Below are positions 1 through 64,000 of a DNA stretch of 64,000 bases, piece after piece. The stretch covers positions 17,290 through 81,289 of the forward strand of contig JAWOKS010000027.1 of NCBI GenBank assembly GCA_033854115.1, given 5' to 3'. Origin of the DNA: Thermoplasmata archaeon. Lineage in GTDB: Archaea; Thermoplasmatota; Thermoplasmata; Lutacidiplasmatales; UBA184. The position numbers were made by a program, and so were the translations under genes. Under the pieces are notes generated by a model. The model saw nothing but the letters and a program-made list of their open reading frames with translations, ran no database searches and was not told the origin of the DNA. How positions within the stretch are numbered: the stretch's first letter is position 1; each line of letters opens with the position of its first letter.

Positions 1-939
1 CGCGTGGTCGTCTTCACCCCGGGCCGCCTTCCTCTTGTCCTCTCGGAGGAGCTCAGCCGGGCGGGAGGCACGCTCGTGGAGGGCGCCCGGTTCGCGGAGC
101 TCGCCCGTCAGCTCGGTCTCGGCACCTGGCTCGGGGAGGAGCCCCGGGCCCCGCCGGTCGAGGAGCGGCGGCTTCTCCCGAGCGCGCTCCAGCTCGACGG
201 CGTGATCCACCGCGCCCGGGTCTGGCTCGAGTGGGGCGTCCCCGCCCTCGCGCTGAGGTTCTACCGCCAGGCGGTCGAGCTGAAGCCCGAGTTCCTCCCC
301 GCGAAGATCGGCCTCGGCCGCGCGCTCCTCGCCCTCGGGCTCACGGAGGAGGCCGACCGCGAGTTCGATGAGGTCCTTGCGAGCCGACCCGAGGACGTCG
401 ACGCGCGCCTCGGGAAGGCCGCCGTCCTTGGGGCCCGCGCCCGCCCGAAGGAGGAGATCGCCCTCTACCGCAAGCTGCTCGAGGAGGACGCTACGCGGGC
501 GGAGGTCCGGGCGCACCTCGTGGCCGCCCTCGTCGACCTCGGAGACTGGGCCGGCGCCCGGGTCGAGATCGAATCGATGCTCGGCCGGACCCCCGAGGAC
601 GCCCAGCTCCGCTTTCTCCACGGCGTGGCCCTCGAGAAGACCGGGAGGGCCGCCCTCGGCCGCACCGACCGGGAGGAGGCGCGCCGCCTCGGCCTCGGCT
701 ACGAGCGGGAGGTGGCGCTCTGCCGTCAGCTCGGCCTCGCCGCGCCCCCCAAGCCGACCGAGCGGCCGGGGAAGCGGCCCGCCGGGGTCGCTCCCGTCGG
801 GGCGCCGCCCTCACGCCCCGGGGCCGGACCGGTCCCCGCACCGCGCACCGCACCGCCCTCGGCCCTGCGACGCCCGCCGAAGGCGCCCGCCGTCTCGAGG
901 ACCGCGTCCCGGAAGCGCCCCACCCGCAAACGTAAGTAG
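1..939 (+). CDS. TPR-repeat protein, 5' partial, open at the window start, with a Pro/Arg-rich low-complexity C-terminal tail
   Basis: Frame-1 ORF open from position 1. Repeated ~34-aa helical units (ALALRFYRQAVELKP, LGRALLALGLTEEADREFDEVL) typical of TPR. The tail PAPRTAPPSALRRPPKAP is low complexity. Confidence 0.5.
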   Translation, partial: RVVVFTPGRLPLVLSEELSRAGGTLVEGARFAELARQLGLGTWLGEEPRAPPVEERRLLPSALQLDGVIHRARVWLEWGVPALALRFYRQAVELKPEFLPAKIGLGRALLALGLTEEADREFDEVLASRPEDVDARLGKAAVLGARARPKEEIALYRKLLEEDATRAEVRAHLVAALVDLGDWAGARVEIESMLGRTPEDAQLRFLHGVALEKTGRAALGRTDREEARRLGLGYEREVALCRQLGLAAPPKPTERPGKRPAGVAPVGAPPSRPGAGPVPAPRTAPPSALRRPPKAPAVSRTASRKRPTRKRK

Positions 940-973
940 CCCACTCCCGACTCGACCGAGGTCGGGGCCGAGG

Positions 974-1882
974 ATGAGGATCGTATCGGTGCTCCCGAGC
1001 GCGACCGAGATCGTCTGCGCGCTCGGCGCCCGGCGCGAGCTGGTCGGCCGGAGCCAGGAGTGCGACTACCCGGAGACCGTGCTCGACCTGCCCGTCGTGA
1101 TGCGCGCTCGGACCCTGGACGGGGACCGGCCGTCGGGCGAGATCGACCGCCGGGTGCGCGCGTCGCTCACCCGTGGTGAGAGCCTCTACGAGCTCGACCT
1201 CGAGCTCCTCGGTCGCCTGCGGCCAAACCTTCTCTTCACGCAGGACCTCTGCGGGGTCTGTTCGGTGACCGACGCGGAGGTGCGGGCCGCCTGCTCCTCG
1301 GCGGGGATTGCGCCGTCGATCGTCTCGCTCACCCCGCGGACGCTCGAGGAGGTCTGGGGCTCGATCGAACAGGTCGGAAGCGCCCTCGGACGGAGCGACA
1401 CCGCGCGCGAGCTCGCCGACGAGCTCCGGGGGAGGACCGTCCCGGAGCGCTCGGGGAGCGGCGCGCGGATCGCCGTCGTGGAGTGGCTCGATCCCCCGAT
1501 CCTGGCCGGCCTCTGGACCCCGGACATGATCCGGGCCGCGGGAGGCGTCGCCCTCGGCCCCGAGCCGGGTCGGCCCGGGCGGCGGACGACCTGGACCGAG
1601 CTCGCGCGGGAGGGGCCCGACCTCGTGGTCCTCAGCCCGTGCAGCTTCTCCCTCGCGAGGACGGAGCTCGAACTTCGACGCGCGAGGTCGACCGCGCGGG
1701 CGATCTCGGAGCTCGGGCCGACCACCGCGACCTTCCTCGCCGACGAGGCGTACTTCAGCCGGCCCGGCCCGCGCCTCGCCCACGGCGTGGAGCTGCTCCG
1801 TTCGCTCCAGCATGGAGCCCCCGGACCTTTCCCGATGCCCGTCCGCCGCTTCGTTCCACGGGCCGGCGAGGTGGCGGCGTGA
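974..1882 (+). CDS. ABC transporter periplasmic substrate-binding protein, BtuF/FhuD-like (cobalamin / Fe3+-siderophore type)
   Basis: N-terminus MRIVSVLPSATEIVCALGARRELVGRSQECDYP matches the class III PBP (BtuF/TroA-like) signature. ATG at 974 is preceded by GAGGT. Confidence 0.7.
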   Translation: MRIVSVLPSATEIVCALGARRELVGRSQECDYPETVLDLPVVMRARTLDGDRPSGEIDRRVRASLTRGESLYELDLELLGRLRPNLLFTQDLCGVCSVTDAEVRAACSSAGIAPSIVSLTPRTLEEVWGSIEQVGSALGRSDTARELADELRGRTVPERSGSGARIAVVEWLDPPILAGLWTPDMIRAAGGVALGPEPGRPGRRTTWTELAREGPDLVVLSPCSFSLARTELELRRARSTARAISELGPTTATFLADEAYFSRPGPRLAHGVELLRSLQHGAPGPFPMPVRRFVPRAGEVAA

Positions 1883-2589
1883 GCGGGGGCCTGACGTACT
1901 ACTACTCGACCGTCGCACCTCGCCCCCGGTTCGGAGGGTTCTCCACGTCGCGCCAGGAACTCCTCCAGATCGGCCTCGCGTACGTCGTGCTCACGGTCTG
2001 CTTGACGATCATCCTCTCCCAGCACACGATCCTCTTCGGCGGGGCCCAGGCGGAGAGCCTCTCGACGATCTCCCCCTTGCTCGTCGGGATCTCCGCGATC
2101 GCCGCGTTGAGCGGCTTCGTCGCGCACGAGCTCGCCCACAAGTTCGTCGCCCAACGGCGGGGCTTCTGGGCCGAGTTCCGCATGTGGCCGGTCGGCCTCG
2201 TCCTCGCGCTCGTGAGCTCGGTCGTCGGCATCCTCTGGGGCGCGCCCGGCGCCACGATGGTGGGGGGGATGAGCGACGACGACCGCGCCGACTGGGGGCG
2301 CACGAGCGTCGCCGGTCCGCTCACGAACGTCGCGTTCGCCGGGGTCTTCTACGGCGCGGCGATGCTCCTCTTCCGCGCCGGCTCCGACCTCTTCGGCTGG
2401 ATGCTCCTGCTCGCGTGGATCAACGGCTGGTTCGGTACGTTCAACCTTCTCCCGCTCGGCCCCCTCGACGGACGCAAGGTCCTGCGCTGGAGCGTCGGGG
2501 TCTGGATCGCAGCGATCGCGCTCACCGGCGCGATGGCCGTCCTGAGCTACATCGCCTATGCGTACCAGACCCCCTTCCTGAACTTCTGA
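1879..2589 (+). CDS. M50 family (site-2 protease type) membrane metalloprotease
   Basis: HExxH motif HELAHKFVAQRRG inside a TM helix, plus the downstream NLLPLGPLDGRKV motif characteristic of peptidase M50. Multiple TM segments. GTG start overlaps the upstream stop (GTGA). Confidence 0.7.
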   Translation: MSGGLTYYYSTVAPRPRFGGFSTSRQELLQIGLAYVVLTVCLTIILSQHTILFGGAQAESLSTISPLLVGISAIAALSGFVAHELAHKFVAQRRGFWAEFRMWPVGLVLALVSSVVGILWGAPGATMVGGMSDDDRADWGRTSVAGPLTNVAFAGVFYGAAMLLFRAGSDLFGWMLLLAWINGWFGTFNLLPLGPLDGRKVLRWSVGVWIAAIALTGAMAVLSYIAYAYQTPFLNF

Positions 2590-2601
2590 GGGAGCACCGT
2601 C

Positions 2602-3537
2602 ATGCCCGGACCCCGCGTGGTGGACCTGGGACAGGACCGTCGGCTGCTCGACCTCGACTTCCGGGACACCGAGGGGCTGGTCGCGGCCTATCTGCTCCCG
2701 GAGCCCGAGGGCTGGGCGCTCGTGGAGACCGGGCCGACGACCTGCCGCGCCGCGCTCCTCCGCGGGATCGCGGCGGCGGGCGTCGAGCGGACGGAGGTGA
2801 AGGACGTCCTCGTCACCCACATCCACCTGGACCATGCGGGCGGGGTGGGAGCCCTCGCGGACGAGCTACCGCGCGCCCGCTTCCACGTCCACGAGGTCGG
2901 CGCCCCCCATCTCGCCGACCCGTCCCGCCTCCTCGTGAGCGCCCGCCGGGTCTGGGGCGAGGCGATGGACCGCCTCTGGGGCCCCGTGCTGCCCGTTCCC
3001 GCGACGCGTCTACATCCGCTGCACGGAGGGGAGTCGCTCCCTCTGCGGGGGGGTGAGCTCCGGGTCCTCGCGACACCGGGCCACGCCAAGCATCATCTCG
3101 CATTCTTTGACTCGGGCATCCAGGCGGTCCTCACCGGCGACGGAGCCGGTGTTCGCCTGGAGCACTCCTCCCGACTGCGACCGGCCGTTCCGCCTCCCGA
3201 CCTCGACCTCGACCAACTGTTCGCGAGCCTCGAGGTGATGCGGCGGACGAACCCCCGCCTCGTCCTGCTCAGCCACTTCGGTCCCACGCCCGAGGGGGCC
3301 CGCGACCTCGTGCGCTACCGGACCGTGGTCGAACAATGGCGCGAGGTTGCCCTCGAGGCCGCTCGCGAGCGGCCCGAGGCGGACTGGATCGCGCGGAAGC
3401 TTCGCGAGCTCGAGGAGACGACCACGTCCCCCGACCCGCGCGACCAGGCCTCGATGGTCTCGGGTTACGAGGTCGCGGCCCAGGGCTTCCTCCGCTACTT
3501 CCAGACGCACGGCGAGCTCCCCGGGGCGAACGCGTGA
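2602..3537 (+). CDS. MBL-fold metallo-hydrolase
   Basis: THIHLDHAGG is the HxHxDH metal-binding motif. Later His/Asp ligands (TPGHAKHH, LSHFG) are present. Confidence 0.7.
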   Translation: MPGPRVVDLGQDRRLLDLDFRDTEGLVAAYLLPEPEGWALVETGPTTCRAALLRGIAAAGVERTEVKDVLVTHIHLDHAGGVGALADELPRARFHVHEVGAPHLADPSRLLVSARRVWGEAMDRLWGPVLPVPATRLHPLHGGESLPLRGGELRVLATPGHAKHHLAFFDSGIQAVLTGDGAGVRLEHSSRLRPAVPPPDLDLDQLFASLEVMRRTNPRLVLLSHFGPTPEGARDLVRYRTVVEQWREVALEAARERPEADWIARKLRELEETTTSPDPRDQASMVSGYEVAAQGFLRYFQTHGELPGANA

Positions 3538-4790
3538 CCGACGTCGACCCGCGGTCGCGGGCGGTGGCAGCGGGGACCCTCATGTTCGCCCGCACGGTCT
3601 ACGCGTTCAACTGGTACAACATCGGCGGGGTCCTGCCGCTCATCGGGACCCGGTTCGGGATCGGGACGGTCGAGTTCGGGATCCTCCTGGTCGCGTTCCT
3701 CGTGGGGGCCGCGATCTTCCAGATACCGGCAGGCTTCGCCGCGATGCGCTGGGGGAGCCGGGCGACCTCGGTCGCGGCGCTCGCCGTGATGGCCGCCTGC
3801 GCGTGCGCGTCGGCGGTCTCGCCGAACTGGATCGTGCTCGCCGCCTTCCGGTTCGGCACCGGGGCGGGGGCCGCGTTCTTCTTCGCCCCCGCGCTCGGGC
3901 TCGTGACCGCTTACTTCCCGAGCGGCCAGCGCGGGGTCGTCATCGGCGCCTACAACGCCGGGTTCAGCCTCGGATCCGGGGTCGGCGTCATCGTGAGCGC
4001 CGTGCTCGGCGAGCTCTACGGGTGGGCCGTCCCGCTCGCGCTCGGCGGCGCGCTCCTCGTGATCGCGACCGGCCTCGCGTGGGTCCTCCTGCCTCGCCCC
4101 TCGACCGAAGGCATGGGGCGGAACTTCGGGGAGGTGGCGCGCGCGGCCCGTCCGGTCCTCCGCTCGCGGACCCTCTGGGCGGTCGGGCTCGCGGGGATCG
4201 GTCTCTGGGGAGGGTTCTACATCGCGGCGCAGTACTTCGTCGCGTTCGCGCGCGACGTGCATCCGACCTGGAGCCTCGCTCTCGCTGCGGCCGCCCCGAC
4301 CTTGATGATCTTCCTCGAGATCCCCGGGGCGCCGATCGGAGGATGGTTCGGGGAGCGGGCACGGGACATGCGACGCACGCTCGCGCTCTGGGGCCTCGCG
4401 AGCGGAGCGCTGCTCGCGGCCGTACCGTTCCTGCCGTTCGACCTCATCGTACCGGCGTTCGTCCTGCTCGGGTTCGCCTGCGGGCTCACCTTCGCGCTCC
4501 TCTACCTGCTCCCGACGTACCTTCCCGAGGTCCGGGGGGATGCGATGGCGCTCGGTCTCGCCCTCGTGAACTCGGTCCAGATCTTCGGGGGCAGTGCGAT
4601 GGCGATCGCCTTCGCGGTCCTTGCGGCCGGCGTGGGCTACGAGGGAGCCTGGATCTTCGCGGGCGTGGCTACCGCCGCGTTCCTGCCCGCCCTCGCCCTC
4701 GCGTCGGCCCCGGGGCGTTCGCGCGGTGCGAGGGCCGGGGACGAGGGTGCTCCGACCCCCCCGGCCCTTCCGTCAGGTCGACTAGGGTGA
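3534..4790 (+). CDS. MFS transporter
   Basis: About 12 predicted TM helices and an MFS-like loop after TM2. GTG start at 3534 overlaps the stop of the upstream gene; an alternative ATG lies at about 3582. Confidence 0.7.
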   Translation: MTDVDPRSRAVAAGTLMFARTVYAFNWYNIGGVLPLIGTRFGIGTVEFGILLVAFLVGAAIFQIPAGFAAMRWGSRATSVAALAVMAACACASAVSPNWIVLAAFRFGTGAGAAFFFAPALGLVTAYFPSGQRGVVIGAYNAGFSLGSGVGVIVSAVLGELYGWAVPLALGGALLVIATGLAWVLLPRPSTEGMGRNFGEVARAARPVLRSRTLWAVGLAGIGLWGGFYIAAQYFVAFARDVHPTWSLALAAAAPTLMIFLEIPGAPIGGWFGERARDMRRTLALWGLASGALLAAVPFLPFDLIVPAFVLLGFACGLTFALLYLLPTYLPEVRGDAMALGLALVNSVQIFGGSAMAIAFAVLAAGVGYEGAWIFAGVATAAFLPALALASAPGRSRGARAGDEGAPTPPALPSGRLG

Positions 4791-6183
4791 GCAGGTTCGT
4801 CGGACGGCCCTCGACCGGGTAGCCGGCGGTCAACACCGCCACCCCTCCCTTCGGGAACCCGAGCTCGCGCGCGAGCTCCCGCGTCGCCACGCTGAGGTGC
4901 TGCAGCTGGCTGTGCGGGAGCGCCGGTCGGCCCAGGACCCCGCTCACGAGGCGAAGCTGGCGGCGCACGTGGGGGGAGCTCGACATCGCCACCACGGGGC
5001 AGTTCGGCCGGAGGGCGGCGACGAGACGGGCGGTCCGTCCCGAATGGGTAGGCGTCGCGATCACTCGGGCCTCGACCGCTTCCGCGAGGGTGACGGCGGC
5101 GCGCGCCACCGCGCGGTCCGGCTCGGTGCCGGCGAGGCGGGCGCGCGCTTCCCGGAGCGCGCGCGGGTCGAAGGCGGGCTCGGTCGCCTCGGCGATGCGG
5201 GCGAGCCACCTCACCGATTCGAAGGGGTACTCCCCGATCGCGGTCTCGTCGCTCAGCATCAGAACGTCCGCGCCGTCGAGCACCGCGTTGGCCACGTCCG
5301 TGGCCTCCGCCCGCGTGGGTCGCGAGGAGGTGAGCATGCTGAGCAGCATCTGCGTCGCCACGATCGCGAACTTCCCTGCGAGGTTGGCCTCGAGCACGAG
5401 GCGCTTCTGCTCGAGCGCGAGCTTCTCGAGCGGCAGGCTGAGGCCGAGGTCGCCCCGCGCCACCATGATGCCGTCGGACGCTGCGAGGATGCCGTCGATC
5501 GCCTCGAGCGCCTCGGGTCGCTCGATCTTGGCGATCACGCCGACCGGCCTCGAGGGGGCCACGTCCCCGAGCCAGCGTCGGACCTCGAGGACGTCCCGGG
5601 CCGAGCGTACGAACGAGAGCGCGAGGAAGTCCACGCCCTCGGTCACCGCCTCGAGGGCCGCCGTGCGGTCGCTCTTCGCGAACCAGGAGCCCCGGAACCG
5701 CGCGTGCGGGAGGTGAACGCCCGAGTGGGACGCGACGAGACCCCCGTGCACGACCGTGGTGTCCACACCGCCCGAGGCCACCCGATGGACCCGGAGCTCG
5801 ACACGTCCATCTCCGAGAAGGACCACATCCCCGGGGCGGCTGCCGACCCAGAACCTCGGAAGCTCGACCCCGACCCGGCGACCGTCGCCCGGGGCGGGCT
5901 CGGAGTCAAGGCGCCAGGGTCGGCCGGGGACGAGGCGGAGGGGGGACGTGGCGAGCTCCCCGAGGCGGAGCTTGGGTCCCGGCACGTCCGCGACGATCGC
6001 GAGCTCGGTGTGCTCCTCGCGCGTAACGGAACGGATCCGCTCGAGCACGGTCCGGTGCGTGGCGGTCGTTCCGTGGGAAAGGTTGAGGCGGAACGCGTCG
6101 ACCCCCGCTCGGACGAGCTCTCGAATCCCTTCCTTCGAGTCGCACGCGGGGCCCACCGTGGCGAGGATCCGGGTTCGACGCAC
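4669..6183 (-). CDS. pyk: pyruvate kinase
   Basis: N-terminus MRRTRILATVGPACDSKEGIRELVRAGVDAFRLNLSHG is the canonical PK signature. A C-terminal regulatory domain is present. About 35 aa of low-complexity 3' extension overlaps the convergent MFS gene. Confidence 0.85.
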   Translation of the reverse strand: MRRTRILATVGPACDSKEGIRELVRAGVDAFRLNLSHGTTATHRTVLERIRSVTREEHTELAIVADVPGPKLRLGELATSPLRLVPGRPWRLDSEPAPGDGRRVGVELPRFWVGSRPGDVVLLGDGRVELRVHRVASGGVDTTVVHGGLVASHSGVHLPHARFRGSWFAKSDRTAALEAVTEGVDFLALSFVRSARDVLEVRRWLGDVAPSRPVGVIAKIERPEALEAIDGILAASDGIMVARGDLGLSLPLEKLALEQKRLVLEANLAGKFAIVATQMLLSMLTSSRPTRAEATDVANAVLDGADVLMLSDETAIGEYPFESVRWLARIAEATEPAFDPRALREARARLAGTEPDRAVARAAVTLAEAVEARVIATPTHSGRTARLVAALRPNCPVVAMSSSPHVRRQLRLVSGVLGRPALPHSQLQHLSVATRELARELGFPKGGVAVLTAGYPVEGRPTNLLTLVDLTEGPGGSEHPRPRPSHRANAPGPTRGRGRAGTRR

Positions 6184-6258
6184 GGAGGTCGAGCGAGCCG
6201 GGACACTTAGCGGTGGGGGAGCCTGTGAGTTCTTGTACCGGGCCCCGTTGTTCAGCCC

Positions 6259-6331
6259 AGCCCCGTGGTGTAGTGGCCAAGCATGCTGGCCTTTGGAGCC
6301 GGCGACAGCGGTTCGAATCCGCTCGGGGCTA
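6259..6331 (+). tRNA. tRNA-Gln (anticodon UUG), archaeal type, no encoded CCA
   Basis: Manual cloverleaf: acceptor AGCCCCG/CGGGGCT (7 bp); D-arm GTGT..GCAT; anticodon stem CTGGC/GCCGG with loop CUUUGGA (anticodon UUG); T-arm AGCGG-TTCGAAT-CCGCT; discriminator A. Followed by AAT rather than CCA. Confidence 0.85.
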
Positions 6332-6343
6332 AATTAAAGTAAT

Positions 6344-6586
6344 GTGCATGTCGTGGGCCTCACGATGCCTGCCGATCGGATGACTTCCATCTCCGTTCAT
6401 GCCTCCACCCTGAGGATGCTGAAACCGTTCAAGAAGGGCGACATGACGTGGGACGACGTGCTGATCGACTTCATCGAGGAACATATCCCCAAAGAGTTCG
6501 TACGGGCGATGGTCGCGGCCGCAGAGAAAGGGCCCGGGATCCCTTTCGACGAGGTGTACGAGGAGCACGTTCGCCGGAGGCACTAG
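6344..6586 (+). CDS. putative type II antitoxin (small archaeal VapB/RHH-like antitoxin family)
   Basis: 80-aa protein. The pattern TSISVHASTLRMLKPFKKGDMTWDDVLIDFIEE matches the archaeal small antitoxin consensus (TISV..E...RLK..K..ESY.DVI..LL). It sits immediately upstream of a RelE/ParE-like toxin, with a 3-nt gap. Confidence 0.5.
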   Translation: MHVVGLTMPADRMTSISVHASTLRMLKPFKKGDMTWDDVLIDFIEEHIPKEFVRAMVAAAEKGPGIPFDEVYEEHVRRRH

Positions 6587-6589
6587 AGC

Positions 6590-6874
6590 GTGCCCACCGC
6601 CGAAATGACGCACGAGGCGCGACGCCAGTTTCTGTCTCTGCCGGCTGAGGTTGCGGATCGTTTCAAAGAGCTCGCCGATCACCTCAAGACAAGTCCCCTC
6701 CGGCTTGCGCCCTGGTTTGACGTCAAGGCGACTGGTCGGGAACGAGGAAGTGAGGTCTTTCGGGCCAGAGTGGGGGAGTATCGTGCGACGTACGTCTTCG
6801 ACGGCGAGATCGTTCGCTTCACCCGGTTCCGTTTGCGCAAGGACATCGGGTACGCAGCCTTGCCGAAGTCGTAG
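6590..6874 (+). CDS. RelE/ParE family type II toxin
   Basis: 94 aa. C-terminal RVGEYRATYVFDGEIVRFTRFRLRKDIGY matches the RelE/ParE core (RVGDYR.IY..d...i.il.IgHRkd.Y). GTG start 3 nt after the antitoxin stop. Confidence 0.6.
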   Translation: MPTAEMTHEARRQFLSLPAEVADRFKELADHLKTSPLRLAPWFDVKATGRERGSEVFRARVGEYRATYVFDGEIVRFTRFRLRKDIGYAALPKS

Positions 6875-6983
6875 GATACGACAGCTCTCCTGGCTCCGCC
6901 CGGGTGAGTTCTCCAAGTGATCCGAACCGTGGCACGGACCGGGGGGAGCAACGGGCGGGTTCTACTCGGGGTCGAACAGACCG

Positions 6984-7946
6984 TCAAGGGGCGACCGGAG
7001 TACCAGGCGATGCACCGCTTTCCGCGAACCGTTGAAGTGTTTCGCGGGCCCTACATCTGAGCTCGGGTCGCGGCAGGGCGGCAAGAGCTCGAAGGGGCAG
7101 CACGCGGGCCCAGTCGCGGACCATCTCCGAGCCCAGGCAATAGCCGGTCTCGATGTGGCCGCCGATGTTGTACCAGGAGCCGAAGTACGGACGGAGCGAC
7201 TTTCTCGCGGTCACGTCCTTCAGGAACTTCCTCGCAAGCCAAGCGCGCTTCCGCTCACACCAAGAGAGCCAGTCACGCCTCCCCGTACGCAACGCGAACA
7301 ACCGGGGCTCTAGCTTCCTTTCACAGTAGGTGGCAAACCCCTCCTCGTAGAGCTTCCACCAGGGGTCGGAGCGGTCCTCCCACCGTTCCCCGCGCCACTC
7401 CTGATGCGTGAGGTGGGCTACCTCGTGAGCGACTATCCGGCGAGACCACCCATCCCCACCCCGGTGGTTTTCGGCGGCATTCTCCAGCCCGAAGAGGCAC
7501 GCCGGGCGTCCTTCGTAAGAGGTGGCCCAGCCTGCGCCGCAACTGATCCCCACGTAGATCACGAAACTGACCGGGAACTGGAGGTCCAGGACCCTCCGGG
7601 CACGCGCCCAACTGCGCGGGAGGGACTTGAGAAGGTCACGATGGAGCTGCCTCATCCGACCAAGACGGCTCGGCAAGCGATGGAATACATGGTGTCGTGC
7701 GACCCTTTTCCAGTCCACGCCGTCGCGGATGTAGCTCTCCTTCTGCTTCGCGAGAAGCTCAGGGCAAGGTCGCATGTACTCCACTTCCCAGCGCGCGACT
7801 TGGCGGGCAGGGGGGTCGATGCGCGCGCTCTGCCAGAAACTCTCGAAAGCGGGGAAGGCATCCACGATGTTCGGACCCGCCGTCGCACGAGTGGGTGTCA
7901 CGGGCTCTGACCCCGGTTCGGGTTCCCGCATGACCTGCCCGCCCAA
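6984..7946 (-). CDS. putative Zn-dependent metallopeptidase (HExxH; DUF2268-like)
   Basis: IVAHEVAHLTHQEW zinc-binding motif. Composition is Trp/Arg-rich and the local GC is lower than the flanking genome. Confidence 0.45.
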   Translation of the reverse strand: MGGQVMREPEPGSEPVTPTRATAGPNIVDAFPAFESFWQSARIDPPARQVARWEVEYMRPCPELLAKQKESYIRDGVDWKRVARHHVFHRLPSRLGRMRQLHRDLLKSLPRSWARARRVLDLQFPVSFVIYVGISCGAGWATSYEGRPACLFGLENAAENHRGGDGWSRRIVAHEVAHLTHQEWRGERWEDRSDPWWKLYEEGFATYCERKLEPRLFALRTGRRDWLSWCERKRAWLARKFLKDVTARKSLRPYFGSWYNIGGHIETGYCLGSEMVRDWARVLPLRALAALPRPELRCRARETLQRFAESGASPGTPVAP

Positions 7947-8769
7947 GAGTCCGCTCCCGGCCGGAGCCAGGGGGTTGACTGTGAGTATACCGTGGTTTCA
8001 CGCCTCAGGCCCTGCGGGGCTAGCGACGACTGCTTCCTCACGCTCGGGACGGGGTAGCCGCCCACGCCGGAGCTCTTCATCGCGAGCGATTTGGCCTGCG
8101 CGCTGGGGACCGTCGGGGGCCCGCTCTTCCCCCACGCCTTCGCCGCGGGTCTCGTGGCGGCCGCGTTCCTGGCACTCGTGGTGATCTCGCTCAGCAGTGC
8201 GTAGGGGTTCCCGGAGGCGATGGGCATCCCGCGAGACCGAGCGTTCTGGTGCTACTCCCTCGAGAGCGCCCCGCCCGTCGTCGTGTCGCTGCTGCTTTCC
8301 CATCCCCTTGCGCTCGTGCTGGACCTGTTGGCAGCCCTCGTCTTCGTCCTCATCGGGCCGGCTGTCGTCGTGGGGCTGCTGGCCGTGGATCCGCGGGTGA
8401 TGCACGAGCATGCATCCACCGTGCCTTGGAGGCTCGCCCATCGGACCGGTCTCGCTTCGGTGATCGCCTACGGGGTTGTCGCCCTCGCCTAGGTCGCCGG
8501 AGGCGAACCACGCAACCCTCGCGGGGTCGGTTCGACGGGCCGCGCGCGGCGGGCCCTGCTTCCGGCTGCAATCTCGGGGGCCAAGCCCTCGCGACGTCAG
8601 GGGTGTTCGGCCAAGTGAAAGGCCGCCCGTCCCTTCTTTCCCGCGCACGAGCTTATCTATCTGGAACCGACTCGCGGCTCGTGGGACGCGTCGACGCTGC
8701 CGCGAAGGCGAGGGCCCGGTCGCGCCGGGGCCGCGCCGATCGGAGGTCCCCTCCCGAGCGGGGTCCGCT

Positions 8770-10026
8770 GTGGTAGGGCTCGACTCCGGGGACATTGCGT
8801 GGGTCATCACGGCGACCGCGCTCGTCATGGTCATGACCCCCGCCTTGGGGTTCTTTTACGGCGGGCTGGTCCGTCAGAAGAACCTCGTTGCGACGATCGT
8901 GCAATGCCTGATGATCTTCTCCGTCGTGAGCATTGTCTGGGCCCTCTGGGGCTACACGCTCACCTTTGGCCCGGCAGTGGGTGGCCTCATCGGCAACCTC
9001 TCGAAGATTGGACTGTTGCACGTCGGTGAGGCGGCGAACACGGCGTACTCGAGCTCCATCCCGGAGCTGCTGTTCTTCGCGTTTCAGCTGAAGTTCGCCG
9101 CGATCACTCCGGCCCTCATCATCGGAGCCTTCGCCGGTCGGGCGCGGATGAAGGGCCTACTCCTGTTCATCGTGCTCTGGACGACGCTCATCTACGTCCC
9201 GATCGCGATGTGGATCTGGAACCCCGGCGGTTGGCTCCGCGACCTCGGTGTAGTCGATTTCGCGGGGGGCCTAGTGGTCCACACTTCTGCGGGAGTCTCG
9301 GCTGTCGCCGCCGCCCTCGTGCTGGGACAGGGTAAGGACTTCGGCAGGGAAGCTCGCCCCAACAACGTCCCCTACGTCATTCTCGGGACCGCGATTCTTT
9401 GGTTCGGCTGGTTCGGCTTCAACGCCGGGAGCGCGCTCGCTGCGAACGGGCTCGCCGTGAACGCCCTCGTGGACACCAACCTTGCGGCGGCCGCCTCGGG
9501 TGTGAGCTGGATGCTGGTCGACTGGGTGCGCAAGGGCCACCCGACGGCGGTCGGAATGGCCGTGGGCGCGGTTTGCGGTCTCGCGGCGGTTACCCCTGCG
9601 GCGGGATATGTTTCTCCCTCGGCGTCAATCCTCATCGGACTCGCGGCCGGATTGCTCTGCAATTTCGTCGCGGGTTGGCGGGCCCGGTCGACGCTGGACG
9701 ATTCGTTGGACGTGTTCGCCTGCCACGGCGCGGGGGGCATGTGGGGAACCATCGCAACCGGCCTGTTCGCCTCCGTGGCGGTCAATACGGCCGGCCCGAA
9801 CGGTCTCCTGTTCGGTAACCCCCACCAGCTGCTCGTCCAGCTCTTCGGAGTGGGTGTGGTCGCGTCGTTCGCGTTCGTCGGCTCGTATCTCCTGCTCCGG
9901 GCGATCACCCTCATCACGCCCCTGCGCGTCGCCCCTGCGGCGGAGGACGCCGGCCTCGACCTCGCCGAGTTCGGTGAGGAAGCCTACGACCCGTCACGCG
10001 GCCCGAGCGCTACTGGACCGCCCTAG
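8770..10026 (+). CDS. amt: ammonium transporter (Amt/MEP family)
   Basis: DIAWVITATALVMVMTPALGFFYGGLVRQKN is the Amt signature. 11 TM helices. A conserved twin-His region is visible (VVHTSAGVSAVAAALVLG...FACHGAGGMWGT). GTG start at 8770. Confidence 0.85.
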   Translation: MVGLDSGDIAWVITATALVMVMTPALGFFYGGLVRQKNLVATIVQCLMIFSVVSIVWALWGYTLTFGPAVGGLIGNLSKIGLLHVGEAANTAYSSSIPELLFFAFQLKFAAITPALIIGAFAGRARMKGLLLFIVLWTTLIYVPIAMWIWNPGGWLRDLGVVDFAGGLVVHTSAGVSAVAAALVLGQGKDFGREARPNNVPYVILGTAILWFGWFGFNAGSALAANGLAVNALVDTNLAAAASGVSWMLVDWVRKGHPTAVGMAVGAVCGLAAVTPAAGYVSPSASILIGLAAGLLCNFVAGWRARSTLDDSLDVFACHGAGGMWGTIATGLFASVAVNTAGPNGLLFGNPHQLLVQLFGVGVVASFAFVGSYLLLRAITLITPLRVAPAAEDAGLDLAEFGEEAYDPSRGPSATGPP

Positions 10027-11062
10027 GAGAGCGAGCCCGATGCCGCGCGGCTGCGATCCGCGGTTCGGGCGGGACTCACTTTCCGACCCGAAGCAACCGC
10101 CCGACGTAGACCGCGCTGGGTCCGAGACTACCGTTCGGCGCCGTAGGACGGCGGGACCTGCTCAGGACGGGCGGTCCGGCGCGTCCCGGCCACGAGAGTC
10201 AGGCAACCGTACCGCACCACTGAGGTGGCCTGTAGCCCCGTCGTGAGCGCAAACTACGGCACCAGAGATGACCAGAAGTTCAACACCGGGAGCAGCCTGG
10301 GCAAGTCCAACCCTTGGAGGCTCGCCAGGAGGCTATGTCGTGGGTTGCAGGGGAGTTCCGTGGGCGAGCATCCCCCAGTGGTTCAAACTTGTGCGAAAGG
10401 GGTTCCTATTCCATGGTGTTGACAAGTGACGCGCTGTACCGTCCGGTCCATCACGACCGAGTCAGCTCCGCCTCTTGCTTGCAGTCGAGAAGGATCAGCT
10501 GACAGGCCCCACACCGCCAGCCGCCGTAGTTGTGCACTCCGATCGAGTGGGGACGGATGGGTAGCATGTCCCCTCTGAGCCACAATCGCTCTTTCTGAGA
10601 ACTGAAGCTGATCCGGGCGTTTGTTCCTACGAACCCGCTCTCCATCGGACTCCTGCACCGTGGGCAACGAGGCGCAGAAGGGAGCGCCGTCGATCTCGCC
10701 GACGGCGCCAGGATACTTGAGGTTCGAGGGCAGGGCCGCTCGACCCTGGCGTCCTCGCACGCGGGGCACGGGGTCGTAGCGCTCCTCCGCCACGGGCGAG
10801 CCTCATGTCGAGAAGAACCTGACCCTTGGGCGCATCACGGTGCCGACCGTTCACTCCTGCCGTGGAGCTCGTGGTCGCGGGGGTTTGAGATGAGCGCCAG
10901 GGCTCATCGCCTCCGGGCCGCCCTGCCGGCGCGAACCCCCACGGGAAGCCAATATAGGATGGGGTCCCGGACGGGGGAGCGCCCCGCGCCGAGGCACGCG
11001 GTCTCTCGATGCGGCGTCCTCCCGGTCGAGGGGGTTAATCTATCCGGGGACGATTCCGGCGC

Positions 11063-13078
11063 GTGGGTGCTCCCCGCCGTCTCGCCGCGATCATGTTCAC
11101 CGACATGGTCGGCTCCACCGCCCTCGGGCAGGTTGACGAGGCGGCTTCTTTGGCCCTGACCGAGGAGATGCGAACTCGCTTGCGGCCGCTCTTCCGGGAC
11201 CACCGCGGGCGTGTGATCAAGACGATGGGGGATGGCTTCCTGATCGAATTCCTGAGCGCCCTCGAGGCCGTGACCTGTGGGCTCGAGATCCAGCGGTCGA
11301 TCCTGGAACGCAATGTCTCGATCCGTCAGGGTCCGCGACTTCTGGTGAGGATCGGCATCCACCTCGGAGACGTGGTGGAGGTGGACGGAGACATTTCCGG
11401 AGATGCGGTGAACATCGCCTCGCGCATCGAGCCCCTCGCGGAGCCGGGCGGGCTCTGCGTCACCGAGCAGGTGTACGCCCAGGTCCGACACAAGGTCAGC
11501 CCCCCGTTCCAGAAGCTCCCGCCGCGCCCTCTCAAAGGGGTCCAGGACCCGATCGATGTCTACGGGCTGGTGCCGACCGAGCGGCCGGACGAGGCGCCCT
11601 CCGGGCGACCCTCCCCGCCGCGTATCGCCGTGCTGCCCCTCGCGAACATCAGCCCGGACCCGAGCGACGAGTACTTCGCGGACGGTCTGACCGAGGAGCT
11701 CATCACCGTGCTCTCCCAGATCCGCGGCCTAAGGGTGATCGCCCGGACGTCGGTCGCGCAGTACAAGGGGTCGACCCGGTCCATCCCGCAGATCGGCCGG
11801 GAGTTGGGCGTGGACTCGATCCTCGAGGGGAGCGTCCGCAAGGCCGGTGACCAGCTCCGGATCACCCTGCAGATGATCGAGGTCGCGACGGAGGAGCACC
11901 GTTGGGCCCACACGTACGACCGGCGCCTGGAGAACATCTTCGCCGTCCAGCGGGAGATCGCCGAGCGCACGGCCGAGACCCTGCGGATCGAGCTCCTTTC
12001 GGCGGAGCGGGACGCTCTGGTGCAGAGGCCGACGACGAGTTCCGCCGCTTACAGCCTCTACCTGAGGGGCCTCCACGCCCTGCGCGCGACCGCCTCGCTG
12101 GACGACGCGGGCGCGGTCTCCTACTTCGAGGCGGCCCTCCGCGAGGACCCGCGCTTTTCCCCGCCGTACTCCGTCCTCGCGAACGTGCTCATCGGCGCGT
12201 CCGGGGAGACGCGACCGAGCCGGGAGGTCCTTCCTCGGGCCCGGGAACTGGTGAACCGCGCGCTCGAGCTGGACCCGGAGTCGTCCGATGCGCACTGCGC
12301 ACGGGGAAACCTCGCGATGCAGGACACCCACGACTGGGAGCTGGCCGAGCAGGAATTCCTGCGGGCGATCGGGCTGAACCCCAGCAGCTCCACGGCCCGC
12401 TTCTGGTTCGGCGTCCTCCTGTTGACCCTGCAACGGACCGTCGAGGCCGAAACGCAGCTCCGCCTCGCGATCGAGCTGGACCCCTTGATCACGGCCCCCA
12501 AGATGGTCCTCGTGCGGGTGTTCATGGCCGACGGGAAGTTCGATCGGGCCCTGGACCTGCTGCGCGCGATCCTCCGCAGCTCGCCGGAGCGCGCGGACCT
12601 CTACAGCGTCTGGACCGGATGGTGCCTTTTCTTGGACGGCCGCCCGGAGGAGGCGCGGCGGGAGGCCGACGCGTGGTTGCCGAAGCAGGACCGCCCGGGA
12701 CACCCGGGGCCGGCACTTCTCCAGGCCGCCCTGGGGAACCCCGCTCCCGCCCGCGCGTGGCTTTCCGCCCTGGAGGGAGGCTCCGCCCCCGGGTTCCACA
12801 CCCTCTCCCATGCGGCCGCGGCCTGTGCGGTCCTCGGAGAAACGCAGAAGGCGTTGGACCTATTGGAACGCGATCTCCGCGAGGGCGAGAGGAACCTGTG
12901 GTTCGTCTACGACTTCCCGTCGTTCGATCCGCTCCGTGCCGAGCCGAGATTCCTCGCGATGCTGAGGTCGATGAACCTTCCCACCACGCCCGGCGCGCGA
13001 AGACTGTGGTCGCGCGCGGTGCCCCGCGGCGGAGCCCCTGCGCTTACCGGGGACAGGCCCTCATCCCCCGGAAGCTGA
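11063..13078 (+). CDS. adenylate/guanylate cyclase (class III CHD) domain protein with a TolB-N-like region and C-terminal TPR repeats
   Basis: RRLAAIMFTDMVGSTAL...IKTMGDGFLIEF...IGIHLGDVV are cyclase-homology-domain metal/substrate motifs. This is followed by VLPLANISPDPSDEYFADGLTEELITVLS and then TPR-like helical repeats. Confidence 0.8.
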   Translation: MGAPRRLAAIMFTDMVGSTALGQVDEAASLALTEEMRTRLRPLFRDHRGRVIKTMGDGFLIEFLSALEAVTCGLEIQRSILERNVSIRQGPRLLVRIGIHLGDVVEVDGDISGDAVNIASRIEPLAEPGGLCVTEQVYAQVRHKVSPPFQKLPPRPLKGVQDPIDVYGLVPTERPDEAPSGRPSPPRIAVLPLANISPDPSDEYFADGLTEELITVLSQIRGLRVIARTSVAQYKGSTRSIPQIGRELGVDSILEGSVRKAGDQLRITLQMIEVATEEHRWAHTYDRRLENIFAVQREIAERTAETLRIELLSAERDALVQRPTTSSAAYSLYLRGLHALRATASLDDAGAVSYFEAALREDPRFSPPYSVLANVLIGASGETRPSREVLPRARELVNRALELDPESSDAHCARGNLAMQDTHDWELAEQEFLRAIGLNPSSSTARFWFGVLLLTLQRTVEAETQLRLAIELDPLITAPKMVLVRVFMADGKFDRALDLLRAILRSSPERADLYSVWTGWCLFLDGRPEEARREADAWLPKQDRPGHPGPALLQAALGNPAPARAWLSALEGGSAPGFHTLSHAAAACAVLGETQKALDLLERDLREGERNLWFVYDFPSFDPLRAEPRFLAMLRSMNLPTTPGARRLWSRAVPRGGAPALTGDRPSSPGS

Positions 13079-15013
13079 ACGGCGGTCGGGGGACAGGTTC
13101 ATTCCCCGGACCAGGGCGACGAACCGTGGGTCCCCGCGTATCGGGTCGAAATAGGGAGTCAGATAGTTGAACCAGAGACCCCTTTCGCCCGCCCGGTCCT
13201 CGCGCTCCAGGAGCGCCAGGGCCTTCTCGCGCTCCCCGAGCACCGCGTACAGGCCGGCGATCCAAGTGCCCGCGGCGTACTCCTGGAGCCGGCCCTGCTC
13301 CCAGTCCTCGAGCACGGACCGGGCTTCGGAAGCGTCCCCCAGCCAGGCGAGCAGGAGGGCTCGCCCGAACCGGTCGTGGAACGTGGCGGGAGAAGGCAGG
13401 TTCCGGGCGATCGCCTTCGCGTCGTCGGTCCTCCCGCGGAGGTAGTAGACGATCCCCAGGTTGACCCGCGGGTAGGCGAAGGCGGGCGCGCGCCGGACGA
13501 GCTCCTCGGCGAGGGCCAGAGCCTGGTCGAGCCGTGCCGAGGCGAAGTGGGTGTACATCAGGGAGTCGAGATAGGCAAGGCGGTGGGGTTCCAGGTCGAT
13601 CGCGGCCCGGAGCTCCCGCTCCGACTCGTCGAACCGCTGGAGGGTGCGCAGCAGGAGGCCGTACCAGTATCGAGCGAACGCATCGCTCGGCTTGAGCTCG
13701 AGGGCCCGTCGGAATTCTTCCTCGGCGAGCGACCAATCCAGGTCCGCCTGCATCGCGAGGTTGCCCTTCGCGGAATGCGCGTCGGAGGAGTCGGGGTCGA
13801 GCGCGAGGGCTCGTGCCACCAGCTCCCGGGCGCGGGGAAAGACCTCCCGTCCCGGGCTCAGCGCCCCGGCGGCGCCGAGGAGCAGGTGCGCTCGGTACGA
13901 GCACGCGGCGGCGAAGTTCGGGTCCTCGCGGATCGCCTGGTCGAGCAGTTGGCCGGCTCGCTCGAAGTCGACCCTCGTGTACGTTCGATACGCGTGGATC
14001 GCCTGCAGGAACAACCCGTACGCGGCGAGGTTCTGGGTCGGTTGACGTGCGATCGCCTCCCGATCCTGGCTGCCCAGCTGGAGCTTCAGCGCCTCCGCGG
14101 TGCGCTCGGCTACCTCGCGCTGGATCGCGAAGACGTTCTCCAGGCGACGGTCGTACGATTGCGCCCACAGGTGCTCCTCCGTACTCACGTCGACCAGCTG
14201 CATGGTGATGCGGAGCTGGTCTCCGGCCTTGCGAACGCTCCCCTCCAGGACCGTGGCCACGCCGAGTTCACCCCCGATCTGCGCGATCGGCTTGCTGGTG
14301 GCCTTGTACTGGCCGACAGAGGTCCGGGCGATCACCCGCAGGCCTTGGAGCTGAGAGAGAACGCTGATCAGCTCCTCGGTGAGGCCGTCAGCGAAGTACT
14401 CGTCGGCGGGGTCGGGGCTGATGTTCGCGAGCGGCAGGACCGCGAGGCGTGGCGGACCAGGGCGAGCCGCCTCGCGGACGTCGCCGACGGTTGACCACGG
14501 CAGGACGACCCGATAGACGCTCGTCGGCTCGCGAACGCCCTTCAGCGCCCGGGCGCCGAGCGGCTCGAGCGGGTAGGAGACCTTGTTGCGGACCTGGGCG
14601 TGGACCTGCTCGGAAAGGGTCACGCCCCCCTCCTCCGCCAACGGCTGGATCCGGGACGCGACATTCACCGCGTCGCCCGAGATGTCGCCCTTCGACTCGA
14701 CCACGTCCCCGAGGTGGATCCCGACCCTCAGACGGACCGCACGCTCCGGCGGGTGCGTGAGATTGTGCTCGCGTGCCTCGCGCTGGATCTGGACCCCGCA
14801 CTCCAGCGCCTCGAGCGCGCTGGAGAATTCCACCAGGAAGCCGTCCCCCAGGGACTTGACCTCGCGACCGTGGTGTCGACGGAAGATGGGCCGGACGAGC
14901 TTGCGGTGCTCCTCTCCCACCGCGAGCGCGAGGGCCTCGTCCCTCTGAGCCAGGGCCGTCGAGCCCACCATGTCCGTGAACATTATCGCCGCAAGCCGGC
15001 GCAAACGCGGCAC
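13061..15013 (-). CDS. adenylate/guanylate cyclase domain + TPR protein, paralog of 11063..13078, convergent with it
   Basis: Same architecture and roughly 60-65% identity by eye (MPRLRRLAAIMFTDMVGSTALAQRDEALAL...). The 3' ends of the two genes overlap by 18 nt. Confidence 0.8.
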   Translation of the reverse strand: MPRLRRLAAIMFTDMVGSTALAQRDEALALAVGEEHRKLVRPIFRRHHGREVKSLGDGFLVEFSSALEALECGVQIQREAREHNLTHPPERAVRLRVGIHLGDVVESKGDISGDAVNVASRIQPLAEEGGVTLSEQVHAQVRNKVSYPLEPLGARALKGVREPTSVYRVVLPWSTVGDVREAARPGPPRLAVLPLANISPDPADEYFADGLTEELISVLSQLQGLRVIARTSVGQYKATSKPIAQIGGELGVATVLEGSVRKAGDQLRITMQLVDVSTEEHLWAQSYDRRLENVFAIQREVAERTAEALKLQLGSQDREAIARQPTQNLAAYGLFLQAIHAYRTYTRVDFERAGQLLDQAIREDPNFAAACSYRAHLLLGAAGALSPGREVFPRARELVARALALDPDSSDAHSAKGNLAMQADLDWSLAEEEFRRALELKPSDAFARYWYGLLLRTLQRFDESERELRAAIDLEPHRLAYLDSLMYTHFASARLDQALALAEELVRRAPAFAYPRVNLGIVYYLRGRTDDAKAIARNLPSPATFHDRFGRALLLAWLGDASEARSVLEDWEQGRLQEYAAGTWIAGLYAVLGEREKALALLEREDRAGERGLWFNYLTPYFDPIRGDPRFVALVRGMNLSPDRRSASGG

Positions 15014-15208
15014 GACTCCCTCAGGGAGAAGCTGGGATTAAAGGCCGTGTCCCGCTCGAACTGAGGCGATTCAGGTCGTGGCAGTGGGTGCGGCCCATGA
15101 TGCGCGCCAATGACGTCGCACGATGGTCCCTCCAGAAACTTGATGCACCGTCCTGCATCTCTTGCGACCTGAGTCGGCCCTGCGTCTCGAAGCAAGGTCG
15201 AACTGGAA

Positions 15209-15925
15209 ATGGGCCCGAATGCCCGCCTCGCTGCCACCCTCGGAACGGCAGTCCCATCGGTCGCGACCATATTCATAGCGTTGTCCATGGGATGGTGGGT
15301 AATCCACACCGACGCGAATCCCTGGACAATTGGAGGCCACGAGTACCATTTCGTCGCGACGTCCACCGACCTGCCGGGCTCGAGCTATCGCACTCAATGC
15401 TGGGTGAACAATACCTCCATGCCGGGGTTCGGATCCCTTTGCGCGGCGGGGGAAGCCCAGGGGTACCTCACTCCGTACTATTCTTCGGGGGAGGGAAGTG
15501 CGAGTCTTGCCCAACTCTACTCAAACCTGTTCTGGGTGGTGTTGCTCTCGGGCGGAGCAGGTGTGGTCGGGGTCTCGGGCGTGGTGGCGCAACCTGCGCT
15601 CGCTCGACGCGTCCCGGCGTTCCCTTTCAGTTTCTTCTGGGCCATCCTGCTCGTCGCAGGGCTCATCGCTGTGGCGACCCCCCTCGGGTTCATGGTCGCG
15701 GAGCCGGGGGCCTACACGACGATCCATCCGGCAACCGCAGTCAACTCGTTCTGGGGAAGCTGTGCTTCCACGACCGAGCCAGGGTACTGTGGACCAAACG
15801 GCACGCAGTCCTGGGGACCCGGAGCCGGCTGGTTTCTCGCCTTCCTAGGAGGGGGCCTCCTTGTGGTCTCGGGCGTTGTGGGTCGAGGAATGGCTCGGAC
15901 TGCGCATCGACCATCGAACCGATGA
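15209..15925 (+). CDS. hypothetical membrane/secreted protein
   Basis: N-terminal TM (VATIFIALSMGWWVI) and two further hydrophobic segments. It lies in a lower-GC stretch and has no recognisable family. Confidence 0.4.
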   Translation: MGPNARLAATLGTAVPSVATIFIALSMGWWVIHTDANPWTIGGHEYHFVATSTDLPGSSYRTQCWVNNTSMPGFGSLCAAGEAQGYLTPYYSSGEGSASLAQLYSNLFWVVLLSGGAGVVGVSGVVAQPALARRVPAFPFSFFWAILLVAGLIAVATPLGFMVAEPGAYTTIHPATAVNSFWGSCASTTEPGYCGPNGTQSWGPGAGWFLAFLGGGLLVVSGVVGRGMARTAHRPSNR

Positions 15926-16157
15926 GAAGGCGTCGTGGGCCGGTTCGGACCACGTAGCCCCCGGTCCACCCTGCAGGATAGGGCGCAAGGCCACGGCAGG
16001 CGGACCCACATGGTGGGCGGCGCTCCTTGAAGTGATTCGGACCTCCTCCTCGGTGGCAGGCCAGTCGTTCATCCCCCCGCCGATCGTTACGCGAGGGGGG
16101 GCCTCTTCTGGGGACCCCCTCCGGACGGAAGGATGCAAATCCGCGGTCGCCCGTGGG

Positions 16158-16412
16158 GTAACCGTGGCTGCCTCGCGGCGCCTTGAGGCGATCACGTTCA
16201 CGGACTTAGCAGATTTCACCTCAACCACGCAGACGGAAGAGCCTCGTGCGTCACGAGTTCTCGAGGACCAGGAACGACTGCTTCGCTCGATCCGAGGGTT
16301 GCATGGTGGGCGCCGAGCAGGATCGATGGGGGACGGCCGGCTAGTCGAGTTCCCGAACGCTCTCGATGCGGTGGAGTGTGCCATCGACCTCCAGCGGCAC
16401 GTTCGCGATCGC
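16158..16412 (+). pseudogene. decayed fragment of a third adenylate/guanylate cyclase domain gene
   Basis: RRLEAITFTDLADFTSTTQ...MGDGRLVEFPNALDAVECAIDLQRHVRD aligns to the N-terminal CHD of the two intact paralogs. It loses similarity after about 85 aa and has no TPR part. Confidence 0.5.
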
Positions 16413-16455
16413 AGCGCCCGAGCCGGCAAGACACGGGATTGCGGAGAATCGAACG

Positions 16456-16842
16456 TCAGGCCCGCTTCGAGACTATCTCCACAAGATTCCCGTCAGGGTC
16501 CCTGAAAGTCGCGTTGCGATTGTTGTTCCCCGTGTCGTGAGGAGGCTGTACGGCCGGCACCCCCGCGGCCTTAAGGCGATGGAACGTCGTGTCCACGTCG
16601 CCCGTCCAGAGGACCAGCGCCATGGCTGGGCTTCCTGGAAGGGCATCCACCCCATGCACACGCTTCGCCGCCTCGACCGTCCCCAGTCCCAGGGTAAACC
16701 CTCCGACCTTGAACTCCACATGGGTAGGGGTCCCGGTCTTGGGGGTTCGGAACGTCTCCCTGAGCTCGAGGAGATCCCGGTAGAACCGGATGGCGGCGTC
16801 GATGTCTCGTGTATACAGGTTGACGAGTCCATCTGCGAACAC
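16456..16842 (-). CDS. VOC family protein (glyoxalase / bleomycin-resistance fold)
   Basis: 128 aa. LVNLYTRDIDAAIRFYRDLLEL ... HVEFKV ... FRDPDGNLVEIV is the typical paired beta-alpha-beta-beta-beta VOC pattern. Confidence 0.7.
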   Translation of the reverse strand: MFADGLVNLYTRDIDAAIRFYRDLLELRETFRTPKTGTPTHVEFKVGGFTLGLGTVEAAKRVHGVDALPGSPAMALVLWTGDVDTTFHRLKAAGVPAVQPPHDTGNNNRNATFRDPDGNLVEIVSKRA

Positions 16843-16909
16843 GGTGCCCGTCAGGAGGCGAGGTTACGTATCGGTTTGGGCCGGCCCATTGGGGAACCAC
16901 GCACGCGAT

Positions 16910-17446
16910 TCACCCGCCGGCCGTGCGTCTCGTAAGGTACCTTAGGATCGCGCCGGCCGTCGCCTCGGCAGGACCCGACGCGTCTATCGTCACTCCGCAG
17001 GGAACCTCGGCGACCAACTTGTAGACCTCCTTGACCGCCTGTTCCCCCTGCTGGTTCCCTCCTTGGGGTTCCACGCCGGCAAGAGGGAGGGGCCGCGTCT
17101 TGTCCCGCTCGACGCACACCCGCAACGGTGCCGCCAAAGTGAAGACCTGCAAGCCCCCGTCGGACCGCCCTGCAAGATCGTCGAGTTGCTCCCTCCAATA
17201 GAAACACCCGTCGAAGATCACGGACTGCCCGGCTTCCAGGGATGGTTGGGCCTGATCCGCCGCGATCGCGTTGGCTCTGAGAAAGCTCCGGAGCGAGATC
17301 CTGTCATCATCCCATTCCTCGAGCTCGTGGTCCTCCAGTATCCGGTCGATTGAAATGTAGTGAGCTTCGAGCGTTCGAGCCAGAGTGATGGCGATCGTCG
17401 ACTTCCCGACACCCAGAGGCCCTCGGATTACGACCGAGTAGGTCAT
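16910..17446 (-). CDS. P-loop NTPase / small-molecule kinase-like protein (AAA_33/TmrB-like)
   Basis: Walker A VIRGPLGVGKSTIA at the N-terminus of a ~178-aa protein. The ATG at 17446 is chosen over the upstream in-frame extension. Confidence 0.55.
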   Translation of the reverse strand: MTYSVVIRGPLGVGKSTIAITLARTLEAHYISIDRILEDHELEEWDDDRISLRSFLRANAIAADQAQPSLEAGQSVIFDGCFYWREQLDDLAGRSDGGLQVFTLAAPLRVCVERDKTRPLPLAGVEPQGGNQQGEQAVKEVYKLVAEVPCGVTIDASGPAEATAGAILRYLTRRTAGG

Positions 17447-17986
17447 CCCGAGGCCGAACGGTCCGTTCGGGACTATAGCAGCTCTGGTCCTGTCGCGCGA
17501 GGAGCAACCCCACGAGCTGGCCCAAGGGGACCGGCTCACGTGTCAGTCTGATCTCGGTCAGCGTGCACCGTTTTGAGACCGATGCCCCTCGAAGTAATCC
17601 GGGGTCATCCGAGAGGGACGGCAGGACTGGGCGGGGCGTCGTTCCACGTGAGGTTCCAAGTAGAACCAGTCAGGTGAGGGAACCGTGGCCGTTTAGGTGC
17701 GAGACACCCCACAGATTCCCGTCCCGATTCACCTCCTTGGGATTTCGGGAGGCCGGGAGTGTTCCTCCGACTCGCTGCGCTGCTCGAGATCGCGACCTCC
17801 CAGATCCCTCCCTCCGAGACGTTTGCGCGGGTCAGGGCATTCGCGTTGGTGGCTGGAGCCGTCGTCTTCCCCGGGTAGGCCCCGACCCGCCGGCGCACGT
17901 GGACGGCCGACCACCAGGGGCGCGACGAGCAGCAAGGCTGAACGGGCCACACGGCCCAGGGAACACGACGACGACGCGTCGAACGT

Positions 17987-18622
17987 TCACTCCGGCACAC
18001 CGCCAAGAAGTTCACCACAATCGCGACAGTTGGTCGCTCCGGCCGCGTTCAAGGTGCCGCAACGCGGGCAAACGTCCACCGTCGAAGGGACCAGGACGAA
18101 GTGCGGCCCCTTGGGTGTCGAAACGGCCAGCAACCCCCCCGTGAGGCAGAGCGCCATTCCCACGAGGAAGCCGCCCCCGCTGGCAAGCGATGCTGCCGCG
18201 AGAATAAGGACGAGAATCCCCGTCTCGGTCCGTCGGTGGTCCCACCCAAACCGAAGGACGAGACCCAGTCCGAGGAGAATCAGCCCGAGGGTGATCCCGA
18301 GCCCCCCCAACGGCTGGAGGTTGTCCGGATGGGCCTGGCTGAGACCGATCGGGGCGGGATGGCCACTCGTCCAAGCGATTCCCTCGAGCAGGATGAGGAT
18401 GCTTCCGATCAGGATCGCGATGAACGCAGCGACGACCCGTTGGTCCGGAACTTCCACCAAATGAGTCCCGGGCTGGGGAGACCTGCCGACGGCTGCCGCA
18501 TCTGGCCCTTCATCTCTCGTCGACAAGGACCGCACCCGCGAAGCGAGACCCGGAAGGGCCGCGGCCCAAGTAAGCTTGCTCCAGATCGGGTACCTTGACC
18601 TCGCGCGCCTGCGCGAATGCAA
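17987..18622 (-). CDS. hypothetical polytopic membrane protein with a C-terminal zinc-ribbon (CPRCG...CRDCG)
   Basis: Four hydrophobic helices followed by a CxxC-x11-CxxC motif. The start position is uncertain. Confidence 0.4.
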
Positions 18623-18709
18623 GGTGCGCTACCGCTTGATCTTCGACGGGGTCGCCATCGGCGCGACGACGGATTGACGGCCGGTCGAATCACCCTGCGG
18701 GACGTGACG

Positions 18710-19201
18710 ATGAAGCCTGCCCGGCAGAAGATGCAGAAGTCCGCGACGACCACCACCGAGATAGGCCGGACGTCCGGGGGCTTCACGCCTGAGGAACGAG
18801 CTGCGATGCGGGAGCGCCCTCAGGAACTGAGAGGGGCCTCGCGTCGCGGTCCGGGCGGGGATACCGCAGACGCGGAGAGGGCCGTGCTCGCGAAGCTCGC
18901 CGAGATGCCCGGGCCGGATCGGGCCATGGGCGGAATAACCCAGGGGATCGTCCGGACCCTGGCCCCGGCGCTCTCGCCGAGGCTTTGGTACGGCATGCCC
19001 GCGTACGCCAAGGGCGGCAAGGTGGTCTGTTTCTTCCGTAGCACCTAGAGGTCCCAGGCGAGGTACGCGACGCTCGGCTCTTCGGACGAGGCGAAGCTCG
19101 ACGAACGCGCGATGTGGCCGACCTACTTCGCGCTGAAGGAGCTGACGCCGGTCGAAGAGGCAAGGACCGCTACCCTCCTGAAGAAGGCAGTCGCCGGAGG
19201 T
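18710..19201 (+). pseudogene. DUF1801 (YdhG-like) domain gene interrupted by an in-frame TAG at 19046-19048
   Basis: N-terminal half: [55 protein letters not shown]. The C-terminal half follows in the same frame after the TAG: [50 protein letters not shown]. The two halves are contiguous in the YdhG family consensus. Confidence 0.5.
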
Positions 19202-19381
19202 CCCGGCCGCCGGTGGCGTCGCGGGCGCCGAGGTCGTCCGTCGCGACCTCGGCGCCCGATCGGCGGAATCGATCCACGTCGGGACCCGACGGAAGGGCAG
19301 GGTCTCCCGGCCCCACCCCGCGGGGTCGGACCCACACGCCGGAGACTGATTCCCCGGTCCAGACTGGGCCGCGCCGACCTA

Positions 19382-21418
19382 TCAGGAGGGGGTCACGGTG
19401 ATCGTTCCGGACATCCCCTGCCCTTCCTGGATGGGGTAGGGCTCGCAGTTCGGGTTGCAGTACCAGGTGAACGTTCCGCTTTCCGAGAAGGTGACGTCGA
19501 AGACGACCACGGCCGGTTGGGACGCGGACGGGGCGGCGGGGAGGGGGGCGTTGATGACGGTCGATCCGACCACGATCGTGAACGTGTGGCTCACGTCCGT
19601 CGTCGGCAACGAGGTGACGTACTCGGGAGCGGCCCCAGGTTGGGCGATGATCTCCTCGGTGCCGTTCTGCGACCCTTGCACTAAGGCCGCCTCGGGGTCG
19701 ACCCCGGAAGCGTTCGTATCGTAGATGGAGAACGTGAACTCGACGGTGGTGTTCTCGGTCACCGTGAAGTTCCCCGGGCAAAACACCTCGGGCCCCCCGA
19801 GGCTCGCGGGCTCGACCGTGCTGTTGACGTACTCGACCGCCGGGGTACCCCCGCCCGACGGCGGGGCAGCGCCACTCCCGAACTGGCCGGATTCGTAGAC
19901 GGCCGCCACGCCGACGACCAGGAGGCTCGCCAACGCGATCGAGACGAGGGCCACCAGGGTGGTGCGCGCGGTGCGGCGGGGAGTCCGCGACGCCGAGGCC
20001 GCAGGGGCCGCGACGCGAGCCGTGAGGCCGGTCCACACCGTCGACAGCCACGAGGCGCCGAGCACGACGAGGCCGGCAGCCGCCACGTAGCCGCCCACGA
20101 CGGAGCCCTCGAGGGCGTAGGAGAGGACGCCCACGAAGGTGATCGTCGAGCCGGCGACCGTGGTCCAGCCGATCCGCGCCTGGACCTTCGGACCGAGAAG
20201 GCGTTCGGCCACCACGATCACGAGGACCGAGAGCATCGTGAGGTAGAACGCGATGAACAGACGCGCCCAGGCCTCGGGAGGGGTGCCGACGTCGGTGCTG
20301 CCGGTGGGCTCGGTGAAGGTGGTCAGGACGGCGAACATGACCAGCCCGAGGAGGGGCATCACGCGCAACGATGCCCCGGACGGAACGCGCCAACCCGGCA
20401 GTCGGCCGCTTCCGACCGCCAGCGCGCCGAGCAAGAGCACGCCCCCGAGGACGAGGAAGACGAAATCGACCGCATCGTTGAGGGCGAGGAAGCTCGGGAC
20501 GCCCGGGAGCGCCATGATCGAGGGCGGGAGATCGCCCGGCCACATCGTGAAGGCGGCGAGGACCGCCATGAGCATCTGCAGGAGGAGGTCGAGGGCGATC
20601 AGGGCGAACCCCACCTGGGCGAAGGTCTTGGCCCTCCCTGCGAGACCGTAGTAGCCGAAGCGGATTGCGACGAGCGCCATCACCCCCGCGGGAACGGCCG
20701 AGATCATGAGGTAGGAGTGGGACGCGATGAGGTTGCTCGCGAAGTCGTTGATCGAGCCTCCGAGCTCCTGCGTCGCGTACCAGCCGATCACCGTGGGATT
20801 GTTCCCGAAGCCAAGGATCGTCCCGGCCAGGTGACCGAGGAGCGCGGCGAAGAGCATGGTGATCCCGGTGAGGCCGACCGTGAGGAACGGGAACGTGCGG
20901 CTCCTCGGGGCGCCCGCCCTCCAGACCTCGAGCATCCCCCAGAGGAGGAGGACGAGGATCTCGTCGAGCGCGAGGAATGCCGCCACCTGGACCCAGAGCC
21001 CCACGCTCGTCCAGGGGGCCGACGTGTTGAACACCGCCCCGATGGGCGAGAGGACGCCGGCGAAGAGCGCCCCGCCGAGGATGCCGCGCCGGACGCGGAG
21101 GGAAGGGAGTTCGAGGAGGTCGCACGCGACGAGCGCGGCGAGACCGACGAGCCCCGTGTTGAGGCCGTGCAGGTACATCACGACCCAGTAGTAGTTCGAG
21201 AACCCCGCTCCGATGTTCCAGTTCGTGGTCCCCGGTCCGCCGACGAACGGGTTGTTCACGAAGATGCTACCCGCGAAGAAGACCGTGATCCAGAAGATGA
21301 GGAAGAGGGAGACCCGGCGCGGGGTGAGCCACGCGAGCCGGGGGAACAGCCTTCCTTCCTTCTCCTCGAAAAAGGCGGTGGAACCCGCCTGCGCCTTCGC
21401 TTCGCTGCCCTGCGCCAT
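19382..21418 (-). CDS. large polytopic membrane protein (about 14 TM) with a C-terminal extracellular cupredoxin/COX2-like domain
   Basis: Long hydrophobic core. The C-terminal ~140 aa ([12 protein letters not shown]...[10 protein letters not shown]...[31 protein letters not shown]) is paralogous to the protein at 42389..42937. The ATG at 21418 is chosen over ~118 aa of upstream low-complexity extension. Confidence 0.6.
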
Positions 21419-21477
21419 CCCCGGTGCCTCTTGAGAAGGCTGACCAAGGTGGGGACTTTTCTCCGTACTCTCCTGAT

Positions 21478-21492
21478 TCTCCTGACCCCGGG
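21478..21492 (-). promoter_or_regulatory. candidate archaeal TATA box (TTAAATA on the minus strand) for the 19382..21418 gene
   Basis: AT-rich island ggtatttaagcgc in otherwise ~70% GC DNA, about 60-70 nt upstream of the chosen ATG. It lies in a divergent intergenic region. Confidence 0.3.
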
Positions 21493-21735
21493 CAGGGGGG
21501 TATTTAAGCGCAGGAAGGCACGTCCTTTCGGGCCCGCGCCGAGCTCGCATCAAGGGCCGGGGAGAGAACCCGGGTCGCTGCGCTGTGCCGACGAGGCCGC
21601 TATCCGGGTCGGCCCAAGGGCGGTCCCGACCTACGTCTCCACCGGTAGGGGGGCTCCGCCCGCAGCGGATCTCGCTCGTGCGACGGTCCTCCCCCGACGA
21701 TGCTTCACTCCCCTTAAGTGACGCCGAAGGACTCC

Positions 21736-22470
21736 ATGGAGGCCATCGCCATGCCTCCTGCAATCTCGGTCCCATCCCTGCTCGGGATCACCGTCCGGAG
21801 ATCGGCGACGATGGGGCGGTACTACCTCGCGTACGGGTCCGTCATGACCTGCCTGGTCGGTGCGTCCCTCGCGTTCGCCACGGGCTCGTCGTTCGTGACC
21901 GCCTTTCCCGTGCTCCTTCCCATCTTTGGCACGGTGGGTTCGATGGGGGCACTCACGGTCTTCACCAGCGACCGGATGAAGGGAACGCTCGAGTACTTCC
22001 TTGCCTACGGGATCTCTCCCCAGCGATTGTTCACGAACGTGATGGTGGCCAGCCTGGTCCTGGTCAGCGTCGTCGTCGGAATCGCCACCACCGCCAGCCT
22101 GGTGATCTACTTGGCTCGGGGGAACCCCCCGTCCGGGGCCTTGGCCCTCGGACTCGGTCTCTACGCGTTCCCGATGAGCTACGCCTCCGCAGCTCTGGCC
22201 ACGATGGTCGGCACGTACTGGTCGGCGCTCTCCTCGCCCCGAGGCGTGGTCAGCAGCCCGATCGGGCTCGCGCCGCTGTTCGGGATCGCGCCTTCGGTCG
22301 CGGTGCTGCTCATCATCGCGGCCGTCGGTGTGACGACGGCGAACCTCGCGACCTCGACCGTGGTCGAGATCGCCGTGTCGGGGATGGCGGTGACCGCGTT
22401 CGCGGCGATCGTGCTGCTCGCGTCCAGCGGACGGCTCCTTCGAAGGGAGCGTCTCCTGTCGTCCTCGTGA
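21736..22470 (+). CDS. ABC transporter permease (ABC-2 type)
   Basis: Six hydrophobic helices. Immediately upstream (10-nt gap) of an ABC ATPase. Start ambiguous among GTG 21718, ATG 21736 and ATG 21751. Confidence 0.6.
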   Translation: MEAIAMPPAISVPSLLGITVRRSATMGRYYLAYGSVMTCLVGASLAFATGSSFVTAFPVLLPIFGTVGSMGALTVFTSDRMKGTLEYFLAYGISPQRLFTNVMVASLVLVSVVVGIATTASLVIYLARGNPPSGALALGLGLYAFPMSYASAALATMVGTYWSALSSPRGVVSSPIGLAPLFGIAPSVAVLLIIAAVGVTTANLATSTVVEIAVSGMAVTAFAAIVLLASSGRLLRRERLLSSS

Positions 22471-22480
22471 GGGGGCGCTG

Positions 22481-23380
22481 ATGGGGATCGCGACACCGCT
22501 CACGCAAGGTCACGGCGAGGGGTCGGGCCCTCAGGAGCCCCGGATCGTCTGCCAGTCGTTGAGCTCCGGCTACTTGGGAACGGACGTCCTCCACGACATC
22601 TCGTTCACCGTCGAGAAGCCGGCGGTGTACGTCGTTCTCGGACCGAACGGGGCCGGCAAGACGACCCTCTTCCGGACGATCTCGGGGATCCTTCGCCCCA
22701 CTCACGGAGAGGTCCACCTCGGAGGTATCCGGGCCGACCGGGCGGGCGCGACCGGTCAGCTCCACTACCTGTCCCACCTCGACGGAATGCCGGAGGGCCT
22801 CACGGTCCGCGAGGCCCTCGAGATGTACGCCCGGGTCGAGCAGGCAGGTCCCGACGACATCGAGCGGGTGCTAGACCTCCTCGGGATCCGAGACCTGGCC
22901 GGCCAGTTCCTCTCGCAGCTGAGCGCCGGACAACGGAAACGGGCGTCGGTCGCGCGCCTCTTCCTCCGGGAGCGATCGATCTACCTCCTCGACGAGCCGA
23001 CGGCCAACCTTGACCCGAAGATGGCGCGGGAGATCCGCACCCTCATCCTCGGGCTCGCCCGGGACAAGATCGTTCTCTACTCCTCGCACAACCTGTTCGA
23101 GGCCCGAGAGATCGGCCGCTACGTCCTCCTTCTCCGGGGGGGTCGCCTCCAGCTCTTCAGCGCCATCGAGGATGTTCGGGGGGCACGGTTCGTGATCGGG
23201 GTACGCGTGCTCGAACGTTCCGAGGTCCTCACCGGTTGGCCGCGGGAGGGAGACTACTACACGCGCGAGCTCTCGGGACCCGAGGAGGTGCCGGCACTCC
23301 TGAGGGAGCTCGACGCTCAAGGGGTCAAGATCCGCGAGCTGCGGGAAATGAACAATCCCCTCGAGGACCTGTTCACGTGA
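22481..23380 (+). CDS. ABC transporter ATP-binding protein
   Basis: Walker A GPNGAGKTTLF, signature LSAGQRKRASVARL, Walker B IYLLDEPTANLD, H-loop SSHNL. Confidence 0.85.
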   Translation: MGIATPLTQGHGEGSGPQEPRIVCQSLSSGYLGTDVLHDISFTVEKPAVYVVLGPNGAGKTTLFRTISGILRPTHGEVHLGGIRADRAGATGQLHYLSHLDGMPEGLTVREALEMYARVEQAGPDDIERVLDLLGIRDLAGQFLSQLSAGQRKRASVARLFLRERSIYLLDEPTANLDPKMAREIRTLILGLARDKIVLYSSHNLFEAREIGRYVLLLRGGRLQLFSAIEDVRGARFVIGVRVLERSEVLTGWPREGDYYTRELSGPEEVPALLRELDAQGVKIRELREMNNPLEDLFT

Positions 23381-23564
23381 AGGAGGGTCCGGACGGGTTC
23401 GGGCCCCCCCCCGCCAGCGGCAGGATTCCAGCCGCAGCGCGAGGAGAGCGGTGCGGGGGCGGAATGAGAGACGTCGGCGCTCGTGGGAGCACCCCTCGAA
23501 GCGCCCCTAGGCGGGGGTTCTCGGCCCCTGGTACGTTTACCTAGGCGATGGGCTCGGTCCGTGC

Positions 23565-24320
23565 ATGTGCCATTCGGACGATTCGAGGGCCCCCGAACCT
23601 CCCCGACGAGTCCCGGTCGGCGAGCGACGCGAGGTGGAGCTCACCGCGTCGGATGGGAACCGCTTCCGCGCCTACTTCGCATCGGCCGCGGGCAGGGTGT
23701 CGGCGGGAGTGGTGATCCTTCCGGACGTCCGGGGGCTGCACCCCTACTACGAGGACCTCGCCGTCCGGTTCGCGGAGGCCGGCTGTCGCGCGGTCGCGAT
23801 CGACTACTTTGGTCGCACCGCGGGGACGGCACGACGGGATGACACGTTCGACTGGAAGGCGCACGTCGAGAAGACCACGGCGGAAGGTATCGCTCGGGAC
23901 GTCCGCGCCGCGGTGGACCGGCTCGAGGGCCCCCGGAACGGGTCGAGGCTCCCGATCTTCACCGTGGGATTCTGCTTCGGCGGGTCCAACTCGTGGCGCC
24001 AGTCGGCGGAAGGCCATGGTCTTGCCGGGTGCGTCGGTTTCTACGGCGGACGACCGATGGAGCGCGTCGGCCCTTGGATCCCGAAGATGAAGTCGCCGCT
24101 TCTGATGTTGCTCGCCGGGAGCGATCGCGGCACGCCCGCCACCGAGTTCGAGGAGTTCGCCGGTAGAGTACGCGGAGCCGGGGTCGAGGTCGAGTCCCAC
24201 ACGTACCCGGGGGCGCCCCACAGCTTCTTCGACCGGTCGTTCGCGGACCACCGGGAGGCGTGCGCGGATGCGTGGGAGAGGGTCCTCGGCTTCATGGAGC
24301 GTCATTCCGCGAGGACCTGA
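23565..24320 (+). CDS. dienelactone hydrolase family protein (alpha/beta hydrolase)
   Basis: ILPDVRGLHPYYEDLAVRFAEAGCRAVAIDYFGR and the nucleophile elbow GFCFGG are typical of DLH. Confidence 0.75.
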   Translation: MCHSDDSRAPEPPRRVPVGERREVELTASDGNRFRAYFASAAGRVSAGVVILPDVRGLHPYYEDLAVRFAEAGCRAVAIDYFGRTAGTARRDDTFDWKAHVEKTTAEGIARDVRAAVDRLEGPRNGSRLPIFTVGFCFGGSNSWRQSAEGHGLAGCVGFYGGRPMERVGPWIPKMKSPLLMLLAGSDRGTPATEFEEFAGRVRGAGVEVESHTYPGAPHSFFDRSFADHREACADAWERVLGFMERHSART

Positions 24321-24561
24321 ACCGCGCCTCTCGTGTCACGGCGCGGCGGCGGATCCTCCCACATCCCCGCGAACGCCTTTGGCCGCCCCAGACGCCGGGA
24401 CGGTGCCCGAGGCTAGATGCTACGGCCCTCGACAGGGCGGCACGTGTTCCCCTCGAACGCCCGGGCATCTCGTCTTCCGCGACCGACCCACGGGCGAAGG
24501 CATCCTCGTCCGGTGGTCGGTAGGTCCCTCTTGGAACCGCCCCTCGAAGGAGGCAGCGGCC

Positions 24562-25113
24562 TCAGGCGTCGCTCGGCCCCGGCATCCATCCGGTCTCGAG
24601 GACCCAGTCGTGGGCTTCCTGCAGCAGCTTCCAGACGACCGGCGCCTTGGCGCGGACGTAGGCGTCGCGGTCGTGGCGGAACCACTCGGCCAGCGCGTGC
24701 TTCTCCCGAGCGTACTCCCGGGCGACCGGTGGATGGCTCCGAAGGTAGTCCCTCAGGAGCAGGTTCAGCTGCTCGTCGAACGACCCAGCGCGACGCACGT
24801 GGATATGGGTTCGGCGAGTCCCGGGGGGTTCCCGGAAGAACCGCTTGGAACGGTCCGTGTTCTCGACCTGAAGGACGTACCCGAGGCTCTCCAACGCCTC
24901 TCGGTAGGGACGGTCCGGTTCGAGAGAGGCGACCGAGACCTGGAGGTCGAGGACCGGCTTCGCGTCGAGCCCGGGCACGGAGGTCGACCCGATGTGGTCG
25001 ATCCGAAAGGCCCTCGACCCGAGCGCCGACCGAAGGCGGACCGCGATCTCCCGGAATTCGTCGGGCCAGCGTCGGTCGCTGGCGACGACGACCACGGATT
25101 CCTCGGGTTCCAT
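24562..25113 (-). CDS. GrpB family protein (UPF0157, nucleotidyltransferase-like)
   Basis: IDHIGSTSVPGLDAKPVLDLQV and THIHVR motifs are characteristic of GrpB. Confidence 0.7.
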   Translation of the reverse strand: MEPEESVVVVASDRRWPDEFREIAVRLRSALGSRAFRIDHIGSTSVPGLDAKPVLDLQVSVASLEPDRPYREALESLGYVLQVENTDRSKRFFREPPGTRRTHIHVRRAGSFDEQLNLLLRDYLRSHPPVAREYAREKHALAEWFRHDRDAYVRAKAPVVWKLLQEAHDWVLETGWMPGPSDA

Positions 25114-25374
25114 CGAAGCCCAGGGAGCGCCGACCCGTTTACCTGTTCGCCCCGGGTTTCGCGCGAGCGAACACCGATCTTCCCGCCGCGGGCGGGACCC
25201 TTTCCGGGCCCGTGGAAGGCTGGGCGAACGCGGTTCGTTTCGGGAAGGGAAGTCCCCGTGCTGCCCGTCAGAGGGGAGACAGGGTCCCCCGGGGCAGCCG
25301 GATCCAGGGCCGCCCTCCGCACCCGGTCGCGAAGGGACCCCGAGGACCCGGCTGGAGCGCGGGCGCGCTCAGGC

Positions 25375-26883
25375 TCAGATCGATCGTAGGGCGGCCAGGT
25401 CCGCTCGGAGGGCCGAGAGCCATCCGCTCGCGAGGCTCGAGCCCGGGAGCGCGCCGCCGACCGGGGTCAGCGCCACCGCCGGGGCGGCGACAGACCGGGA
25501 CTTGAAGCTGATGTGCGTCGCGAGGGCCGTGCCGGTCACCTTGAAGTGCTTCATCGGGAAGCCGCCCGTTCCCTTCCAGCCGGTCAGCGGCAGCAGCTTG
25601 TAGTGGTACTTGCCGGTCGGGAGACTGAAGGTGACGAGCCCCCGGGCCGCGTGGGACGTGCGGACGTGCTGAGGGTGGCCGAGGAGAAGGTGGCCCGTCT
25701 TTCCCACGATCTTGAGACCCCAATCCGTCCCGCTCGGGAGGCCCGATTCGTTGAACGTTACGTTGTACGTCGGGAGCGCCGTGAAGGTCACGTTGATCGT
25801 GAGCGCGCTGCCGGTGACGTTGAACGATCCGACGAGGACGCTCGCCACGTAGCCGTCCACTTCCTCGACGTGGAAGCGGTAGGACCCGTTCATCAGCATG
25901 AACGCCATCGAACTCGTGGACGAGGTCTGAGCCCCCGCCACGTCGCTCGCGTCGTCCTCGGCGCCCCCGAGGTCACCCTGATCCCCGAGGTGGCTCGTGC
26001 CGTGGACGGAGACCGTCCAGTTCGTGCCGTTGGCGAGCCCGGTCTCGATGAACGTCACGGCGAACGTGGGGGCAACCCCGAAGGCGACCGCGATGGGAGG
26101 GGGCGAGGCCCCGGAGACGTTGAACGAGCCGTTCGCGGGTCCGATGATCGAGTAGTTCGTGACGTTGTCGACCGTGTAGTTGTAGCTCCCGTTCGGCAGA
26201 TAGAAGGTGAGCGTGGAGGTGTTCGAGCTGTTGAAACCGGGGGCGCCTCCGTCCCCACCGTCCCCGCTGTCCTGGGAGGATCCTCCGAGGCTGGAGTTGG
26301 TCTGGTTGGTGAGGTTCGTCCCGTTGGTCTGGTTCGTCTCGTTGCCTCCCTGCTGGTTGCCCTGACCGTTGTCGCCCTGGTTGTTCCCCCCGAACTCTCC
26401 GAGCGTGATGCTCCAGTTCGTGCCGGGGGCGAGGCCGGTCTCCGTGAACGTGACCGCGTAGAGAGTAGGTGCCCCGAAGTGGACCGTGAGGGGCGCGGGG
26501 GAGGCCCCGGCGACCGAGAAGCTCCCGGAGTCGGGCGTCGCTCCGGTGTCGTTGACCTCGGGGACCTGGAAGAAGTAGCTGCCGTTGGCGAGAGAGAACG
26601 TGATCGTGGGGGACGTCGACGACTGGAGGAGCGCACCGTCATCGTCCTCGCACTGGGGGGTGATGCAGACCTGGACGCTCCAGTTCGTGCCGGCGGCGAG
26701 GCCCGTTTCGGTGAAGGTGACCGTGTAGTTGCTTCCCGAGACCATGGGGCTCGGACCCGACGTAGGAGCCGCTCGAGGGGCGCCCTGAAGCCCCGCGGAG
26801 ACCCCTGCTCCGACCAGAATCAACGATGCTACAAGTACGCCGCTACCCAGAATCGCCCAGAGGGCCGCCCGAGCTACCGCCAT
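25375..26883 (-). CDS. secreted/S-layer-type repeat protein with four ~95-aa 'TF.E.GL..GT.W' Ig-like repeats and extremely dense N-glycosylation sequons
   Basis: Signal peptide MAVARAALWAILGSGVLVASLILVGAG. Repeats: YTVTFTETGLAAGTNWSV / YAVTFTETGLAPGTNWSI / FAVTFIETGLANGTNWTV / YNVTFNESGLPSGTDWGL. Linker NETNQTNGTNLTNQTNSS carries six consecutive NxS/T sequons. Confidence 0.6.
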   Translation of the reverse strand: MAVARAALWAILGSGVLVASLILVGAGVSAGLQGAPRAAPTSGPSPMVSGSNYTVTFTETGLAAGTNWSVQVCITPQCEDDDGALLQSSTSPTITFSLANGSYFFQVPEVNDTGATPDSGSFSVAGASPAPLTVHFGAPTLYAVTFTETGLAPGTNWSITLGEFGGNNQGDNGQGNQQGGNETNQTNGTNLTNQTNSSLGGSSQDSGDGGDGGAPGFNSSNTSTLTFYLPNGSYNYTVDNVTNYSIIGPANGSFNVSGASPPPIAVAFGVAPTFAVTFIETGLANGTNWTVSVHGTSHLGDQGDLGGAEDDASDVAGAQTSSTSSMAFMLMNGSYRFHVEEVDGYVASVLVGSFNVTGSALTINVTFTALPTYNVTFNESGLPSGTDWGLKIVGKTGHLLLGHPQHVRTSHAARGLVTFSLPTGKYHYKLLPLTGWKGTGGFPMKHFKVTGTALATHISFKSRSVAAPAVALTPVGGALPGSSLASGWLSALRADLAALRSI

Positions 26884-27235
26884 GCCCGCCTCAGGACGGG
26901 GCGAGGAGGGTCCCCCCATAAAGGCCGCTTGGTGCAAATCCCGAATCTTCTGGTGCACGAGCCAGTGTCGCATCGGTCGACCCCGGCGAGAGGGGTATCC
27001 GGGAAGCCCTACCGTTCGTGCCCGGCTCGAGACCGTTCGAGGAGGAGGTGGCGTCCGCAGACCGGCGCTCGTCCCCGGCCGCCGAGAGTCCCCGGGAGAG
27101 GCGCTGCTCGGAAAGCCGAGGGACACCTCGGGTCACCGTTGATAACCGTTCGAAGGGAGGGTCAAGCTCGATTCACCCCGACCAAACCCTAATACGTCCG
27201 CACGGCCCCCGCCTCCCCGACAGGGGGGCCAGGTC

Positions 27236-27658
27236 ATGAGCATCGTCCAGGACTTCAAGAAGTTCCTCGTGCGGGGAGACCTCGTCTCGATGGCCGTGGC
27301 GTTCGTCGTCGGCTTGGCGATCGTCGCACTCATCACGGCCCTCGTGAACGACATCATCAACCCTCTCATCGGAGCCGCCGGTCACGTGGACTTCGCCAGC
27401 CTCGGGGTCCTGACGATCAACAACAGCCCGGTGCTCGGCGGGGCGTTCCTTGGCGCCATCATCAATTTCATCATCCTGATGGCCGTCGTGTTCTTCGCCA
27501 TCGCCTATCCGTATCAGAAGGCGATGGAGCGGCAGGCCGCCCGCGAGGGTCCGAAAGCCGCAACGAAGCGCGACTGCCCGTACTGCTTCAACTCGATCCC
27601 GGTGAAGGCAACGCGGTGCGGGTTCTGCACGGCGACGGTCACCCCGGCGAGCTCCTGA
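27236..27658 (+). CDS. mscL: large-conductance mechanosensitive channel MscL with a C-terminal CxxC...CxxC extension
   Basis: MSIVQDFKKFLVRGDLVSMAVAFVVGLAIVALITALVNDIINPLIG is the MscL TM1 signature. The C-terminus has CPYC...CGFC. Confidence 0.8.
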   Translation: MSIVQDFKKFLVRGDLVSMAVAFVVGLAIVALITALVNDIINPLIGAAGHVDFASLGVLTINNSPVLGGAFLGAIINFIILMAVVFFAIAYPYQKAMERQAAREGPKAATKRDCPYCFNSIPVKATRCGFCTATVTPASS

Positions 27659-28026
27659 ACCGGCCACGACCGGGACCCGCCGGCAAGGGAACGACGGAAC
27701 ACCGCCCTCCGCCGGAACCGCCCGCGTCCTCACGGACCGCACCCCGGGGTCGCCGGACGCGGCTGAGCGGGAGGCCGGAAGGATTCGGATCGGGGGGGTC
27801 CGTCCGCGGGACGCGCTCGAGGGACCCTCGACACGGGACGGCCTCGGAACGCCGTCTTCCCGAGCTTCGTCCCTCTGGACCCCTTCGGACCCTAAAGCGG
27901 AAGGGAGAGGGAGGAAGGGGTTGACCCCGACCCTGCCCTCTTCTCAGGGGGCCGGGCGGAGACCTTGACGTTGCCCGCTCCGGAACGGGGTCGCTGGTGA
28001 GCCCCCGGGCCGGAATGGCCAGCGGT

Positions 28027-29331
28027 CTACAGCGCGGTAACGACGCTCGACTCCACCGGGGAGCCGACGCCCGTGCAGGCGTCGTACCCGGAGCTCGCGT
28101 AGTAGTGGCCGTTGTTCCCGCTCGTGATGTCGTGCACGTCCGAGGTCCCCAGCATGCCGTAGAGCAGACCGTGGACGGACCCACCGTTCAGGTTGGACGC
28201 TCCGGCCGACAGCGCGTCGGCGAAGATCGCCGCCCACTGCGGCGCGGCCGCGCTTGTCCCCCCGACCTGCACCCAGCCGCTGTAGCCGGAGGTGTCGTAG
28301 ACCCAGAATCCCGTGTAGGGGCTCGCGTCGTAGGCGATGTCCGGGACGGCCCGGCCCGTCGGGGTCGACGATCCCGTGGAGGTGGTGACCGAGATGCCGT
28401 GGGAGCTCTGGTAGCTCGGCTCGGCGAAGCAGGTGCTGACCCCACCGCCGGTCGCGCCGGAGGCGTCGTTCCAGACGGTCTCGCTGCTCCAGGCGTACGA
28501 GGCCGTGGTCTTGAGGTTCGTTCCGCCGGCGCCGACCACGCTCGGATCCGCGCTCGGGTAGTCGACCGTGGGGGCCGAGGTCCCGTCATTGGCCCCACTG
28601 TCGCCCGAGGCGGCGACGGGGATCGCGCCCGCGCTCGCCGCGTTCGCGAAGTAGGTCGACTCGGAAGCCTCGGTCGCGCACCCGAGGCTGCTCTCCGCCG
28701 CCCCCCAGCTCATCGAGATGACCTTCGCGCCGTGCTGCACGGCGTAGGGCACGGCGTCGTTCACGAGGTAGGTGAGCGAGCTCGACGGGGTGACGATCAG
28801 GAGGATCGACGCCGCCGGGGCCATCGCGTGCGCCCACTCGACGTCGAGGGATGTCTCGAGGCCCCAGCCCGAGTTCTTGCCGTGGGTCCCGCCGAACGGC
28901 TGGACCACCTGGAGGTTCGGTGCCGGCAGTCCGAAGACCTGGTCGAAGCAGCTGAGATCGCTCGAGAGCGAGGGGCTGCCGTACGCGTCGATGATCGCGA
29001 TGGTCTCTCCGGCGCCCGCGGCGGACGAATAGGAGTAGGCGGACCGGATCTCGCTCGGAGTGTAGGCGACGCCGTTGGGCGCTGGGAGCGAGGTCTTGCA
29101 GGACGTAGAACCGGTTGCATGAGGGCTCGCAAGTGGACCGGGGTTCACCACGCTGACGAAGGGCACGGCCGACGGGAGGAGGGCCGGTCCGGTCGCGGGA
29201 TGCGCGGAGGCGGCCGGTGCGACGCCAGGGAGCGCCGCGAAGCCGAACGCTGCTACCGCCAAAGCGACCAACCAGGCCGCCGAAGAGGTTCGTCGATTGT
29301 TGGCACCGTTCTTGGGCGCCCTGGGAACCAT
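28027..29331 (-). CDS. secreted S53 family peptidase (sedolisin/kumamolisin-like)
   Basis: Signal peptide present. Pro-domain motif TPSEIRSAYSY...GETIAIIDAYGSPSLSSDLSCFDQVFGLP. Catalytic Ser motif GGTSAAAPQWAAIFA. Confidence 0.75.
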   Translation of the reverse strand: MVPRAPKNGANNRRTSSAAWLVALAVAAFGFAALPGVAPAASAHPATGPALLPSAVPFVSVVNPGPLASPHATGSTSCKTSLPAPNGVAYTPSEIRSAYSYSSAAGAGETIAIIDAYGSPSLSSDLSCFDQVFGLPAPNLQVVQPFGGTHGKNSGWGLETSLDVEWAHAMAPAASILLIVTPSSSLTYLVNDAVPYAVQHGAKVISMSWGAAESSLGCATEASESTYFANAASAGAIPVAASGDSGANDGTSAPTVDYPSADPSVVGAGGTNLKTTASYAWSSETVWNDASGATGGGVSTCFAEPSYQSSHGISVTTSTGSSTPTGRAVPDIAYDASPYTGFWVYDTSGYSGWVQVGGTSAAAPQWAAIFADALSAGASNLNGGSVHGLLYGMLGTSDVHDITSGNNGHYYASSGYDACTGVGSPVESSVVTAL

Positions 29332-29846
29332 GCGCGCGCCATGCTACAGCTTGGCTATGAACCTACCGAACATGTTCGGTGCGGACGGGCCGTCGTTACC
29401 CTGGGTCGGTCGCCGGCGGGCCCCGTCGACATCGCGGCCCTTTCTCCCGGTCGCCTCTCGAAGGCGAACCCCAAGCCTACCGTGCGGGCGATCGTCGAGG
29501 GTCGGGGGGCCTCGGACCCCGAGATGGTGCCGGCGTGCGTCGGCGACGCCGCGGGCCCGGTACGGGACGGTCAGTGCCCTAGGGGGACCGTTCTTCACCT
29601 CACCGAGCCGGCCGGCCCTCCGCGCCGCGGAGACAACGAGTTCGCGGGGTCGGGTGCGGTCTATCCTAGCCCTCGTCGGGAACCGCCCGACTCCGGAAGT
29701 CCCCGAGATTCCCCCTGGGTCGCAAGCGCTATATTCGACCCATGATGCGCGTTAGCACACCGCACTCCGTGCGGGTGCAGCGAGGACTCCGCGGAAGTCA
29801 CGGAGGCTCCTCCAAGTGTGCCCTCTCGGGGTCGGGCGAGGACGAA

Positions 29847-31685
29847 ATGAGAACCACCCGTTGGGGGATCCTGAGCCTGGCGGCGGCGATCGGTGTGGTC
29901 GTCACCCTCCTGCTCGGGGCCATCCCCGGATTGCCGACGGCCCATCCCGGGGCCGCCGCGGCCGCGCCAACCGTTTCGTGGAATCCGGCGGCGGGAAGCC
30001 GGTTCCATGCGCCCCTTTCGACCATGGGCTTCTACGCCACGACCGGAACACTCCCCGCGGACGCTGGACTCTCCGCCCAGACGGCCCCCGCTCTCGCCCC
30101 GGCGGTCGGGGGAGGATCAGGGAGCGTCGCGGTCAATGCACTGCGGTACACCACGGACCTGAGCTACCTGCCCCAGACCGAGACCACGCTCGCCGTGGGC
30201 TCCTCGGGGACGCAGACCGTCCTCCTGGGAGGGGTCAACGACGGCCGCTGGTTCTTCTGCAGCACCACGTTCGGGGCCGCGCTCCCGGCCGCCGACTGCC
30301 CGAGCGGCTGGACGTACTCGCTCTCGGGCTTCACGATCGGGACGCCCGGCACGAACGCGACGACCTCGACCGTCACGATGAGCGACGACCTGCCTGGGCT
30401 CCTGTACTCCTCGACCGTCAACCCGACGTTCGACGGCTTCTTGGCTTCGTGGGGCGACCCGTCCGTGGCGTTCGACCCCGCCAACCATCAGTTCTACTAC
30501 GCGTCGCTCGCGATCGACCCCTTCACCAACAACAACGGGATCGAGCTCGCCGCCACGACCTCGGCGTTCTGGAGCAACCCCGCGTCCTGCGTGACGACCC
30601 AAGCGACCCCCTGGGCCAATCCGTGCTGGTCCGCGTCACTCGTCTTCGGCAACCTCTCCGGGTTCATCGCGAACGGGAAGGCGTCCCACGTTCCCACGTC
30701 GTTCGAAGACAAGGAACTGATCGCGATCGACCAGGACCCCGCATCGAGCTACTACGGCGACATCTACGTCACGTGGGACCACTTCTACGGCTCGGGGCTC
30801 AGCTCCGGGTTTGCCGCCCGGTGCACGCCGGCGCTCAGCTGCACGATGCTCTCGGGCGGCGGCGCGCCGAAGCTCACGGGTACGGACCCATTCGTGGCGT
30901 TCACCACACCTGCCGTGGGCACGGACGGTAGCCTGCACGTGACGTGGTGCAACTACGGAACGGCCACGACCCTCGGACCGATCAGCTGCCGCGTGCGCAG
31001 CTCGCCCGCGGGCGGGACGTCCTTCGGGACGACCGCGACGGTACTGAGCTTCGAGGGAACGGGAACGACCTTCCCGAACTACGTCGGCCTGGTCGGCTTC
31101 GCGACCGAGCAGTTCCGGACCGATTCGGTCCCGTCGCTCGCGGTCGCGCCGAGCGGGGCGCTCTACTTCACCATCGCCGCCTGCTCGGGCGCCCAGACCT
31201 ACTACGAGTTCAGCGCGCCCGCGCTCCCGGGTAACTGCGGTCAGTCGACGGTCCTCTTTTCGCGCTCGACCGACGGCGGAGCGACCTGGTCGAGCCCCGT
31301 GGGGATCTCACCGGGCTCGGCGTGGGTCAACGTCCAGCCGTGGGTCACGGTGGACAGTTCGAACGGCGCGGTGGTCGTCACCTACTACACGACGGCCTTC
31401 GACCCGTTCCAGCACCTCACGGACGTGCTCGCCTCCGTCTCGTTCGACGGCGGGTCGACGTTCACGAACGTGCGCGTGACGAACGTCTCCGACGAGCCGA
31501 ACTCGGACCCGGGGATGTTCTACTACCCCTCCACGTTCGGCGGCTCGTGGCTCGCGCCGCAGTACGGTGACTACTTCCAGTCGATCGCCGCGAACGGGCA
31601 GATCTGGACCCTGTTCACGGGCAACTACGCGACCGAGCTCGGGGTCTTCCAGGCGGACCCCTTCCTCGCGAGCGCGAGCGAGTAG
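29847..31685 (+). CDS. secreted BNR/Asp-box repeat protein (sialidase-like beta-propeller)
   Basis: Signal peptide MRTTRWGILSLAAAIGVVVTLLLGA. Asp-box motifs SRSTDGGATWSSP and SFDGGSTFTNV. Confidence 0.7.
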   Translation: MRTTRWGILSLAAAIGVVVTLLLGAIPGLPTAHPGAAAAAPTVSWNPAAGSRFHAPLSTMGFYATTGTLPADAGLSAQTAPALAPAVGGGSGSVAVNALRYTTDLSYLPQTETTLAVGSSGTQTVLLGGVNDGRWFFCSTTFGAALPAADCPSGWTYSLSGFTIGTPGTNATTSTVTMSDDLPGLLYSSTVNPTFDGFLASWGDPSVAFDPANHQFYYASLAIDPFTNNNGIELAATTSAFWSNPASCVTTQATPWANPCWSASLVFGNLSGFIANGKASHVPTSFEDKELIAIDQDPASSYYGDIYVTWDHFYGSGLSSGFAARCTPALSCTMLSGGGAPKLTGTDPFVAFTTPAVGTDGSLHVTWCNYGTATTLGPISCRVRSSPAGGTSFGTTATVLSFEGTGTTFPNYVGLVGFATEQFRTDSVPSLAVAPSGALYFTIAACSGAQTYYEFSAPALPGNCGQSTVLFSRSTDGGATWSSPVGISPGSAWVNVQPWVTVDSSNGAVVVTYYTTAFDPFQHLTDVLASVSFDGGSTFTNVRVTNVSDEPNSDPGMFYYPSTFGGSWLAPQYGDYFQSIAANGQIWTLFTGNYATELGVFQADPFLASASE

Positions 31686-31834
31686 GATCGAGGTTGCGCA
31701 CGAGAACGGCCCCGTCGTCCAACCCTTTCCTCCGTTCTCCCCTTGTCCGAGCGGTCGTGCCCTCCCGACGTGCTCCAGGATCCCCACGGTTGTACGCCTC
31801 CCCCCACGCAGCCGGCTCGGCCCTCCGGGTGGTG

Positions 31835-31891
31835 GGGGGAGCCCCCCAGCGTGCGGGGGGAGCCCCCCAGCGTGCGGGGGGACCCCTCGAG
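31835..31891. repeat. tandem ~21-bp repeat (2.5 copies); each unit is a GGGGG-AGC-CCCCC hairpin
   Basis: gggggagccccccagcgtgc / ggggggagccccccagcgtgc / ggggggacccc read directly. Intergenic, between the BNR gene and the nhaP-like gene. Confidence 0.5.
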
Positions 31892-31955
31892 AGGGGGCGC
31901 CTTGGAACGGGAACTCTAAGGAGCCGGGGCCCTCGTCCCGTGAGCGGACGGCTCG

Positions 31956-33200
31956 ATGGTCGCGATCACGCCCCTCCTCGTGCTCCTCGTCGTCGCGGCC
32001 CTCATCGTCCTCATCGCGAAGCAGCTTCGGGTCCCGTACACCGTCGCCCTCCTCCTGCTCGGGCTCGGGATCGGGCTCGCCGGGTCCGTCGTGGGATTCA
32101 CCCCGCTCGAGTCGGCCGTGCGGGAGCTCCTGTCGCCGGGCCTCTTCTTCGACCTGATCCTGCCCCCCATCATCTTCGAGGCCGCCCTCCACGTGAAGTT
32201 CCCGCTCCTGCGGCGCCGGGCGGGGCTGATCCTCTCGCTCGCGTTCCTCGGTGTGATCTTCACGACCCTCTTCACCGGCACGCTCGTCGCCTACGTGACG
32301 GCGCTGCCGATCGCGGCCGCGTTCCTCCTCGCCGCGATCCTCTCCCCGACCGATCCGATCGCGATCGTCGACCTGTTCCGACGGCTGCGCGTCCCCGAGG
32401 AGCTCTCCACGATCGTGGAGAGCGAGGCGCTGCTCAACGATGCGGCGGGGGTCATCCTGTTCGTGGTCCTGCTCCAGCTCATTCGCACCGGCACGACGGA
32501 CCCGTTGTTCGCGGCCGGCCAGTTCGCCTTCCTCACCCTCGGCGGGGTCGCGATGGGGCTCGCGGTCGCGGGGCTCGTCTACCTTCTCCACCGCGAGCTC
32601 CATGACCCGGCCGTCGAGACCGCCCTCTCGGTCGTGACCGCGTACGGCGCGTTCCTCCTCGCACAGGCGATCGGGGCGTCCGGGATCATCGCGTGCGCGA
32701 TCGCCGGGGTCGCGGTCGGCAGCTACGTCGCCCCACGCGCGATGGACCCCGAGGTGCGCCACTCGCTCTTCGACTTCTGGAGCGTGATCGTCTACGTCGC
32801 GAACTCGCTGATCTTCCTCGCGATGGGGATCGTGATCGCGCACAGCCAGGTGCTCGCCTACCTCGGCCTCATCGCGGCGGTCGTCGTCGTGATGACCGTC
32901 GGGCGCGCCGCGTTCGTCTTCCTGCACCGTCCGCTCTCCGTCCGCGGCCGCACGCGTCTCCCGCCCTCCTGGTACCACATCATCGCGATCTCGGGGATCC
33001 GGGGAGCGATCCCGGTGGTCCTCGCGTTGTCGCTGCTCTCCACCTCGACCGGTCTCGGTTCGTCCTCGGTCGACGCGATCGTCGCGAGCGTCCTCGGCGT
33101 CGCGTTCGTCTCGATCGTCGCCGGGAACCTCGTCGCCGACTGGTACGTGAAGCGCGCCTTCCCCGGTCCGGCCGGCGGAACGCCGGGGGTCCCCCGCTAG
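31956..33200 (+). CDS. Na+/H+ antiporter, CPA1 (NhaP-type) family
   Basis: About 12 TM. Motifs LSPTDPIA and IVESEALLNDAAGVILF are typical of NhaP/NHE antiporters. Confidence 0.8.
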   Translation: MVAITPLLVLLVVAALIVLIAKQLRVPYTVALLLLGLGIGLAGSVVGFTPLESAVRELLSPGLFFDLILPPIIFEAALHVKFPLLRRRAGLILSLAFLGVIFTTLFTGTLVAYVTALPIAAAFLLAAILSPTDPIAIVDLFRRLRVPEELSTIVESEALLNDAAGVILFVVLLQLIRTGTTDPLFAAGQFAFLTLGGVAMGLAVAGLVYLLHRELHDPAVETALSVVTAYGAFLLAQAIGASGIIACAIAGVAVGSYVAPRAMDPEVRHSLFDFWSVIVYVANSLIFLAMGIVIAHSQVLAYLGLIAAVVVVMTVGRAAFVFLHRPLSVRGRTRLPPSWYHIIAISGIRGAIPVVLALSLLSTSTGLGSSSVDAIVASVLGVAFVSIVAGNLVADWYVKRAFPGPAGGTPGVPR

Positions 33201-34219
33201 GGCCGGACGACCGTCCGAAAGCCCTCGCCGCGCCGCAGGCGGTCGGCGGCCGACGCGATTTCGCCGAGCGGCACGTGCGCCGTCACGACCGGCCCGAGCT
33301 GGAGGCGGCCCGAGCGGACGAGCTCCACCACCCGGGGGTAGTCGGACGGGCGGCAACCGAGGGAGCCGATCACCGAGTACTCGAGGAACATGACGCGGTG
33401 GGCGGGAAGCACGGCGGGAGCCGAGCTGTACCCGACAAGGCAGAGCCGCCCGCCGCGTCGCAGCGCGGCGAACCCGAGCGCGATCGTCGTGGGGTGGCCC
33501 ACCACCTCGAGCGCGACGTCGGCGCCGTCGCCCCACAGGCGACGGATCTCCTTCGCCGGGTCCTCGACCTGGCCGGGGTTCAGCGTCGCCCGGGCCCCGA
33601 GCTTCCTCGCGACCTCGAGCTTCGCCTCGTTGAGATCGAGCGCGACCACGTCGGCCCCGGCCGCGACCGCGACCTGGACGACGTTGATCCCGACGCCCCC
33701 GCAGCCGACGACGACGACCCGCTCCCCCGGCCGGACCTGGGCGCGGCGGACGACCGCGTGGTAGGGGGTGGTGAGCGCATCGGCGATGACGCAGCCGTCG
33801 ATCGGGTCGATCCCGGCCGGCAGCGGGACGAGGTCCCGCGCCGGGGCGACGACGAACTCCGCGAACCCGCCGTCGACGTGGTTCCCGAGCATCCGGAGCT
33901 TCGGGCAGATGTTCTCCCGGCCCGTGCGGCAGTACTCACATCGGCCGCAGGGCAGCACGGCGGGCACGAGCACGTGGTCGCCGACGGCGACCCCGTCCGC
34001 GCCGGGTCCGAGCGCCTCGACGCGACCGGAGATCTCGTGGCCGAGGATGAGGGGCGGGGGCTTCGCGGTCGGCACGCCGTGGTCGAGGTAGTGGAGGTCG
34101 GTGTGGCAGAACCCGCAGCCGAGGACCTCGAGGCGGGCCTCGCCCGGTCCCGGTACCGGGGTCGGCACCTCCCCGACCTCGAGCGGCTTGCCGGCCGCTC
34201 GCAGCACCGCCGCGCGCAC
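33197..34219 (-). CDS. Zn-dependent alcohol dehydrogenase (MDR superfamily)
   Basis: GCGFCHTDLHY (catalytic Zn), CGRCEYCRTGRENIC (structural Zn), Rossmann VVVGCGGVGINVVQ. GTG start at 34219, 2 nt after the upstream crotonase stop. Confidence 0.8.
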   Translation of the reverse strand: MRAAVLRAAGKPLEVGEVPTPVPGPGEARLEVLGCGFCHTDLHYLDHGVPTAKPPPLILGHEISGRVEALGPGADGVAVGDHVLVPAVLPCGRCEYCRTGRENICPKLRMLGNHVDGGFAEFVVAPARDLVPLPAGIDPIDGCVIADALTTPYHAVVRRAQVRPGERVVVVGCGGVGINVVQVAVAAGADVVALDLNEAKLEVARKLGARATLNPGQVEDPAKEIRRLWGDGADVALEVVGHPTTIALGFAALRRGGRLCLVGYSSAPAVLPAHRVMFLEYSVIGSLGCRPSDYPRVVELVRSGRLQLGPVVTAHVPLGEIASAADRLRRGEGFRTVVRP

Positions 34220-34221
34220 GG

Positions 34222-34998
34222 TCAGGCCCTCCCCGGGGCCGGCCAGACCGCCGGGCGCTTCTCGAGGAACGCCCGCAACCCCTCGTCCGCGTCGGGGAGC
34301 GCAAGGAGCCCGTCCACGTAGAGCCGCTCGGCGGCGACGAGCGGACCCCAGGGAAGGTCGGCCCGGATCCGCATCGCCCGCTTGAGGAGGACGAGCGTCT
34401 CGCGGCGGAAGCCCGAGAGCCGGTCGGTCGCCCCCCGGACCTCGGCATCCAGCGCCTCGTCCGCCGCGACGCGCGAGACGAGCCCGAGCGCGAGCGCCTG
34501 CTCGGCCCCGATCGTCTCGCCGAGCAGGAGGAGGTCCGCCGCCCGCTTCGGCCCGAGCCGCTCCGGGGCCGTGACGGCGGCGAGGGGCGGGAAGACGCCG
34601 AGGCGCACCTCGGGCTGCCCGAACGTGGCCGAACGCGCGGCGAAGGCGAGGTCGCACGCCTCGAGGAGCTCGAGCCCCCCGCCAAGGCACGGCCCCTCGA
34701 CCGCGGCGAGCGTCGGCGCGGGGACCTCGGCGATCGCACGGAGGACCTCGTGGAACGCCCGGAACATCGGCCGGACCCTCTCGGGAAGATGGTCCTCGAC
34801 CGCAAAGCCGGCGCTCCAGCGATGGTCCGCGCCCTCGAGGACGACAACGTGGGCGGAGCGCACGGGCTCGGTGCGGAGGGCGCGGGCGAGGTCGTCGAGG
34901 AGGGCCGTGTCGAAGACGTTGAGCGGAGGACGGGACCAGGTGACGGTCGCCCGCGCGCCCTCTCGGTCGACCTCGACCGAACCTCGGGCCGCCGGCAT
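34222..34998 (-). CDS. enoyl-CoA hydratase/isomerase (crotonase) family protein
   Basis: 258 aa. Crotonase oxyanion-hole segments WSAGFAVED and EGPCLGGGLELLEACDLAFAARSATFGQPE. Confidence 0.75.
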   Translation of the reverse strand: MPAARGSVEVDREGARATVTWSRPPLNVFDTALLDDLARALRTEPVRSAHVVVLEGADHRWSAGFAVEDHLPERVRPMFRAFHEVLRAIAEVPAPTLAAVEGPCLGGGLELLEACDLAFAARSATFGQPEVRLGVFPPLAAVTAPERLGPKRAADLLLLGETIGAEQALALGLVSRVAADEALDAEVRGATDRLSGFRRETLVLLKRAMRIRADLPWGPLVAAERLYVDGLLALPDADEGLRAFLEKRPAVWPAPGRA

Positions 34999-35006
34999 CG
35001 GTCGCC

Positions 35007-36242
35007 TCACTCCCAGAGGATCGACTCGACGAACGTCTCGAGCTGCAGGCGCACCTGCTCGTAGGCGGTCGACCGCTCCTCGAACTCGAGGTGGAGGTAC
35101 GGGACCTTCTGGCGGTCGAGCGCGCGTCGGTAGAGGACGACATCCTCGAGCGCGGGCTCGCAGAACTTCGCCGTGAGGAAGATCACCGCCTGGGCGCGGG
35201 ACGACTCCACCCGGCGGAGGATCGCCTCCCCCTTCGTGGTGGGGGCGGCGCGGACCCCGAGGTCGATCGGGCTCCGGACGTAGGCGGAGGCGAGCTCGAC
35301 GAGCGGGTCGCCCCCGGGGCCTACCCGGTCGTACCAGGCGTAGCTCTGGAGGAGGTCGTCCTCGACCACGGAGCAGCCGACCTGCTCGATGAGGTCGAGC
35401 AGGTCGAGCGTCGGTTGCTCGCAGAACGGTCCCACGAGGAGCACTCGGATCGCGTCGCGCCTCTTCGCGGGGCGGCGGGCGACCTCGGCGAGGGCACGCT
35501 CGACGAGCGGGACGTGGACCTCCCGCGGGAGGAGCCCGCCGAGGCGGCGGAGGAGGTAGGCCTCGAGGAACGTGAGCTGCTCGGGCTTCTCCCGGCGGAC
35601 CGTCGCGAGCTCGGCGAGGAGACGGCGCTGGGTGTCGAAGAGGCCCAGGGAGGCCGCGAGCCGCTCCGGGCGGTACGGCGCTCCGCCCGCGCGCTCGATC
35701 TTCGCGCTGAGCCGCCGGTACTCGGCCGTCAGGAACGGGACGGTCGCTGGCGAGCGGAAGTTCTGCGGCAGGTGCAGCATGTGGGTCACGGTGCCGGGGA
35801 GCTGGCGCGCCACGATCCCCTCGAGGTTGCGGCTCACGTCGCAGATGTAGGGGAAGACGAGGGCCCGGAACGGGGCGAGGCGGCCGGTGAGCGCGAGCTC
35901 GAGGGTCGACTTGCTGATCGAGCAGAGGAACGAGCCGAGCGCGGCGTCGGCGTGGCTGATCTCGACGCTCTCGCCTCCCCCGTGGAGGGCGACCGGGAGG
36001 AGCCCCTGGGCGTGGACGAGCTCGTGAGGTGTATAGACCGGGAAGCAGCCGACCGCGCCGCGCCCCCCGCGGGTCCACGCCCGCACGGTGGGATAGGTCG
36101 GGTCGGCGATCACCTCGCGCGCGAGCGCGGTGGCCGCCTCGAGCGACGGGGCGCGGCCGAACTCGGAGAGGTCGTCCGTGAGCTCGAGCGCGGGCGGGGC
36201 GTCCGTCCCGTCGATCGCCACGAGGCCCGAGGTTGCCGCCAT
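35007..36242 (-). CDS. 2-hydroxyacyl-CoA dehydratase / benzoyl-CoA reductase family subunit (HgdB/BcrB-like)
   Basis: 411 aa. CFPVYTPHELVHAQGLLP, FPYICDVSRN, LLVGPFCEQPTLDLLDLIEQVGCSVV and IFLTAKFCEP are typical of the HgdAB/BcrBC fold with its Cys ligands. Confidence 0.75.
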   Translation of the reverse strand: MAATSGLVAIDGTDAPPALELTDDLSEFGRAPSLEAATALAREVIADPTYPTVRAWTRGGRGAVGCFPVYTPHELVHAQGLLPVALHGGGESVEISHADAALGSFLCSISKSTLELALTGRLAPFRALVFPYICDVSRNLEGIVARQLPGTVTHMLHLPQNFRSPATVPFLTAEYRRLSAKIERAGGAPYRPERLAASLGLFDTQRRLLAELATVRREKPEQLTFLEAYLLRRLGGLLPREVHVPLVERALAEVARRPAKRRDAIRVLLVGPFCEQPTLDLLDLIEQVGCSVVEDDLLQSYAWYDRVGPGGDPLVELASAYVRSPIDLGVRAAPTTKGEAILRRVESSRAQAVIFLTAKFCEPALEDVVLYRRALDRQKVPYLHLEFEERSTAYEQVRLQLETFVESILWE

Positions 36243-36245
36243 CGT

Positions 36246-37064
36246 TCACCCGGGAGCGGCCGCGAGCGGGGTCGGGGCGGAGCCGAGCTTCGCGAGGCGC
36301 AGGTGGCCGAGGAGCGCCGCGCCGACCGCGGCGGCGTGGTGGGCCTCAGGGTCGGCGTGGACCGGCACGCCGGCGACCTTCTCGAGCGCGCGGACCATCG
36401 CCTCGCTGCGGACGAGCCCCCCGACGAGCGCGACCTCGGGCTCGATCCCCACGTAGCGCATCAGGATGAACGCGCGCTGCGCGAGCGAGAGGAAGACGCC
36501 CATGAGGATGTCCGGGAGCGGTACCTCCTCGGCGACGCTGTTGATGATCTCGGTCTCCGCGAGCACGGCGCAGACGCTCGAGATGAGGCGGGGCTTCGAC
36601 GAGGCGAGCGCGCGGCCGGCCATCTCCTCGAGCGGGATCTGGAGGTACTTCGCGCACCGGTCGACGAAGCGGCCCGCACCGGCCGCGCACTTCTCGTTCA
36701 TCTTGAACCGGACGACGCGGCCGGTCTCGCTCACGGAGACCGCGCGGGACGACTGGCTCCCGATGTCGACCACGTGCCGGGTCTTCGGACGGAGGAGGAC
36801 CGCCCCCCGCGCGGACGCCGTGATATCGCTCACCTGGAGGTGGCGGTCGGGGAACGCGTAGCGGGCGGCCCCTGTGGTGCAGAGGTAGTCGATCTCGCCC
36901 GGGACGACGTTCGCCTCCTCGGCGAGCCGCTCGAGCACGCGGCGCCCGGCGTCGACCGGGTTGCCCCGCGTCGGCACGAGCGCGCTCGCGAGCACCGTGC
37001 GACCGTCCTCGAGGAGGACCCCCTTCGTCGAGCCCGCCCCGAGGTCGAGGCCGCAGGTGATCAC
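36246..37064 (-). CDS. CoA-substrate-specific enzyme activase (BadF/BadG/BcrA/BcrD/HgdC ATPase), copy 1
   Basis: VITCGLDLGAGSTKGVLLED (ASKHA phosphate-1) and FKMNEKCAAGAGRFVD (cluster-Cys motif). GTGA overlap with the upstream activase. Confidence 0.8.
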   Translation of the reverse strand: MITCGLDLGAGSTKGVLLEDGRTVLASALVPTRGNPVDAGRRVLERLAEEANVVPGEIDYLCTTGAARYAFPDRHLQVSDITASARGAVLLRPKTRHVVDIGSQSSRAVSVSETGRVVRFKMNEKCAAGAGRFVDRCAKYLQIPLEEMAGRALASSKPRLISSVCAVLAETEIINSVAEEVPLPDILMGVFLSLAQRAFILMRYVGIEPEVALVGGLVRSEAMVRALEKVAGVPVHADPEAHHAAAVGAALLGHLRLAKLGSAPTPLAAAPG

Positions 37065-37849
37065 GGCGCTGCCCCCCCGCTCCGCTCCTGGCCGTAGAGC
37101 GCGGCCCCGATCGCGCCGAGGTACTGGGAGAGCGGGCTCACGTTGACCGGGAGACCGAGCCGCCGGTCGAGCGCCCGGACGACCCCCTCGTTCCGCGAGA
37201 CGCCCCCCGTGAACGTGACCTCGGGCTCGATCCCGACGCGCTGGAGGAGCGAGAACGAGCGGTTGACGATGCTCGCGTAGAGCCCGGCGAGGATGTCCCG
37301 CGGCTCCTTGCCGCGGGCCACGTAGGAGCTCACCTCCGATTCGGCGAAGACCGTGCATGTGTTGGTGACGCGGACCGGGTGACGGGCCCCCGCGGCGAGC
37401 GGGCCGATCTCGGAGACGTCGTAGCCGAGCGCCCCCGCGCAGACGTCGAGGAAGCGGCCGGTCCCCGCAGCGCACTTGTCGTTCATCGCGAAGTCGACGA
37501 CCTCGCCCCGCTCGTTGGTCCGGATCGCCTTTGTGTCCTGGCCCCCGATGTCGAGGACGAGGCGGGTCGACGGGTAGAGGAAGTGAGCGCCCTTCGCGTG
37601 GCAGCCGATCTCGGTCACCGTAAACTGGCCGAACGTGACCTTGAACCGGCCGTAGCCGGTCCCCGTGACGACGCCGACCTCGCCCCGGTCCCGCCCCGCG
37701 TCCGCGAGCGCCTGGGCGAGCGCGCGCTCCGCGTCCTTCACGAGCTCGACCCCGACCGGGGCCAGCGACTTCCCCACGAGGCGGTCCCCTTCGAGGAGCG
37801 CGCATTTCGCCGTCGTCGAGCCGATGTCGACGCCGGCGACGAGCGTCAC
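37061..37849 (-). CDS. CoA-substrate-specific enzyme activase (BadF/BadG/BcrA/BcrD/HgdC ATPase), copy 2 (distinct paralog)
   Basis: VTLVAGVDIGSTTAKCALLEGD and FAMNDKCAAGTGRFLD. GTGA overlap with the upstream HgdA-like gene. Confidence 0.8.
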   Translation of the reverse strand: MTLVAGVDIGSTTAKCALLEGDRLVGKSLAPVGVELVKDAERALAQALADAGRDRGEVGVVTGTGYGRFKVTFGQFTVTEIGCHAKGAHFLYPSTRLVLDIGGQDTKAIRTNERGEVVDFAMNDKCAAGTGRFLDVCAGALGYDVSEIGPLAAGARHPVRVTNTCTVFAESEVSSYVARGKEPRDILAGLYASIVNRSFSLLQRVGIEPEVTFTGGVSRNEGVVRALDRRLGLPVNVSPLSQYLGAIGAALYGQERSGGAAP

Positions 37850-39126
37850 GCCGCCACCGTCCCCGCGGGGCCGGCCCCCTTGCGCCGTTCGAGGGACTCG
37901 AAGAAGGCGTCCATCCGGTTCTTGATCTGGGCGGGGGCGAAGTAGCGGGGATCCTCGTGGTCCGACTCGAGGTAGAGGGTCGGCACCCCGAGCTCGTGGA
38001 TCAGCCAGTCGCGGAGGTCGCCCTGGCCCGCGGTGAACGACCGGCACGACTTGATGCCGTGGATGAGCACCGCGTCCGCCTCGAACTCCCGGACATACTT
38101 CGCGAGCAGCTTCCGGCGGAGCGGCCAGGCGAGGTTGACGTAGGCCCCGAGCGAGTACTCGGCGATGCTCTCGAGGGGCCGAGCCGGGTCGTGCCGGTAG
38201 CCCTGGTCGAACAGGCCACCGACCTTCGGGTAGGTCGCGGCGACCGAGACCGCGCCCCACGTCCGGAAGAAGTCCCAGAACGTCCGGTAGCTCGGGTACG
38301 GCGGAACGCCCTCGACGACCAGACGGTACTTCTCCTCCGGCACCGGGTAGGCCCCGGAGCGGACGCGCTCCTCGACCTCGGCGTTGACCGCGGCGTAGAA
38401 CTGCGCGGCCTCCTCCGTGCCGCGGAGGACGTTGATCGGGAACATGTAGAAGACCGCCTCGAAGTACGCCTCGATCGGGGACGGCCGGCGGCGCCCCGCG
38501 GTGAGGTAATGCGCCCATCCCTCCTCGGCCCGACGCGACCGCTCGAGGGTCCGGCGGAGCTCGTTGCGGTCGAGCGAGCGGCCGGTGGTGCGCTCGAGGA
38601 ACGCGATGAACTCCTCGAGCTGGGCGACCACGTAGGTGAGGTCTTCCGAGGACGGGGTCTCGTCCCGGAGGTACGGGACGTCCAGCACGAAGAGCGGGAC
38701 GCCGAACTTCTCGGCGAGCGCCTCCCACCACTTCACGTAGACATAGCAGCCCGAGAAGCTGCAGACGAGAAGATCGGGGGGAGGGATACGGCCGAACGGG
38801 GTCTGGCCGCCGACCTCCTGCAGCCCGAGGTCGTTCTTGACGTAGCCGCAGACGTCGAGCCCGTAACCCTGGGCTTCGGCCCGGACGATGTTGGGGAGGG
38901 ACGCGTGCTTGATCGCGCAGTTGAGCGCGACGATCTCGGGGAAGACGACCTCGTAGCCGAACGCCCGGACGATCTCCGTGAGGTTGCCCCCGACCAGCAT
39001 GTAGGCGACCGGTCGCTTCGGCCCGCCGGCCGTGGCAAGGTCCGTGTAGTAGGTCTCGACCATCCGTCGCTGGAGCTCGCGCGCGTTCGCGAGGAACGCG
39101 GTCCCGTCCGGTCCGGTCGAACCCAT
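37846..39126 (-). CDS. 2-hydroxyacyl-CoA dehydratase / benzoyl-CoA reductase family subunit (HgdA/BcrC-like)
   Basis: 426 aa. VAYMLVGGNLTEIVRAFGYEVVFPE, GLDVCGYVKND, LLVCSFSGCYVYVKWWE and HGIKSCRSFTAGQ are Cys-containing motifs of the HgdA family. ATG at 39126 is preceded by GGGGGCGGGG. Confidence 0.75.
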   Translation of the reverse strand: MGSTGPDGTAFLANARELQRRMVETYYTDLATAGGPKRPVAYMLVGGNLTEIVRAFGYEVVFPEIVALNCAIKHASLPNIVRAEAQGYGLDVCGYVKNDLGLQEVGGQTPFGRIPPPDLLVCSFSGCYVYVKWWEALAEKFGVPLFVLDVPYLRDETPSSEDLTYVVAQLEEFIAFLERTTGRSLDRNELRRTLERSRRAEEGWAHYLTAGRRRPSPIEAYFEAVFYMFPINVLRGTEEAAQFYAAVNAEVEERVRSGAYPVPEEKYRLVVEGVPPYPSYRTFWDFFRTWGAVSVAATYPKVGGLFDQGYRHDPARPLESIAEYSLGAYVNLAWPLRRKLLAKYVREFEADAVLIHGIKSCRSFTAGQGDLRDWLIHELGVPTLYLESDHEDPRYFAPAQIKNRMDAFFESLERRKGAGPAGTVAA

Positions 39127-39143
39127 CGGTCGGACCCCGCCCC

Positions 39144-40268
39144 CTACGTCGCGTGCGACGCGCGCTCCCGCTCTCCGCCGAGCGGGGAGCCGCATCGCCC
39201 GCAGTAGCGGAACTTCTCGGCGAGCCCGGTCTCCCCGCAGCTGCCGCAAGAGCGCGTCGGGGGGCCGTGGAGGTAGTTCCCGTTCCCCTCGCGGGCGATC
39301 CGCTGGCGGAGCTCCGCGACCCGCGCGGGGCGCTTGTCGACGAACGCGTGCATCCCCTCGTACGGCTCGGCGGTGGCGAAGTGCAGGGCGAGCCACTCCT
39401 GGGCGTGGCCGATCGTCTGGTTCCAGGCGAGCTCCTTCCAGAAGTTCGTCTGGGCCTTCGTGTACCGCAGGCACTCGGGGAACATGCCGAGGAGGCGCTG
39501 GGCGAGCTCGTCGACGGCTTCGTCGAGCTTCCCGAGGTCGAGCCGATAGCCGCGCTCCTCCTTGCGGGCCCAGCCGATCTCCTCGTCCGACGGCGAGGCG
39601 ACCCATTCGCCGTTCCGGGTGACGGACGGGGCGACCGAGGTCACGAGGCCCCACGCTTGGGCCTGCGCGGCCGGGATCCGCTCGTTCAGGAGAAGCATCG
39701 AGCGCGCCCGCCGGTCCCCGACCGCGAGGGGCAGCCACTGGGTGGCCCCGCCGCTCGCGACCGAGCCGACGCCGACGCCGACCTGCCCGAGGTAGACGTG
39801 GGAGGCCGCGACCGAAAGGTCGCAAGCGAGGTGGAGCTCGTTCCCTCCGCCGACCGCGATCCCGTTGAGGCGCGCGATCACGGGCTTGCCGCAGCGCAAG
39901 AGCGACTCGACGGCGTCGCGGAAGACCGCCATGTACTTCCAGTAGTCGTGCGGGCGCCGGACGAACCGGCCGGCGTACTCCTTGACGTCGCCCCCGGTGC
40001 AGAACGCCCGGGAGCCGCTACCGGTGAGCACGATCACGCCGACCCGGTCGTCGATCGCGGCGGCGTTCACCGCGCGGGCGAGCTCGTGCAGGGTGAGCGT
40101 GCTGTAGGCGTTCAACGCCTCGGGACGATTGAGCGTGACGCGCCCCACGCCGTCCTCGCGCTCGTAGAGGATCTCGCGGAACGGGGCACCCGTCGTGGTC
40201 GCAAGGAGGGGGTCCGCCGGAGAAGGGGCAGAGGGGGCCGGGGTCGGAGGATGGGTTCGCGCGCGCAC
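39144..40268 (-). CDS. long (374 aa) crotonase-family protein, MenB/BadI/Oah-like, with a C-terminal zinc ribbon
   Basis: Crotonase core (GVIVLTGSGSRAFCTGGDVKEY ... NGIAVGGGNELHLACDL) plus ~120 aa C-terminal extension ending CGSCG...CGRCG. First gene of the cluster. Confidence 0.7.
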   Translation of the reverse strand: MRARTHPPTPAPSAPSPADPLLATTTGAPFREILYEREDGVGRVTLNRPEALNAYSTLTLHELARAVNAAAIDDRVGVIVLTGSGSRAFCTGGDVKEYAGRFVRRPHDYWKYMAVFRDAVESLLRCGKPVIARLNGIAVGGGNELHLACDLSVAASHVYLGQVGVGVGSVASGGATQWLPLAVGDRRARSMLLLNERIPAAQAQAWGLVTSVAPSVTRNGEWVASPSDEEIGWARKEERGYRLDLGKLDEAVDELAQRLLGMFPECLRYTKAQTNFWKELAWNQTIGHAQEWLALHFATAEPYEGMHAFVDKRPARVAELRQRIAREGNGNYLHGPPTRSCGSCGETGLAEKFRYCGRCGSPLGGERERASHAT

Positions 40269-40645
40269 GGACGCCTCGGGCCACCATCAGGGCCGTAGGG
40301 CAAGGGGGTTCTCCCTTACCGGTAGGGGCCCCGGGGCGGACCCGGGTCGCCGGTCGCGCGAATGGAACGGGCTGCGCCAGGTCGATCGCCGAGGGAACCC
40401 TCCGGATCGGCCCATCCCGGTTCCTCGGAAGGCGCGAGGATGGGGCCGCGACCCCGAGACCCACCTCCACTGCCAACCAGGTCCCCGCGGCTCCCAAGGA
40501 CGGGGGCCGGGTCCCTCGGTCCAGGCGCCGCCCTGCCCGTACCGGTGAGGGTGCGCGCGAGCCCTGCGGGACGCGGAGCGAACTCCCGGGCCCGGGGGTT
40601 CCGCATCGAAAAATCACTTGAACCCGAACGACCGTCGCGACGTCC

Positions 40646-41482
40646 GTGCCCGTACGCGAGCGAATCGAGGGGCCGGTCCTCGTGGTGACCATCGATCGGC
40701 CGGAGGCGAGGAACGCGATCGACCCGGAGACCCATGCACGGTTGCTCCGCGCGTGGCGGCGTCTCCGGGACGACGAGCGGCTCCGGGTCGGGGTCCTCAC
40801 GGGGGCCGGCACCCTCGCGTTCTGCGCCGGGATCGACCTGAAGCGGCTCGAGGACTTCTATGCGGAAGCCTATCCCGGGGCCCGGCGCGAGCGGTTCGGC
40901 CGGGAGCCGGGCCTCGGCGGCCTCACCCGGAACTTCGACCCGGGTAAGCCGGTGATCGCGGCAGTCAACGGCTACTGCCTCGGGCTCGGGCTCGAGCTCG
41001 CGCTCGCCTGCGACCTGCGGCTCGCGAGCCCGAACGCGACCTTCGGGCTCCCCGAGGTCCGGTGGGGGATCATCCCGGGACAGGGCGGGACGCAGCGGCT
41101 CGCGCGCGCGATCCCGGCCAATCTCGCCCTCGAGATGATCCTCACCGGGGGCCCGATCTCCGCCGAGAGGGCGGTCGCGATCGGCCTCGTCAACCGGCTC
41201 GTTCCCTCGGCCGCGCTCGTGCCCGAGGCCGTCGCCCTCGGGCGGACGATCGCCCAGTTCCCCGCCCGGGCGGTGCGGCTCGCGCGCGAAGCGGTGCGAC
41301 GGGGCCTCGACCTCCCGCTCCCCGAGGCGCTCCAGTTCGAGCAGGACCTCGCCGACCCGCTCCGCTCGAGCCCGGAGAGCCAGGAGGCCCGTCGCGGGTT
41401 CGGAGGGCGGGACCGTAGGGCGTCCCCACCTCCCTCGCCCCGTTCGGGGTCGAGACCGCGACGGCGCCGTCGGGCGCGATGA
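40646..41482 (+). CDS. enoyl-CoA hydratase/isomerase (crotonase) family protein, divergent from the cluster
   Basis: VGVLTGAGTLAFCAGIDLK and VNGYCLGLGLELALACDLRLASPNATFGLPEVRWGIIPG. GTG start. Confidence 0.75.
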   Translation: MPVRERIEGPVLVVTIDRPEARNAIDPETHARLLRAWRRLRDDERLRVGVLTGAGTLAFCAGIDLKRLEDFYAEAYPGARRERFGREPGLGGLTRNFDPGKPVIAAVNGYCLGLGLELALACDLRLASPNATFGLPEVRWGIIPGQGGTQRLARAIPANLALEMILTGGPISAERAVAIGLVNRLVPSAALVPEAVALGRTIAQFPARAVRLAREAVRRGLDLPLPEALQFEQDLADPLRSSPESQEARRGFGGRDRRASPPPSPRSGSRPRRRRRAR

Positions 41483-41498
41483 CCTCGGGCGGGACGGC

Positions 41499-42335
41499 TC
41501 AGCGCTCGCCGAGGTGCGGGGCGAGCATCTTGCTCTCCGCCCGACGCAGGAGCTCGGACGCGGTCGACCGGCTGACGCCGAGAATGCGGGAGAGCTCCTT
41601 CAAGTTCGTCCGGCGCGGGAACGCGTAGAAGCCGAGGCGGTAGGCGGTCTCGAGCGCCGTCGCCTGGCGGGCTGTGAGGGTCTGCGGCGGAACGAACCGG
41701 CGCATCCGGAGGATCGGGGGCCGCGGGTCGTCCCCCTGGCCGAGGGACCGCACGACCGACTTGAGCGCGCCCGGCGCCCGCGGGAGCACGAGCGTCCAGC
41801 GGTCCGGCACCTCGCTGCCATCGGCCGGCAGGAACTGGCAGGTCGCGCAGATCACGCCCCCCTCGAAGATCCGACGGCAGGACTCGGGCATCCGGGTCAC
41901 GGTGCGGACGAACCGCCGCGAGGGCGACAGCACCATGACGGTGAGCTCGAGGAGATCGTCCCGGTGGCGGAGGTAGCGCTCGGCCGCCGCGAGGTCCCCC
42001 GGGTCGCCGGTAAGCTCCGCGACCTGGAGAAGGCGGGAGGCGTCCACCCCCATCGGACGGCAGACGTTGAGGCGGACCCGGAGGTTCCAGCGCTCGGTGA
42101 CGTCCCGGCTCCAGTGGCCGGCGGTCCCGGCCGGTACGTCGACCTCGACGAGCGGCAGCTGGACGAGGTTCGGGGCGATCCGGGGCGAGAACGACTCGGT
42201 GGACGGACGGCGGGAGGGTCCCGAACCCACGGACCCCGACGACGGCCGACGCCGGCTCGCGCCCTTCATCCCGTCCGGCCCCCCCGGGAGAGCGGGCGGC
42301 CCGAGATAAGCCCTGACCACGCCGCTCTCGCCCAT
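41499..42335 (-). CDS. archaeal HTH_10 (bacterio-opsin-activator-type) transcriptional regulator
   Basis: C-terminal TARQATALETAYRLGFYAFPRRTNLKELSRILGVSRSTASELLRRAESKM matches the HTH_10 DNA-binding domain. The N-terminal boundary is uncertain: candidate Met starts at 42335, 42269 and 42053. Confidence 0.55.
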   Translation of the reverse strand: MGESGVVRAYLGPPALPGGPDGMKGASRRRPSSGSVGSGPSRRPSTESFSPRIAPNLVQLPLVEVDVPAGTAGHWSRDVTERWNLRVRLNVCRPMGVDASRLLQVAELTGDPGDLAAAERYLRHRDDLLELTVMVLSPSRRFVRTVTRMPESCRRIFEGGVICATCQFLPADGSEVPDRWTLVLPRAPGALKSVVRSLGQGDDPRPPILRMRRFVPPQTLTARQATALETAYRLGFYAFPRRTNLKELSRILGVSRSTASELLRRAESKMLAPHLGER

Positions 42336-42388
42336 CGGGGTTCCTCGGTCGTTCGGCTCTCGGAAGGAGCGGTGTCCGGATCGGCGGA

Positions 42389-42937
42389 TCAGACGACCGT
42401 CATCGTGCCCGACATGTAGCCCGGAACGCCCATCGGAGCCCCCGAGTAGCCGTCCGACCCGCACGGGTCGACGCAGACCCAGGTGTACACCCCGGGCGAG
42501 GCGAGGTCGACCGTGAACGTGACGGTGCTCATGCCCGGGCTGACCACGTTGAGGTTCAGGTCCGGGATCGTGAACGTGTGCGCGATGTTCGTGCTCGGGA
42601 CGTCCGACATCGGCGTGCCGTTGACGGACTCCGTCCCGCCGACCGTGCCGGTCACGTTGCAGGGGCAGCCCGACCAGGCCACCGGCGCATCGAAGTCGAG
42701 GATCGTGAAGAGGACCACGCCGTGCGGAACGGTGAAGTTCGCGGGCGAGTACTGGGGCTGGCCGTTCACCGGGTTCACCTGCACGGTGAGGTACATGTGC
42801 GCGGGCCCGGACGACGCGGGCGAGGGCGGGGCGTTCGCGTTCGCGCTGGCCGTGACCCCGGTCCAGACGAGCAGCAGCACGACCACGCTGAACGCGAGCC
42901 CGGCGGCCACGAGATTGTAGTACTCCCTGTCCTTCAC
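42389..42937 (-). CDS. membrane-anchored cupredoxin/COX2-like domain protein
   Basis: N-terminal TM (LVAAGLAFSVVVLLLVW), then a domain with IAHTFTIPD ... GVYTWVCVDPCGSDGYSGAPMGVPGYMSGTMTVV, paralogous to the C-terminus of the 19382..21418 protein. Confidence 0.55.
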   Translation of the reverse strand: MKDREYYNLVAAGLAFSVVVLLLVWTGVTASANANAPPSPASSGPAHMYLTVQVNPVNGQPQYSPANFTVPHGVVLFTILDFDAPVAWSGCPCNVTGTVGGTESVNGTPMSDVPSTNIAHTFTIPDLNLNVVSPGMSTVTFTVDLASPGVYTWVCVDPCGSDGYSGAPMGVPGYMSGTMTVV

Positions 42938-43060
42938 GTTCTCTCCCTACGTCCGAGCACGGACGAGGAGACCGGACCCCACCACGACCTCACCGATCTC
43001 CTCCGGTCCGCGCACCGGTCCCCACGCTCGCGGTGGGAGAAGGCCGTACTGCCTTACCGG

Positions 43061-44074
43061 TTAGGTTCCCGGGCCGCCCCCTCCTCGGGAGGCGCCGGAC
43101 GACGCCGTCGAGGTGCCGCCGACCCGAGCGGACGGCAGCTCGGGGCCGACCACGTCGGCGAGCGCGGCGATCAGGTCGGGGTCGGCGTTCGGCGAGGGGA
43201 CCCGCTCGAGCTCGATCCCGCGCCGGGCCGCCCGCTCCTTGAGCTCGATGTCGAGGTCGTAGAGGACCTCGAGGTTGTCCGCCGCGAAGCCGTAGGCGGC
43301 GAGCAGCACGCCCCCCGGGGTCGCCCGTGGGAGCTCGTCCACCACGGACTCGACCGACGGGCCGAGCCACGCCTCGCCGGTGCGCCCGACGCTCTGGTAC
43401 GCGGCGATCGACCGAGCCGGCCCGAGCCGAGCGAGGATCGCCTCGCGGGTCCTCTCGAGGGATCGCACGTAGGGGTCGCCGCTCGCGCTCGCGCGGACGG
43501 GAAGGCTGTGCGCGGAGAAGAGGAGGACCGGGTCCGCGCCGGTCCGCCCACGGAGCCTCGCGCGGGCCGAGCGGATGCGTTCCGTCCAACCCTCGACCCA
43601 ACGAGGTTCGAGGTGCCAGCCCGTCACGTAGCGTACGGGGCCGATGTGGCCCCGGGCCCGCAGGCGGGTCCGGACCTCCGCGAGGTACGTTCCGACCCCC
43701 CAACGGGAGTAGTACGGGGTGAGGGGAACGATGGAGAGTCGTTCCGCCCCGGCCTCCTCGAGGGCATCGAGCGCTTCATCGAGGCTCGGGGAGCCGACCA
43801 CGGCACCGTACCGGCACGGCCTCGTCTGGCCCGCCGCCCGGTAATGGGCCTCGAGCCGTTCGGCCTGCGCCTCGGAGATCCTCCCGAGCGGCGACCCTCC
43901 CCCGATGCGGGCGTAGCGGGCCCGGAACTCGTCGACGAGCTCGGGAGGGGTAGGACGGCCCCGGCGGATCCCCTCGAGGAACCGGCCGACCTCGTCGAGC
44001 GTCGCGGGGGCGCCGAGCGCGCAGAGCAGCACGCCGTCCGGCATGCGACGCCTCACGCCCCCGGGCCCGGGCAC
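43061..44074 (-). CDS. hemH: ferrochelatase
   Basis: LLFSAHSLP (the conserved His region) and LSIVPLTPYYSRW. Alternative start at 44044. Confidence 0.8.
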   Translation of the reverse strand: MPGPGGVRRRMPDGVLLCALGAPATLDEVGRFLEGIRRGRPTPPELVDEFRARYARIGGGSPLGRISEAQAERLEAHYRAAGQTRPCRYGAVVGSPSLDEALDALEEAGAERLSIVPLTPYYSRWGVGTYLAEVRTRLRARGHIGPVRYVTGWHLEPRWVEGWTERIRSARARLRGRTGADPVLLFSAHSLPVRASASGDPYVRSLERTREAILARLGPARSIAAYQSVGRTGEAWLGPSVESVVDELPRATPGGVLLAAYGFAADNLEVLYDLDIELKERAARRGIELERVPSPNADPDLIAALADVVGPELPSARVGGTSTASSGASRGGGGPGT

Positions 44075-44078
44075 GCGC

Positions 44079-44579
44079 TCATGGCACGGTCTGGAGGAGG
44101 GCGGCCTCGAAGAGGACCACCACCATCAGCGCGAGGTTGACGAACGAGACGGTCCGGCTTCGGCGTCGGAGGGCGCGCAGTTCGTCGTAGCGCTGCTCGC
44201 GGGCGAGGCGGACGATCTTCGGACCGTAGTAGAGCCCGTGGAGGTAGACGAGCGCGATGAGCACGACGACGGTGAGCGCCTTCGCGAGCAGCACCTCCCC
44301 TGAGAGCGAGGTCCAAAGGGCGCTCGTCGTCGGGAGGTACCAGCTCGCGTTGTAGAGGCCCGTGACGACCAGGACGACCAGGAGCGGCGTGCTGAACGTC
44401 CCGAACCGCCGCGCGACCGCCCCGACGAACGCCGTGCGTTCCGACTCGTTCCCGCTGCGCGCCCGCGTCACGGGCTCGAGGACGAGCCAGAAGAACAACG
44501 AGCCCCCGACGAAGAGGACAGCGGAGAGGAGGTGGACCCAGAGGACGATCGTCTCCACCCAGTCGATCGACGCGGTCAA
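44079..44579 (-). CDS. small polytopic membrane protein, HemJ/CopD-like (possible protoporphyrinogen oxidase HemJ)
   Basis: 166 aa with 4-5 TM and a His-containing TM1 (IVLWVHLLSAVLFVGGSLFFW). It sits between ferrochelatase and a radical-SAM gene. TTG/GTG start overlaps the upstream stop. Confidence 0.45.
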   Translation of the reverse strand: MTASIDWVETIVLWVHLLSAVLFVGGSLFFWLVLEPVTRARSGNESERTAFVGAVARRFGTFSTPLLVVLVVTGLYNASWYLPTTSALWTSLSGEVLLAKALTVVVLIALVYLHGLYYGPKIVRLAREQRYDELRALRRRSRTVSFVNLALMVVVLFEAALLQTVP

Positions 44580-45733
44580 TGATCAGAGGCCCCCAACGAG
44601 GAGAGGCCGCCCGGGCCGGGGCCTTCCCCGACGGGAGGTCGAGCGGTCCCGGCGACCCGAAGGCACGCGGGATCGCTCCCGAGAAGATCGCCCGAGATGG
44701 CCCAGGAGCGGGCGCGGCTCCCGCCGCAGACCGCGCGATGGTCGCAGCGCCCGCACGGTCCGTGGAACGCCCGGGCCCGGATCGATCTCAACCGCGGCTC
44801 GTCCCGGTACACGGCCACCGGGGACCGCACCCGCACGTTGCCGAGCGGGACCTCCACGAACCCCCCGGGGTAGATCGTTCCGTCGTGCGCGACGAACACG
44901 GTGCCGTCCCCGTCGAGGGTGCCCGTCGGGGAGATCGAAGGCGCGCGGGACGGCGGGCCGAGCCTCGACCGGAGCTCGTCGGACCACCGGGAGAACGCCG
45001 CGGGGGTCGGTCGGTCCGGCGCCGCCCGGCGTTCGGCCGCGATCCGGCGCACGAACGGTCCCTCGATCGGACGGACGACGAGCCCGTAACCGGTCGCATC
45101 GTAGAGGAGGTGCCCGACCGCTTCGTACTCCTCGGGGGAAAGCTCCTCGAGCTCGGCGCCTCGCCCCGTGCGCACCAGGAAGAATACCTCCCAGGTCGGG
45201 ACCCCGTGCTCGAGGAGCAGCCCGCAGAGCCTCGGGAGCTCCGCGAGGTTCGAACGGAGGACGGTGGTGTTCACTTGGACGCGGAGACCCGCCCGGCGCG
45301 CCGCCGCGATCGCGGCGAGCGTGGCCGCGAACGTCCCCGGGACCCCGCGCACCCCGTCGTGCGTCGCCGCGGTCGCGCCGTCCAGGCTGAACGAGACCGA
45401 GGCGACCCCCTCGGAGGCGAACCGCTCGAGGACCTCCGCGGTCAGGCGGTCGGAGACCGCGGGCGAGACCGCGACCGGGAAGCCGCGCCCGCGCGCCGAG
45501 GCGATGAGGTCGAAGAGGTCGGGTCGGGAAAGGGGGTCCCCGCCGGTGAGGACGAGCACCGGGAGGGGCGACCCGAACGCCGTGAGCGCTTCGAGCAGCC
45601 GCTCCGCCTCGTCGGTCGCGAGCTCCCCCGGGAGCGGCTCAGGGCCCGCCCGGGCACGGCAGTGGACGCACGCGAGCGGGCAACGGCGGGTGAGCTCCCA
45701 GAAGACGAGGACGGGGCGCTCCGCGAACCTCAC
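44576..45733 (-). CDS. radical SAM protein with a C-terminal SPASM/twitch domain (AhbD/NirJ-like; putative heme-biosynthesis enzyme)
   Basis: CPLACVHC (CX3CX2C) near the N-terminus. C-terminal Cys cluster FHGPCGRCDHRAVCGG. Heme-gene neighbourhood. Confidence 0.75.
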   Translation of the reverse strand: MRFAERPVLVFWELTRRCPLACVHCRARAGPEPLPGELATDEAERLLEALTAFGSPLPVLVLTGGDPLSRPDLFDLIASARGRGFPVAVSPAVSDRLTAEVLERFASEGVASVSFSLDGATAATHDGVRGVPGTFAATLAAIAAARRAGLRVQVNTTVLRSNLAELPRLCGLLLEHGVPTWEVFFLVRTGRGAELEELSPEEYEAVGHLLYDATGYGLVVRPIEGPFVRRIAAERRAAPDRPTPAAFSRWSDELRSRLGPPSRAPSISPTGTLDGDGTVFVAHDGTIYPGGFVEVPLGNVRVRSPVAVYRDEPRLRSIRARAFHGPCGRCDHRAVCGGSRARSWAISGDLLGSDPACLRVAGTARPPVGEGPGPGGLSSLGASDH

Positions 45734-45900
45734 GCGGGTCCCTCCTCGGCGACGCGGTCAGGGGAACGGACCGGGGGTCGGTGGGACCGGGAATGCCCGG
45801 ACTCGATCGGTCCGTGCGACGTTCGGGTGCCCCGCCGGCCTCCCGACCGCGTCCGAAGCCGTCCCCGGCCGCTCATCGCCTCCCGGAGAACCGGGGCGGC

Positions 45901-46500
45901 TCAAATGTCCTCGTAGGGACCCGTGACCTCGATTGGCTCCCCGCGCGCCGACTCGGGCGCCGGGTGGAGCGAGCCACGGGCGCGGCGGTTCTCGCCGGAG
46001 ATCGCGCGCACCACATCCTCGCGCGTGACGATCCCGACGAGGTGCTGGCGGTCGTCGAGCACCGGGAGGCGCTTCACGCCGTGGAGCCGCATGAGCCGCG
46101 CGGCCTCGTGGATCGTGGCCCGCCGGTCGATCGTCACCACGGAGCGGGTCATCACGTCCCCGACCCGGGTGTTCTTGAGGTGGCTGCGGCAGACCTCGAG
46201 GACGCTCTCGCCCTTCGCGGGGGCCGACTCGAGCAGGAGGTCCAAGAGGCCTCGGGCGCTCGCGACCCCCGCGGCCCGGTGGAGCGTCCGCACGAGGTCC
46301 CGCTCGCTGAGCACCCCGACGACCCGGTAGGGCGGGTCCACCACGGGCAGGCCTGAGACGTGATGTTCCCGAAGCAGGCGGGCAGCCTGATCGAGACGCG
46401 CGTCGGGGGTGGTCGACACCACGAGGCGCGTCATGATCTCGGAAACCGCAGTCCGGTCGTCCATGGTGGTCCCGTCCGTAGGACCCTCTTGTTTCGGCAC
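45901..46500 (-). CDS. CBS domain pair protein
   Basis: Two CBS modules (VSEIMTRLVVSTTPDARLDQAARLLREHHVSGLPVVD and VGDVMTRSVVTIDRRATIHEAARLMRLHGVKRLPVLD). Confidence 0.7.
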   Translation of the reverse strand: MPKQEGPTDGTTMDDRTAVSEIMTRLVVSTTPDARLDQAARLLREHHVSGLPVVDPPYRVVGVLSERDLVRTLHRAAGVASARGLLDLLLESAPAKGESVLEVCRSHLKNTRVGDVMTRSVVTIDRRATIHEAARLMRLHGVKRLPVLDDRQHLVGIVTREDVVRAISGENRRARGSLHPAPESARGEPIEVTGPYEDI

Positions 46501-46568
46501 GGATAGCTCTCAGGTCAACCCTAATGGACCGAGGAGGGGAAGGTCCCTCGCACGAACGGGTTGGGGGG

Positions 46569-49500
46569 CTAGTCCGGGCGCCGTCCGTCGCCCGGAGGGT
46601 CCCCCGGACGGTACCCCGGTGCCGGGCCCCGACCTCGATGGGAGGGCACGAACTGGCCCGCGCGGCCGTGTCCGCTCGGGCGAACGTAACGGGGTCCGAG
46701 TCCCCCCGCCACGGGACCGACGGCCACGCCCGCGAGCAGGAAGAGGGACGGAGCCGGCGAGAACGTGGACGCCGTCGCCGGCACGAAGCTGACGGAGATG
46801 AGGGCCGGCCCGCCGGCGACGTGCAGGGGGTAGGGCGACCCGTAGCGGGTGTAGCCGTTCACCTTGCCGATCTTGTAGTAGTACGTCCCGTTCGGCAGCG
46901 GGAACTGGATCGTACTCGACCCTCCCGACCAGTGCGTCACCTTGCGCGCCGTGACGCTCCAGTTCGTGCCGGTGAGGAGGCCGGTCTCGGAGAACGTCAC
47001 GAGGTAGGTCACCCGCACGAACGGCAGGTTGACGGTCACGGACGTGCCGAGCGGATTGACCGCCCCGGTATGGTTGATCGTCGCCCAGCCCGAGATGCGG
47101 TGGACGGTGTAGCCGTTCGTCCCGTTCGGCAGGCGGAACTTGATCGTGTTGGTGGTCGACGAGTGGGTCACGTTGCCCCCGCTCGCCTTGGCGACCTTGA
47201 TCTTCCAAGAGTGGCCGACCGGGAGCCCGGTCTCCACGAACTTCACGAGGTAGGTCGAGAGGCGGAACTTCACGCCGTGCGTGACGTTCGAGCCGTCGAG
47301 GGTGATGTAGCCGCTCGTCCGCACCTTGTAGTTGGGGACGGGCGTCACGTTGTAGGCGTACTTCCCGGGGTAGAGACCCGGGAAAGCGAGGGTCGAGCTC
47401 GTTCCGCAGAGCGAGTAGCCGAGCGTCACACACCAGGTCGTGTTCGCGGGGAGTCCGTGCTGCGCGAAGGTGATCGTGTGCGTCTGCTGCGCGACGAACG
47501 TGACCGTGACCTGCAGGCCGCGGAAGTGGAGCACGAGGGGGGAGGGAGGCCAGGGGCTCGCTCCGTAGTGGAGCGGCGGGACGATCGTGTAGGCGTACGT
47601 GCCGTAGGGCTCGGAGAACGCGACGTGGCTCGCGTTGGTCGTCGCGGTCGAGCCCCCGAGGGTGATCGACCAGGAGGCGCCGGCGGGGAGGAAGTCCTCG
47701 ACGAACGTCACGACGAAGGCGGACGGGCTGAGGATCGTGAGGAGGCTCGCCGACGGGTCGGGCACGTAGACGAATCCGTGGCCCGGGTCGTAGGTCGGGA
47801 CCCCGGGCGCGGTGCTCACGTTGAGGTACTTGACCAGCGCATCCGCGCCGACGATGGCGGCCTGGCCGCTCGAGCCCATCGCGTAGACGTACCCGTTGGA
47901 CGGGTCGAAGACCCCCGACGTCGGACCGAGGGAGCCGAGCGGCACGGTCGCGCGGACCGAGGTGCCGACGAGCACGCTCGCGCTGTTCGAGCCGGTGTTG
48001 AGCACGACGACGCCGCCCGCGGCGGGGTTGTAGACGGCCGCCTGCGGGGAGGTGCCGACCGTCACCCAGCCGTGCACGCTCGTGCCCGAGAGGACCGTGA
48101 CGTTCCCGCTCGCCGAGTTCACGACATAGGCGAGGCCCGAGGCGGCGTTCACCGCGACCGCGTCCGGCGCGGAGCCGACCGGCACCGTCGCGAGAAGGCT
48201 CGCGCCGTCGAGGACGCTCACGGAGTTGCCGAGCGTGTTCGGGACGTAGACGTAGCCGTTCACGCTGTCGAACGCCGGAGCGGCCGGGCCGGACCCGACC
48301 GTGAGGGTCGTGACGACCGAGCTCCCGTTCAACACCGTGACGGACCCGTCGGCCGCATTCACCACGTCCATGAAGTGGTGGGCCGCGTCGTAGACGAGAG
48401 CGTCGGGACCGGCCCCCACCCCCACGTCCGCCACGTGGGTGGTGCCGTTGAGGATCGTGACGTTGTTCGAGCCCGAGTTCGCGATGTAGAGCGTCTCGTG
48501 GAGGGCGTCGTAGGCGATCGCCGCCGGCGAGGTCCCGACGGACGCGGTCCCTGAGAGGACGGCGCCATCGAACAGGTTCACCCGGTCGGTCGCCGGACTG
48601 ATCGCGGCGACCACCTTGTGCGCGCTATCGTAGGCGGCCGCCGACGGACCGCCCGTGACCCCGAGGCTCGTGAGCTTCTGGACCCCGTTGAAGACCGTGA
48701 CGTTGGACGAGAGCTTGTTCGCGACGTAGAGGAGCCCGCTGGTCGCGTTCAGGGCGAGCGCGGCGGGGGTCGAACCGACCGCGAGCGTGCCGACGCGCTG
48801 GGCGCCGCTCAGGACCGTGACGTTCGCGGAGCCTGAGTTCGCCACGTAGACGTAGCCGTTGAGCGGGTCGTAGATCCCGCTCGCCGGGCTCGTGCCGACC
48901 TTGACCGAGCCGACGACCGCCGAGCCGTTCAGTACCGTGACGTTGGCCGAGTTGGCGTTGAGGACGTCCACGAAGCCGTGGCGCGCGTCGTAGACGAACG
49001 CGCGGGGGAGGGCCCCCACATGCACGGTCCCGACGAGCGAGGTCCCCTGGAGCAGGCTCACGTTGTTCGTCCCCTGGTTCGCGACGTAGACCGTCGTGTG
49101 GACCGGGTCGTAGACGAGGGCGGCGGGGTGGACGCCGACCTTGATCGTCGCGACGACCGAGGTCGCGTCGACCACGCTCACCGTGTTGGAGTTGTAGTTC
49201 GAGACGTAGACGTAGCCGTTCGCGGCGTTGTAGACCGCGAACAGCGGGCTCGCGCCCACCGTGAGCGAGCCAACGACGCTGAAGTTGTGGAGGATCGTGA
49301 CGTTGCCCACGCCGGGCTCGGTGACGAACAGGTCGTGCGTCACCGGGTTGTCCGCGATCCCATACGGCGCGACCCCGAGCGGGATAGTAACCACGGTGGC
49401 GAGCCCCTGGAGCACCCGGACGTCGTTCGAGCCGGGGTTCGTCACGTAGACCGCGTGGAGCAGGTCATCGTAGGCGCTGTAGGCGGGGCCGATCCCGACG

Positions 49501-49925
49501 TTCACGGTCGCGACGACCCCGGTCCCGCGGAGGATGCTCACGTTGTTCGAGAACGTGTTGAGCGTGTAGACGAGGCCGTTCGAGGGATTCCACGTGAGAT
49601 TGACCGGCGCGAACCCGGTCGGCACGCTCGCGCTGAGCGGCCGGAGCAAAGGGTTCGAGGCGGACGCGAGGGGAACGACCGCAGCCCCCTCGGAGTAGGA
49701 GAGCGAGGACGGCTCCTGCCAGGCGGCCGGCGCGCGGGCCGAGGCGGCGGGCGACGTCACCGTGATGGCGGCGTCCCCCGCATGGCCGGGTGGGGCCACC
49801 ATCGCGGGGAGCGGCGCGGACAGGAGGAGCCCGGTGAGGACGGCCCCGACGGCTCCGAGCGTCCAAGGAAGGCGCGAGCGTCGCGACAAGGACGGCACCC
49901 CCGAAAGGAGAGGCGCACTGTCCAT
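46569..49925 (-). CDS. giant (1118 aa) secreted surface protein: YVTN-family beta-propeller repeats followed by 'GLPxGTxW' Ig-like repeat domains
   Basis: Signal peptide. At least 15 repeats of the YVYV(A/S)NxGSNNV(S/T)VL type (e.g. YVYVANSGSANVTVL, LYVANKLSSNVTVF, VYVTNPGSNDVRVL). The C-terminal third contains YLVTFSETGLLTGTNWSV, YLVKFVETGLPVGHSWKI and ITFAQHGLPANTTWCV units, homologous to the 25375..26883 repeats. Confidence 0.7.
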   Translation of the reverse strand: MDSAPLLSGVPSLSRRSRLPWTLGAVGAVLTGLLLSAPLPAMVAPPGHAGDAAITVTSPAASARAPAAWQEPSSLSYSEGAAVVPLASASNPLLRPLSASVPTGFAPVNLTWNPSNGLVYTLNTFSNNVSILRGTGVVATVNVGIGPAYSAYDDLLHAVYVTNPGSNDVRVLQGLATVVTIPLGVAPYGIADNPVTHDLFVTEPGVGNVTILHNFSVVGSLTVGASPLFAVYNAANGYVYVSNYNSNTVSVVDATSVVATIKVGVHPAALVYDPVHTTVYVANQGTNNVSLLQGTSLVGTVHVGALPRAFVYDARHGFVDVLNANSANVTVLNGSAVVGSVKVGTSPASGIYDPLNGYVYVANSGSANVTVLSGAQRVGTLAVGSTPAALALNATSGLLYVANKLSSNVTVFNGVQKLTSLGVTGGPSAAAYDSAHKVVAAISPATDRVNLFDGAVLSGTASVGTSPAAIAYDALHETLYIANSGSNNVTILNGTTHVADVGVGAGPDALVYDAAHHFMDVVNAADGSVTVLNGSSVVTTLTVGSGPAAPAFDSVNGYVYVPNTLGNSVSVLDGASLLATVPVGSAPDAVAVNAASGLAYVVNSASGNVTVLSGTSVHGWVTVGTSPQAAVYNPAAGGVVVLNTGSNSASVLVGTSVRATVPLGSLGPTSGVFDPSNGYVYAMGSSGQAAIVGADALVKYLNVSTAPGVPTYDPGHGFVYVPDPSASLLTILSPSAFVVTFVEDFLPAGASWSITLGGSTATTNASHVAFSEPYGTYAYTIVPPLHYGASPWPPSPLVLHFRGLQVTVTFVAQQTHTITFAQHGLPANTTWCVTLGYSLCGTSSTLAFPGLYPGKYAYNVTPVPNYKVRTSGYITLDGSNVTHGVKFRLSTYLVKFVETGLPVGHSWKIKVAKASGGNVTHSSTTNTIKFRLPNGTNGYTVHRISGWATINHTGAVNPLGTSVTVNLPFVRVTYLVTFSETGLLTGTNWSVTARKVTHWSGGSSTIQFPLPNGTYYYKIGKVNGYTRYGSPYPLHVAGGPALISVSFVPATASTFSPAPSLFLLAGVAVGPVAGGLGPRYVRPSGHGRAGQFVPSHRGRGPAPGYRPGDPPGDGRRPD

Positions 49926-50031
49926 AAGGGTCTCGGGGGCCCCCGGGAGACTCCGTCAAGGCCGGGGGAGCCGCCGGGCCTTCGGGGGGGGCCCCGCCAA
50001 GTTTTTCCCCCACGCCCGGTCGCGAGGGGCG

Positions 50032-51384
50032 ATGCCGCGAACGAAGATTGTGATCGTGGGGGCGGCCGGGCGGGATTTCCACGACTTCAACGTGCTCTAC
50101 CGGGGTCGGCCCGAGTACGAGGTGGTCGCCTTCACCGCGGCGCAGATCCCGAACATCGCGGGACGGACCTATCCGGCCGAGCTCGCCGGTCCCGGCTACC
50201 CCCAGGGCATCCCGATCGTCCCCGAGAGCGAGCTCGCCGACCTCGTCCGCCGCGAGAAGGTCGAGCACGTCGTCATGGCGTATTCGGACCTGCCGAGCAC
50301 CGAGGTGATGCACAAGTCGGCGATCGCGATGGCCGCCGGAGCGACCTTCGTCCTCCCGGGACCCCGCGAGACGATGCTCCGCTCGTCGCGGCCGGTCGTG
50401 AGCATCTGTGCGGTCCGCACCGGAGCGGGCAAGAGCCCGCTCACGCGCTACGTCTCGCGCCACCTCCGGGACGCGGGACGGAAGGTCGTGGTCGTGCGCC
50501 ACCCGATGCCTTACGGCAACCTCGCCGAGCAGGCCGTCCAGAGGTTCGCGACCGCCGAGGACCTCGACCGCGCTCACTGCACCATCGAGGAACGCGAGGA
50601 GTACGAGCCCCACCTCGCGGAAGGGGTCGTCGTCTTCGCCGGCGTCGATTACGAGCGGATCCTCCGGGCCGCGGAAGCGGAGGCCGACATCGTCCTCTGG
50701 GACGGCGGCAACAACGACCTTCCGTTCTTCGCGCCGGACCTCCACTTCGTGGTCGCCGATCCCCACCGGGCCGGGCACGAGCTCGCCTACTATCCGGGCG
50801 AGGCGAACTTCCGGATGGCCGACGTCATCGTGGTGAGCAAGACCGACTCGGCCCCGGCGGAAGCGGTCCGCACGGTCGAGACGAACGCCGCGGCCGCGAA
50901 CCCGCGCGCGACGGTCGTACGCGGGGCGCTCAAGATCGCGCTCGACCGGAAGGTCCCCCTCAAGGGGCGCCGGGTCCTCGTGGTCGAGGACGGTCCGACG
51001 CTCACGCATGGCGGCATGCGTTTCGGGGCGGCCATGCTGCTCGCCCGCGCCGAGGGGGCGGAGGTGGTCGACGCCCGAGCGAGCGCCACCGGCTCGATCG
51101 CCGAGGTGTATGCCACCTACCCCCACCTCGAAAAGGTGCTACCGGCGATGGGCTACAGCCCGGAGCAGGTCCGCGAGCTCGAGGCCACGATCCGTGCCTC
51201 TCCGGCCGAGGTGGTGCTCGACGGGAGTCCGGTCGACCTCGCCCGGCTGGTGAAGGTCCCGCAGCCCATCCTCGACGTCCACTACGCCTACGACGATCTC
51301 GGCGGCCGCGTGGAGGCCGTCCTGCGGTCGTTCCTCGAGCGGCACCCGCCCGGGAGCCCCCCACGGGGCGCCCGCGCGAAGTAG
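50032..51384 (+). CDS. COG2403-type P-loop protein (annotated in databases as a cyclic 2,3-diphosphoglycerate synthetase-like / predicted GTPase)
   Basis: Internal P-loop CAVRTGAGKSPLTRY. About 450 aa. ATG at 50032 is chosen over 90 aa of upstream low-complexity extension. Family assignment is from memory only. Confidence 0.5.
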   Translation: MPRTKIVIVGAAGRDFHDFNVLYRGRPEYEVVAFTAAQIPNIAGRTYPAELAGPGYPQGIPIVPESELADLVRREKVEHVVMAYSDLPSTEVMHKSAIAMAAGATFVLPGPRETMLRSSRPVVSICAVRTGAGKSPLTRYVSRHLRDAGRKVVVVRHPMPYGNLAEQAVQRFATAEDLDRAHCTIEEREEYEPHLAEGVVVFAGVDYERILRAAEAEADIVLWDGGNNDLPFFAPDLHFVVADPHRAGHELAYYPGEANFRMADVIVVSKTDSAPAEAVRTVETNAAAANPRATVVRGALKIALDRKVPLKGRRVLVVEDGPTLTHGGMRFGAAMLLARAEGAEVVDARASATGSIAEVYATYPHLEKVLPAMGYSPEQVRELEATIRASPAEVVLDGSPVDLARLVKVPQPILDVHYAYDDLGGRVEAVLRSFLERHPPGSPPRGARAK

Positions 51385-51432
51385 GCGGGGTCCGCGGGCG
51401 CGCCCGGCGCGCGCGGCGCAGGCTCGGGCCGC

Positions 51433-52884
51433 TCAGTCGATGCTCTCGACCGGAGGGGGAGGCGGCGGGATCCGCCGGCCCCGGAGCGCGGACGGGACGA
51501 GCGCGACCGCGACGAGCGCGGTCGACGCGAAGAAGATCCAGTGGATCGCGTCCAGGAACTCCGGGCCGGCCGAGAACGGCGTACCCGCGGCCGTCCCGAG
51601 GAAGATCGCCTGGATCTGCGGTCGGCTGAGCACCCCGGTCATGATCACGAGCGTGATCGCGAGGCTGATCGTCGAGCCGGTGTTGAGGAGCGTCGTGCCG
51701 ATGCCGGAGGCGATCCCGCGCCGGGTCGGAGGCACCGCGGTCATCATCGCCGCTCGGTTCGGCGCGGCGAACAGGCCCATCCCGGCCCCGACGAGGACGA
51801 GCGACGGCGCGAGCGCGAGGAACGACTCGTCCGGGCCGATGGTCGCGAGCCAGAGGAACCCGAGGGCCGAGACGAGGAGGCCCGTGAGAAGGAACGGACG
51901 GGGCCCGAAGCGGTCCGAGAGCCATCCGCTCACCGGGCCGAAGACCGCGAGCGAGACCGAGACCGGCACGAGAAAGAGCCCCGCGGTGAGGGGGCTCAGG
52001 AACCGGGGCGGACCCTGAAGGTAGAAGACGAGGATGAACGTGAACGCGCCGCGGGCGAGCGCGTTCAGGAACATCGCGAGCGAGCTCGCCGCGAACTCGC
52101 GGTTCCGCATAAGACCCAGGTCGAGCATCGGCGAGCTCTCGTGGAGCTCGACCTCGATGAACCCGACGAGGAGGAGACCCCCCGCGATGCCGGTCGCGAC
52201 CGCGAGCTCCCGGGAGATCTGGCCGAGGGCCCCGAGCGTGACCGCGAGGAGGACGAGCGCGAGACCCGCGGCGAACAGGATGTTGCCCGCCCAGTCGATC
52301 TTCGGGGCCGCCTCGGGCCGCGCAAGCTCGCGGAGATCGAAGCGGGCGCGCAGGGTCGCGACGATGCCGATCGGGACGTTGACGAAGAAGATCCACCGCC
52401 AGCCGATCGAGGAGGTGATGACCCCGCCGAGGATCAGCCCCGCGACCGCCCCCACGACGATCGACACTTGGTTCACGCCGAGCGCGCGACCGCGCTCGTT
52501 GGGCGGGAACGCGTCGGTGATGATCGCCGCCGAGTTCGAGAAGAGGAAGCCGGCGCCGGTCGCCTGGACGAGGCGGAAGAGGACGAGCTCGAGGCCGGTC
52601 TGCGAGAACCCGCAGAGGGCCGAGCCGACGGTGAAGATCGCGAAGCCGAGCACGTAGAGACGGACCCGCCCGAACATGTCGGACAGGCGGCCGAAGTTGA
52701 GGAGGACGACCGCGGTGAAGAGCGAGTAGCCGAGCAGGATCCAGAGCAGGAGGGTCGCGTTCGTGCCGGGGAGCTCGCGCCCGATCGTGGGGAGCGAGAT
52801 CAGCACGATGTTCGAGTCGATCGCCGACATGAGGGTGGCGACCGTCGTGTTCGTGAGGACGAGCCACTTGTACCGCATCGTCAC
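51433..52884 (-). CDS. MFS transporter, 14-TM drug:H+ antiporter (DHA2/EmrB-QacA) type
   Basis: 483 aa, about 14 TM. N-terminal half carries the MFS signature region (FGRLSDMFGRVRLYVLG). Confidence 0.8.
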   Translation of the reverse strand: MTMRYKWLVLTNTTVATLMSAIDSNIVLISLPTIGRELPGTNATLLLWILLGYSLFTAVVLLNFGRLSDMFGRVRLYVLGFAIFTVGSALCGFSQTGLELVLFRLVQATGAGFLFSNSAAIITDAFPPNERGRALGVNQVSIVVGAVAGLILGGVITSSIGWRWIFFVNVPIGIVATLRARFDLRELARPEAAPKIDWAGNILFAAGLALVLLAVTLGALGQISRELAVATGIAGGLLLVGFIEVELHESSPMLDLGLMRNREFAASSLAMFLNALARGAFTFILVFYLQGPPRFLSPLTAGLFLVPVSVSLAVFGPVSGWLSDRFGPRPFLLTGLLVSALGFLWLATIGPDESFLALAPSLVLVGAGMGLFAAPNRAAMMTAVPPTRRGIASGIGTTLLNTGSTISLAITLVIMTGVLSRPQIQAIFLGTAAGTPFSAGPEFLDAIHWIFFASTALVAVALVPSALRGRRIPPPPPPVESID

Positions 52885-52985
52885 CTCGGAGGCGACGAGC
52901 GCGGTCCCGCGCGGACCCTCGCGGCCCGCGCGCCCGCGCGGGGCCGGTCACCGCTCGACATCGGAGGTCGGGAGCGTCCCACGGG

Positions 52986-53429
52986 TCAGCCGAGCGGTCC
53001 CGCCGATGACTGGTAGCCCGCGATCTGGGCCGAGAGCTTGTCGATGTACTGGCGGAAGATCGCGATGACCTGGCGCGAGGTGATCATGCCGACGACCTGG
53101 TCCCCGGAGCGGACGATCATCCGCCGCACGCCGAGCGACGTCATCGAGCTCGCGACCTCGTCCGTGGGGGTCTCGGGAGCGCAGGCGTGCACGTTCGGCG
53201 ACGCGAGCGTCTTCACCGGGATCCCCGCCGGGTCGATCCCCGCCGCGACCACCTTCTCGAGGAAGTCCCACTCCGTCACGATCCCGGCGAGGGCGGCCTT
53301 CGGCCCCCGCGTGAGGACGGCGTAGCCCTTGCGCGCCGCCACCATGCGGCGAGCGCAGGCGAGCGCGTCGGTCTCCTCGTCCACGGTGAGGAGCTGGGCA
53401 TCCATGATGTCCTTCGCCTGGAGCACCAT
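52986..53429 (-). CDS. CBS domain protein
   Basis: Two CBS modules (AKDIMDAQLLTVDEETDALACARRMVAARKGYAVL and VASSMTSLGVRRMIVRSGDQVVGMITSRQV). Confidence 0.7.
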   Translation of the reverse strand: MVLQAKDIMDAQLLTVDEETDALACARRMVAARKGYAVLTRGPKAALAGIVTEWDFLEKVVAAGIDPAGIPVKTLASPNVHACAPETPTDEVASSMTSLGVRRMIVRSGDQVVGMITSRQVIAIFRQYIDKLSAQIAGYQSSAGPLG

Positions 53430-53507
53430 GGCGGCGGCGAGGGGGGCGTCCGTTAAGACCCCTCTCCAACGGCGGGGACGGCCGTCGGGGCGCCGGGCGC
53501 AGGCATT

Positions 53508-53771
53508 ATGAGCCGGCCCGCTCCCGCGGGGCCGGGTACGGGCGCGATGGCGATCGAGGACGAGGTCTCGCCGAACGCGGTGAAGGTCTATCGAGCGATG
53601 AAGGACCTCGGGATGATGGTCGAGGACAAGATGGGGACCGCCGAGCGGATCACGCAGTCGGCGAAGCTTCCGAAGACCATGGTGATGAACGCCTTGCAGG
53701 AGCTCCAGACGAAGGGCTGGGCCCGCCGCAAGGTCCGCGAGAAGGCGGCCGGCTACTTTCTCACGAAGTAG
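53508..53771 (+). CDS. small hypothetical protein, possible winged-helix DNA-binding protein
   Basis: 87 aa. MVMNALQELQTKGWARRKV resembles a recognition helix plus wing. Weak evidence. Confidence 0.3.
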   Translation: MSRPAPAGPGTGAMAIEDEVSPNAVKVYRAMKDLGMMVEDKMGTAERITQSAKLPKTMVMNALQELQTKGWARRKVREKAAGYFLTK

Positions 53772-53865
53772 TGCGCGGAGAGCGTCCGGCCGTCCGGACC
53801 GCGCGGCCTCCTTCCGTCCTTCCGGGACCCCGGGGGGTCTCCGGAAGCGAACCTCCTCCCGGGGC

Positions 53866-54306
53866 TCAGAGGATCAGGAGGGGCGCGGAGTAGCTCCCCG
53901 TGATGAACGTCGTCACGTTGTGGACCGACGTCGAGCTCGACGTGAACACGTAGCTCGAGGCCTGGGCCGAGAACGCGAAGGTCCCATTCGAGGCGTTTTC
54001 GCTGAAGAAGACGGCCCCTCCGACCGGGTAGATCGTCAGCGTGATGACGGTCCCGTACGCGGCCCGCCAGCTTCCCGAGATGTGCGACCCGATCGGGAAG
54101 GTGAGGACCTCGGTTCCGTCGCTGAGCCACCCCGAACGGAGCTGGGCGGAGAACGTGTGGGTCACTGGAACGAGCGCGAGGACGGCGATGAGGACGACCG
54201 CACCGGCGCCGAGCCCGAGCACGAGGAGCTTCCACCGCGGCCGCCCGCTGGAAGGCACGGGCCCTAGGTCCTCCCGGAACGGAGGCGCGGGGGCAGCCGC
54301 GCCCAC
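53866..54306 (-). CDS. hypothetical membrane-anchored beta-rich protein
   Basis: N-terminal TM (WKLLVLGLGAGAVVLIAVLALV) then a Ser/Thr-rich beta-type sequence. No family recognised. Confidence 0.35.
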   Translation of the reverse strand: MGAAAPAPPFREDLGPVPSSGRPRWKLLVLGLGAGAVVLIAVLALVPVTHTFSAQLRSGWLSDGTEVLTFPIGSHISGSWRAAYGTVITLTIYPVGGAVFFSENASNGTFAFSAQASSYVFTSSSTSVHNVTTFITGSYSAPLLIL

Positions 54307-54922
54307 CCCCGAACCGCGAGGACGGGGTGACGCTCCCGACCCTCGTTGGCGGGTCGGGTCTTGGCGGCGGGGGCCATCGCGGGAACATCCATCCTTCCGC
54401 GGCGATCCCCTCCGGGGGTAAGAGACCTGGGTGGGGAGGCGCCCCCGGCCGCTCGCCGGGGATCGCGCGGGTCAGAGGCCTGGCCACACGGAGCGCCGAG
54501 CGTGAGCTCCTTCTCAGAGATGACGAGGCGCTCGCAAACGGTCGACTTCGATCGGCGGAGGCGACGGGCGGGCTCTGCGAGCGAGACCCTGCGAGGAACG
54601 TCGAGGCACCGTTCGCCTACGGACCGCCGGAACCGTTCGCGCTGTCCGCGGCCCCGCCCCCGAAGGCGACCGGGCCGGTCACCTCCCTGAGCACCACCGC
54701 CGAAGCCACTGCGACCACCACCCTGAGGGTTCGCGGCCAGGGGCTCGTGGTTCACCTCGCGCGGACGAGACGAGCGCACGGGCTCCCGGGTGCGCCGATC
54801 AGGTCCGCGGGGACCTGCACCGGGTCGCACCCGGCTTGCCTCCAGTGGAGTCACTGGGGAACGGCGACCGGAGTCGACCCGACTCGGCGGAACGCCGTGG
54901 GCCGACCGGCCGGTGACCGAGG

Positions 54923-55885
54923 CTAGGAGGCAGCGTCGCGCGGCACCCCGCCCTGCGACCAGACCTTCTCCACGAGACGGCAGGTCGAGCGGAGCGTCAC
55001 TTCGGTGACGCTGCTCACGCGCGCGACCTGCGCGCGGGAACGGTGCTCGCCGTGGCGCTCGGCGGCGAGGTAGATCAACGCCGCGACCAGGCCGTGCGGG
55101 CTGAGGCCCGAGAGCTCGGGGTCCTCCCGGGTCAGGTCGAGCATCGACTCGACGGTCGAACGGACCTCCGACGAGAGAGCGAGCTCCTGCGCGTACCGGG
55201 CGAGGAACGCCTTCGTCCCGACTCCCGGGATGGGCAGCCCGGCCCCCCGGTGGATCATTTTGAACGTCCGTCCGACCTCCGAACGACGCGCCGAGACGGC
55301 GGTCGAGACCTCACCGAGCGTCCGGGGGATCGTGTAGCGCCGGCACGCTGCGTAGACCGCGGCCCCGACGCAGGAAGGAAGCGCGCGTCCGCGGAAGACG
55401 CCCGCGTCGCGAGCCGCGCGGAAGACCCGCTCGGCCTCGTCGACGACCACGTCGGGCAGGCCGAGCCGCTCGCCCGCGCCGAGGATCTCGCCGTGCGCCG
55501 GGGATCGGTCCGTACCCGCGTCCGGCCCCCGGGCGGTCTGCCGCTGCATGACCCGCCGGAGGTGCTGGAACTCGTAGCGACGGCGCCAGTCGAGACGACG
55601 GCCCTGGCCGTCCCGGGACAAGGAGAGGGTCGATCCGAGCGACCGGCGGGCCCCTCCCGGACGGACGAACGGGCCGATGCCCCGTCCGCTCCCCTCCGCG
55701 CTGGGTTCAGGAACCGGCGGGGGACCGTTCACCACGATCACCGCGGAGTCGAAGACAAGGCCGCACTCCGCGCAACACGTCTCCGAACGGGCAGGGTCGA
55801 CGATACGATGGGTGCTCTTGCACATCGGGCATGGCGCAGCCGCAAGATCGTGCGGCGTGGCCTCCTGCCTGCCCACCTCAGGCAT
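54923..55885 (-). CDS. tfb: transcription initiation factor IIB (TFB)
   Basis: N-terminal zinc ribbon CPMCKS...CCAECG, B-finger/linker, then two cyclin-fold repeats (e.g. GRALPSCVGAAVYAACR and HGLVAALIYLAAERHG). Confidence 0.9.
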   Translation of the reverse strand: MPEVGRQEATPHDLAAAPCPMCKSTHRIVDPARSETCCAECGLVFDSAVIVVNGPPPVPEPSAEGSGRGIGPFVRPGGARRSLGSTLSLSRDGQGRRLDWRRRYEFQHLRRVMQRQTARGPDAGTDRSPAHGEILGAGERLGLPDVVVDEAERVFRAARDAGVFRGRALPSCVGAAVYAACRRYTIPRTLGEVSTAVSARRSEVGRTFKMIHRGAGLPIPGVGTKAFLARYAQELALSSEVRSTVESMLDLTREDPELSGLSPHGLVAALIYLAAERHGEHRSRAQVARVSSVTEVTLRSTCRLVEKVWSQGGVPRDAAS

Positions 55886-55902
55886 GGTGGACGAACTGCC
55901 GG

Positions 55903-55921
55903 GTGGGGATATTAACCTGCG
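55903..55921 (-). promoter_or_regulatory. BRE/TATA promoter element for tfb (minus-strand TTAATATCC with an upstream purine-rich BRE)
   Basis: Plus-strand ggggatattaacctgcg reads on the minus strand as cgcagg-TTAATAT-CCCC. It is centred about 35 nt upstream of the tfb ATG, in an otherwise GC-rich context, consistent with a short or leaderless 5' UTR. Confidence 0.45.
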
Positions 55922-56078
55922 TCCAACGCTCGGAACTTAGTTACCTCCCAAGAACGCTCGAAGACGGGGACCCCGGCCGGCCCCTCGGAAGCCGCGACCG
56001 GCGGCTCGACGCGGGCGGGCTGCCGTGCCGATCGAGCCCCCGAGAGACCAGGAGAGGGGGCCAGAAATTGGATAGGGG

Positions 56079-56753
56079 GTGCCCTGCTGGGGGCACCTCG
56101 TGCGGAGCGGGCTCGTGGCCCTCGGGGCGGCGCTAGCCCTGGTGGGGGCCGGGGTGGTCATCGTCGTCACCTCCACCGGGAACATCCCTACGGTGAGCCG
56201 GACCAGCCTCGCCACGATCGACCAGCTCGCGAGCGACGATTGGCGCCTCGACGTGGTCCCCGCGACGGTCGCCGACCCGGCGACCCTCGCGCTCGGCTGG
56301 AACGCCTCGGGGCCGATCGACGTGAGCTGGTACGTGGCCGTGCGCTGCAACTCCCCCCTCACCCCGTGGTGCCTGCAGATCCCGGCCCTCTTCACGTGGA
56401 ACGGGAGCAAGACCGGCTCGTGGAGCCACTCCGGCGCGGCCGCGGCCTACTACGGGCTTCTCGTGGAAAGCCCTCCGGGAGCTCATCCGCCGGTCAACTT
56501 CACGGCCGTCTTCGAGGAGCAGTACCGGTCCGGTCCCCTCACCATGCCGTTCTGGCCGCTCGTGATCGCCATGGCCGGCGGGAGCCTCCTCGCCGGGATC
56601 GGCGCCGTGGCCGTCTACCTCGGGATCTTCCTTCCGTCCGGCACCTACCCCCGCCTCCCCGACCGTGAGCGGTTCCCCGACACGGGGCTCGACGACCCGG
56701 ACCTCGAGGAGCCGACCGACGCAGGTCCGACGAGGACCCCGCCCGGTCACTGA
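56079..56753 (+). CDS. hypothetical membrane protein (N- and C-terminal TM helices, extracytoplasmic middle)
   Basis: TM at GLVALGAALALVGAGVVIVV and at WPLVIAMAGGSLLAGIGAVAVYLGIF. The 3' end overlaps the convergent infB by 7 nt. Confidence 0.4.
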   Translation: MPCWGHLVRSGLVALGAALALVGAGVVIVVTSTGNIPTVSRTSLATIDQLASDDWRLDVVPATVADPATLALGWNASGPIDVSWYVAVRCNSPLTPWCLQIPALFTWNGSKTGSWSHSGAAAAYYGLLVESPPGAHPPVNFTAVFEEQYRSGPLTMPFWPLVIAMAGGSLLAGIGAVAVYLGIFLPSGTYPRLPDRERFPDTGLDDPDLEEPTDAGPTRTPPGH

Positions 56754-58507
56754 CCCCAGAACGGGTGGACCGCGCGACGCATGCGGACGACCTCGTCGAG
56801 CGCCTCGCGCTCGCGCGGGGTGAGGGGCTGGTCCTTGAGCGCGCGGGCCGCGGACTCCGGAAGGACCACCCAGAGGACATCCTTCTCCCGGAGGTTGCGC
56901 CCGACCACCGCCCCGTCGATCGACGCGGCGAGCTCGTCGCCTTCCGGGGCCTCGCTCACGGAAGTGTTCTCCCGCTGGAGGCTCTTGAGGACCCCGACCT
57001 CGGTCCCGTCCGAGCGCATGAGGCGGACCCCGGGCCTAAGGGTCCCCCCGACGACCCGGATCCCGACGATCGCCGGCTTCGACATCCGGAAGACGAACCC
57101 CTCGAGGACCTCGAGCTTGGCGGGGTGCACGAGCTCAGCCCGCCGCGCCGCCTCGACCTCGCGGGTGCGGACGGCCTTCCACGCGAGGTACTCCTCGATC
57201 GACCGGTACATCACGTCCGCGCGGAACAGGTGGACCTGGTCGCCCGCCTCGGCCACGGCGTCCTGGAGGATCGGGACCCCGAACGCGAGCACCGCGCGGT
57301 GGACGGGGTCGTGTACGCTCGCGATCTTCATGACGGTCGACCGGCCGACCGGCCCGACCCCCGCCTCGTGGACCGGGATCCCCTTCTCGCGGCATTCGAA
57401 GGCGAGCGCCTCGAGGCCGCCGAGCGTGTCCGCGTAGATCGCGACGCCGCTCTCGGCGAGCTCGGCGACCGGGCGCGAGGCGGCGGCGAGCTCGCTCCGG
57501 ACCGTCTCGGCCTCCTCGGCGCTCCGGACGACCCGGAGGAGGCCCCCCGGCATCGCCTCCTCGATCCCGGGGGCCGCGAGGTAGACGCCCGCGGCCGCCC
57601 GGACCTCGTCGAGGGATTCGAGGCGGGTCGGACCCTTCCCCCGCGTCGACTTCACCGGTTGCGGCCGGTAGATCCCGCGGACCCGGCTCGCGAACGGCTC
57701 GAGCCGACCCGTCACGACGATCTCGTCGCCGACCTTGAGGCGGCCGCGGTAGACGATCACGCTCCCGACCGGGCCGACGCCCTTCTGGTCGCTCCGCTCG
57801 AGGATCGTCGCCTCGCCCCCGTCCCGGACGAGGACGAGCTCCTCCGCGAGGAACCGCTGCGAGAGGCCGACCAAGAGCGCGATCAGCTCCGGCACCCCGA
57901 CGCCGGTCTTCGCGGAGACCGGGACGATCCCGACGTTGTGCGTGAAGTCGCGCACCCGGTCGTAGCGGTCCGCGCTGAAGCCGAGTTGGTCGAGCTCCTC
58001 CGCGACCGCGTAGAGGCGCTGGTCGACCAGCTTCGCGAACTCCGAGCCGCTCCGCGTGAGCTGCTCGGCGAGCGGCACCGGGCCCGAGACCTTCCGCCAG
58101 CCCGAAAGGAGATCGATCTTCGTGAGCGCGATCGCGAACGGCGTCTTCTCGCGCCGGAGGATCTGGATCGACTCGCGCGTCTGTGGCATGACCCCCTCGC
58201 GCGCGTCGACGACGAGGACCGCGAGGTCGGCGAGCGCGCCGCCCCGCCGTCGCATCGTCTCGAACGAGCGGTGGCCCGGCGTGTCGACGAAGAGGAGCCC
58301 GGGGACGACGAGCTGGCCCTGCTTCAGGACGGTCTCGGCGAGGTGACGGACGGTCGGACCCGGCACCTCGATCGCGCCGATGTGCTGGGTGATCCCGCCC
58401 GCCTCGCGCGCCGCCCGGACGCTGCCCGAGATGCGGTCGAGGAGCGTTGTCTTCCCGTGGTCGACGTGCCCGAGGAGCGAGACGATCGGCTCGCGCAGCT
58501 CCGCCAC
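56747..58507 (-). CDS. infB: translation initiation factor aIF5B (IF2 homolog)
   Basis: LREPIVSLLGHVDHGKTTLLDRISGSVRAAREAGGITQHIGAIEVP is the aIF5B G1 region. G3 DTPGH and G4 TKID are present. 586 aa. Confidence 0.9.
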   Translation of the reverse strand: MAELREPIVSLLGHVDHGKTTLLDRISGSVRAAREAGGITQHIGAIEVPGPTVRHLAETVLKQGQLVVPGLLFVDTPGHRSFETMRRRGGALADLAVLVVDAREGVMPQTRESIQILRREKTPFAIALTKIDLLSGWRKVSGPVPLAEQLTRSGSEFAKLVDQRLYAVAEELDQLGFSADRYDRVRDFTHNVGIVPVSAKTGVGVPELIALLVGLSQRFLAEELVLVRDGGEATILERSDQKGVGPVGSVIVYRGRLKVGDEIVVTGRLEPFASRVRGIYRPQPVKSTRGKGPTRLESLDEVRAAAGVYLAAPGIEEAMPGGLLRVVRSAEEAETVRSELAAASRPVAELAESGVAIYADTLGGLEALAFECREKGIPVHEAGVGPVGRSTVMKIASVHDPVHRAVLAFGVPILQDAVAEAGDQVHLFRADVMYRSIEEYLAWKAVRTREVEAARRAELVHPAKLEVLEGFVFRMSKPAIVGIRVVGGTLRPGVRLMRSDGTEVGVLKSLQRENTSVSEAPEGDELAASIDGAVVGRNLREKDVLWVVLPESAARALKDQPLTPREREALDEVVRMRRAVHPFWGQ

Positions 58508-58531
58508 GGTGCGCCGACCGACGGGGGACCC

Positions 58532-59926
58532 TTATCGTTTGGGCGGGCCCGCCGAGCGGCCCCGACGGCGGGCGACGGGGCCGGGAGGTTCCGCTCCGAC
58601 CGCCAGGGTCAGGTCCTCGAGCGACCCCGCGACGAGGGGCACGACGAGCTCGGCCGGTTCGAGGCCGCCGTGCGCGCCCAGCATCGGTCGTCGGGCCCCC
58701 GCGCGCCCGGGCATGGTGTAGGTGATCCCCCCGGGGCTCGGGATGAGGACGACGAGGTCGCCGATCCGCTCCTCGAGCTCGGGGTGGAACGGCGGCGGGC
58801 CGAACAGGCCTTCCCGCAGCGCCCGACCGGCATCGAGGGCTCGGGCGCCGGCGGGCAGGCGCGCAACGACCTCCTCCGCCAAGCGATCGGCCTGACCCGG
58901 CCGGGCCCGAAGGAGCGCGGCCCGGCGGTCCCCGGACGGTGGACGCGCGAGGAGGGCCTCGATCGCGGGTTCGCGGTCGACCGCGAGCTGCCGCTCGGGG
59001 TCGGACGGTACCAGCCCGTGATCGGCCGTGACGAGCACCGTGAGCGCACGGGCCCGCCGCGGACCGAGCTCGCGCGCGACGAACGTGAGGAGCGCGCCGA
59101 GCTGCTCGAGCTCGAGGGCCACGGCGCCGGACCCCGGACCGCGCAGATGCTCGAGCGCGTCCAGCTCGTCCCAGTAGGCAAGCGTGAGCGGGGGCGGGGA
59201 GTCCGCGGCCAGGGTCTCGACGAGCCGTCCGGCGAAGTCGCTCAGGGTCGCGTAGGGGAGGTAGGCCGCCCCGTCGTAGAGGAGGCGGGTGAACCCGTGG
59301 CCGTCGAAGCGATCGCGGGAGATCGCGACCGCAGGGACCCCGCTCGCCCGGAAGACCGTGGGGGCGCCCGAGACCAGCTCGGGGGTCCACGCGGGGCCCA
59401 CCAGCGCCTCCTCGGCGGCCACTCCGAGCGGCGACATGTGGAGGAGCTCGACGACCGCCCCGAAGCGGGGAAGGTAGGCCCGATGCCCGACGAGCCCGTG
59501 CCGGGCGGGGGCGGAGGCGGTGGAGAGGCTCGTGAGCGCGACCGTCGTCGTGCTCGGGAAGACGGTCGTGATGGGTCGGGTGTGCGCGAGCCACGCCCGC
59601 GCGGGGGCCGACCCCCGCTCGGCGAGGTCGGCGAGGCGGTCGAGCCCGAGACCGTCGACCACGAAGAGGAGCACCGGGCCCTCGGCCCGCCTACCCTGGA
59701 ACGGATCGACCTCGTCGGCGAGGGGCGGCAGGGTCCCCTCGGCCGGCTCCCGGCCGAGCGCCCGAACGAGCGAGGCCGCGACGTTGGGCACGGAGCGGCC
59801 CCCGTAGGCGGGGAGCGGGACCCCGAGCGGCCCGCGGGATGCGATCAGGTCCTCGATCTGCCGGTCCCATCGCCCGCGCTGCCGGAAAGGCCGGGACGGG
59901 GACGTTTCGCGAGCTTGGTCCGACAC
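58532..59926 (-). CDS. alkaline-phosphatase superfamily protein (COG1524 / phosphodiesterase-nucleotide pyrophosphatase type)
   Basis: VLLFVVDGLGLDRL (metal-binding Asp) and TTVFPSTTTVALTSLSTASAPARHGLVGH (nucleophile Thr/Ser region). Confidence 0.7.
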   Translation of the reverse strand: MSDQARETSPSRPFRQRGRWDRQIEDLIASRGPLGVPLPAYGGRSVPNVAASLVRALGREPAEGTLPPLADEVDPFQGRRAEGPVLLFVVDGLGLDRLADLAERGSAPARAWLAHTRPITTVFPSTTTVALTSLSTASAPARHGLVGHRAYLPRFGAVVELLHMSPLGVAAEEALVGPAWTPELVSGAPTVFRASGVPAVAISRDRFDGHGFTRLLYDGAAYLPYATLSDFAGRLVETLAADSPPPLTLAYWDELDALEHLRGPGSGAVALELEQLGALLTFVARELGPRRARALTVLVTADHGLVPSDPERQLAVDREPAIEALLARPPSGDRRAALLRARPGQADRLAEEVVARLPAGARALDAGRALREGLFGPPPFHPELEERIGDLVVLIPSPGGITYTMPGRAGARRPMLGAHGGLEPAELVVPLVAGSLEDLTLAVGAEPPGPVARRRGRSAGPPKR

Positions 59927-59944
59927 CGTCGTCCCCCGGCACTC

Positions 59945-61120
59945 CTAGGCCGTCCGGCGCTGCCGGCCGGGACGGAAGTCATCGAGCGAGACCTGGCGCT
60001 GGCTCCGTTCGGTGAGGCGCTCGACCCGGACCGAGACCGTTCGCACGGGCCGGCGCCGGCCTGCCCGCTCGGCGGAGAGGAGGGCGCGCGCGAGCCGCTC
60101 CGCCTCCTCGATGAGCACCGGCGAGCCTTCCCGGGCGGCCGGGAGGGTCCGCCCGCGCTGGGTCCGCTCGAAGTCACGCCAGCGGAGCGCGACCGCGACG
60201 GCGCCGTAGCGCAGGCCTTCCTCCTCGACCGACCGCGCCAGCTCCCCGGCGAGGCGACGGACGGCCTCGAGGACCTCGTCGACCGTCTCGGCGTCCCGGG
60301 CGAACGTGTGGTCGACCGAGCGGCTGCGGGGCTCGGTCGACTCGTCGACGGGTTCGTGGGGCTCGCCGCGGGCCAGATCGATGAGCTCGCGGGCGAAGCC
60401 GCCGAGGTCGCGCAGGAGGCTCGCGGGTCGCGCGGTGGCGAGCTCGCCGATGGTGCGGATCCCGTGATGGTGGAGGACCTCCTCGGTCCTCGGTCCGACC
60501 CCGGGGATCGCCCGGACGGGGAGCGGCGCGAGGAACGCCGCGACCTCGCCCGGCCCGACGAGCAGCACCCCGCCCGGCTTCGCGCGATCGCTCGCCATCT
60601 TCGCGACGACGCGCGACGTCGCGACCCCGATCGACGCGCCGAGCCCGAGGCGCTCCTTGAGCTCCGCCTGGACGCCGAGCGCCATCGTCCGGGCCTCCTC
60701 CGCGCGGTCGAGGCCGCTCAGGAGCGCGCACTCGTCGATGCTGTAGGGGACCAGCACGCGCGCGTGAGGTCGCAGGAGCTCGCGCACCTCGTGCGCGAGC
60801 CGCTCGTACTTCGGAAAGTCGGGAGGGATCCAGACCGCTTCCGGGCAGAGGCGCAGGGCCGTGTGGACCGGCATCGCGCTCCGCACGCCGAACGCCCGGG
60901 CCTCGTAGCTCGCGCTGAGCACGACGCCGCGGCTCGGCGCCTCGGTCGGTGGCGGGCCGACGATCACGGCCCGGCCCGCGAGCTCGGGCCGGTCGCGCAG
61001 CTCGCAGGCGACGTAGTAGGCGTCAAGGTCGACGTAGAGGACCCACTCCGCCGGCCCCGTCCGGGAGGGCGGGGCCCCGAGGAGCTCGCCCGGGAGTTCC
61101 ACCGCCGGAAGACCGCGCAT
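59945..61120 (-). CDS. dinB: DNA polymerase IV (Y-family; Dbh/DinB)
   Basis: WVLYVDLDAYYVACE, SASYEARAFGVRSAMP and the SIDECAL motif region are Y-family hallmarks. Confidence 0.85.
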   Translation of the reverse strand: MRGLPAVELPGELLGAPPSRTGPAEWVLYVDLDAYYVACELRDRPELAGRAVIVGPPPTEAPSRGVVLSASYEARAFGVRSAMPVHTALRLCPEAVWIPPDFPKYERLAHEVRELLRPHARVLVPYSIDECALLSGLDRAEEARTMALGVQAELKERLGLGASIGVATSRVVAKMASDRAKPGGVLLVGPGEVAAFLAPLPVRAIPGVGPRTEEVLHHHGIRTIGELATARPASLLRDLGGFARELIDLARGEPHEPVDESTEPRSRSVDHTFARDAETVDEVLEAVRRLAGELARSVEEEGLRYGAVAVALRWRDFERTQRGRTLPAAREGSPVLIEEAERLARALLSAERAGRRRPVRTVSVRVERLTERSQRQVSLDDFRPGRQRRTA

Positions 61121-61173
61121 CGACCGATCGGTCCGGGGAGGCGCCGCGACCTCAAAATCCCGGGGGTCGGAGG

Positions 61174-61896
61174 CTACCCGCCAAGGTCGACCGCCTTCGC
61201 GTCGACCGAGAGGCCCGTCGGGCCGATCGTGTAGGGCTGGACGGTCCGCACGTGCGGGGTCCGTCGCATCTTGAGGATCCTGAGGGCGAGCCCCACGCGG
61301 TGGCCGTCCGCCGCCGTCCGGTAGCCGAGAACGACCACCCCGTCCGCGACGTACTCCGAGAGGCCGTCGCGGCTCACCTCGGTGTGCCGGGGGTCCGCCT
61401 CGGCCGTGAGCACGGTCGTCGCCCCCGCCGAACGGCAGGCGGCTGCGAGCGCGAACAGCGTGGCGCGGCGTCCGGCCTCGTCGTCGCTCAGCATGTTGAG
61501 CAGCGAGACCGAGTCGACCACGATCCGGCGCGCGCCGAGCCCCTTCAGCTCCTGGGCGAGCTCCCCCTGGATGCGGTGGAGGCTCTGCTTGGTCTCCTTC
61601 GGGTCGAGGCGGACGACCTTGAGGAGCCCACCGCGGACGGCCGCGTCGGCCGGCCAGCCGAACTGGCGCGCGGTGTCGAGGAGCTGGGGGACGTCCTCCT
61701 CGAGCGAGAGGTAGACGCCCTTCTCGTCGCGGCGCGTGCCCTCGATGAGGAACTGGAGCGCGAGGCAGGTCTTCCCCGTGCCGGGCGGCCCGGTGACGAG
61801 GACGACGTGGCCGCCCGGGATCCCCCCGCCGAGCATCTCGTCGAGGCCGGCGATGCCGGTTGGGACCTTCGCGGGGGCGTTCTCAGACGCGCTCAT
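61174..61896 (-). CDS. KaiC-like single RecA-fold ATPase
   Basis: IAGLDEMLGGGIPGGHVVLVTGPPGTGKTCLALQF (Walker A) and VVDSVSLL (Walker B). Confidence 0.75.
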   Translation of the reverse strand: MSASENAPAKVPTGIAGLDEMLGGGIPGGHVVLVTGPPGTGKTCLALQFLIEGTRRDEKGVYLSLEEDVPQLLDTARQFGWPADAAVRGGLLKVVRLDPKETKQSLHRIQGELAQELKGLGARRIVVDSVSLLNMLSDDEAGRRATLFALAAACRSAGATTVLTAEADPRHTEVSRDGLSEYVADGVVVLGYRTAADGHRVGLALRILKMRRTPHVRTVQPYTIGPTGLSVDAKAVDLGG

Positions 61897-62791
61897 ACTG
61901 CGTGGTCACCAGCCCGCTCGCCGCGTTCACGCGGATCACGAACCGGCCCTGGTACTCGGGCGGGAGCCGCGAGAGGACCGGCATGAACTTCGGGATCAGC
62001 ATCGACCGCTGGCGGTGCGAGGAGTTCGCGCTCGTCGTCCAGCGGAACTGAAGGACCCCGTCGACCGAGTCGGTGATCGCCTGCTCGACCGCGGGGGGCA
62101 CGACGCCGGCCGTGAGCAGGAGGTAGACGATCCCGCCCCAGCTCTTTGCGCGGCGTCGGAGCCCCTTCAGCATCGTGAGGACATCGTTCGCGCCGATCCC
62201 CTGGCGGACGAGGAGGTCGGTGAGCGAGTCGACGACGACCAGGTTGTGCGCCCCGCTCGCGTCGAGGGCGTCCGCGAGGCCGCGGAGCGGTCCGTCGGCC
62301 GTGCCCGGCGCCGGCGCGCTGAGGATCGGGCCCCCGAGGGAGGCCCACGCCGAGGGCACGACGCTGTCGCGGAAGTACGAAGGGGAGAGGTCGTGGAAGG
62401 CGAGGTGCCGGGCGAGGACCTCGGGGTACGAGCCGCCGAACGCCCCGCGCATCTCGTCGAGCACCTGCTCCTGGGAGCGGCTCATGCTGACGTAGGCGAC
62501 GCCCTCGGGGTAGGTGAACGGGCCGCGGGCGCTGCCAAGGTAGAACCGGTGGAGGTCGGGGTCGTCGTAGTGGAGCATCAGGTGGACCGCCGAGGTCAGG
62601 GCGAACTCCTGGTGGCCCGCCCCGGCCTCCCCGATCAGGAGGACGACCGAACCGGCGGGCACGCCGCCCGTGAGGTAGTCGAAGTCCGGCACCCCGGTGG
62701 GCACGCGCGGCAGCGCGCCCGCGAGGTCCGCTTGCGGGATCGCGTGGCCCGAGAGCGGCGGAACGAACGGGCGAAGGCCATCGGTCCACAT
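61883..62791 (-). CDS. KaiC-like RecA-fold protein with a degenerate Walker A (GEAGAGHQEF); likely non-catalytic partner
   Basis: GVPDFDYLTGGVPAGSVVLLIGEAGAGHQEFALT aligns to the KaiC N-terminal region but lacks the Lys/Thr of GK[ST]. A Walker-B-like VVVDSLTDL is retained. Overlaps the downstream kaiC-like gene by 14 nt. Confidence 0.6.
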   Translation of the reverse strand: MWTDGLRPFVPPLSGHAIPQADLAGALPRVPTGVPDFDYLTGGVPAGSVVLLIGEAGAGHQEFALTSAVHLMLHYDDPDLHRFYLGSARGPFTYPEGVAYVSMSRSQEQVLDEMRGAFGGSYPEVLARHLAFHDLSPSYFRDSVVPSAWASLGGPILSAPAPGTADGPLRGLADALDASGAHNLVVVDSLTDLLVRQGIGANDVLTMLKGLRRRAKSWGGIVYLLLTAGVVPPAVEQAITDSVDGVLQFRWTTSANSSHRQRSMLIPKFMPVLSRLPPEYQGRFVIRVNAASGLVTTQYERV

Positions 62792-62824
62792 CGGACGGAA
62801 TGCTCGAGCGGACGGACGCCGGAC

Positions 62825-64000
62825 TCAGGTATTAGTAGCCTCGGCTCGAGCGGCGGCGCGGGCCCCTCCGTCCGCCTCCCCCTTCAGGAATTCGCGCAGG
62901 AAGACGGTCGCGTAGGCGCCCTTCGGAAGCGCGAACCGGAACCAGACGCCGTTCGCATCGGCCTCGAGCCCGAGCGGAGGAACGGGCACGAGGAGCGCCC
63001 GCCAGGCGCCCCGGCTCGCGAGCTCGGGGGTCGCGGGCAGGTCGAACGACGCCGGGCGGAGGCCTTCGGCCTCGAGCAGCTCGCGGACGAACCGGGCCGG
63101 CCCGGTCGCGGGCAGCTCGGTCGCCGAGCCGACGAGCGGCCCCGCGACGAACGCCCGTCCCCGCCGGACCAGTTCGTCGCACTCGGGGAGGTTCTCCGGG
63201 CCGACCGGCACCGCGTCGCCCGCCCGGAGCGTGCCGTCGCGGCCGAGGCGGAGGATCCGGTCGCCCTCCGCGGGGCGGTCGAGCGCGAGGCCGGCCTCGT
63301 GGCGCGCGGTGAGGTAGCGGTTGAACAGGTAGGCCTGGAAGGCGTGCACGAAGAGGCGGCGGAGCTCGAACGGGAGCGCCCGGAGCGCGCGCGCCGGCGC
63401 GTCGCCCCGCGCGAGGCGCCCGAGGATCGCCCGCTCGAACCGGTACTCGCTCGGGAACTCGCGGAGCGCCCGCCCGGGGTCCCGGTGCTCCTCGAACGCC
63501 GCCCGCGCCCCGTCCCCGGCCCCCGGCACCCCGGTCGCCGGACGGTCGAAGAGGTAGACCTCCACCGCCCGGGCGAGGTCCCCCCGGACGATCCAGCGGC
63601 CGACCTCGTGGGTCACGGGGCGGACCTCGCCGAACCGCTGGGCCCCGAAGAAGTTCGGGACCCCGCCGGCCTGGCGCAGCTCCGCCTCGACCGCGCGGTA
63701 CCGTCGGACCGCGTCCGCCGGGTCGGGGACCTCCCCGACGTGGATCTCGAACGCGTTCGCGTAGTGCTGGCCGAGCGCGAGCCCGTCCCGGGCAGGGTAG
63801 GCGTCGAGGAGCCGCACGCCCGAGAGGCCGAGCTCGCCGGCGGGCGGCTGCCCCCGGTACGCGAAGAGGCGCTCGGAGACGGCGCGGCGGTCCTTCGTCC
63901 CCGACCACGCCACGGCCCGGGGGGCGAGCCCGAGCCGGCGGGCGATCGCGGCCGCGAGCTCGTGCTGCTCCCAGTCGCGGCTCTCCACGCGAAGGACCGT
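62825..64000 (-). CDS. truD: tRNA pseudouridine synthase TruD/Pus7 family, N-terminus beyond the window end
   Basis: SGTKDRRAVSERLFAY (catalytic Asp motif, cf. GLKDK) and NFFGAQRFG motifs. The ORF runs off the 3' end of the window. Confidence 0.7.
   Translation of the reverse strand, partial: TVLRVESRDWEQHELAAAIARRLGLAPRAVAWSGTKDRRAVSERLFAYRGQPPAGELGLSGVRLLDAYPARDGLALGQHYANAFEIHVGEVPDPADAVRRYRAVEAELRQAGGVPNFFGAQRFGEVRPVTHEVGRWIVRGDLARAVEVYLFDRPATGVPGAGDGARAAFEEHRDPGRALREFPSEYRFERAILGRLARGDAPARALRALPFELRRLFVHAFQAYLFNRYLTARHEAGLALDRPAEGDRILRLGRDGTLRAGDAVPVGPENLPECDELVRRGRAFVAGPLVGSATELPATGPARFVRELLEAEGLRPASFDLPATPELASRGAWRALLVPVPPLGLEADANGVWFRFALPKGAYATVFLREFLKGEADGGARAAARAEATNT

Follow-up and report, generated by a model that had tools for sequence, protein, structure and literature searches.

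Among archaeal RelBE toxin-antitoxin (TA) systems, aRelE-aRelB of Pyrococcus horikoshii (1WMI) and RelE3 of Methanocaldococcus jannaschii (3BPQ) combine a RelE fold of about 90 amino acids with a small antitoxin gene directly upstream. Both features recur behind a tRNA-Gln gene in the DNA analyzed here, a stretch of 64 kb (hereafter the window; GC content 70.7%) from the metagenome-assembled genome of a Thermoplasmata archaeon. Unlike the described systems, the toxin of the window is just 23% identical to 1wmi_A and falls below the ParE_toxin threshold, its antitoxin belongs to a family with no detectable Pfam or PDB relative, and the whole module is anchored at a tRNA 3' end.

Integrative elements that target tRNA genes were reportedly described by Reiter in 1989. 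Genomic islands of this kind are covered by Islander (PMC4383910), and the Thermococcaceae provide an example at tRNA-Gln(TTG) with a 44-bp repeat (PMC9897764). As in these islands, integration in the lineage studied here regenerates the tRNA gene, a displaced 3' fragment of which stays behind as a direct repeat, and empty and occupied sites are found among relatives. In contrast, the very small units (0.6-5 kb) lack an integrase and share a core of just 17 nucleotides, and the window itself has no displaced fragment.

CIMEs are elements without an integrase that keep attL and attR and build tandem arrays at the 3' end of their target gene in streptococci; they are known from the ICE/IME systems of Firmicutes and are regarded as decayed ICEs (PMC5704250). 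They are resembled by the arrays of three related loci (L086, L088, and L103), and a TA unit orthologous to that of the window is flanked by att sites in L086 and L088. Differences from CIMEs include the archaeal host, at least 13 units that bear no sign of genes for integration or transfer, and the occurrence of one cassette at different array positions. Whereas a CIME retains both attL and attR, the window has only the core on the tRNA side.

A further parallel is offered by integrons, as TA pairs make up 10.5% of the annotated cassettes of archaeal integrons, in a paper whose main text mentions neither tRNA nor Thermoplasmata (PMC9668308). The arrays described below share with integrons the cassettes of one to three genes that are promoter-poor or self-promoted, the enrichment in TA pairs, which stabilize superintegrons, and a short bounding recombination site combined with a fixed proximal site. 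However, there is no IntI gene beside the proximal site, where pyruvate kinase is found upstream instead, and the repeat is a tRNA 3' fragment flanked by GTATCC-N19/20 or TAAGGG rather than an attC hairpin, without the consistent inverted repeats at cassette ends that would mark attC-type sites.

The tRNA-Gln Gene and Base Composition of the Window

The tRNA-Gln(UUG) gene (6259..6331, + strand) was called by ARAGORN and by Rfam (RF00005, 60.4 bits), has no encoded CCA, and is the sole match in an Rfam scan of 5.5-11.5 kb. Across its 73 nucleotides it is identical in six of 14 relatives; the others are 95.5-98.6% identical across 73-88 aligned nucleotides.

In the original prediction, the DNA from the tRNA gene to position 7950 was read as an insertion of about 56% GC, carrying a TA pair and a peptidase gene. 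The drop in GC immediately past the tRNA gene is real, as 6332-7950 has a GC content of 63.1%, against 73.1% in the left flank (1-6258), and ranks in the lowest 0.3% among stretches of equal length in the window. The value of 56% was an exaggeration that applies only to the first 200 nucleotides or so (6300-6499, 55%). Nor does the low GC end at 7950: positions 6332-19000 average 66.7%, a second stretch that is just as low lies at 16191-17809, and the content then stays at 67-70% up to about 31 kb, where it recovers. The sliding-window and tetranucleotide comparison that had been proposed confirms the lower GC, but the composition-normalized tetranucleotide usage of 6332-7950 is ordinary, with 24% of windows deviating more. 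At third codon positions, the GC content (GC3) is 0.72 for the toxin gene and 0.75 for the peptidase-like gene, in comparison to 0.84-0.90 for their neighbors. In the antitoxin gene, GC2 is just 0.36 and GC3 is 0.82, near the level of the host. For this window the main message is corrective: a patch of low GC beside a tRNA gene need not be a recent island.

A RelBE-Type Gene Pair Behind the tRNA Gene

The toxin gene (6590..6874, + strand) has a GTG start and encodes 94 amino acids. Its AF2 model (pLDDT 81) is ordered as one strand, two helices and four strands, and its C-terminus is of low confidence. In a Foldseek search of the PDB, the top match was the archaeal RelE 1wmi_A (E = 8.8e-7, TM 0.76-0.80, rmsd 2.4 Å), 3bpq was also among the top matches, and every one of the eight matches with E ≤ 1e-3 was RelE, YafQ, or a related TA toxin. 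A profile search of the PDB likewise returned 1wmi as the best match (E = 0.045), and JGI annotation calls the homologs RelE. The HMM searches proposed with the original prediction gave a sub-threshold score for Pfam PF05016 ParE_toxin (15.9 bits, E = 0.019; gathering cutoff 23 bits), no match in the NCBIfam scan of the toxin, and no PADLOC match for any of four proteins; an exact-sequence look-up of the toxin also gave no match. The RelE fold, the match to 1wmi and the JGI names bear out a RelE/ParE-type toxin with an antitoxin upstream. In the alignment of homologs, R50, R58, R60, and R65 are invariant and R79, R81, R83, Y88, and K93 nearly so, and the motif YRARxGxYRxxY/FRARVGEYRATY, which includes the R58/R65 block, aligns with 1wmi. 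The equivalents of these conserved residues presumably have a catalytic role in aRelE and E. coli RelE. By its modeled fold, the 94-residue protein is a RelE/ParE-superfamily toxin with putative toxin activity.

The antitoxin ORF that had been placed at 6344..6586 exists, although its start is likelier the ATG at 6365 than the GTG at 6344, given the starts of its homologs and the public gene call P0175. The resulting protein of 73 amino acids (6365..6586, + strand) is invariant among relatives at residues 21-40. It belongs to a narrow, unannotated family of 43 clusters, all labeled hypothetical and without a Pfam domain. Its similarity to PF02697 VAPB_antitox is weak (E = 0.14, below the Pfam threshold), a profile search of the PDB returned chance-level matches only, with no relative of known fold, and an exact look-up retrieved three near-identical short contigs. 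The antitoxin stop codon lies 3 nucleotides ahead of the toxin start, and the two genes co-occur at every locus whose sequence spans both.

Beginning 1 nucleotide past the tRNA gene is a TATA-box-like motif, AATTAAAGTAAT (6332..6343, + strand, GC 8%), with the antitoxin ATG 34 nucleotides downstream of the start of the motif. The form AATTAAA(A/G)TAAT is found in 10 of the 11 distinct tRNA-adjacent loci, while L090 has AATTATAATAAT, and the same motif also lies behind displaced copies of the core in relatives. These AT-rich first 12 nucleotides past the tRNA gene are a conserved TATA-like motif and not an insertion scar, and the spacing suggests that 6332..6343 may act as the archaeal promoter of a leaderless TA transcript. 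Taken jointly with the wider explanation given below, 6332-6874 is probably a self-contained RelBE-type type II TA operon that is old and functional-looking, with putative activity.

Conservation and Age of the Toxin-Antitoxin Pair

In 11 further distinct loci, the RelBE pair is found 1-2 nucleotides past tRNA-Gln, behind AATTAAA(A/G)TAAT. In each of them the pair has a GC content of 55-60%, against 67-75% for the upstream DNA. The related loci are mostly metagenome contigs, several of them redundant (L098/L099, L100/L101/L103/L104, and L092/L094). Between the window and its relatives dS exceeds 1 and is saturated, and dN/dS is 0.01-0.18 for the antitoxin and 0.03-0.22 for the toxin, values that indicate strong purifying selection on both genes. 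The saturated dS and the dN/dS of 0.01-0.2, together with the conserved position and GC content, mark the TA pair as old and under selection. Relatives with the same genes, position and composition had been named in the original prediction as the observation that would speak against an insertion, and this is what the 11 loci present for the TA pair, which is neither a recent insertion nor a decaying remnant.

The upstream neighbor of the tRNA gene is pyruvate kinase (PK) in all loci. Of 18 PK-tRNA-Gln loci, 12 carry the TA pair. It is missing from six relatives whose site is otherwise identical, and everything distal to it varies. Loci bearing the pair are scattered across the entire PK tree, and the identities of PK and TA are correlated (r = 0.58). 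The pair is 96% identical between loci L090, L091, and L093, whose PK is 66-70% identical, and 87% identical between L086 and L093, whose PK is 84% identical.

Core Repeats and Cassettes in Related Loci

A 17-nucleotide attachment core, CGAATCCGCTCGGGGCT (6314..6330, + strand), covers the T-loop, T-stem and acceptor 3' strand of the tRNA. In relatives, direct repeats of this core recur downstream and delimit integrated cassettes. Related loci totaling 320 kb (some of them redundant) contain 33 extra copies, all in the orientation of the tRNA and none opposite, against about 0.05 extra copies expected from shuffles. The bounded cassettes are 0.6-5 kb in length, many are TA pairs, and none carries an integrase. 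Comparison of the empty site in L095 with the occupied site in L092 revealed a clean integration of 3.3 kb between the tRNA and the TA pair, with duplication of the core. On this evidence, the 3' end of tRNA-Gln is demonstrated to be an integration hot spot for small cassettes in this soil and peat archaeal group, and the original prediction was right to point to it as an integration site.

In L086 and L088 the RelBE pair itself forms a unit of 596-602 bp with a core on both sides. The distal core lies just 35-40 nucleotides past the toxin stop codon, which places the pair between two att copies. With these included, cores distal to the pair occur in L005, L086, L088, L090, L100/L103, L105, and L107. 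At loci where the pair is located away from a genuine tRNA (L092, L094, L096, L097, and L100/L103), the core and the TATA motif still precede it, and in L103 the pair and core belong to an array whose upstream 10 kb contain neither tRNA-Gln nor PK. One VapBC cassette, which begins exactly at the core, is first in the array of L009 and second in those of L005 and L088. In the other arrays, whose genes were called by script and covered in part by the Pfam scan, each segment between cores contains nothing but a TA pair or one to three genes unrelated to it. Genes of the non-TA cassettes include PPDK, a methyltransferase, and a CLC channel.

The flank of the core is GTATCC-N19/20 or TAAGGG, and the site at the cassette end, core included, is about 45 nucleotides long; no terminal inverted repeats were found at the cassette ends. 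Integrases are absent from the Pfam-annotated genes of L005, L103, L105, L106, and L107, no recombinase was identified anywhere, and neither free nor circular forms turned up. Viral contigs scanned for the toxin, the tRNA 3' end, and an attP-like site gave zero matches.

Within the window, the core is single. Across the 64 kb, blastn-short, an nhmmer profile built from 21 attR sites, and searches with mismatches or a fuzzy regex detected no second copy, and no recombinase domain was found among the roughly 20 ORFs scanned at 6.3-22.5 kb. The original prediction of no att repeat and, among these ORFs, of no integrase holds, and the search it proposed for a partial repeat downstream of 7950 gave no copy. 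In the convergent spacer between the toxin and peptidase genes (6875..6983) there is no significant att remnant: no part of it matches the core better than 11/17, a value reached by 21% of random 109-nucleotide windows, and the spacer is only weakly similar to the conserved post-toxin region of relatives. Three candidate decayed att sites were rejected or judged no better than chance, at 6958-6975 (GGGTTCTACTCGGGGTC), where too many edits are needed, at 30783-30799, inside a coding region, and at 17452-17476, which is intergenic but has an nhmmer E-value of only 0.93. By the standard of Islander-type islands, the window has the TA pair directly 3' of the tRNA gene, without a distal repeat of the tRNA fragment and, among the scanned ORFs, without an integrase. 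The cassette status of the pair in the window is read entirely from its relatives.

Proposed Origin of the Gene Pair at tRNA-Gln

The locus is probably best explained as a RelBE operon at tRNA-Gln that has long resided in a cassette hot spot of this Thermoplasmata family. The TA operon at 6332-6874 would be joined to the 3' end of tRNA-Gln(UUG) by its own TATA-box promoter, and the last 17 nucleotides of the tRNA would serve as the crossover core for site-specific integration. Cassettes of 0.6-5 kb, very often TA pairs, would accumulate in tandem downstream, each bounded by the core, and may be shuffled between genomes by a recombinase that acts in trans and is encoded outside the arrays. The RelBE pair always has a copy of the core at its left and occupies the tRNA-proximal position in most genomes. 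Selection would keep it there, most plausibly by addiction and stabilization of the locus, with the RelE-like toxin predicted to cleave ribosome-bound mRNA and the antitoxin to neutralize the toxin and probably repress the promoter. The arrangement in relatives suggests that the TA unit itself may have been mobile in the past. In the genome of the window, the distal core copies would have been lost, and the DNA to the right of the TA pair would be separate accessory DNA that was acquired or rearranged independently, including the gluzincin-like gene, a possibly disrupted membrane-protein gene, amt, cyclases and others.

A purely vertical history, in which the operon is an ancestral and never-mobile neighbor of tRNA-Gln, explains the window equally well, and it accounts for the low GC by the AT-rich promoter and the amino-acid composition and for the broken synteny by unrelated elements. 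The GC2 and GC3 of the antitoxin fit such a history, as do the retention of position across deep branches of the PK tree, the correlation of PK and TA distances, and the lack of a distal core in the window. In L092 and L097, moreover, new DNA entered between the tRNA and the TA pair, treating the pair as chromosomal flank. It is nevertheless rather unlikely when the relatives are considered, since it has to contend with the cores distal to the pair in the loci listed above, the array of L103 with neither tRNA-Gln nor PK nearby, and the six sites without the pair. The near-identity of TA across the divergent PK of L090, L091, and L093, set against the lower TA identity where PK is closer (L086 and L093), suggests exchange.

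More at odds with the comparison is the original reading of 6332-7950 as one horizontally acquired, low-GC island remnant at tRNA-Gln, in which the TA pair and peptidase gene arrived together and the integrase and att site were lost. Its extreme GC rank, the reduced GC3 of the toxin and peptidase genes, the adjoining tRNA 3' end, which in relatives truly serves as an att site, and the joint presence of PK, tRNA, TA and peptidase in near-identical strains would all agree with an island. However, the 11 other loci carry the TA pair at an unchanged position and GC content, with dS saturated, and in other species the peptidase gene has a different context and is never linked to the pair or the core. 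The peptidase gene also keeps its own GC content regardless of that of the host, lower GC and loss of synteny extend well past 7950, tetranucleotide usage is not deviant, and there is no attR. In no relative does tRNA-Gln run straight into counterparts of the DNA from 7951 on, with a core repeat at the junction, an arrangement that would have favored this reading; its absence and the conserved position of the TA pair speak against it. An island remnant of this kind is improbable, and 6332-7950 is not a single unit. In other systems, Zn-peptidases are found alongside some antitoxin-like regulators, and the adjacent, convergent arrangement of the genes, seen in three near-identical assemblies as well as the window, would allow a functional three-gene module, such as a protease-regulated or defense-type TA system. 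The genes do not co-occur in any other species examined, no protein has a PADLOC match, and the convergent orientation means that they are not co-transcribed; such a module is very improbable and, for want of co-occurrence, was rejected. The idea that RelE is functionally linked to the glutamine codon or its tRNA was dropped as pure speculation.

The long-resident RelBE operon may also be placed in a broader scheme, which is possible if somewhat on the unlikely side: the tRNA-Gln locus would be an integron-like platform for gene capture that works without IntI or attC. The tRNA 3' end would be the fixed proximal site, a recombinase encoded elsewhere in the genome would insert, excise and reshuffle cassettes, and RelBE would be the stabilizing member of the array. 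If true, this would be an archaeal cassette system independent of IntI and attC.

In an uncultured, high-GC family of soil and peat Thermoplasmata, very small integrase-less cassettes, mostly TA pairs, pile up at the last 17 nucleotides of tRNA-Gln and change places. This hot spot offers a concrete, sequence-defined system in which to study the capture and retention of accessory genes and TA modules in archaea. Handles on it are provided by the core with its flank motifs, by sites found both empty and occupied, and by one cassette that recurs at differing array positions.

The Gluzincin-Like Protein and the Accessory DNA

Lineage-specific accessory DNA of lower GC covers at least 6332..19000, as judged by a GC content of 66.7% and, the TA pair aside, by loss of synteny with relatives. 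In tblastx comparisons with a bit-score filter, synteny shared with 7 relatives breaks off at the tRNA gene, or past the toxin gene in L005 (unfiltered output is uninformative in high-GC DNA). Genes in this DNA include amt, two cyclase-TPR genes, a glyoxalase, and an AAA_33 kinase.

Next to the toxin gene, on the opposite strand, is a gene for an HExxH protein. The Zn-peptidase-like gene that had been placed at 6984..7946 stands as an ORF of 320 amino acids with the HExxH motif and a downstream Glu, open to 7946, although its start is likelier the ATG at 7931, as in P0055, giving a protein of 315 amino acids (6984..7931, - strand). An exact look-up of the long form gave no match. The protein has at least 420 homologs, mostly in Thermoplasmata and all labeled hypothetical. 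Among 41 homologs, H169, E170, H173, and E197 are invariant, the Glu lying 23 residues past the second His. This combination of an invariant HExxH and a downstream Glu is shared with the gluzincins of the MA clan (M1, M61, M4, and MATCAP; Peptidase_MA_2). In contrast to those, no Pfam or NCBIfam model reached its threshold for any of the 41 family members, and a profile search of the PDB with the family gave no match. The AF2 model (pLDDT 91) has weak fold matches to M61, MATCAP, M1, and M4 (thermolysin), with E of about 0.02 and TM of about 0.3, a resemblance that hints at an uncharacterized gluzincin-like family of predicted peptidases.

The context of the HExxH gene differs in each genome examined, and three near-identical assemblies carry PK, tRNA, TA and peptidase genes together. 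Its GC content is 63.5-65% in hosts of 59-69% GC, and this constancy across hosts makes GC a property of the gene family. Its varying neighbors mark it as an independent accessory gene outside the TA unit. Two unannotated protein families are flagged by the locus, the narrow antitoxin family and the widespread gluzincin-like family.

The toxin-antitoxin pair adjoining tRNA-Gln

The gene for tRNA-Gln, of archaeal form and recognized by both ARAGORN and Rfam (6259-6331, +), is directly followed by a RelBE-type toxin-antitoxin (TA) pair. The nearest proteins to those of the window all come from Thermoplasmata or 'Euryarchaeota archaeon' MAGs. The 94-residue toxin ORF (6590-6874, +) scores 15.9 bits against Pfam ParE_toxin, below the 23-bit threshold. 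Many of its 54 close homologues are named RelE by JGI, the first PDB match for a profile of 23 homologues is the archaeal RelE 1wmi (E 0.045), and its AlphaFold model (pLDDT 81) matches 1wmi_A with an E value of 9e-7 and TM scores of 0.76/0.80. Because of these names and the profile and model matches, the predicted protein is assigned to a narrow and divergent family of RelE-fold toxins, in agreement with the RelE/ParE toxin of the original prediction, its sub-threshold Pfam score aside. The next structure matches are RelE3, RelBE2, RelBE1, a Streptococcus pneumoniae toxin-antitoxin complex and YafQ, while ParE structures match the model more poorly than RelE-type ones. Residues R50, R58, R60 and R65 are invariant among the homologues.

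An antitoxin-like gene had been placed at 6344-6586; the ORF exists on the plus strand, but its start should be the ATG at 6365, in agreement with the starts of its homologues and the public gene call, giving 73 residues. The family comprises 43 clusters, all 'hypothetical' and without a Pfam domain; the sole hint is a weak match to PF02697 VAPB_antitox (E 0.14), and a PDB search found no relative. Since it ends 3 nt before the toxin gene, is small and co-occurs with the toxin, the protein is counted as the putative antitoxin. In the tRNA-adjacent loci, the first 12 nt beyond the tRNA form a conserved motif, AATTAAA(A/G)TAAT (AATTATAATAAT in locus L090), which begins about 34 nt before the antitoxin ATG. 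An archaeal TATA box usually lies about 26 nt from the transcript start; given this usual spacing, the motif is read as a putative TATA box that would drive a leaderless TA transcript.

The fall in GC content originally described after the tRNA is real, but its size was overstated: GC is 63.1% over 6332-7950, compared with a window average of 70.7% and 73.1% over 1-6258, and a value of 55% is limited to the first ~200 nt. The stretch is in the lowest 0.3% of equal-length stretches of the window, tied with 16191-17809, and the lowered GC extends further, at 66.7% for 6332-19000 and 67-70% until about 31 kb. The suggested tetranucleotide comparison does not set 6332-7950 apart, as 24% of windows deviate more after normalisation for composition. 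The peak tetranucleotide deviation of the whole window lies at about 47400-48600, within the long ORF 46569-49925 (-).

Conservation of the pair in related loci

Upstream of the pair, the order polyprenyl synthase, TPR protein, unknown gene, M50-like, metallo-beta-lactamase-fold, MFS, pyruvate kinase (PK), tRNA-Gln is kept in each of the seven related loci that were compared first. In six of these, synteny breaks off exactly at tRNA-Gln, and in L005 after the toxin. With further loci from a toxin scan of metagenomes and exact-sequence look-ups, the pair directly follows tRNA-Gln at 11 distinct loci outside the window (L005, L086, L087, L088, L090, L091, L093, L095, L098 with L099, L105 and L107), with a GC content of 55-60% in each against 67-75% in the upstream DNA. 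Pairwise dN/dS of the TA genes is 0.01-0.2, and dS between the window and the other loci is 1-2.7 or saturated. Every major branch of the PK tree has TA-bearing loci, with TA-less ones interspersed, and TA and PK identities are correlated (r = 0.58). Together, the shared place and GC content, low dN/dS, high dS, spread over the PK tree and TA-PK correlation show that the pair is old, selected and conserved in position; the original view of it as an insertion thus fails, at least on a recent timescale. The TA pairs of L090, L091 and L093 are 96% identical although their PKs share only 66-70%, and L086 and L093 are 84% identical in PK and 87% in TA. This mismatch hints at a possible exchange of TA units between lineages.

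A moderately conserved non-coding stretch, about 100 nt after the toxin stop, is shared by two subgroups of loci (L090, L092, L095, L098, L100) and reads ..GCCCGGGA.CAAAGTC.. ..CCGAACTGCTG; window 6875-6905 resembles it weakly. Directly after the toxin in L005 (8378-9646) is a cyclase with a domain homologous to the window's cyclase-TPR genes.

Core repeats and cassettes

The last 17 nt of tRNA-Gln (CGAATCCGCTCGGGGCT, window 6314-6330), here termed the core, appear again in related loci on the downstream side of the tRNA. Across 320 kb of Thermoplasmata loci, some of them redundant, 33 extra copies with up to two substitutions were found beside 20 genuine tRNA-Gln genes, all in the orientation of the tRNA and none opposite, compared with about 0.05 expected from shuffles. 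In the occupied locus L092 and the empty locus L095, alignment of the flanks runs through the whole tRNA and resumes inside its 3' end, with 3.3 kb and a duplicated core in between in L092; L097 has a comparable insert of 1.7 kb. The supposition that the tRNA 3' end serves for integration is thus borne out in relatives, where this end is a real attachment (att) site.

Segments between cores span 0.6-5 kb. They carry the RelBE pair described above, five VapBC pairs and a second RelE/ParE-like pair, as well as pyruvate phosphate dikinase, a methyltransferase, a CLC channel, a cyclase with a transposase, a glyoxalase, a beta-lactamase-like protein and others; no integrase was found in these segments, nor were terminal inverted repeats found at cassette ends in the related loci. 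Conserved flanks lie just ahead of the distal cores, GTATCC-N19/20 in many cases and TAAGGG in others. Tandem arrays of direct core copies, bounding cassettes of which many are VapBC or RelBE pairs, occur in L088 (8326-10036), L103 (9727-19040), L005 (11814 and 15312), L090 (10197 and 12086), L092 (7727), L097 (3569) and L011 (reverse complement, 13436). In three loci, a core marks the exact start of one and the same VapBC cassette, which lies directly after the genuine tRNA in L009, after the second core in L005 (11814-12537) and between two cores in L088 (8326-9153); the copies of L009 and L005 are 79% identical at the DNA level over 727 nt. The core and TATA-like motif directly precede every RelBE copy, whether adjacent to the tRNA or away from it (L092, L094, L096, L097, L100/L103), the core of L106 being decayed. 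In L086 and L088, a further core lies 35-40 nt past the toxin stop, and with a core on both sides the TA pair therefore forms an att-flanked unit of 596-602 bp.

The peptidase-like gene and the downstream DNA

Convergent with the toxin gene is a 315-residue ORF (6984-7931, -) with at least 420 homologues, nearly all from Thermoplasmata plus a few bacteria, and all unannotated. H169, E170, H173 and E197 are invariant, forming HExxH followed by a Glu 23 residues past the second His, and the model (pLDDT 91) weakly resembles M61, MATCAP, M1 and M4 peptidases (E 0.02, TM about 0.3). Sequence searches placed it in no Pfam or NCBIfam family and with no PDB entry. The earlier 'Zn-peptidase-like' label is thus fair for this uncharacterised gluzincin-like family (homologues P0055-P0174), given the invariant residues and weak MA-type fold matches. 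Its gene neighbours differ among L001, L108 and L109/L110, and neither these loci nor the core searches revealed a link to the TA pair or cores. The TA-peptidase arrangement is common only to the near-identical strains L111-L113 (99.8-100% identity), and the GC content of the gene is 63.5-65% in loci that themselves range from 59 to 69%.

Four search methods found no second core in the 64-kb window, and the best match in the toxin-peptidase spacer is 11/17, a score attained by 21% of random windows. ORFs scanned over 6.3-22.5 kb include amt, two cyclase-TPR proteins, a glyoxalase, an AAA_33 kinase, a zinc-ribbon protein and several unknowns, with no recombinase among them. The original remark that neither an integrase nor a repeat of the tRNA 3' end is visible therefore stands over these ranges.

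Origin of the arrangement

On balance, we favour a reading in which the conserved RelBE cassette of the family would sit nearest the tRNA within an integration hot spot at tRNA-Gln and be maintained by selection, while the DNA to its right would be separate accessory DNA that has lost its cassette boundaries. As the main rival, a TA operon that has always been immobile and is just a neighbour of the hot spot is appreciably less likely: it would account for the window by itself equally well, but cores lie distal to the pair in relatives, the TA units of L086 and L088 are att-flanked, and there is some TA/PK incongruence. The single recent island originally proposed is improbable and poorly supported, the fall in GC notwithstanding, and joining the TA pair and the protease as one module is more improbable still, as the two are unlinked outside the near-identical strains.

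The feature of the window is classified among already known kinds of system. Integration at tRNA genes that leaves a 3' fragment displaced is a classical pattern (PMC4383910, PMC9897764), integrase-less att-flanked units that accrete in tandem have been described in streptococci as CIMEs (PMC5704250), and integron arrays, including archaeal ones, commonly hold TA cassettes (PMC9668308). In contrast to these tRNA islands, CIMEs and integrons, the units here are very small and integrase-free, the core is derived from the tRNA, the host is archaeal and the TA pair is permanently welded to the core. That the lineage-wide arrays represent an IntI-independent cassette system is a tentative suggestion, with the odds against it.

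Other features of the downstream DNA

The window holds two further core-like strings. That at 17452-17476 (+; CGAACGGTCCGTTCGGGACTATA) does no better than chance (nhmmer E 0.93); it matches the core at 15/17 once a 3-nt insertion is removed, is followed by TA, and is intergenic, upstream of the AAA_33 kinase gene and where the second low-GC patch ends. The other, at 30783, falls inside a coding region.

L111, a contig of the assembly GCA_037932095.1, shares window 5452-8492 at 100% identity and then diverges completely at 8492/8493 (L111 3042-3164), right after the stop of ORF 8220-8492; the change could reflect a breakpoint at strain level or the chimeric end of a contig. This ORF is coding-like (GC1/2/3 = 0.75/0.45/0.84), and the public gene call at 7998-8411 (-) looks non-coding. 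Over 7947-8492 (+), the frame of 7947 has membrane-protein-like sequence flanking in-frame TAGs at about 8054 and 8201 (..VVISLSSA*GFPEAMGIP..) and may represent a disrupted membrane-protein gene. No glnK follows amt, and the ~0.8 kb past it (10030-10900) has 60% GC without a convincing ORF or Pfam or Rfam match. Further downstream, two paralogous adenylate/guanylate cyclase-TPR genes, at 11063-13078 (+) and 13061-15013 (-), are convergent with an 18-nt overlap.

Follow-up and report, generated by a model that had tools for sequence, protein, structure and literature searches.

The 64,000-nt stretch of archaeal DNA analyzed here (the window) carries two homologous cyclase genes that face each other, and this arrangement raises the question of whether they are recently captured bacterial genes duplicating in place or resident enzymes of the host. 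Our analysis favors the latter: most probably, the two genes (A and B) encode intact, independently transcribed, soluble class III (IIIc-like) adenylyl cyclases equipped with a CadC/HilA-type sensor, and belong to a family expanded in soil archaea. Cyclase A occupies positions 11063..13078 of the + strand (GTG start, 671 aa) and its paralogue B positions 13061..15013 of the − strand (GTG start, 650 aa). Their 3′ ends overlap by 18 nt at 13061..13078 (TCATCCCCCGGAAGCTGA), from the reverse complement of the B stop codon to the A stop codon, in line with the preliminary description of two convergent genes of about 650 aa with an 18-nt overlap at their stops. The overlap lies inside a disordered, non-conserved tail of A (aa 641–671, 12983..13075, +, pLDDT below 50), and it is this unconserved C-terminal read-through that creates it; convergence and overlap are incidental and not a recombination device. 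At the related loci L061 and L069, convergent pairs have 3′ ends without overlap. A hairpin or terminator at the A–B overlap was considered and dropped, the sequence offering a 6-bp GC stem only and no T-run.

A TATA-box-like hexamer, TTAATC, stands exactly 28 nt upstream of the GTG of A (11035..11040, +), and the same hexamer, the putative TATA box of B, exactly 28 nt upstream of its GTG (15036..15041, −). The extended motif agrees with the GGGGCTTAATCTAAC box that is found family-wide upstream of the Thermoplasmata homologues. We infer that the two boxes are promoters of leaderless mRNAs and that A and B are transcribed independently, each from its own promoter and from opposite strands.

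The two proteins have the same domain composition. In A, a cyclase domain (CHD) (aa 5–170, 11075..11572, +; Pfam PF00211) is followed by a TolB-N-like domain (aa 187–310, 11621..11992, +) and a TPR solenoid (aa 311–640, 11993..12982, +); the corresponding domains of B are found on the − strand at 14504..15001, 14078..14449, and 13091..14077, respectively. PF00211 scores 51.8 bits in A and 56.6 bits in B, above its cut-off of 21.9, and the TPR_16, TPR_19, TPR_2, TPR_14, and TPR_17 models also exceed their cut-offs. In the full-length AlphaFold model of A (pLDDT 90, pTM 0.73), the solenoid is built from helices spanning residues 313 to 636. When compared by Foldseek, the CHD superposes on the cyclase domains 3mr7, Ma1120, and Rv1900c with a TMt of 0.87–0.92 and an rmsd of about 2 Å. 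Residues 181–326 of A match no Pfam model at E ≤ 0.001, TolB_N included; at the level of fold, the model of the middle domain (pLDDT 90.8) adopts the alpha/beta arrangement of the TolB N-domain, with a TMq of 0.60–0.67 to TolB chains, which bears out the TolB-N-like segment reported earlier between the cyclase domain and the TPRs. Hydrophobic segments were looked for in A and B and none was found; both proteins are predicted to be soluble and cytoplasmic, and the lack of a transmembrane segment would place the sensor module in the cytoplasm as well.

Both A and B possess all six catalytic residues (D14, K53, D57, D110, N117, and R121), so that neither is a pseudo-cyclase, a point that the earlier description had put forward for checking. 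Among 100 family members, K53 is conserved in 99 and the other five residues are invariant. In the alignment with Ma1120, K53 and D110 take the places of its Lys and Asp, and this Lys/Asp pair designates ATP as the predicted substrate of A and B, a prediction drawn from two residues only. By analogy with the established biochemistry of class III cyclases, the N-terminal CHD would dimerize head to tail, with D14 and D57 holding two Mg/Mn ions, K53 and D110 reading the adenine base, and N117 and R121 stabilizing the transition state of the reaction that turns ATP into cAMP. The sensor module may bind a putative ligand or partner and thereby gate the dimer geometry or activity. A and B diverge most in the C-terminal TPR half of this module, so the paralogues would report different inputs. 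Small stand-alone cNMP-binding proteins, of the kind that adjoin homologous cyclases in other genomes, would then read the cAMP.

It is also conceivable that the product of A and B is a different nucleotide, either cGMP or, as in Pycsar defence, cCMP/cUMP, or that the proteins serve as non-catalytic TPR scaffolds. Two residues do not fully predict the specificity of a class III cyclase, and both proteins match the PADLOC PycC models weakly (17–22 bits) and the TIGR04510 "peptide modification system cyclase" model at 57–63 bits. The TIGR04510 scores, however, fall far under the family cut-off of 400, as do those of the NF058673 LipJ model (59–72 bits against 800), so that A and B belong to neither family. 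Moreover, the family shows little or no variation in the purine (adenine) Lys/Asp pair and in all the metal and transition-state residues, and its recurrent neighbors are cNMP-binding proteins. The genes are chromosomal, multi-copy, and set amid housekeeping genes, with no Pycsar effector gene adjacent. A product or function other than cAMP synthesis thus appears unlikely. The defence reading in particular was rejected because the PADLOC models gave weak PycC similarity only.

The sequences of A and B are 55% identical over 641 aa (BLASTP, E = 0) and 62% identical in the CHD, confirming that they are paralogues of identical CHD/TolB-N-like/TPR architecture, as first described. This mutual identity (55–57%) compares with 54–56% to homologues from other genomes. 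A recent tandem duplication was considered with a bootstrapped neighbor-joining (NJ) tree and is not claimed, since only 40 of 100 bootstrap trees join A and B as a cherry. Being about as distant from each other as from the homologues of other genomes, A and B are best regarded as old paralogues and not as products of a recent duplication. A model in which they form an obligate heterodimer, like the mammalian C1/C2 cyclase domains, would explain their joint retention, and it draws on their adjacency, on the likeness of their CHDs, and on the fact that class III cyclases act as dimers. Each protein nevertheless carries the full set of six residues and could thus form a two-site homodimer; A and B have separate inferred promoters on opposite strands; and 61 of 80 related loci hold a single copy within the stretch examined, which indicates that the pairing is not conserved. 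We therefore hold an obligate heterodimer to be quite improbable.

At the DNA level, the arms formed by A and B are 64% identical globally and 70% identical over 1.4 kb, and the longest exact word that they share is 17 nt. The nucleotide and protein alignments proposed earlier thus uphold the paralogy, and of the imperfect inverted repeat of about 2 kb there remains a pair of homologous genes in inverted orientation with weak DNA likeness. Such an orientation could in principle allow the segment to invert or recombine, as had been suggested earlier, or serve gene conversion between the copies. Besides the divergence of the arms, no recombinase was noticed among the genes next to the pair, and an independent assembly (contig L081), 99.78% identical over 7.7 kb, keeps the genes in the same orientation. 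Furthermore, the arms abut, so that an exchange would invert gene-internal sequence only and give chimeric genes. We consider this role of the repeat exceedingly unlikely.

The second assembly also informs on selection. The exact protein of B is encoded on L081, which an exact look-up on contigs returned with B, the same look-up with protein P0001 giving no match. Relative to this second strain, B differs by one synonymous SNP, and A by five synonymous changes and one E68D substitution. With six of these seven SNPs synonymous, A and B are under purifying selection.

A third member of the family is found at 16164..16505 (+), a position that is upstream of B, as B lies on the minus strand. Its 113-codon frame is open from the GTG at 16164 to the stop at 16505, with neither frameshift nor internal stop, and codons 1–84 (16164..16415) are family-like. 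The tblastn match (16164..16418) pairs it with aa 1–85 of both cyclases (E 1e-13 to 1e-14), with identities of 40% to A, 45% to B, and 48–52% to other family members; this overall range of 40–52% compares with a family median of 60% in that region. The homology covers only the N-terminal CHD half and is cut off after about residue 84: Gly stands at the position of K53, and the half with D110, N117, and R121 is absent. A tblastn search for the remainder across the 64-kb window gave only chance-level matches (E above 0.9). The relic matches no Pfam model, PF00211 included, and weakly the NCBIfam LipJ-CHD model (E 0.003); a TTAATC box was looked for upstream and is absent. At its 3′ end, it runs into an abutting convergent gene of the VOC/glyoxalase family (16456..16842, −; PF00903, E 7e-20). 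This relic derives from neither A nor B and is best read as the defunct 5′ remnant of another paralogue. The copy formerly described as frame-decayed and downstream is thus real, as testified by tblastn, but it is a truncated single open frame located upstream of B.

Between B and the relic lies, as already noted in the preliminary description, a hypothetical gene of lower GC content (15209..15925, +; 63.6% versus 69.4% for A and B), divergent from B and predicted as a gene on L081 as well. It encodes a 238-aa hydrophobic protein with no family match. The other neighbors of the pair, besides this hypothetical membrane protein and the VOC gene, include Amt. The GC content is lower in the stretch from 15.0 to 18.6 kb.

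Where does the pair come from? Soil Thermoplasmata MAGs supply the nearest relatives of A and B, hundreds of proteins at 50–56% identity; those of Nitrososphaerota and Bathyarchaeia come next, and the family comprises at least 879 clusters with E ≤ 1e-150. Matches occur on 568 genomic stretches; among the best 80, 76 are archaeal, 54 of them Thermoplasmata, and the NCBI-named matches are Thermoplasmata without exception. In the tree of these best 80 of 568 loci, which were picked by similarity to A and are thereby biased toward archaeal relatives, A and B fall inside the Thermoplasmata block. More than one copy is found at 19 of the 80 loci, in tandem, divergent, or convergent arrangement, along with fragments and CHD-only ORFs. 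The family has expanded within soil Thermoplasmata, with members in soil Nitrososphaerota and Bathyarchaeia too.

Class III cyclases are predominantly bacterial, and the architecture is indeed common in Proteobacteria, as stated previously: 513 rhizobial-type replicons have matches, 86 of them with a single match over at least 80% of A. This abundance of full-length homologues, together with the relic close by and the lower GC at 15.0 to 18.6 kb, could speak for a recent bacterial acquisition that duplicates locally, such cyclases being foreign to the host archaeon. The bacterial-versus-archaeal comparison nevertheless goes the other way, with the rhizobial homologues at 34–36% identity in the best-listed records. 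The GC content of the A and B genes (69.4%, against 70.7% for the window) and their GC3 (0.88–0.89) are in line with the genome, and neither the A–B identity nor the relic bespeaks local duplication. Recent acquisition with local duplication is largely refuted and, in our view, very improbable; the architecture is not unusual for archaea, and the descriptions "horizontally acquired" and "locally duplicating" have to be abandoned. In composition and relatives, A and B give no sign of recent transfer, while the family as a whole may have an ancient bacterial origin.

PF00027 cNMP-binding proteins of 134–161 aa are encoded near the cyclases in 8–9 of the 80 related loci, an informal count of adjacency; their FGE...R[ST]A cassette is intact, and several lie within about 100 nt of the cyclase. 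These stand-alone proteins support real cAMP signaling. In the 64-kb window itself, neither a cNMP-binding gene nor a phosphodiesterase was found, the single cNMP-binding match being an off-frame artefact of an over-long ORF. Public pipelines already name the family "adenylate/guanylate cyclase domain-containing protein", and A, B, and the relic are ordinary members of this large annotated family; the pairing itself is therefore unremarkable, and the family carries more weight than the locus.

Measurements of cAMP in archaea go back to 1986. We found no paper on this architecture, or on cyclases in soil Thermoplasmata, Lutacidiplasmatales, or Gagatemarchaeaceae. According to a 2023 review, no cAMP synthase of archaea has been characterized (PMC10249747). 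With its complete catalytic set, hundreds of archaeal members, several copies per genome, and recurrent cNMP-binding genes nearby, the family is a good candidate for the archaeal cAMP synthases and offers candidates for both the missing synthase and the receptor. We regard as evenly balanced the broader proposition that soil archaea (Thermoplasmata, Nitrososphaerota, and Bathyarchaeia) run a genuine, lineage-expanded cAMP network, composed of numerous cytoplasmic cyclase paralogues, each fitted with a CadC-like sensor and expressed from its own conserved BRE/TATA promoter, and of small stand-alone cNMP-binding receptors. If so, A and B would be among the first concrete candidates for archaeal cAMP synthases. 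The family also suggests a heavy investment of uncultured soil archaea in sensory signaling.

Among known systems, the closest in the catalytic part are the mycobacterial class IIIc adenylyl cyclase domains Ma1120 (Mycobacterium avium, PDB 4wp9/5d0e) and Rv1900c/LipJ (M. tuberculosis, PDB 1ybt) and the Silicibacter pomeroyi cyclase domain (PDB 3mr7). They share the CHD fold at 30–39% identity and the same metal Asp pair, Lys/Asp substrate pair, and Asn/Arg transition-state pair; the "KDA to EGY" mutant of Ma1120 is, according to the PDB titles, a deposited specificity-switch variant. The regulatory partner of Rv1900c is an alpha/beta hydrolase and the crystallized Ma1120 construct has none, whereas A and B, in an archaeal host, carry an N-terminal CHD followed by a TolB-N-like domain and TPRs. 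Rhizobial CHD/TolB-N-like/TPR proteins (Sinorhizobium, Rhizobium, and Ensifer; about 610–640 aa), which are to our knowledge largely uncharacterized, are collinear with A over 94–98%. These "adenylate/guanylate cyclase domain-containing" proteins are likewise multi-copy, at up to 10 places per replicon, but they are bacterial and more distant than the archaeal family, which forms its own closer radiation (40–56%).

The TolB N-terminal fold of the middle domain (aa 187–310) is common to TolB, PelC, LpoB, and GNA1162 (TMq 0.55–0.67, E 1e-7 to 1e-5), all of them bacterial envelope proteins, whereas the domain of A and B is archaeal and probably cytoplasmic. The C-terminal part of A (about 310 aa) superposes on the sensory domain of Escherichia coli CadC (PDB 3ly7–3lya) with a TM of 0.66–0.69, both modules combining an alpha/beta subdomain with a helical/TPR subdomain. 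The HilA/EilA model PRK12370 (E 1e-15) and the CadC model PRK10153 (E 2e-9) match below threshold, with 34–57 bits against a cut-off of 589 and 37 bits against 400, respectively. With scores so far under the cut-offs, and with a CHD at the N-terminus and no wHTH domain, A and B are not members of the CadC/HilA families, with which they have the sensor module alone in common. The sensor module of A and B would be cytoplasmic, as in HilA, whereas the domain of CadC is periplasmic. The predicted output of A and B is a cyclase in place of the winged-helix DNA-binding domain of CadC and HilA.

Two convergent genes, ORF A (11063..13078, + strand, GTG start, 671 aa) and ORF B (13061..15013, − strand, GTG start, 650 aa), encode paralogous proteins with 55% identity across 641 residues in BLASTP, and their 3′ ends share the 18 nt at 13061..13078 on both strands, as the preliminary description had noted. 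A tblastn search of both proteins against the whole window returned one additional homologous place only (16164..16418, + strand); the paralogous pair and this third piece are real and far above chance level. Chance-level matches of A and B, which are not significant (E 1.7-8), coincide at 18378-18482 on the − strand, within TPR residues 385-418. The pair had also been described as an imperfect inverted repeat of about 2 kb: the inverted arrangement stands, but the repeat is weak at the DNA level, the arms being 64% identical globally and 70% identical over 1.4 kb, with a longest common exact word of 17 nt. Because at most 17 identical bases are common to the arms, the homologous recombination or inversion proposed between them is implausible, and the orientation is the same in both available assemblies. 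The overlap falls wholly inside the last 31 residues of A, which show a mean column conservation of at most 0.15 in the family alignment and are disordered in the AlphaFold model. Since this tail is neither conserved nor ordered, and since the convergent cyclase pairs of other genomes do not overlap, the shared 18 nt are most simply explained by read-through to the next stop and not as a conserved feature. Convergent transcription with no terminator between the genes could, speculatively, cause some mutual interference.

Both proteins have the architecture first proposed, with a Pfam match to PF00211 (Guanylate_cyc) at about residues 9-160, well over the gathering score, and matches to several TPR families at about residues 390-545. 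The AlphaFold model of A, for which 70 sequences were aligned, has high confidence (pTM 0.73, mean pLDDT 90) and is composed of three domains and a disordered tail: a class III cyclase domain (CHD, residues 5-169), a low-confidence linker (residues 170-186), an α/β domain (residues 187-306), an all-helical solenoid (residues 313-636) and the tail (residues 641-671, pLDDT <50). In Foldseek searches against the PDB, the CHD matches Ma1120 and Rv1900c, two adenylyl cyclases of mycobacteria, and the cyclase domain 3mr7 from Silicibacter with a target TM of about 0.9, and the C-terminal ~310 residues match the E. coli CadC sensory domain (3ly7-3lya, TM 0.66-0.69). The middle domain, modelled alone with a pLDDT of 90.8, matches the TolB N-terminal domain, PelC, LpoB and GNA1162, so that its designation as TolB-N-like is right at the fold level although it has no Pfam match. 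Against NCBIfam, the sensor module gave sub-threshold matches to HilA/EilA (E 1e-15) and, at E 2e-9, to CadC, and nothing reached the curated cut-offs save one small domain in A, TPR_END_plus, whose score equals its cut-off of 32 bits. As neither A nor B contains a hydrophobic segment (maximum 19-residue Kyte-Doolittle means of 1.44 and 1.18, respectively), both are cytoplasmic.

The catalytic residues were examined in an alignment of 100 full-length sequences, made up of 98 proteins taken from related loci together with A and B. The metal-binding D14 and D57, the substrate-defining D110 and the transition-state residues Asn117 and Arg121 are invariant in all 100 sequences, and Lys53, which also defines the substrate, occurs in 99; a second alignment of 70 sequences leaves the invariant list unchanged. 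All six residues are found in both A and B, neither of which is thus a pseudo-cyclase by this measure. In class III cyclases, a Lys/Asp pair predicts ATP as the substrate; K53 and D110 line up with this pair in Ma1120, and ATP is the predicted substrate of A and B. For Ma1120, a "KDA to EGY" triple mutant is deposited in the PDB under a title that names it a specificity-switch variant. A and B carry a bona fide class III CHD, and the type nearest to it is the mycobacterial IIIc.

The third piece, beyond the gene at 15209..15925, shows 40-45% identity to residues 1-85 of A and B (E 1e-13 to 1e-14). It had been taken for a decayed copy; the homology is genuine, but the frame is not decayed. A single open frame begins at GTG 16164, which aligns with A's own start codon, and is closed by a stop at 16505, the homology ending after about codon 84 and the remainder extending into the 3′ end of the convergent VOC/glyoxalase gene (16456..16842, PF00903). 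The relic is therefore a truncated 5′ stump. It keeps nine of the ten invariant residues of its 84 codons, and it cannot be a cyclase because Gly replaces K53 and the half of the CHD bearing D110, N117 and R121 is missing. Several members from other genomes are 48-52% identical to it, against 40% for A and 45% for B, which rank 94th and 52nd of 100; since these foreign members are closer, the relic is what is left of a third, distinct paralogue.

Local duplication, as first proposed, finds no support in these comparisons. A and B are mutual best matches (57% on trimmed columns), yet homologues from other genomes follow just behind at 54-55%, the search with B gave no sequence closer than 56%, and only 40 of 100 bootstrap neighbour-joining trees join the two as a cherry; their duplication is old, or they may not be direct duplicates at all. 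Identity between A and B is 75% in the TolB-N-like domain, 62% in the CHD, and 53% and 42% in the N- and C-terminal TPR halves, an unevenness consistent with divergence of a sensing surface. Paralogue clustering is a trait of the family: more than one CHD occurs in 19 of the 80 best related loci, as tandem arrays of four (L036, L069) or three copies (L052), a divergent pair (L014) and convergent pairs (L061, L069), and several genomes contribute two to five copies among the matches listed. N-terminal fragments (such as L013 7034-7267) and CHD-only ORFs of ~160-173 aa lie beside full-length copies in other genomes (further places: L058 2327-, L018 5604-, L013 8582-, L050 15152-), which suggests that family members are still being gained and lost, or that the catalytic subunit also occurs free-standing.

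The family is large. The search with A gave at least 7982 significant matches among 8000 candidates scored, that with B at least 879 clusters at E ≤ 1e-150, and a scan of species-representative genomes at least 568 homologous stretches. The top matches are 50-56% identical, and all those named by NCBI are "Thermoplasmata archaeon"; the best 80 of the at least 568 loci comprise 54 from Thermoplasmata, 15 from Nitrososphaerota, three from Bathyarchaeia, four from unclassified archaea and four labelled bacterial. Soils and peat are the source of many of the related MAGs, among them the acid-soil genomes described in the Lutacidiplasmatales study, and the 70.7% GC of the window fits that order (~69% GC, ~2.1 Mb; PMC9287336). 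The architecture is, as had been stated, common in Proteobacteria: 513 records of rhizobial replicons carry collinear homologues, up to 10 per replicon. The best listed of these are only 34-36% identical, against 50-56% for the nearest archaeal relatives. For soil archaea the architecture is not unusual. Horizontal acquisition had been suggested, but nothing indicates a recent transfer: A and B fall inside a block of ~60 Thermoplasmata sequences in the neighbour-joining tree, where the four "bacterial" sequences are nested among Nitrososphaerota and Bathyarchaeia, and the two genes are like the window in GC (69.4%) and GC3 (0.88-0.89). The family as a whole may have an ancient bacterial origin.

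A 7.8-kb contig of a second assembly (L081, GCA_037932185.1), encoding the exact B protein, is 99.78% identical to positions 8489..16185, with the same gene order and orientation. Among the 17 differences, six lie in A (five synonymous and E68D) and one, synonymous, in B, a pattern that would be expected under purifying selection, the counts being small. The contig is collinear down to 8489; its final 117 nt (7698-7814), facing 8372-8489 just upstream of the ammonium transporter gene, are unrelated and reflect either a rearrangement between strains or a chimera at the end of the contig. Its other end, at 16185, lies 21 nt into the relic. The transporter ORF (8476-10026, PF00909) reaches 516 aa when read from its first start codon, but its Pfam match begins at residue 108 and L081 is annotated with 418 aa; translation probably starts near 8770.

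A TTAATC box lies exactly 28 nt before each GTG start, at 11035-11040 (+) for A and 15036-15041 (−) for B. The upstream regions of 106 family genes from the 80 loci contain a conserved AT-rich box at a constant distance (~28 nt) from the start, which reads GGGGCTTAATCTAAC ahead of GTG in Thermoplasmata and CCCACAACGGATTTATCG ahead of TTG or ATG in Nitrososphaerota and Bathyarchaeia; no TTAATC-type box was found upstream of the relic. By analogy with archaeal promoter architecture, the box would be the BRE/TATA element of leaderless mRNAs, and, travelling with the paralogues, it is perhaps the site of a shared regulator. The box also favours GTG 11063 as the genuine start of A; an alternative database start gives 661 aa and would remove strand β1.

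The region is flanked by a pyruvate kinase gene (4669-6183) and a tRNA-Gln(TTG) gene (6259-6331), indicating an ordinary chromosomal neighbourhood. The stretch 15000-18650 has a lower GC (~63-65% versus 70.7%) and may be in decay or have been remodelled more recently; beside the relic and the VOC/glyoxalase gene, it holds genes for a hypothetical multi-pass membrane protein (15209-15925), an AAA_33 kinase-like protein (16910-17539) and, at 17987-18622, a membrane protein whose C-terminus bears a zinc ribbon. Two very long + strand ORFs (56765-61234 and 61736-64000), with atypical GC1 (0.92-0.93) and a GC3 of 0.79, overlap long minus-strand ORFs and are probably shadow frames, not genes.

All-against-all comparison of the ORFs of the 80 loci revealed one informative recurrent neighbour: 8-9 loci encode a stand-alone protein, 134-161 aa long wherever its start is clear, near the cyclase genes and in several cases immediately next to them. 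In L025 its gene lies downstream of a cyclase gene at a distance of 64 nt, in L043 upstream at 90 nt, and in L069 two such genes lie around the cluster of four cyclases. All three proteins scanned match PF00027 (cNMP_binding; E 1e-18 to 1e-19), and the neighbours retain the FGE...R[ST]A phosphate-binding cassette. These genes, in soil archaeal MAGs (L025 9172-9657; L043 3562-3993; L042 8803-9408; L069 5361-5825 and 13122-13559; L051 5467-5871; L054 7718-8374; L028 9358-10116; L030 3694-4134), encode candidate archaeal cAMP receptors, by guilt of association and not by proof. The window itself contains no cNMP-binding gene.

The locus is an addition to a known, already annotated kind, and most evolutionary and mechanistic inferences of the preliminary description are not supported; the residual interest lies in the family. 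According to a recent review, no archaeal cAMP-making enzyme or cAMP receptor has been characterised, and a major role of cAMP in archaea is doubted (PMC10249747). Genes of the A/B type would be direct test objects for this question, and we found no paper discussing the soil-archaeal expansion of the family within the searchable library. Memberships in Pycsar, LipJ and TIGR04510 were tested and rejected. Among known systems, the sensor module of A and B resembles the CadC/HilA sensor family without being a member, and the whole architecture is equal to that of the uncharacterised multi-copy cyclases of rhizobia.

What the first reader, a model, noticed from the sequence alone, without database searches (positions are those of the whole stretch)
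33197..41482. Translationally coupled cluster for a four-subunit ATP-dependent radical dehydratase/reductase (HgdA/B-like pair plus two different activase ATPases), flanked by three crotonases and a Zn-ADH: gene content of a class I benzoyl-CoA reductase-type pathway in an archaeon
Seven genes run on the minus strand from 40268 to 33197 with 0-17 nt gaps or GTGA overlaps. In order: a 374-aa MenB/BadI/Oah-like crotonase with a C-terminal Zn ribbon; an HgdA/BcrC-like subunit; two non-identical BcrA/BcrD/HgdC-type activase ATPases; an HgdB/BcrB-like subunit; a 258-aa crotonase; and an MDR Zn-ADH. A third crotonase lies divergently at 40646. Simple 2-hydroxyacyl-CoA dehydratases use one homodimeric activator. 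Two distinct adjacent activase paralogs plus two catalytic-type subunits is the architecture of class I benzoyl-CoA reductases (BcrCBAD/BadDEFG). The neighbouring hydratase (dch-like), alcohol dehydrogenase (had-like) and long hydrolase-type crotonase (oah/bamA-like length) are the enzymes that process the dienoyl-CoA product. However, both activases are short (262 and 272 aa), unlike the large BcrA-type subunit, so this may instead be a distinct uncharacterised member of the family acting on another (ali)cyclic or 2-hydroxyacyl-CoA. No ferredoxin or CoA ligase is visible in the window. A Bat-type HTH_10 regulator (41499..42335) sits next door.
Basis: partly seen in the sequence, partly recalled or inferred. 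Interest (0 to 1): 0.8.

Follow-up and report, generated by a model that had tools for sequence, protein, structure and literature searches.

The report
Archaeal ATP-dependent benzoyl-CoA reductase gene cluster
An uncultured Thermoplasmata archaeon carries a compact operon for the ATP-driven enzyme that breaks the aromaticity of benzoyl-CoA, plus the three enzymes that open the ring; the gene assignment holds up, but similar clusters have been reported in archaeal metagenome genomes since 2019 and none from this branch has been tested biochemically.

Summary
Seven tightly packed minus-strand genes (33197-40268), a divergent crotonase (40646-41482) and an HTH_10 regulator are intact. The same gene calls are on record for a near-identical NCBI contig. 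The host is a Thermoplasmata archaeon.

The four central genes encode a class I benzoyl-CoA reductase of the Thauera/MBR type, not a 2-hydroxyacyl-CoA dehydratase. Their best solved relatives are the four subunits of 3-methylbenzoyl-CoA reductase MbdONQP. The beta subunit is 39% identical to T. aromatica BcrB. It groups with BcrB and MbdO, excluding HadB and BzdO, in 195 of 200 bootstraps.

The flanking genes best match Dch and Had. The long crotonase is not a canonical Oah. It belongs to a conserved subfamily with a zinc ribbon that fills the Oah position in many phyla.

I also found a conserved palindrome upstream of the operon, and a B-A-D-C gene order specific to this lineage.

No ferredoxin or CoA ligase lies in the window. 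All scores are below NCBIfam equivalog cut-offs, as are those of proven MBR.

Novelty is modest: new member of a known kind.

The parts
33197..34219 (-). Had-like Zn-dependent MDR dehydrogenase (340 aa). [quoted passage not shown]
   Evidence: Best NCBIfam hit is TIGR03201 dearomat_had at 259.5 bits (cut-off 338.65); the next family scores 188. [quoted passage not shown] It is 55% identical to the Had-like gene that sits beside a canonical Oah in Bacteroidota locus L045.
34222..34998 (-). Dch-like crotonase (258 aa). Predicted cyclohexa-1,5-diene-1-carbonyl-CoA hydratase.
   Evidence: Best NCBIfam hit is TIGR03189 dienoyl_CoA_hyt at 161 bits (cut-off 292.5); the next family scores 121. It keeps the same position next to had in most related loci.
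35007..36242 (-). BcrC/MbdN-like gamma subunit (411 aa) of the reductase.
   Evidence: TIGR02263 benz_CoA_red_C 243 bits, against HadC 173 and BzdN 85. PDB: MbdN 258 bits, HadC 149, BzdN 93. It is 39% identical to MbdN and 33.5% to T. aromatica BcrC. C107, C134 and C361 are invariant across all five aligned references. C274 and C290 are shared only with BcrC and MbdN. The six-Cys pattern of the BzdN double cubane is absent (residue numbering).
36246..37064 (-). Delta-type (BcrD/MbdP-like) ATPase subunit (272 aa).
   Evidence: PF01869. TIGR02261 benz_CoA_red_D 149 bits. PDB best hit MbdP 182 bits, against MbdQ 167. The motifs around C126 and C165 align with conserved Cys of MbdP.
37061..37849 (-). 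Alpha-type (BcrA/MbdQ-like) ATPase subunit (262 aa), without the N-terminal extension of Thauera BcrA.
   Evidence: PF01869. TIGR02259 benz_CoA_red_A 188 bits, on the C-terminal part of that profile only. PDB best hit MbdQ (269 aa) 277 bits, against HgdC 219 and MbdP 170. It is 38% identical to the neighbouring ATPase. C126 and C165 are present.
37846..39126 (-). BcrB/MbdO-like beta (substrate-binding, catalytic) subunit (426 aa).
   Evidence: TIGR02260 benz_CoA_red_B 338 bits, against HadB 165 and BzdO 110. PDB: MbdO 218, HadB 143, BzdO 111. It is 39% identical to T. aromatica BcrB (318 bits). It groups with BcrB and MbdO in 195 of 200 bootstraps. E64, C93, Y95, C127 and C361 align with BzdO E65, C95, Y97, C128 and C380 (roles from PMC11971306).
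39144..40268 (-). Crotonase of the MenB/BadI/Oah group (374 aa) with a C-terminal zinc ribbon. Predicted ring-opening hydrolase in the Oah position. First gene of the operon.
   Evidence: TIGR03200 oah 194 bits (cut-off 464), BadI 152, MenB 151. C341-x2-C344-x11-C356-x2-C359 is conserved in about 35 loci from many phyla. The tail gives sub-threshold hits to zinc-ribbon Pfam families only. In loci L035 and L045, which have no zinc-ribbon crotonase, a canonical Oah (486 and 551 bits) lies in the same cluster.
40313..40328 (.). Palindromic element CCCCTACCGGTAAGGG (followed by AGAAC), centred about 52 nt upstream of the GTG start of the first operon gene. Candidate operator or promoter element.
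   Evidence: Read directly from the sequence. The 12-mer with up to 1 mismatch occurs 4 times in the window against 0.81 expected. It sits at a fixed offset upstream of the oah-like gene in nearly all B-A-D-C-type Thermoplasmata loci.
40536..40551 (.). Second copy of the element (CCCTCACCGGTACGGG on the minus strand), about 100 nt upstream of the divergent crotonase gene.
   Evidence: A related AACCGGTNAGG motif lies at the matching position in L004, L006, L007 and L084.
40646..41482 (+). Third, generic crotonase/enoyl-CoA hydratase (278 aa as called; relatives are 248 aa), transcribed divergently. Role unknown, possibly in the lower beta-oxidation-like pathway.
   Evidence: ECH_1 187 bits. 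Best NCBIfam hits are generic, EchA19 and DpgD, all below cut-off. It is conserved in the same divergent position in B-A-D-C-type loci at 58-75% identity.
41499..42335 (-). HTH_10 transcription regulator. Candidate pathway regulator. The true start may be near 42230.
   Evidence: HTH_10 at residues 220-271 and no other domain. Homologues of 63-70% identity lie next to the cluster in the closest relatives, and ones of 33-38% identity next to it in more distant Thermoplasmata. Relatives are mostly 212-257 aa. In the 243-aa numbering, C118, C128 and C131 are invariant and C57 nearly so. The model has pLDDT 79 and shows two beta-alpha-beta-beta-alpha-beta units plus the HTH. It has no PDB fold match at E <= 0.001.
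43052..43065 (.). Third copy of the element (CCTAACCGGTAAGG), about 120 nt upstream of the 182-aa gene (42389-42937) that precedes the HTH_10 gene. Possible autoregulation site; membership uncertain.
   Evidence: This site is not consistently found near the regulator gene in relatives.

Best explanation
The cluster encodes an ATP-dependent class I aryl-CoA reductase of the Thauera/MBR type, most likely a benzoyl-CoA reductase, together with the enzymes that open the reduced ring.

Inferred mechanism, by homology to the studied enzymes:
1. The alpha-like and delta-like ATPases (37061-37849 and 36246-37064) form a heterodimer that holds a bridging [4Fe-4S] cluster on C126 and C165 of each subunit.
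2. This dimer accepts an electron from a reduced ferredoxin encoded elsewhere. It uses ATP hydrolysis to push the electron to very low potential.
3. The electron passes through the Fe-S cluster of the gamma subunit (35007-36242) to the active-site [4Fe-4S] of the beta subunit (37846-39126; C93, C127, C361, with E64 as the likely proton donor).
4. There benzoyl-CoA is reduced to cyclohexa-1,5-diene-1-carbonyl-CoA.
5. [quoted passage not shown]
6. The seven genes are probably one transcript. It is probably controlled by the adjacent HTH_10 regulator through a conserved palindrome upstream of the first gene.

Shown here: gene content, family placement, conserved ligand residues, synteny and the conserved DNA element. 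Inferred: substrate, products, electron donor, co-transcription and regulator binding.
For: 1. Every gene's best curated family is the matching benzoyl-CoA pathway enzyme: Had, Dch, BcrC, BcrD, BcrA, BcrB, Oah.
2. The best solved relatives of all four reductase subunits are the four subunits of 3-methylbenzoyl-CoA reductase, one to one: MbdO 218 bits, MbdN 258, MbdQ 277, MbdP 182. All are ahead of HadB/C/I, HgdC and BzdO/N.
3. Calibration: proven MbdO/N/Q/P score 220/231/221/119 bits on the Thauera Bcr B/C/A/D models. The window proteins score 338/243/188/149, so they are about as close to canonical Bcr as MBR is.
4. The beta subunit is 39% identical to T. aromatica BcrB and 33% to MbdO, while BcrB and MbdO share only 32%. 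HadB is 26% and BzdO 27%.
5. In NJ bootstraps, the environmental clade plus BcrB plus MbdO excludes HadB and BzdO in 195 of 200 replicates for the beta subunit and 143 of 200 for the gamma subunit.
6. The [4Fe-4S] ligands and the Glu and Tyr of the BzdO active site are conserved (roles). The bridging-cluster Cys are present in both ATPases.
7. The two ATPases are old paralogues, 38% identical.
8. Guilt by association across phyla: the same BcrB clade lies next to a canonical Oah (486 and 551 bits, cut-off 464) and a canonical Had (433 bits, cut-off 339) in Planctomycetota and Bacteroidota loci. In Heimdallarchaeota LC_3 it lies next to an AMP-forming CoA ligase, an AFOR and a ferredoxin. Dch, Had and Oah-type genes flank the core in many phyla.
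9. The module keeps together in Thermoplasmata while its flanks differ.
Against: - All seven scores are below the NCBIfam equivalog cut-offs. So are those of every environmental relative tested, at 310-415 bits against 486. NCBI names these proteins only '2-hydroxyacyl-CoA dehydratase family'.
- I found no report of a biochemically studied member of this environmental clade.
- The window holds no ferredoxin, aryl-CoA ligase, glutaryl-CoA dehydrogenase or other lower-pathway gene.
- The ring hydrolase is not a canonical Oah. It scores about equally on the Oah, BadI and MenB models in relatives.
- BzdO His131 is Tyr here and Phe in BcrB and MbdO.
- The conserved active-site residues are shared with HadB, so they do not separate reductase from dehydratase.
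- The trees are distance-based with few references. The gamma-subunit support is only 72%.
Confidence: 0.7

Rival explanations
1. The enzyme has the same architecture and mechanism, but its physiological substrate is not benzoyl-CoA. It could be a substituted benzoyl-CoA (methyl-, hydroxy-, amino- or halo-) or another aromatic or alicyclic acyl-CoA. The Dch-, Had- and zinc-ribbon-crotonase homologues would then be tuned to the corresponding ring intermediates.
For: All subunits and all three downstream enzymes fall below the equivalog cut-offs of the benzoyl-CoA-specific models. The gamma, alpha and delta subunits match the methylbenzoyl-CoA reductase subunits MbdN, MbdQ and MbdP best among solved structures. 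The ring hydrolase is a distinct subfamily. Residue 130 differs from BzdO His131.
Against: The beta subunit, which binds the substrate, is closer to T. aromatica BcrB (39%, 318 bits) than to MbdO (33%, 226 bits). Members of the same clade sit beside canonical Oah and Had, which act on the unsubstituted ring. Known BCR and MBR enzymes accept benzoyl-CoA as well as analogues (my own knowledge of the Thauera enzymes, not tested here).
Confidence: 0.2
2. It is a 2-hydroxyacyl-CoA dehydratase (Hgd/Had/Fld/Lcd type) with its activator, used in amino-acid fermentation. The crotonases and the ADH would handle the enoyl-CoA product.
For: Pfam places the two large subunits in HGD-D, '2-hydroxyglutaryl-CoA dehydratase, D-component'. 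NCBI names relatives '2-hydroxyacyl-CoA dehydratase'. The active-site Cys, Glu and Tyr are shared with HadB.
Against: HadB and HadC score far lower than the Bcr and Mbd subunits. HadB is excluded from the clade in 195 of 200 bootstraps. The window has two different ATPase subunits in the operon, whereas dehydratases use a single activator (the single-electron activator is described in PMC11971306, and its homodimeric state is my own knowledge). No 2-hydroxyacid CoA-transferase or 2-hydroxyacid dehydrogenase lies nearby. The neighbours best match Dch, Had and Oah.
Confidence: 0.04
3. The cluster is a recently transferred or decaying bacterial island with no role in this archaeon.
For: The family is spread patchily over many bacterial and archaeal phyla, which suggests horizontal transfer. 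No partner genes lie nearby.
Against: All ORFs are intact with coupled starts and stops. G+C (0.72-0.74) matches the flanks. The module is conserved, with protein identities of about 50-86%, in about 20 Thermoplasmata genomes. It comes with a lineage-specific gene order, an archaeal-type HTH_10 regulator and a conserved upstream element, so it has been kept under selection for a long time.
Confidence: 0.03

Closest known systems
3-methylbenzoyl-CoA reductase MbdONQP of Thauera chlorobenzoica (MBR; PDB 9g87, 9gai)
   Same: It has four different subunits. It is the best solved match for each window subunit, one to one (218, 258, 277 and 182 bits). Both ATPases are short (269 and 273 aa, against 262 and 272 aa here). 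The gamma subunit shares the same five Cys.
   Different: Identity is only 33-39%. The gene order differs (the name MbdONQP suggests O-N-Q-P, from my own knowledge; here it is B-A-D-C). The host is archaeal. MbdO carries insertions that the window protein lacks.
Benzoyl-CoA reductase BcrCBAD of Thauera aromatica K172, with Dch, Had and Oah
   Same: The beta subunit is the closest characterised relative (39% identity, 318 bits). T. aromatica BcrB nests inside the environmental clade in the best tree. The pathway layout is the same, with an MDR-type Had and a Dch-type hydratase. Relatives outside this Thermoplasmata lineage keep the C-B-A-D order.
   Different: The alpha subunit matches only the C-terminal part (positions 229-429 of 432) of the BcrA profile. 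The gene order is B-A-D-C. No adjacent ferredoxin gene is present. The ring hydrolase is a zinc-ribbon crotonase rather than a canonical Oah. Scores are below the equivalog cut-offs.
Bzd-type class I reductase BzdNOPQ of Aromatoleum sp. CIB (PDB 8s02)
   Same: Same superfamily and the same overall logic. The catalytic [4Fe-4S] ligands, the Glu and the Tyr are conserved (PMC11971306).
   Different: It is much more distant (111 and 93 bits; 24-27% identity). The gamma subunit lacks the six-Cys pattern of the BzdN [8Fe-9S] double cubane. BzdO His131 and Gln274 are not conserved.
(R)-2-hydroxyisocaproyl-CoA dehydratase HadBC with activator HadI (PDB 3o3m, 4eht)
   Same: Same fold family. It has three Cys plus Glu at the active-site cluster and an ASKHA-type activator with a bridging cluster.
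   Different: Similarity is lower (143 and 149 bits). It is excluded from the clade in 195 of 200 bootstraps. It uses a single activator and recycles one electron over many turnovers (PMC11971306). The window has two distinct ATPases fixed in the operon.
bcr clusters predicted in archaeal genomes assembled from metagenomes: Thermoplasmata and Bathyarchaeota (PMC6472368), Hermod-, Heimdall- and Lokiarchaeota (PMC8163825, bioRxiv 10.1101/763623) and 'Ca. Yaplasmales' (PMC9239135)
   Same: Same prediction from the same kind of gene content: bcrABCD with dch, had and oah. One South China Sea Thermoplasmatota locus (L024) is 56% identical in BcrB.
   Different: Those reports rest on KEGG-style annotation. 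In the passages I read, they do not describe the B-A-D-C order, the zinc-ribbon hydrolase or the upstream palindrome. L024 itself has the C-B-A-D order.

Membership tests
Class I benzoyl-CoA reductase, Thauera/MBR type | Four different subunits encoded together: two HGD-D-family subunits and two different BcrAD_BadFG ATPases | tested here: met
   Pfam PF06050 twice and PF01869 twice, in adjacent and overlapping genes. The two ATPases are 38% identical to each other.
Class I benzoyl-CoA reductase, Thauera/MBR type | The catalytic beta subunit groups with characterised BcrB and MbdO, excluding dehydratases and the Bzd type | tested here: met
   195 of 200 NJ bootstraps. Identity is 39% to BcrB, 33% to MbdO, 26% to HadB and 27% to BzdO.
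Class I benzoyl-CoA reductase, Thauera/MBR type | The gamma subunit groups with BcrC and MbdN | tested here: inconclusive
   Monophyly with BcrC plus MbdN in 143 of 200 bootstraps, and some distances were saturated. Pairwise scores favour it: 254 and 235 bits, against 165 for HadC and 106 for BzdN. The five-Cys pattern is shared only with BcrC and MbdN.
Class I benzoyl-CoA reductase, Thauera/MBR type | Active-site [4Fe-4S] with three Cys ligands, plus a conserved Glu and a Tyr that binds the thioester | tested here: met
   C93, C127, C361, E64 and Y95 align with BzdO C95, C128, C380, E65 and Y97 (roles from PMC11971306). These residues are also shared with HadB.
Class I benzoyl-CoA reductase, Thauera/MBR type | An alpha/delta ATPase heterodimer with two Cys per subunit for the bridging cluster | tested here: met
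   The best matches are to different Mbd subunits: MbdQ 277 bits against 170, and MbdP 182 against 167. C126 and C165 are present in both ATPases. The delta assignment rests on a small margin.
Class I benzoyl-CoA reductase, Thauera/MBR type | Score at or above the NCBIfam equivalog cut-offs for BcrA, BcrB, BcrC and BcrD | tested here: not met
   188/578, 338/487, 243/421 and 149/313 bits. Proven MbdQ/O/N/P also fail, at 221, 220, 231 and 119 bits. The cut-offs therefore define a narrower group than the enzyme class.
Class I benzoyl-CoA reductase, Thauera/MBR type | ATP-dependent two-electron reduction of benzoyl-CoA to the 1,5-dienoyl-CoA, with reduced ferredoxin as donor | not testable with these tools
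   This needs enzyme assays. No ferredoxin gene lies in the window. A ferredoxin lies next to the Heimdallarchaeota LC_3 homologue.
Bzd-type class I reductase | Six-Cys [8Fe-9S] double-cubane site in the N (gamma) subunit, and a best match to the BzdN and BzdO models | tested here: not met
   The extra BzdN Cys are absent. TIGR03190 and TIGR03191 score only 85 and 110 bits.
2-hydroxyacyl-CoA dehydratase (Hgd/Had/Fld/Lcd) | Catalytic subunits inside the dehydratase clade, with a single activator | tested here: not met
   HadB falls outside the clade. HadB and HadC score lower than the Bcr and Mbd subunits. Two distinct ATPases are encoded.
[quoted passage not shown] | Full-length match at or above 464 bits | tested here: not met
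   194 bits, with the best stretch covering only the N-terminal half of the profile. Canonical Oah proteins in L045 and L035 score 551 and 486 bits. The window protein belongs to a separate zinc-ribbon subfamily that fills the Oah position.
[quoted passage not shown] | Match at or above 338.65 bits | tested here: not met
   259.5 bits. It is the best family by 71 bits, and the best PDB hits are Had 7quy and 7qul. The canonical Had in L035 scores 433 bits.
Cyclohexa-1,5-diene-1-carbonyl-CoA hydratase (Dch, TIGR03189) | Match at or above 292.5 bits | tested here: not met
   161 bits. It is the best family by 40 bits. Homologues in related loci score 171-204 bits, also below the cut-off.
Bat-type regulators | GAF and PAS sensor domains followed by HTH_10 | tested here: not met
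   Only HTH_10 is detected. The model shows two beta-alpha-beta-beta-alpha-beta units and has no PDB match at E <= 0.001.

The most novel reading that the evidence does not exclude
In this Thermoplasmata lineage, and in Heimdallarchaeota, Acidobacteriota, Chloroflexota and other phyla, the canonical ring-opening hydrolase Oah has been replaced by an uncharacterised crotonase of the MenB/BadI/Oah group that carries a C-terminal four-Cys zinc ribbon. In Thermoplasmata the rearranged B-A-D-C operon would also be controlled by a Cys-rich HTH_10 regulator, possibly sensing metal or redox state, through a conserved CCTWACCGGTWAGG palindrome. If so, this is a distinct and widespread variant of the benzoyl-CoA pathway with a new ring-cleaving enzyme and a new archaeal regulatory circuit. 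It might also act on a substrate other than benzoyl-CoA.
Probability: 0.3. Interest if true: 0.55.

Novelty: new member of a known kind. Interest (0 to 1): 0.38.

Why it matters
ATP-dependent dearomatisation of benzoyl-CoA is the central step of anaerobic breakdown of aromatic compounds. [quoted passage not shown]

This cluster belongs to a very large, untested environmental branch of the Thauera/MBR-type enzyme. More than 550 loci in species-representative genomes from many uncultured phyla carry it. The closest Thermoplasmata relatives come from diverse metagenome-assembled genomes; isolate names such as SPRUCE hint at peat or soil, but I did not check the habitats.

If the enzyme is active, these archaea take part in turning over lignin- and pollutant-derived aromatics. 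The compact seven-gene operon would also be a convenient target for heterologous study of an archaeal class I reductase and of a new type of ring hydrolase.

As a discovery it is incremental. The same inference has been published for other archaeal genomes assembled from metagenomes.

Tried and rejected
- An exact-sequence look-up of the 1106/1118-aa neighbouring protein found nothing. One look-up failed on a coordinate slip caused by a 20-nt length difference between the window and the NCBI contig.
- Looking up the S8 peptidase gave only a 4.7-kb contig. I therefore annotated the window with my own GC3-based gene caller plus Pfam.
- tblastn of the beta subunit against plasmids, meant to fetch canonical named BcrB, returned only distant members of the dehydratase family at 25-28% identity. 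I took the reference sequences from the supplement of PMC11971306 instead.
- A paper search for the MbdONQP structure returned nothing relevant.
- The gamma-subunit tree could not be drawn because some distances were saturated.
- Rfam and tRNA scans found only tRNA-Gln, so the low-G+C stretch holds no rRNA.
- The PDB fold search with the regulator model gave no match at E <= 0.001, only weak ACT-domain-like hits.
- I considered and rejected four readings: a dehydratase; a Bzd-type reductase; a recent tandem duplication of the ATPases; and the idea that short ATPases argue against a BCR.

Full report
**Observation.**
The window has 64-75% G+C, so raw ORF lists are full of shadow frames.
- ADH 33197-34219 (340 aa)
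- crotonase 34222-34998 (258 aa)
- HGD-D subunit 35007-36242 (411 aa)
- ATPase 36246-37064 (272 aa)
- ATPase 37061-37849 (262 aa)
- HGD-D subunit 37846-39126 (426 aa)
- crotonase 39144-40268 (374 aa)
- on the plus strand, crotonase 40646-41482
- an HTH_10 gene at 41499-42335

Two junctions are 4-nt overlaps. The other gaps are 2, 3, 8 and 17 nt. A near-identical NCBI contig (GCA_037917035.1, JBAIWW010000007.1) carries the same gene calls. Pfam confirms every family.

**Host and surroundings.**
The window encodes TFIIB and aIF5B-type IF-2, and TruD and KaiC-like proteins. The closest loci elsewhere are all titled 'Thermoplasmata archaeon'. The G+C of the cluster matches its flanks. About 60 ORFs across the window were scanned, and none is a ferredoxin, an AMP-forming CoA ligase or an acyl-CoA dehydrogenase. 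In a relative with the same module the flanking genes are different. The nine-gene module therefore stays together as a unit.

**The reductase: curated families and solved structures.**
In NCBIfam each of the four central proteins hits the Thauera-type model best:

| Subunit | Bcr model (bits) | Alternatives (bits) |
|---|---|---|
| beta | BcrB 338 | HadB 165, BzdO 110 |
| gamma | BcrC 243 | HadC 173, BzdN 85 |
| ATPases | BcrA 188, BcrD 149 | - |

All are below the equivalog cut-offs. Among solved structures, the best match of each subunit is a different subunit of 3-methylbenzoyl-CoA reductase: MbdO 218, MbdN 258, MbdQ 277 and MbdP 182 bits. All are ahead of HadB/C/I, HgdC and BzdO/N.

**The reductase: calibration and phylogeny.**
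To judge the missed cut-offs I scored the Mbd subunits on the same models. They reach only 220 (B), 231 (C), 221 (A) and 119 (D) bits. The cut-offs therefore define a narrower group than the enzyme class, and the window proteins lie about as close to canonical Bcr as a proven enzyme does.

Reference sequences came from the supplement of PMC11971306. With them, the beta subunit is 39% identical to T. aromatica BcrB and 33% to MbdO, while those two share only 32%. HadB is 26% and BzdO 27%. In NJ trees the environmental clade, BcrB and MbdO form a group that excludes HadB and BzdO in 195 of 200 bootstraps. For the gamma subunit the figure is 143 of 200.

**The reductase: residues and ATPases.**
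The residues that hold and serve the catalytic [4Fe-4S] in BzdO are C95, C128, C380, E65 and Y97. They align with C93, C127, C361, E64 and Y95 here. These residues are also present in HadB, so they support family membership but not substrate.

The gamma subunit has the five Cys of BcrC and MbdN and lacks the six-Cys double-cubane pattern of BzdN.

The two ATPases are 38% identical to each other. Both keep the two Cys that align with conserved Cys of the Mbd ATPases and HgdC. That reservation is removed, because MbdQ and MbdP are 269 and 273 aa.

**Downstream enzymes.**
- The ADH hits Had best: 259.5 bits, with the next family at 188 and the cut-off at 339. Its top PDB hits are the two solved Had enzymes, by a narrow margin.
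- The 258-aa crotonase hits Dch best: 161 bits, with the next family at 121.
- The 374-aa crotonase hits Oah (194), BadI (152) and MenB (151), all far below cut-off.

The 374-aa crotonase ends in C341-x2-C344-x11-C356-x2-C359. That tail is conserved in about 35 related loci from Thermoplasmata, Heimdallarchaeota, Acidobacteriota, Chloroflexota, Gemmatimonadota and others. It gives only sub-threshold hits, all to zinc-ribbon families.

Comparing loci ties these genes together:
- Planctomycetota locus L035 has a BcrB of the same clade (53% identical), a canonical Oah (486 bits, cut-off 464) and a canonical Had (433 bits, cut-off 339).
- Bacteroidota locus L045 has a canonical Oah (551 bits) together with a Had of the window's type (55% identical).
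- Acidobacteria locus L029 has the window-type Had together with the zinc-ribbon crotonase.

The zinc-ribbon crotonase therefore fills the Oah position in otherwise equivalent clusters. This is the basis for predicting that it opens the ring.

**Distribution and gene order.**
A scan of one genome per species found more than 554 loci that encode a relative of the beta subunit. Thermoplasmata relatives are 69-84% identical. Heimdallarchaeota relatives are about 57%. Many uncultured bacterial phyla are 45-54%.

All relatives tested fall below the BcrB cut-off, at 310-415 bits. Outside the close Thermoplasmata group the core order is C-B-A-D, as in the name BcrCBAD. The close Thermoplasmata group has oah-B-A-D-C-dch-had, with the third crotonase divergent and an HTH_10 gene nearby. 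That group is monophyletic in 200 of 200 bootstraps and is sister to a Heimdall-type pair of loci. In Heimdallarchaeota LC_3 the core is preceded by an AMP-forming ligase, an AFOR and a ferredoxin.

**Regulation (new here).**
Aligning the divergent intergenic region of five relatives showed a conserved palindrome. In the window it reads CCCCTACCGGTAAGGG at 40313-40328, centred about 52 nt upstream of the first gene's start. A second copy lies at 40536-40551, towards the divergent crotonase. A third lies at 43052-43065, upstream of the 182-aa gene that precedes the regulator gene.

The element recurs at a fixed offset upstream of the oah-like gene in nearly all B-A-D-C-type loci.

The regulator's relatives are mostly 212-257 aa, so its true start may be near 42230. 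Three Cys are invariant and a fourth nearly so. The model (pLDDT 79) shows two beta-alpha-beta-beta-alpha-beta units before the HTH and has no PDB fold match at E <= 0.001. Binding of this protein to the palindrome is an inference.

**Caveats.**
No activity was tested. I found no report of a studied member of this environmental clade. The electron donor, the ligase and the lower pathway are not in the window. The trees are distance-based with few references. The substrate could be a substituted aryl-CoA.

**Comparison with the literature.**
Class I bcr genes together with dch, had and oah were reported from Thermoplasmata and Bathyarchaeota genomes assembled from metagenomes in 2019 (PMC6472368). 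Reports followed for Asgard archaea (PMC8163825 and bioRxiv 10.1101/763623) and for 'Ca. Yaplasmales' (PMC9239135). The structural framework for the enzyme class comes from PMC11971306.

**Verdict.**
The finding is a new, well-preserved member of a known kind. Its incremental novelties are the gene order, the zinc-ribbon hydrolase and the candidate operator.

Noticed in passing
window 40313-40328, 40536-40551, 43052-43065; L004-L023, L036 and L084 upstream of the oah-like gene: A conserved palindromic element (consensus about CCCTWACCGGTWAGGGAGAAC) lies at a fixed distance upstream of the operon in nearly all Thermoplasmata loci with the B-A-D-C order. The window has extra copies towards the divergent crotonase and upstream of the regulator's transcription unit.
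   Followed up: partly
window 39144-39300 (C-terminal 50 aa of the 374-aa crotonase); about 35 loci: The crotonase with a four-Cys zinc ribbon forms a widespread, unnamed subfamily. It replaces canonical Oah next to this BCR clade in many phyla. Planctomycetota and Bacteroidota loci keep a canonical Oah instead.
   Followed up: partly
window 41499-42335: In the HTH_10 regulator, three Cys are invariant and a fourth nearly so (C57, C118, C128, C131 in the 243-aa numbering). They sit in an N-terminal region made of two beta-alpha-beta-beta-alpha-beta units with no PDB match at E <= 0.001. This could be a metal or Fe-S sensor domain.
   Followed up: partly
window 42389-45733: Just beyond the regulator lie, in order, a membrane-anchored cupredoxin-like 182-aa protein (weak Pfam hit), ferrochelatase, CopD and a radical SAM protein. 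This haem- and copper-related set hints at a respiratory lifestyle.
   Followed up: no
window 11093-13078 (+) and 13061-14983 (-): Two convergent paralogous genes encode an adenylate/guanylate cyclase domain fused to TPR repeats. Their 3' ends overlap by 18 nt.
   Followed up: no
window 14983-19382: A 4.4-kb stretch has lower G+C (0.64-0.68) and no ORF with the high third-position G+C typical of this genome. The only weak Pfam hits there are an AAA_33-type kinase and a DUF6114 membrane protein with a zinc ribbon. It may be foreign DNA.
   Followed up: partly
window 46569-49889: A very large (about 1106 aa) protein whose only Pfam hit is a lactonase-type beta-propeller. Its exact sequence is not on record in the protein collection.
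   Followed up: no
window 29271-34127 against L001: The window and the NCBI contig JBAIWW010000007.1 differ by a 20-nt length change in this interval and by a few amino-acid substitutions (the delta-type ATPase is 99% identical). The window therefore comes from a closely related strain or another assembly.
   Followed up: no
L086 (Planctomycetota), locus coordinates 4475-12890 and 16909-20256: In this bacterial relative the had-oah-SDR-bcrCBAD cluster is preceded by a tyrosine phenol-lyase/tryptophanase-family gene. It lies about 4 kb from a cytochrome c oxidase operon, which fits the use of class I reductases by facultative anaerobes.
   Followed up: no
window 6259-6331: tRNA-Gln (anticodon TTG) is the only RNA gene found in the window by Rfam and ARAGORN.
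   Followed up: yes
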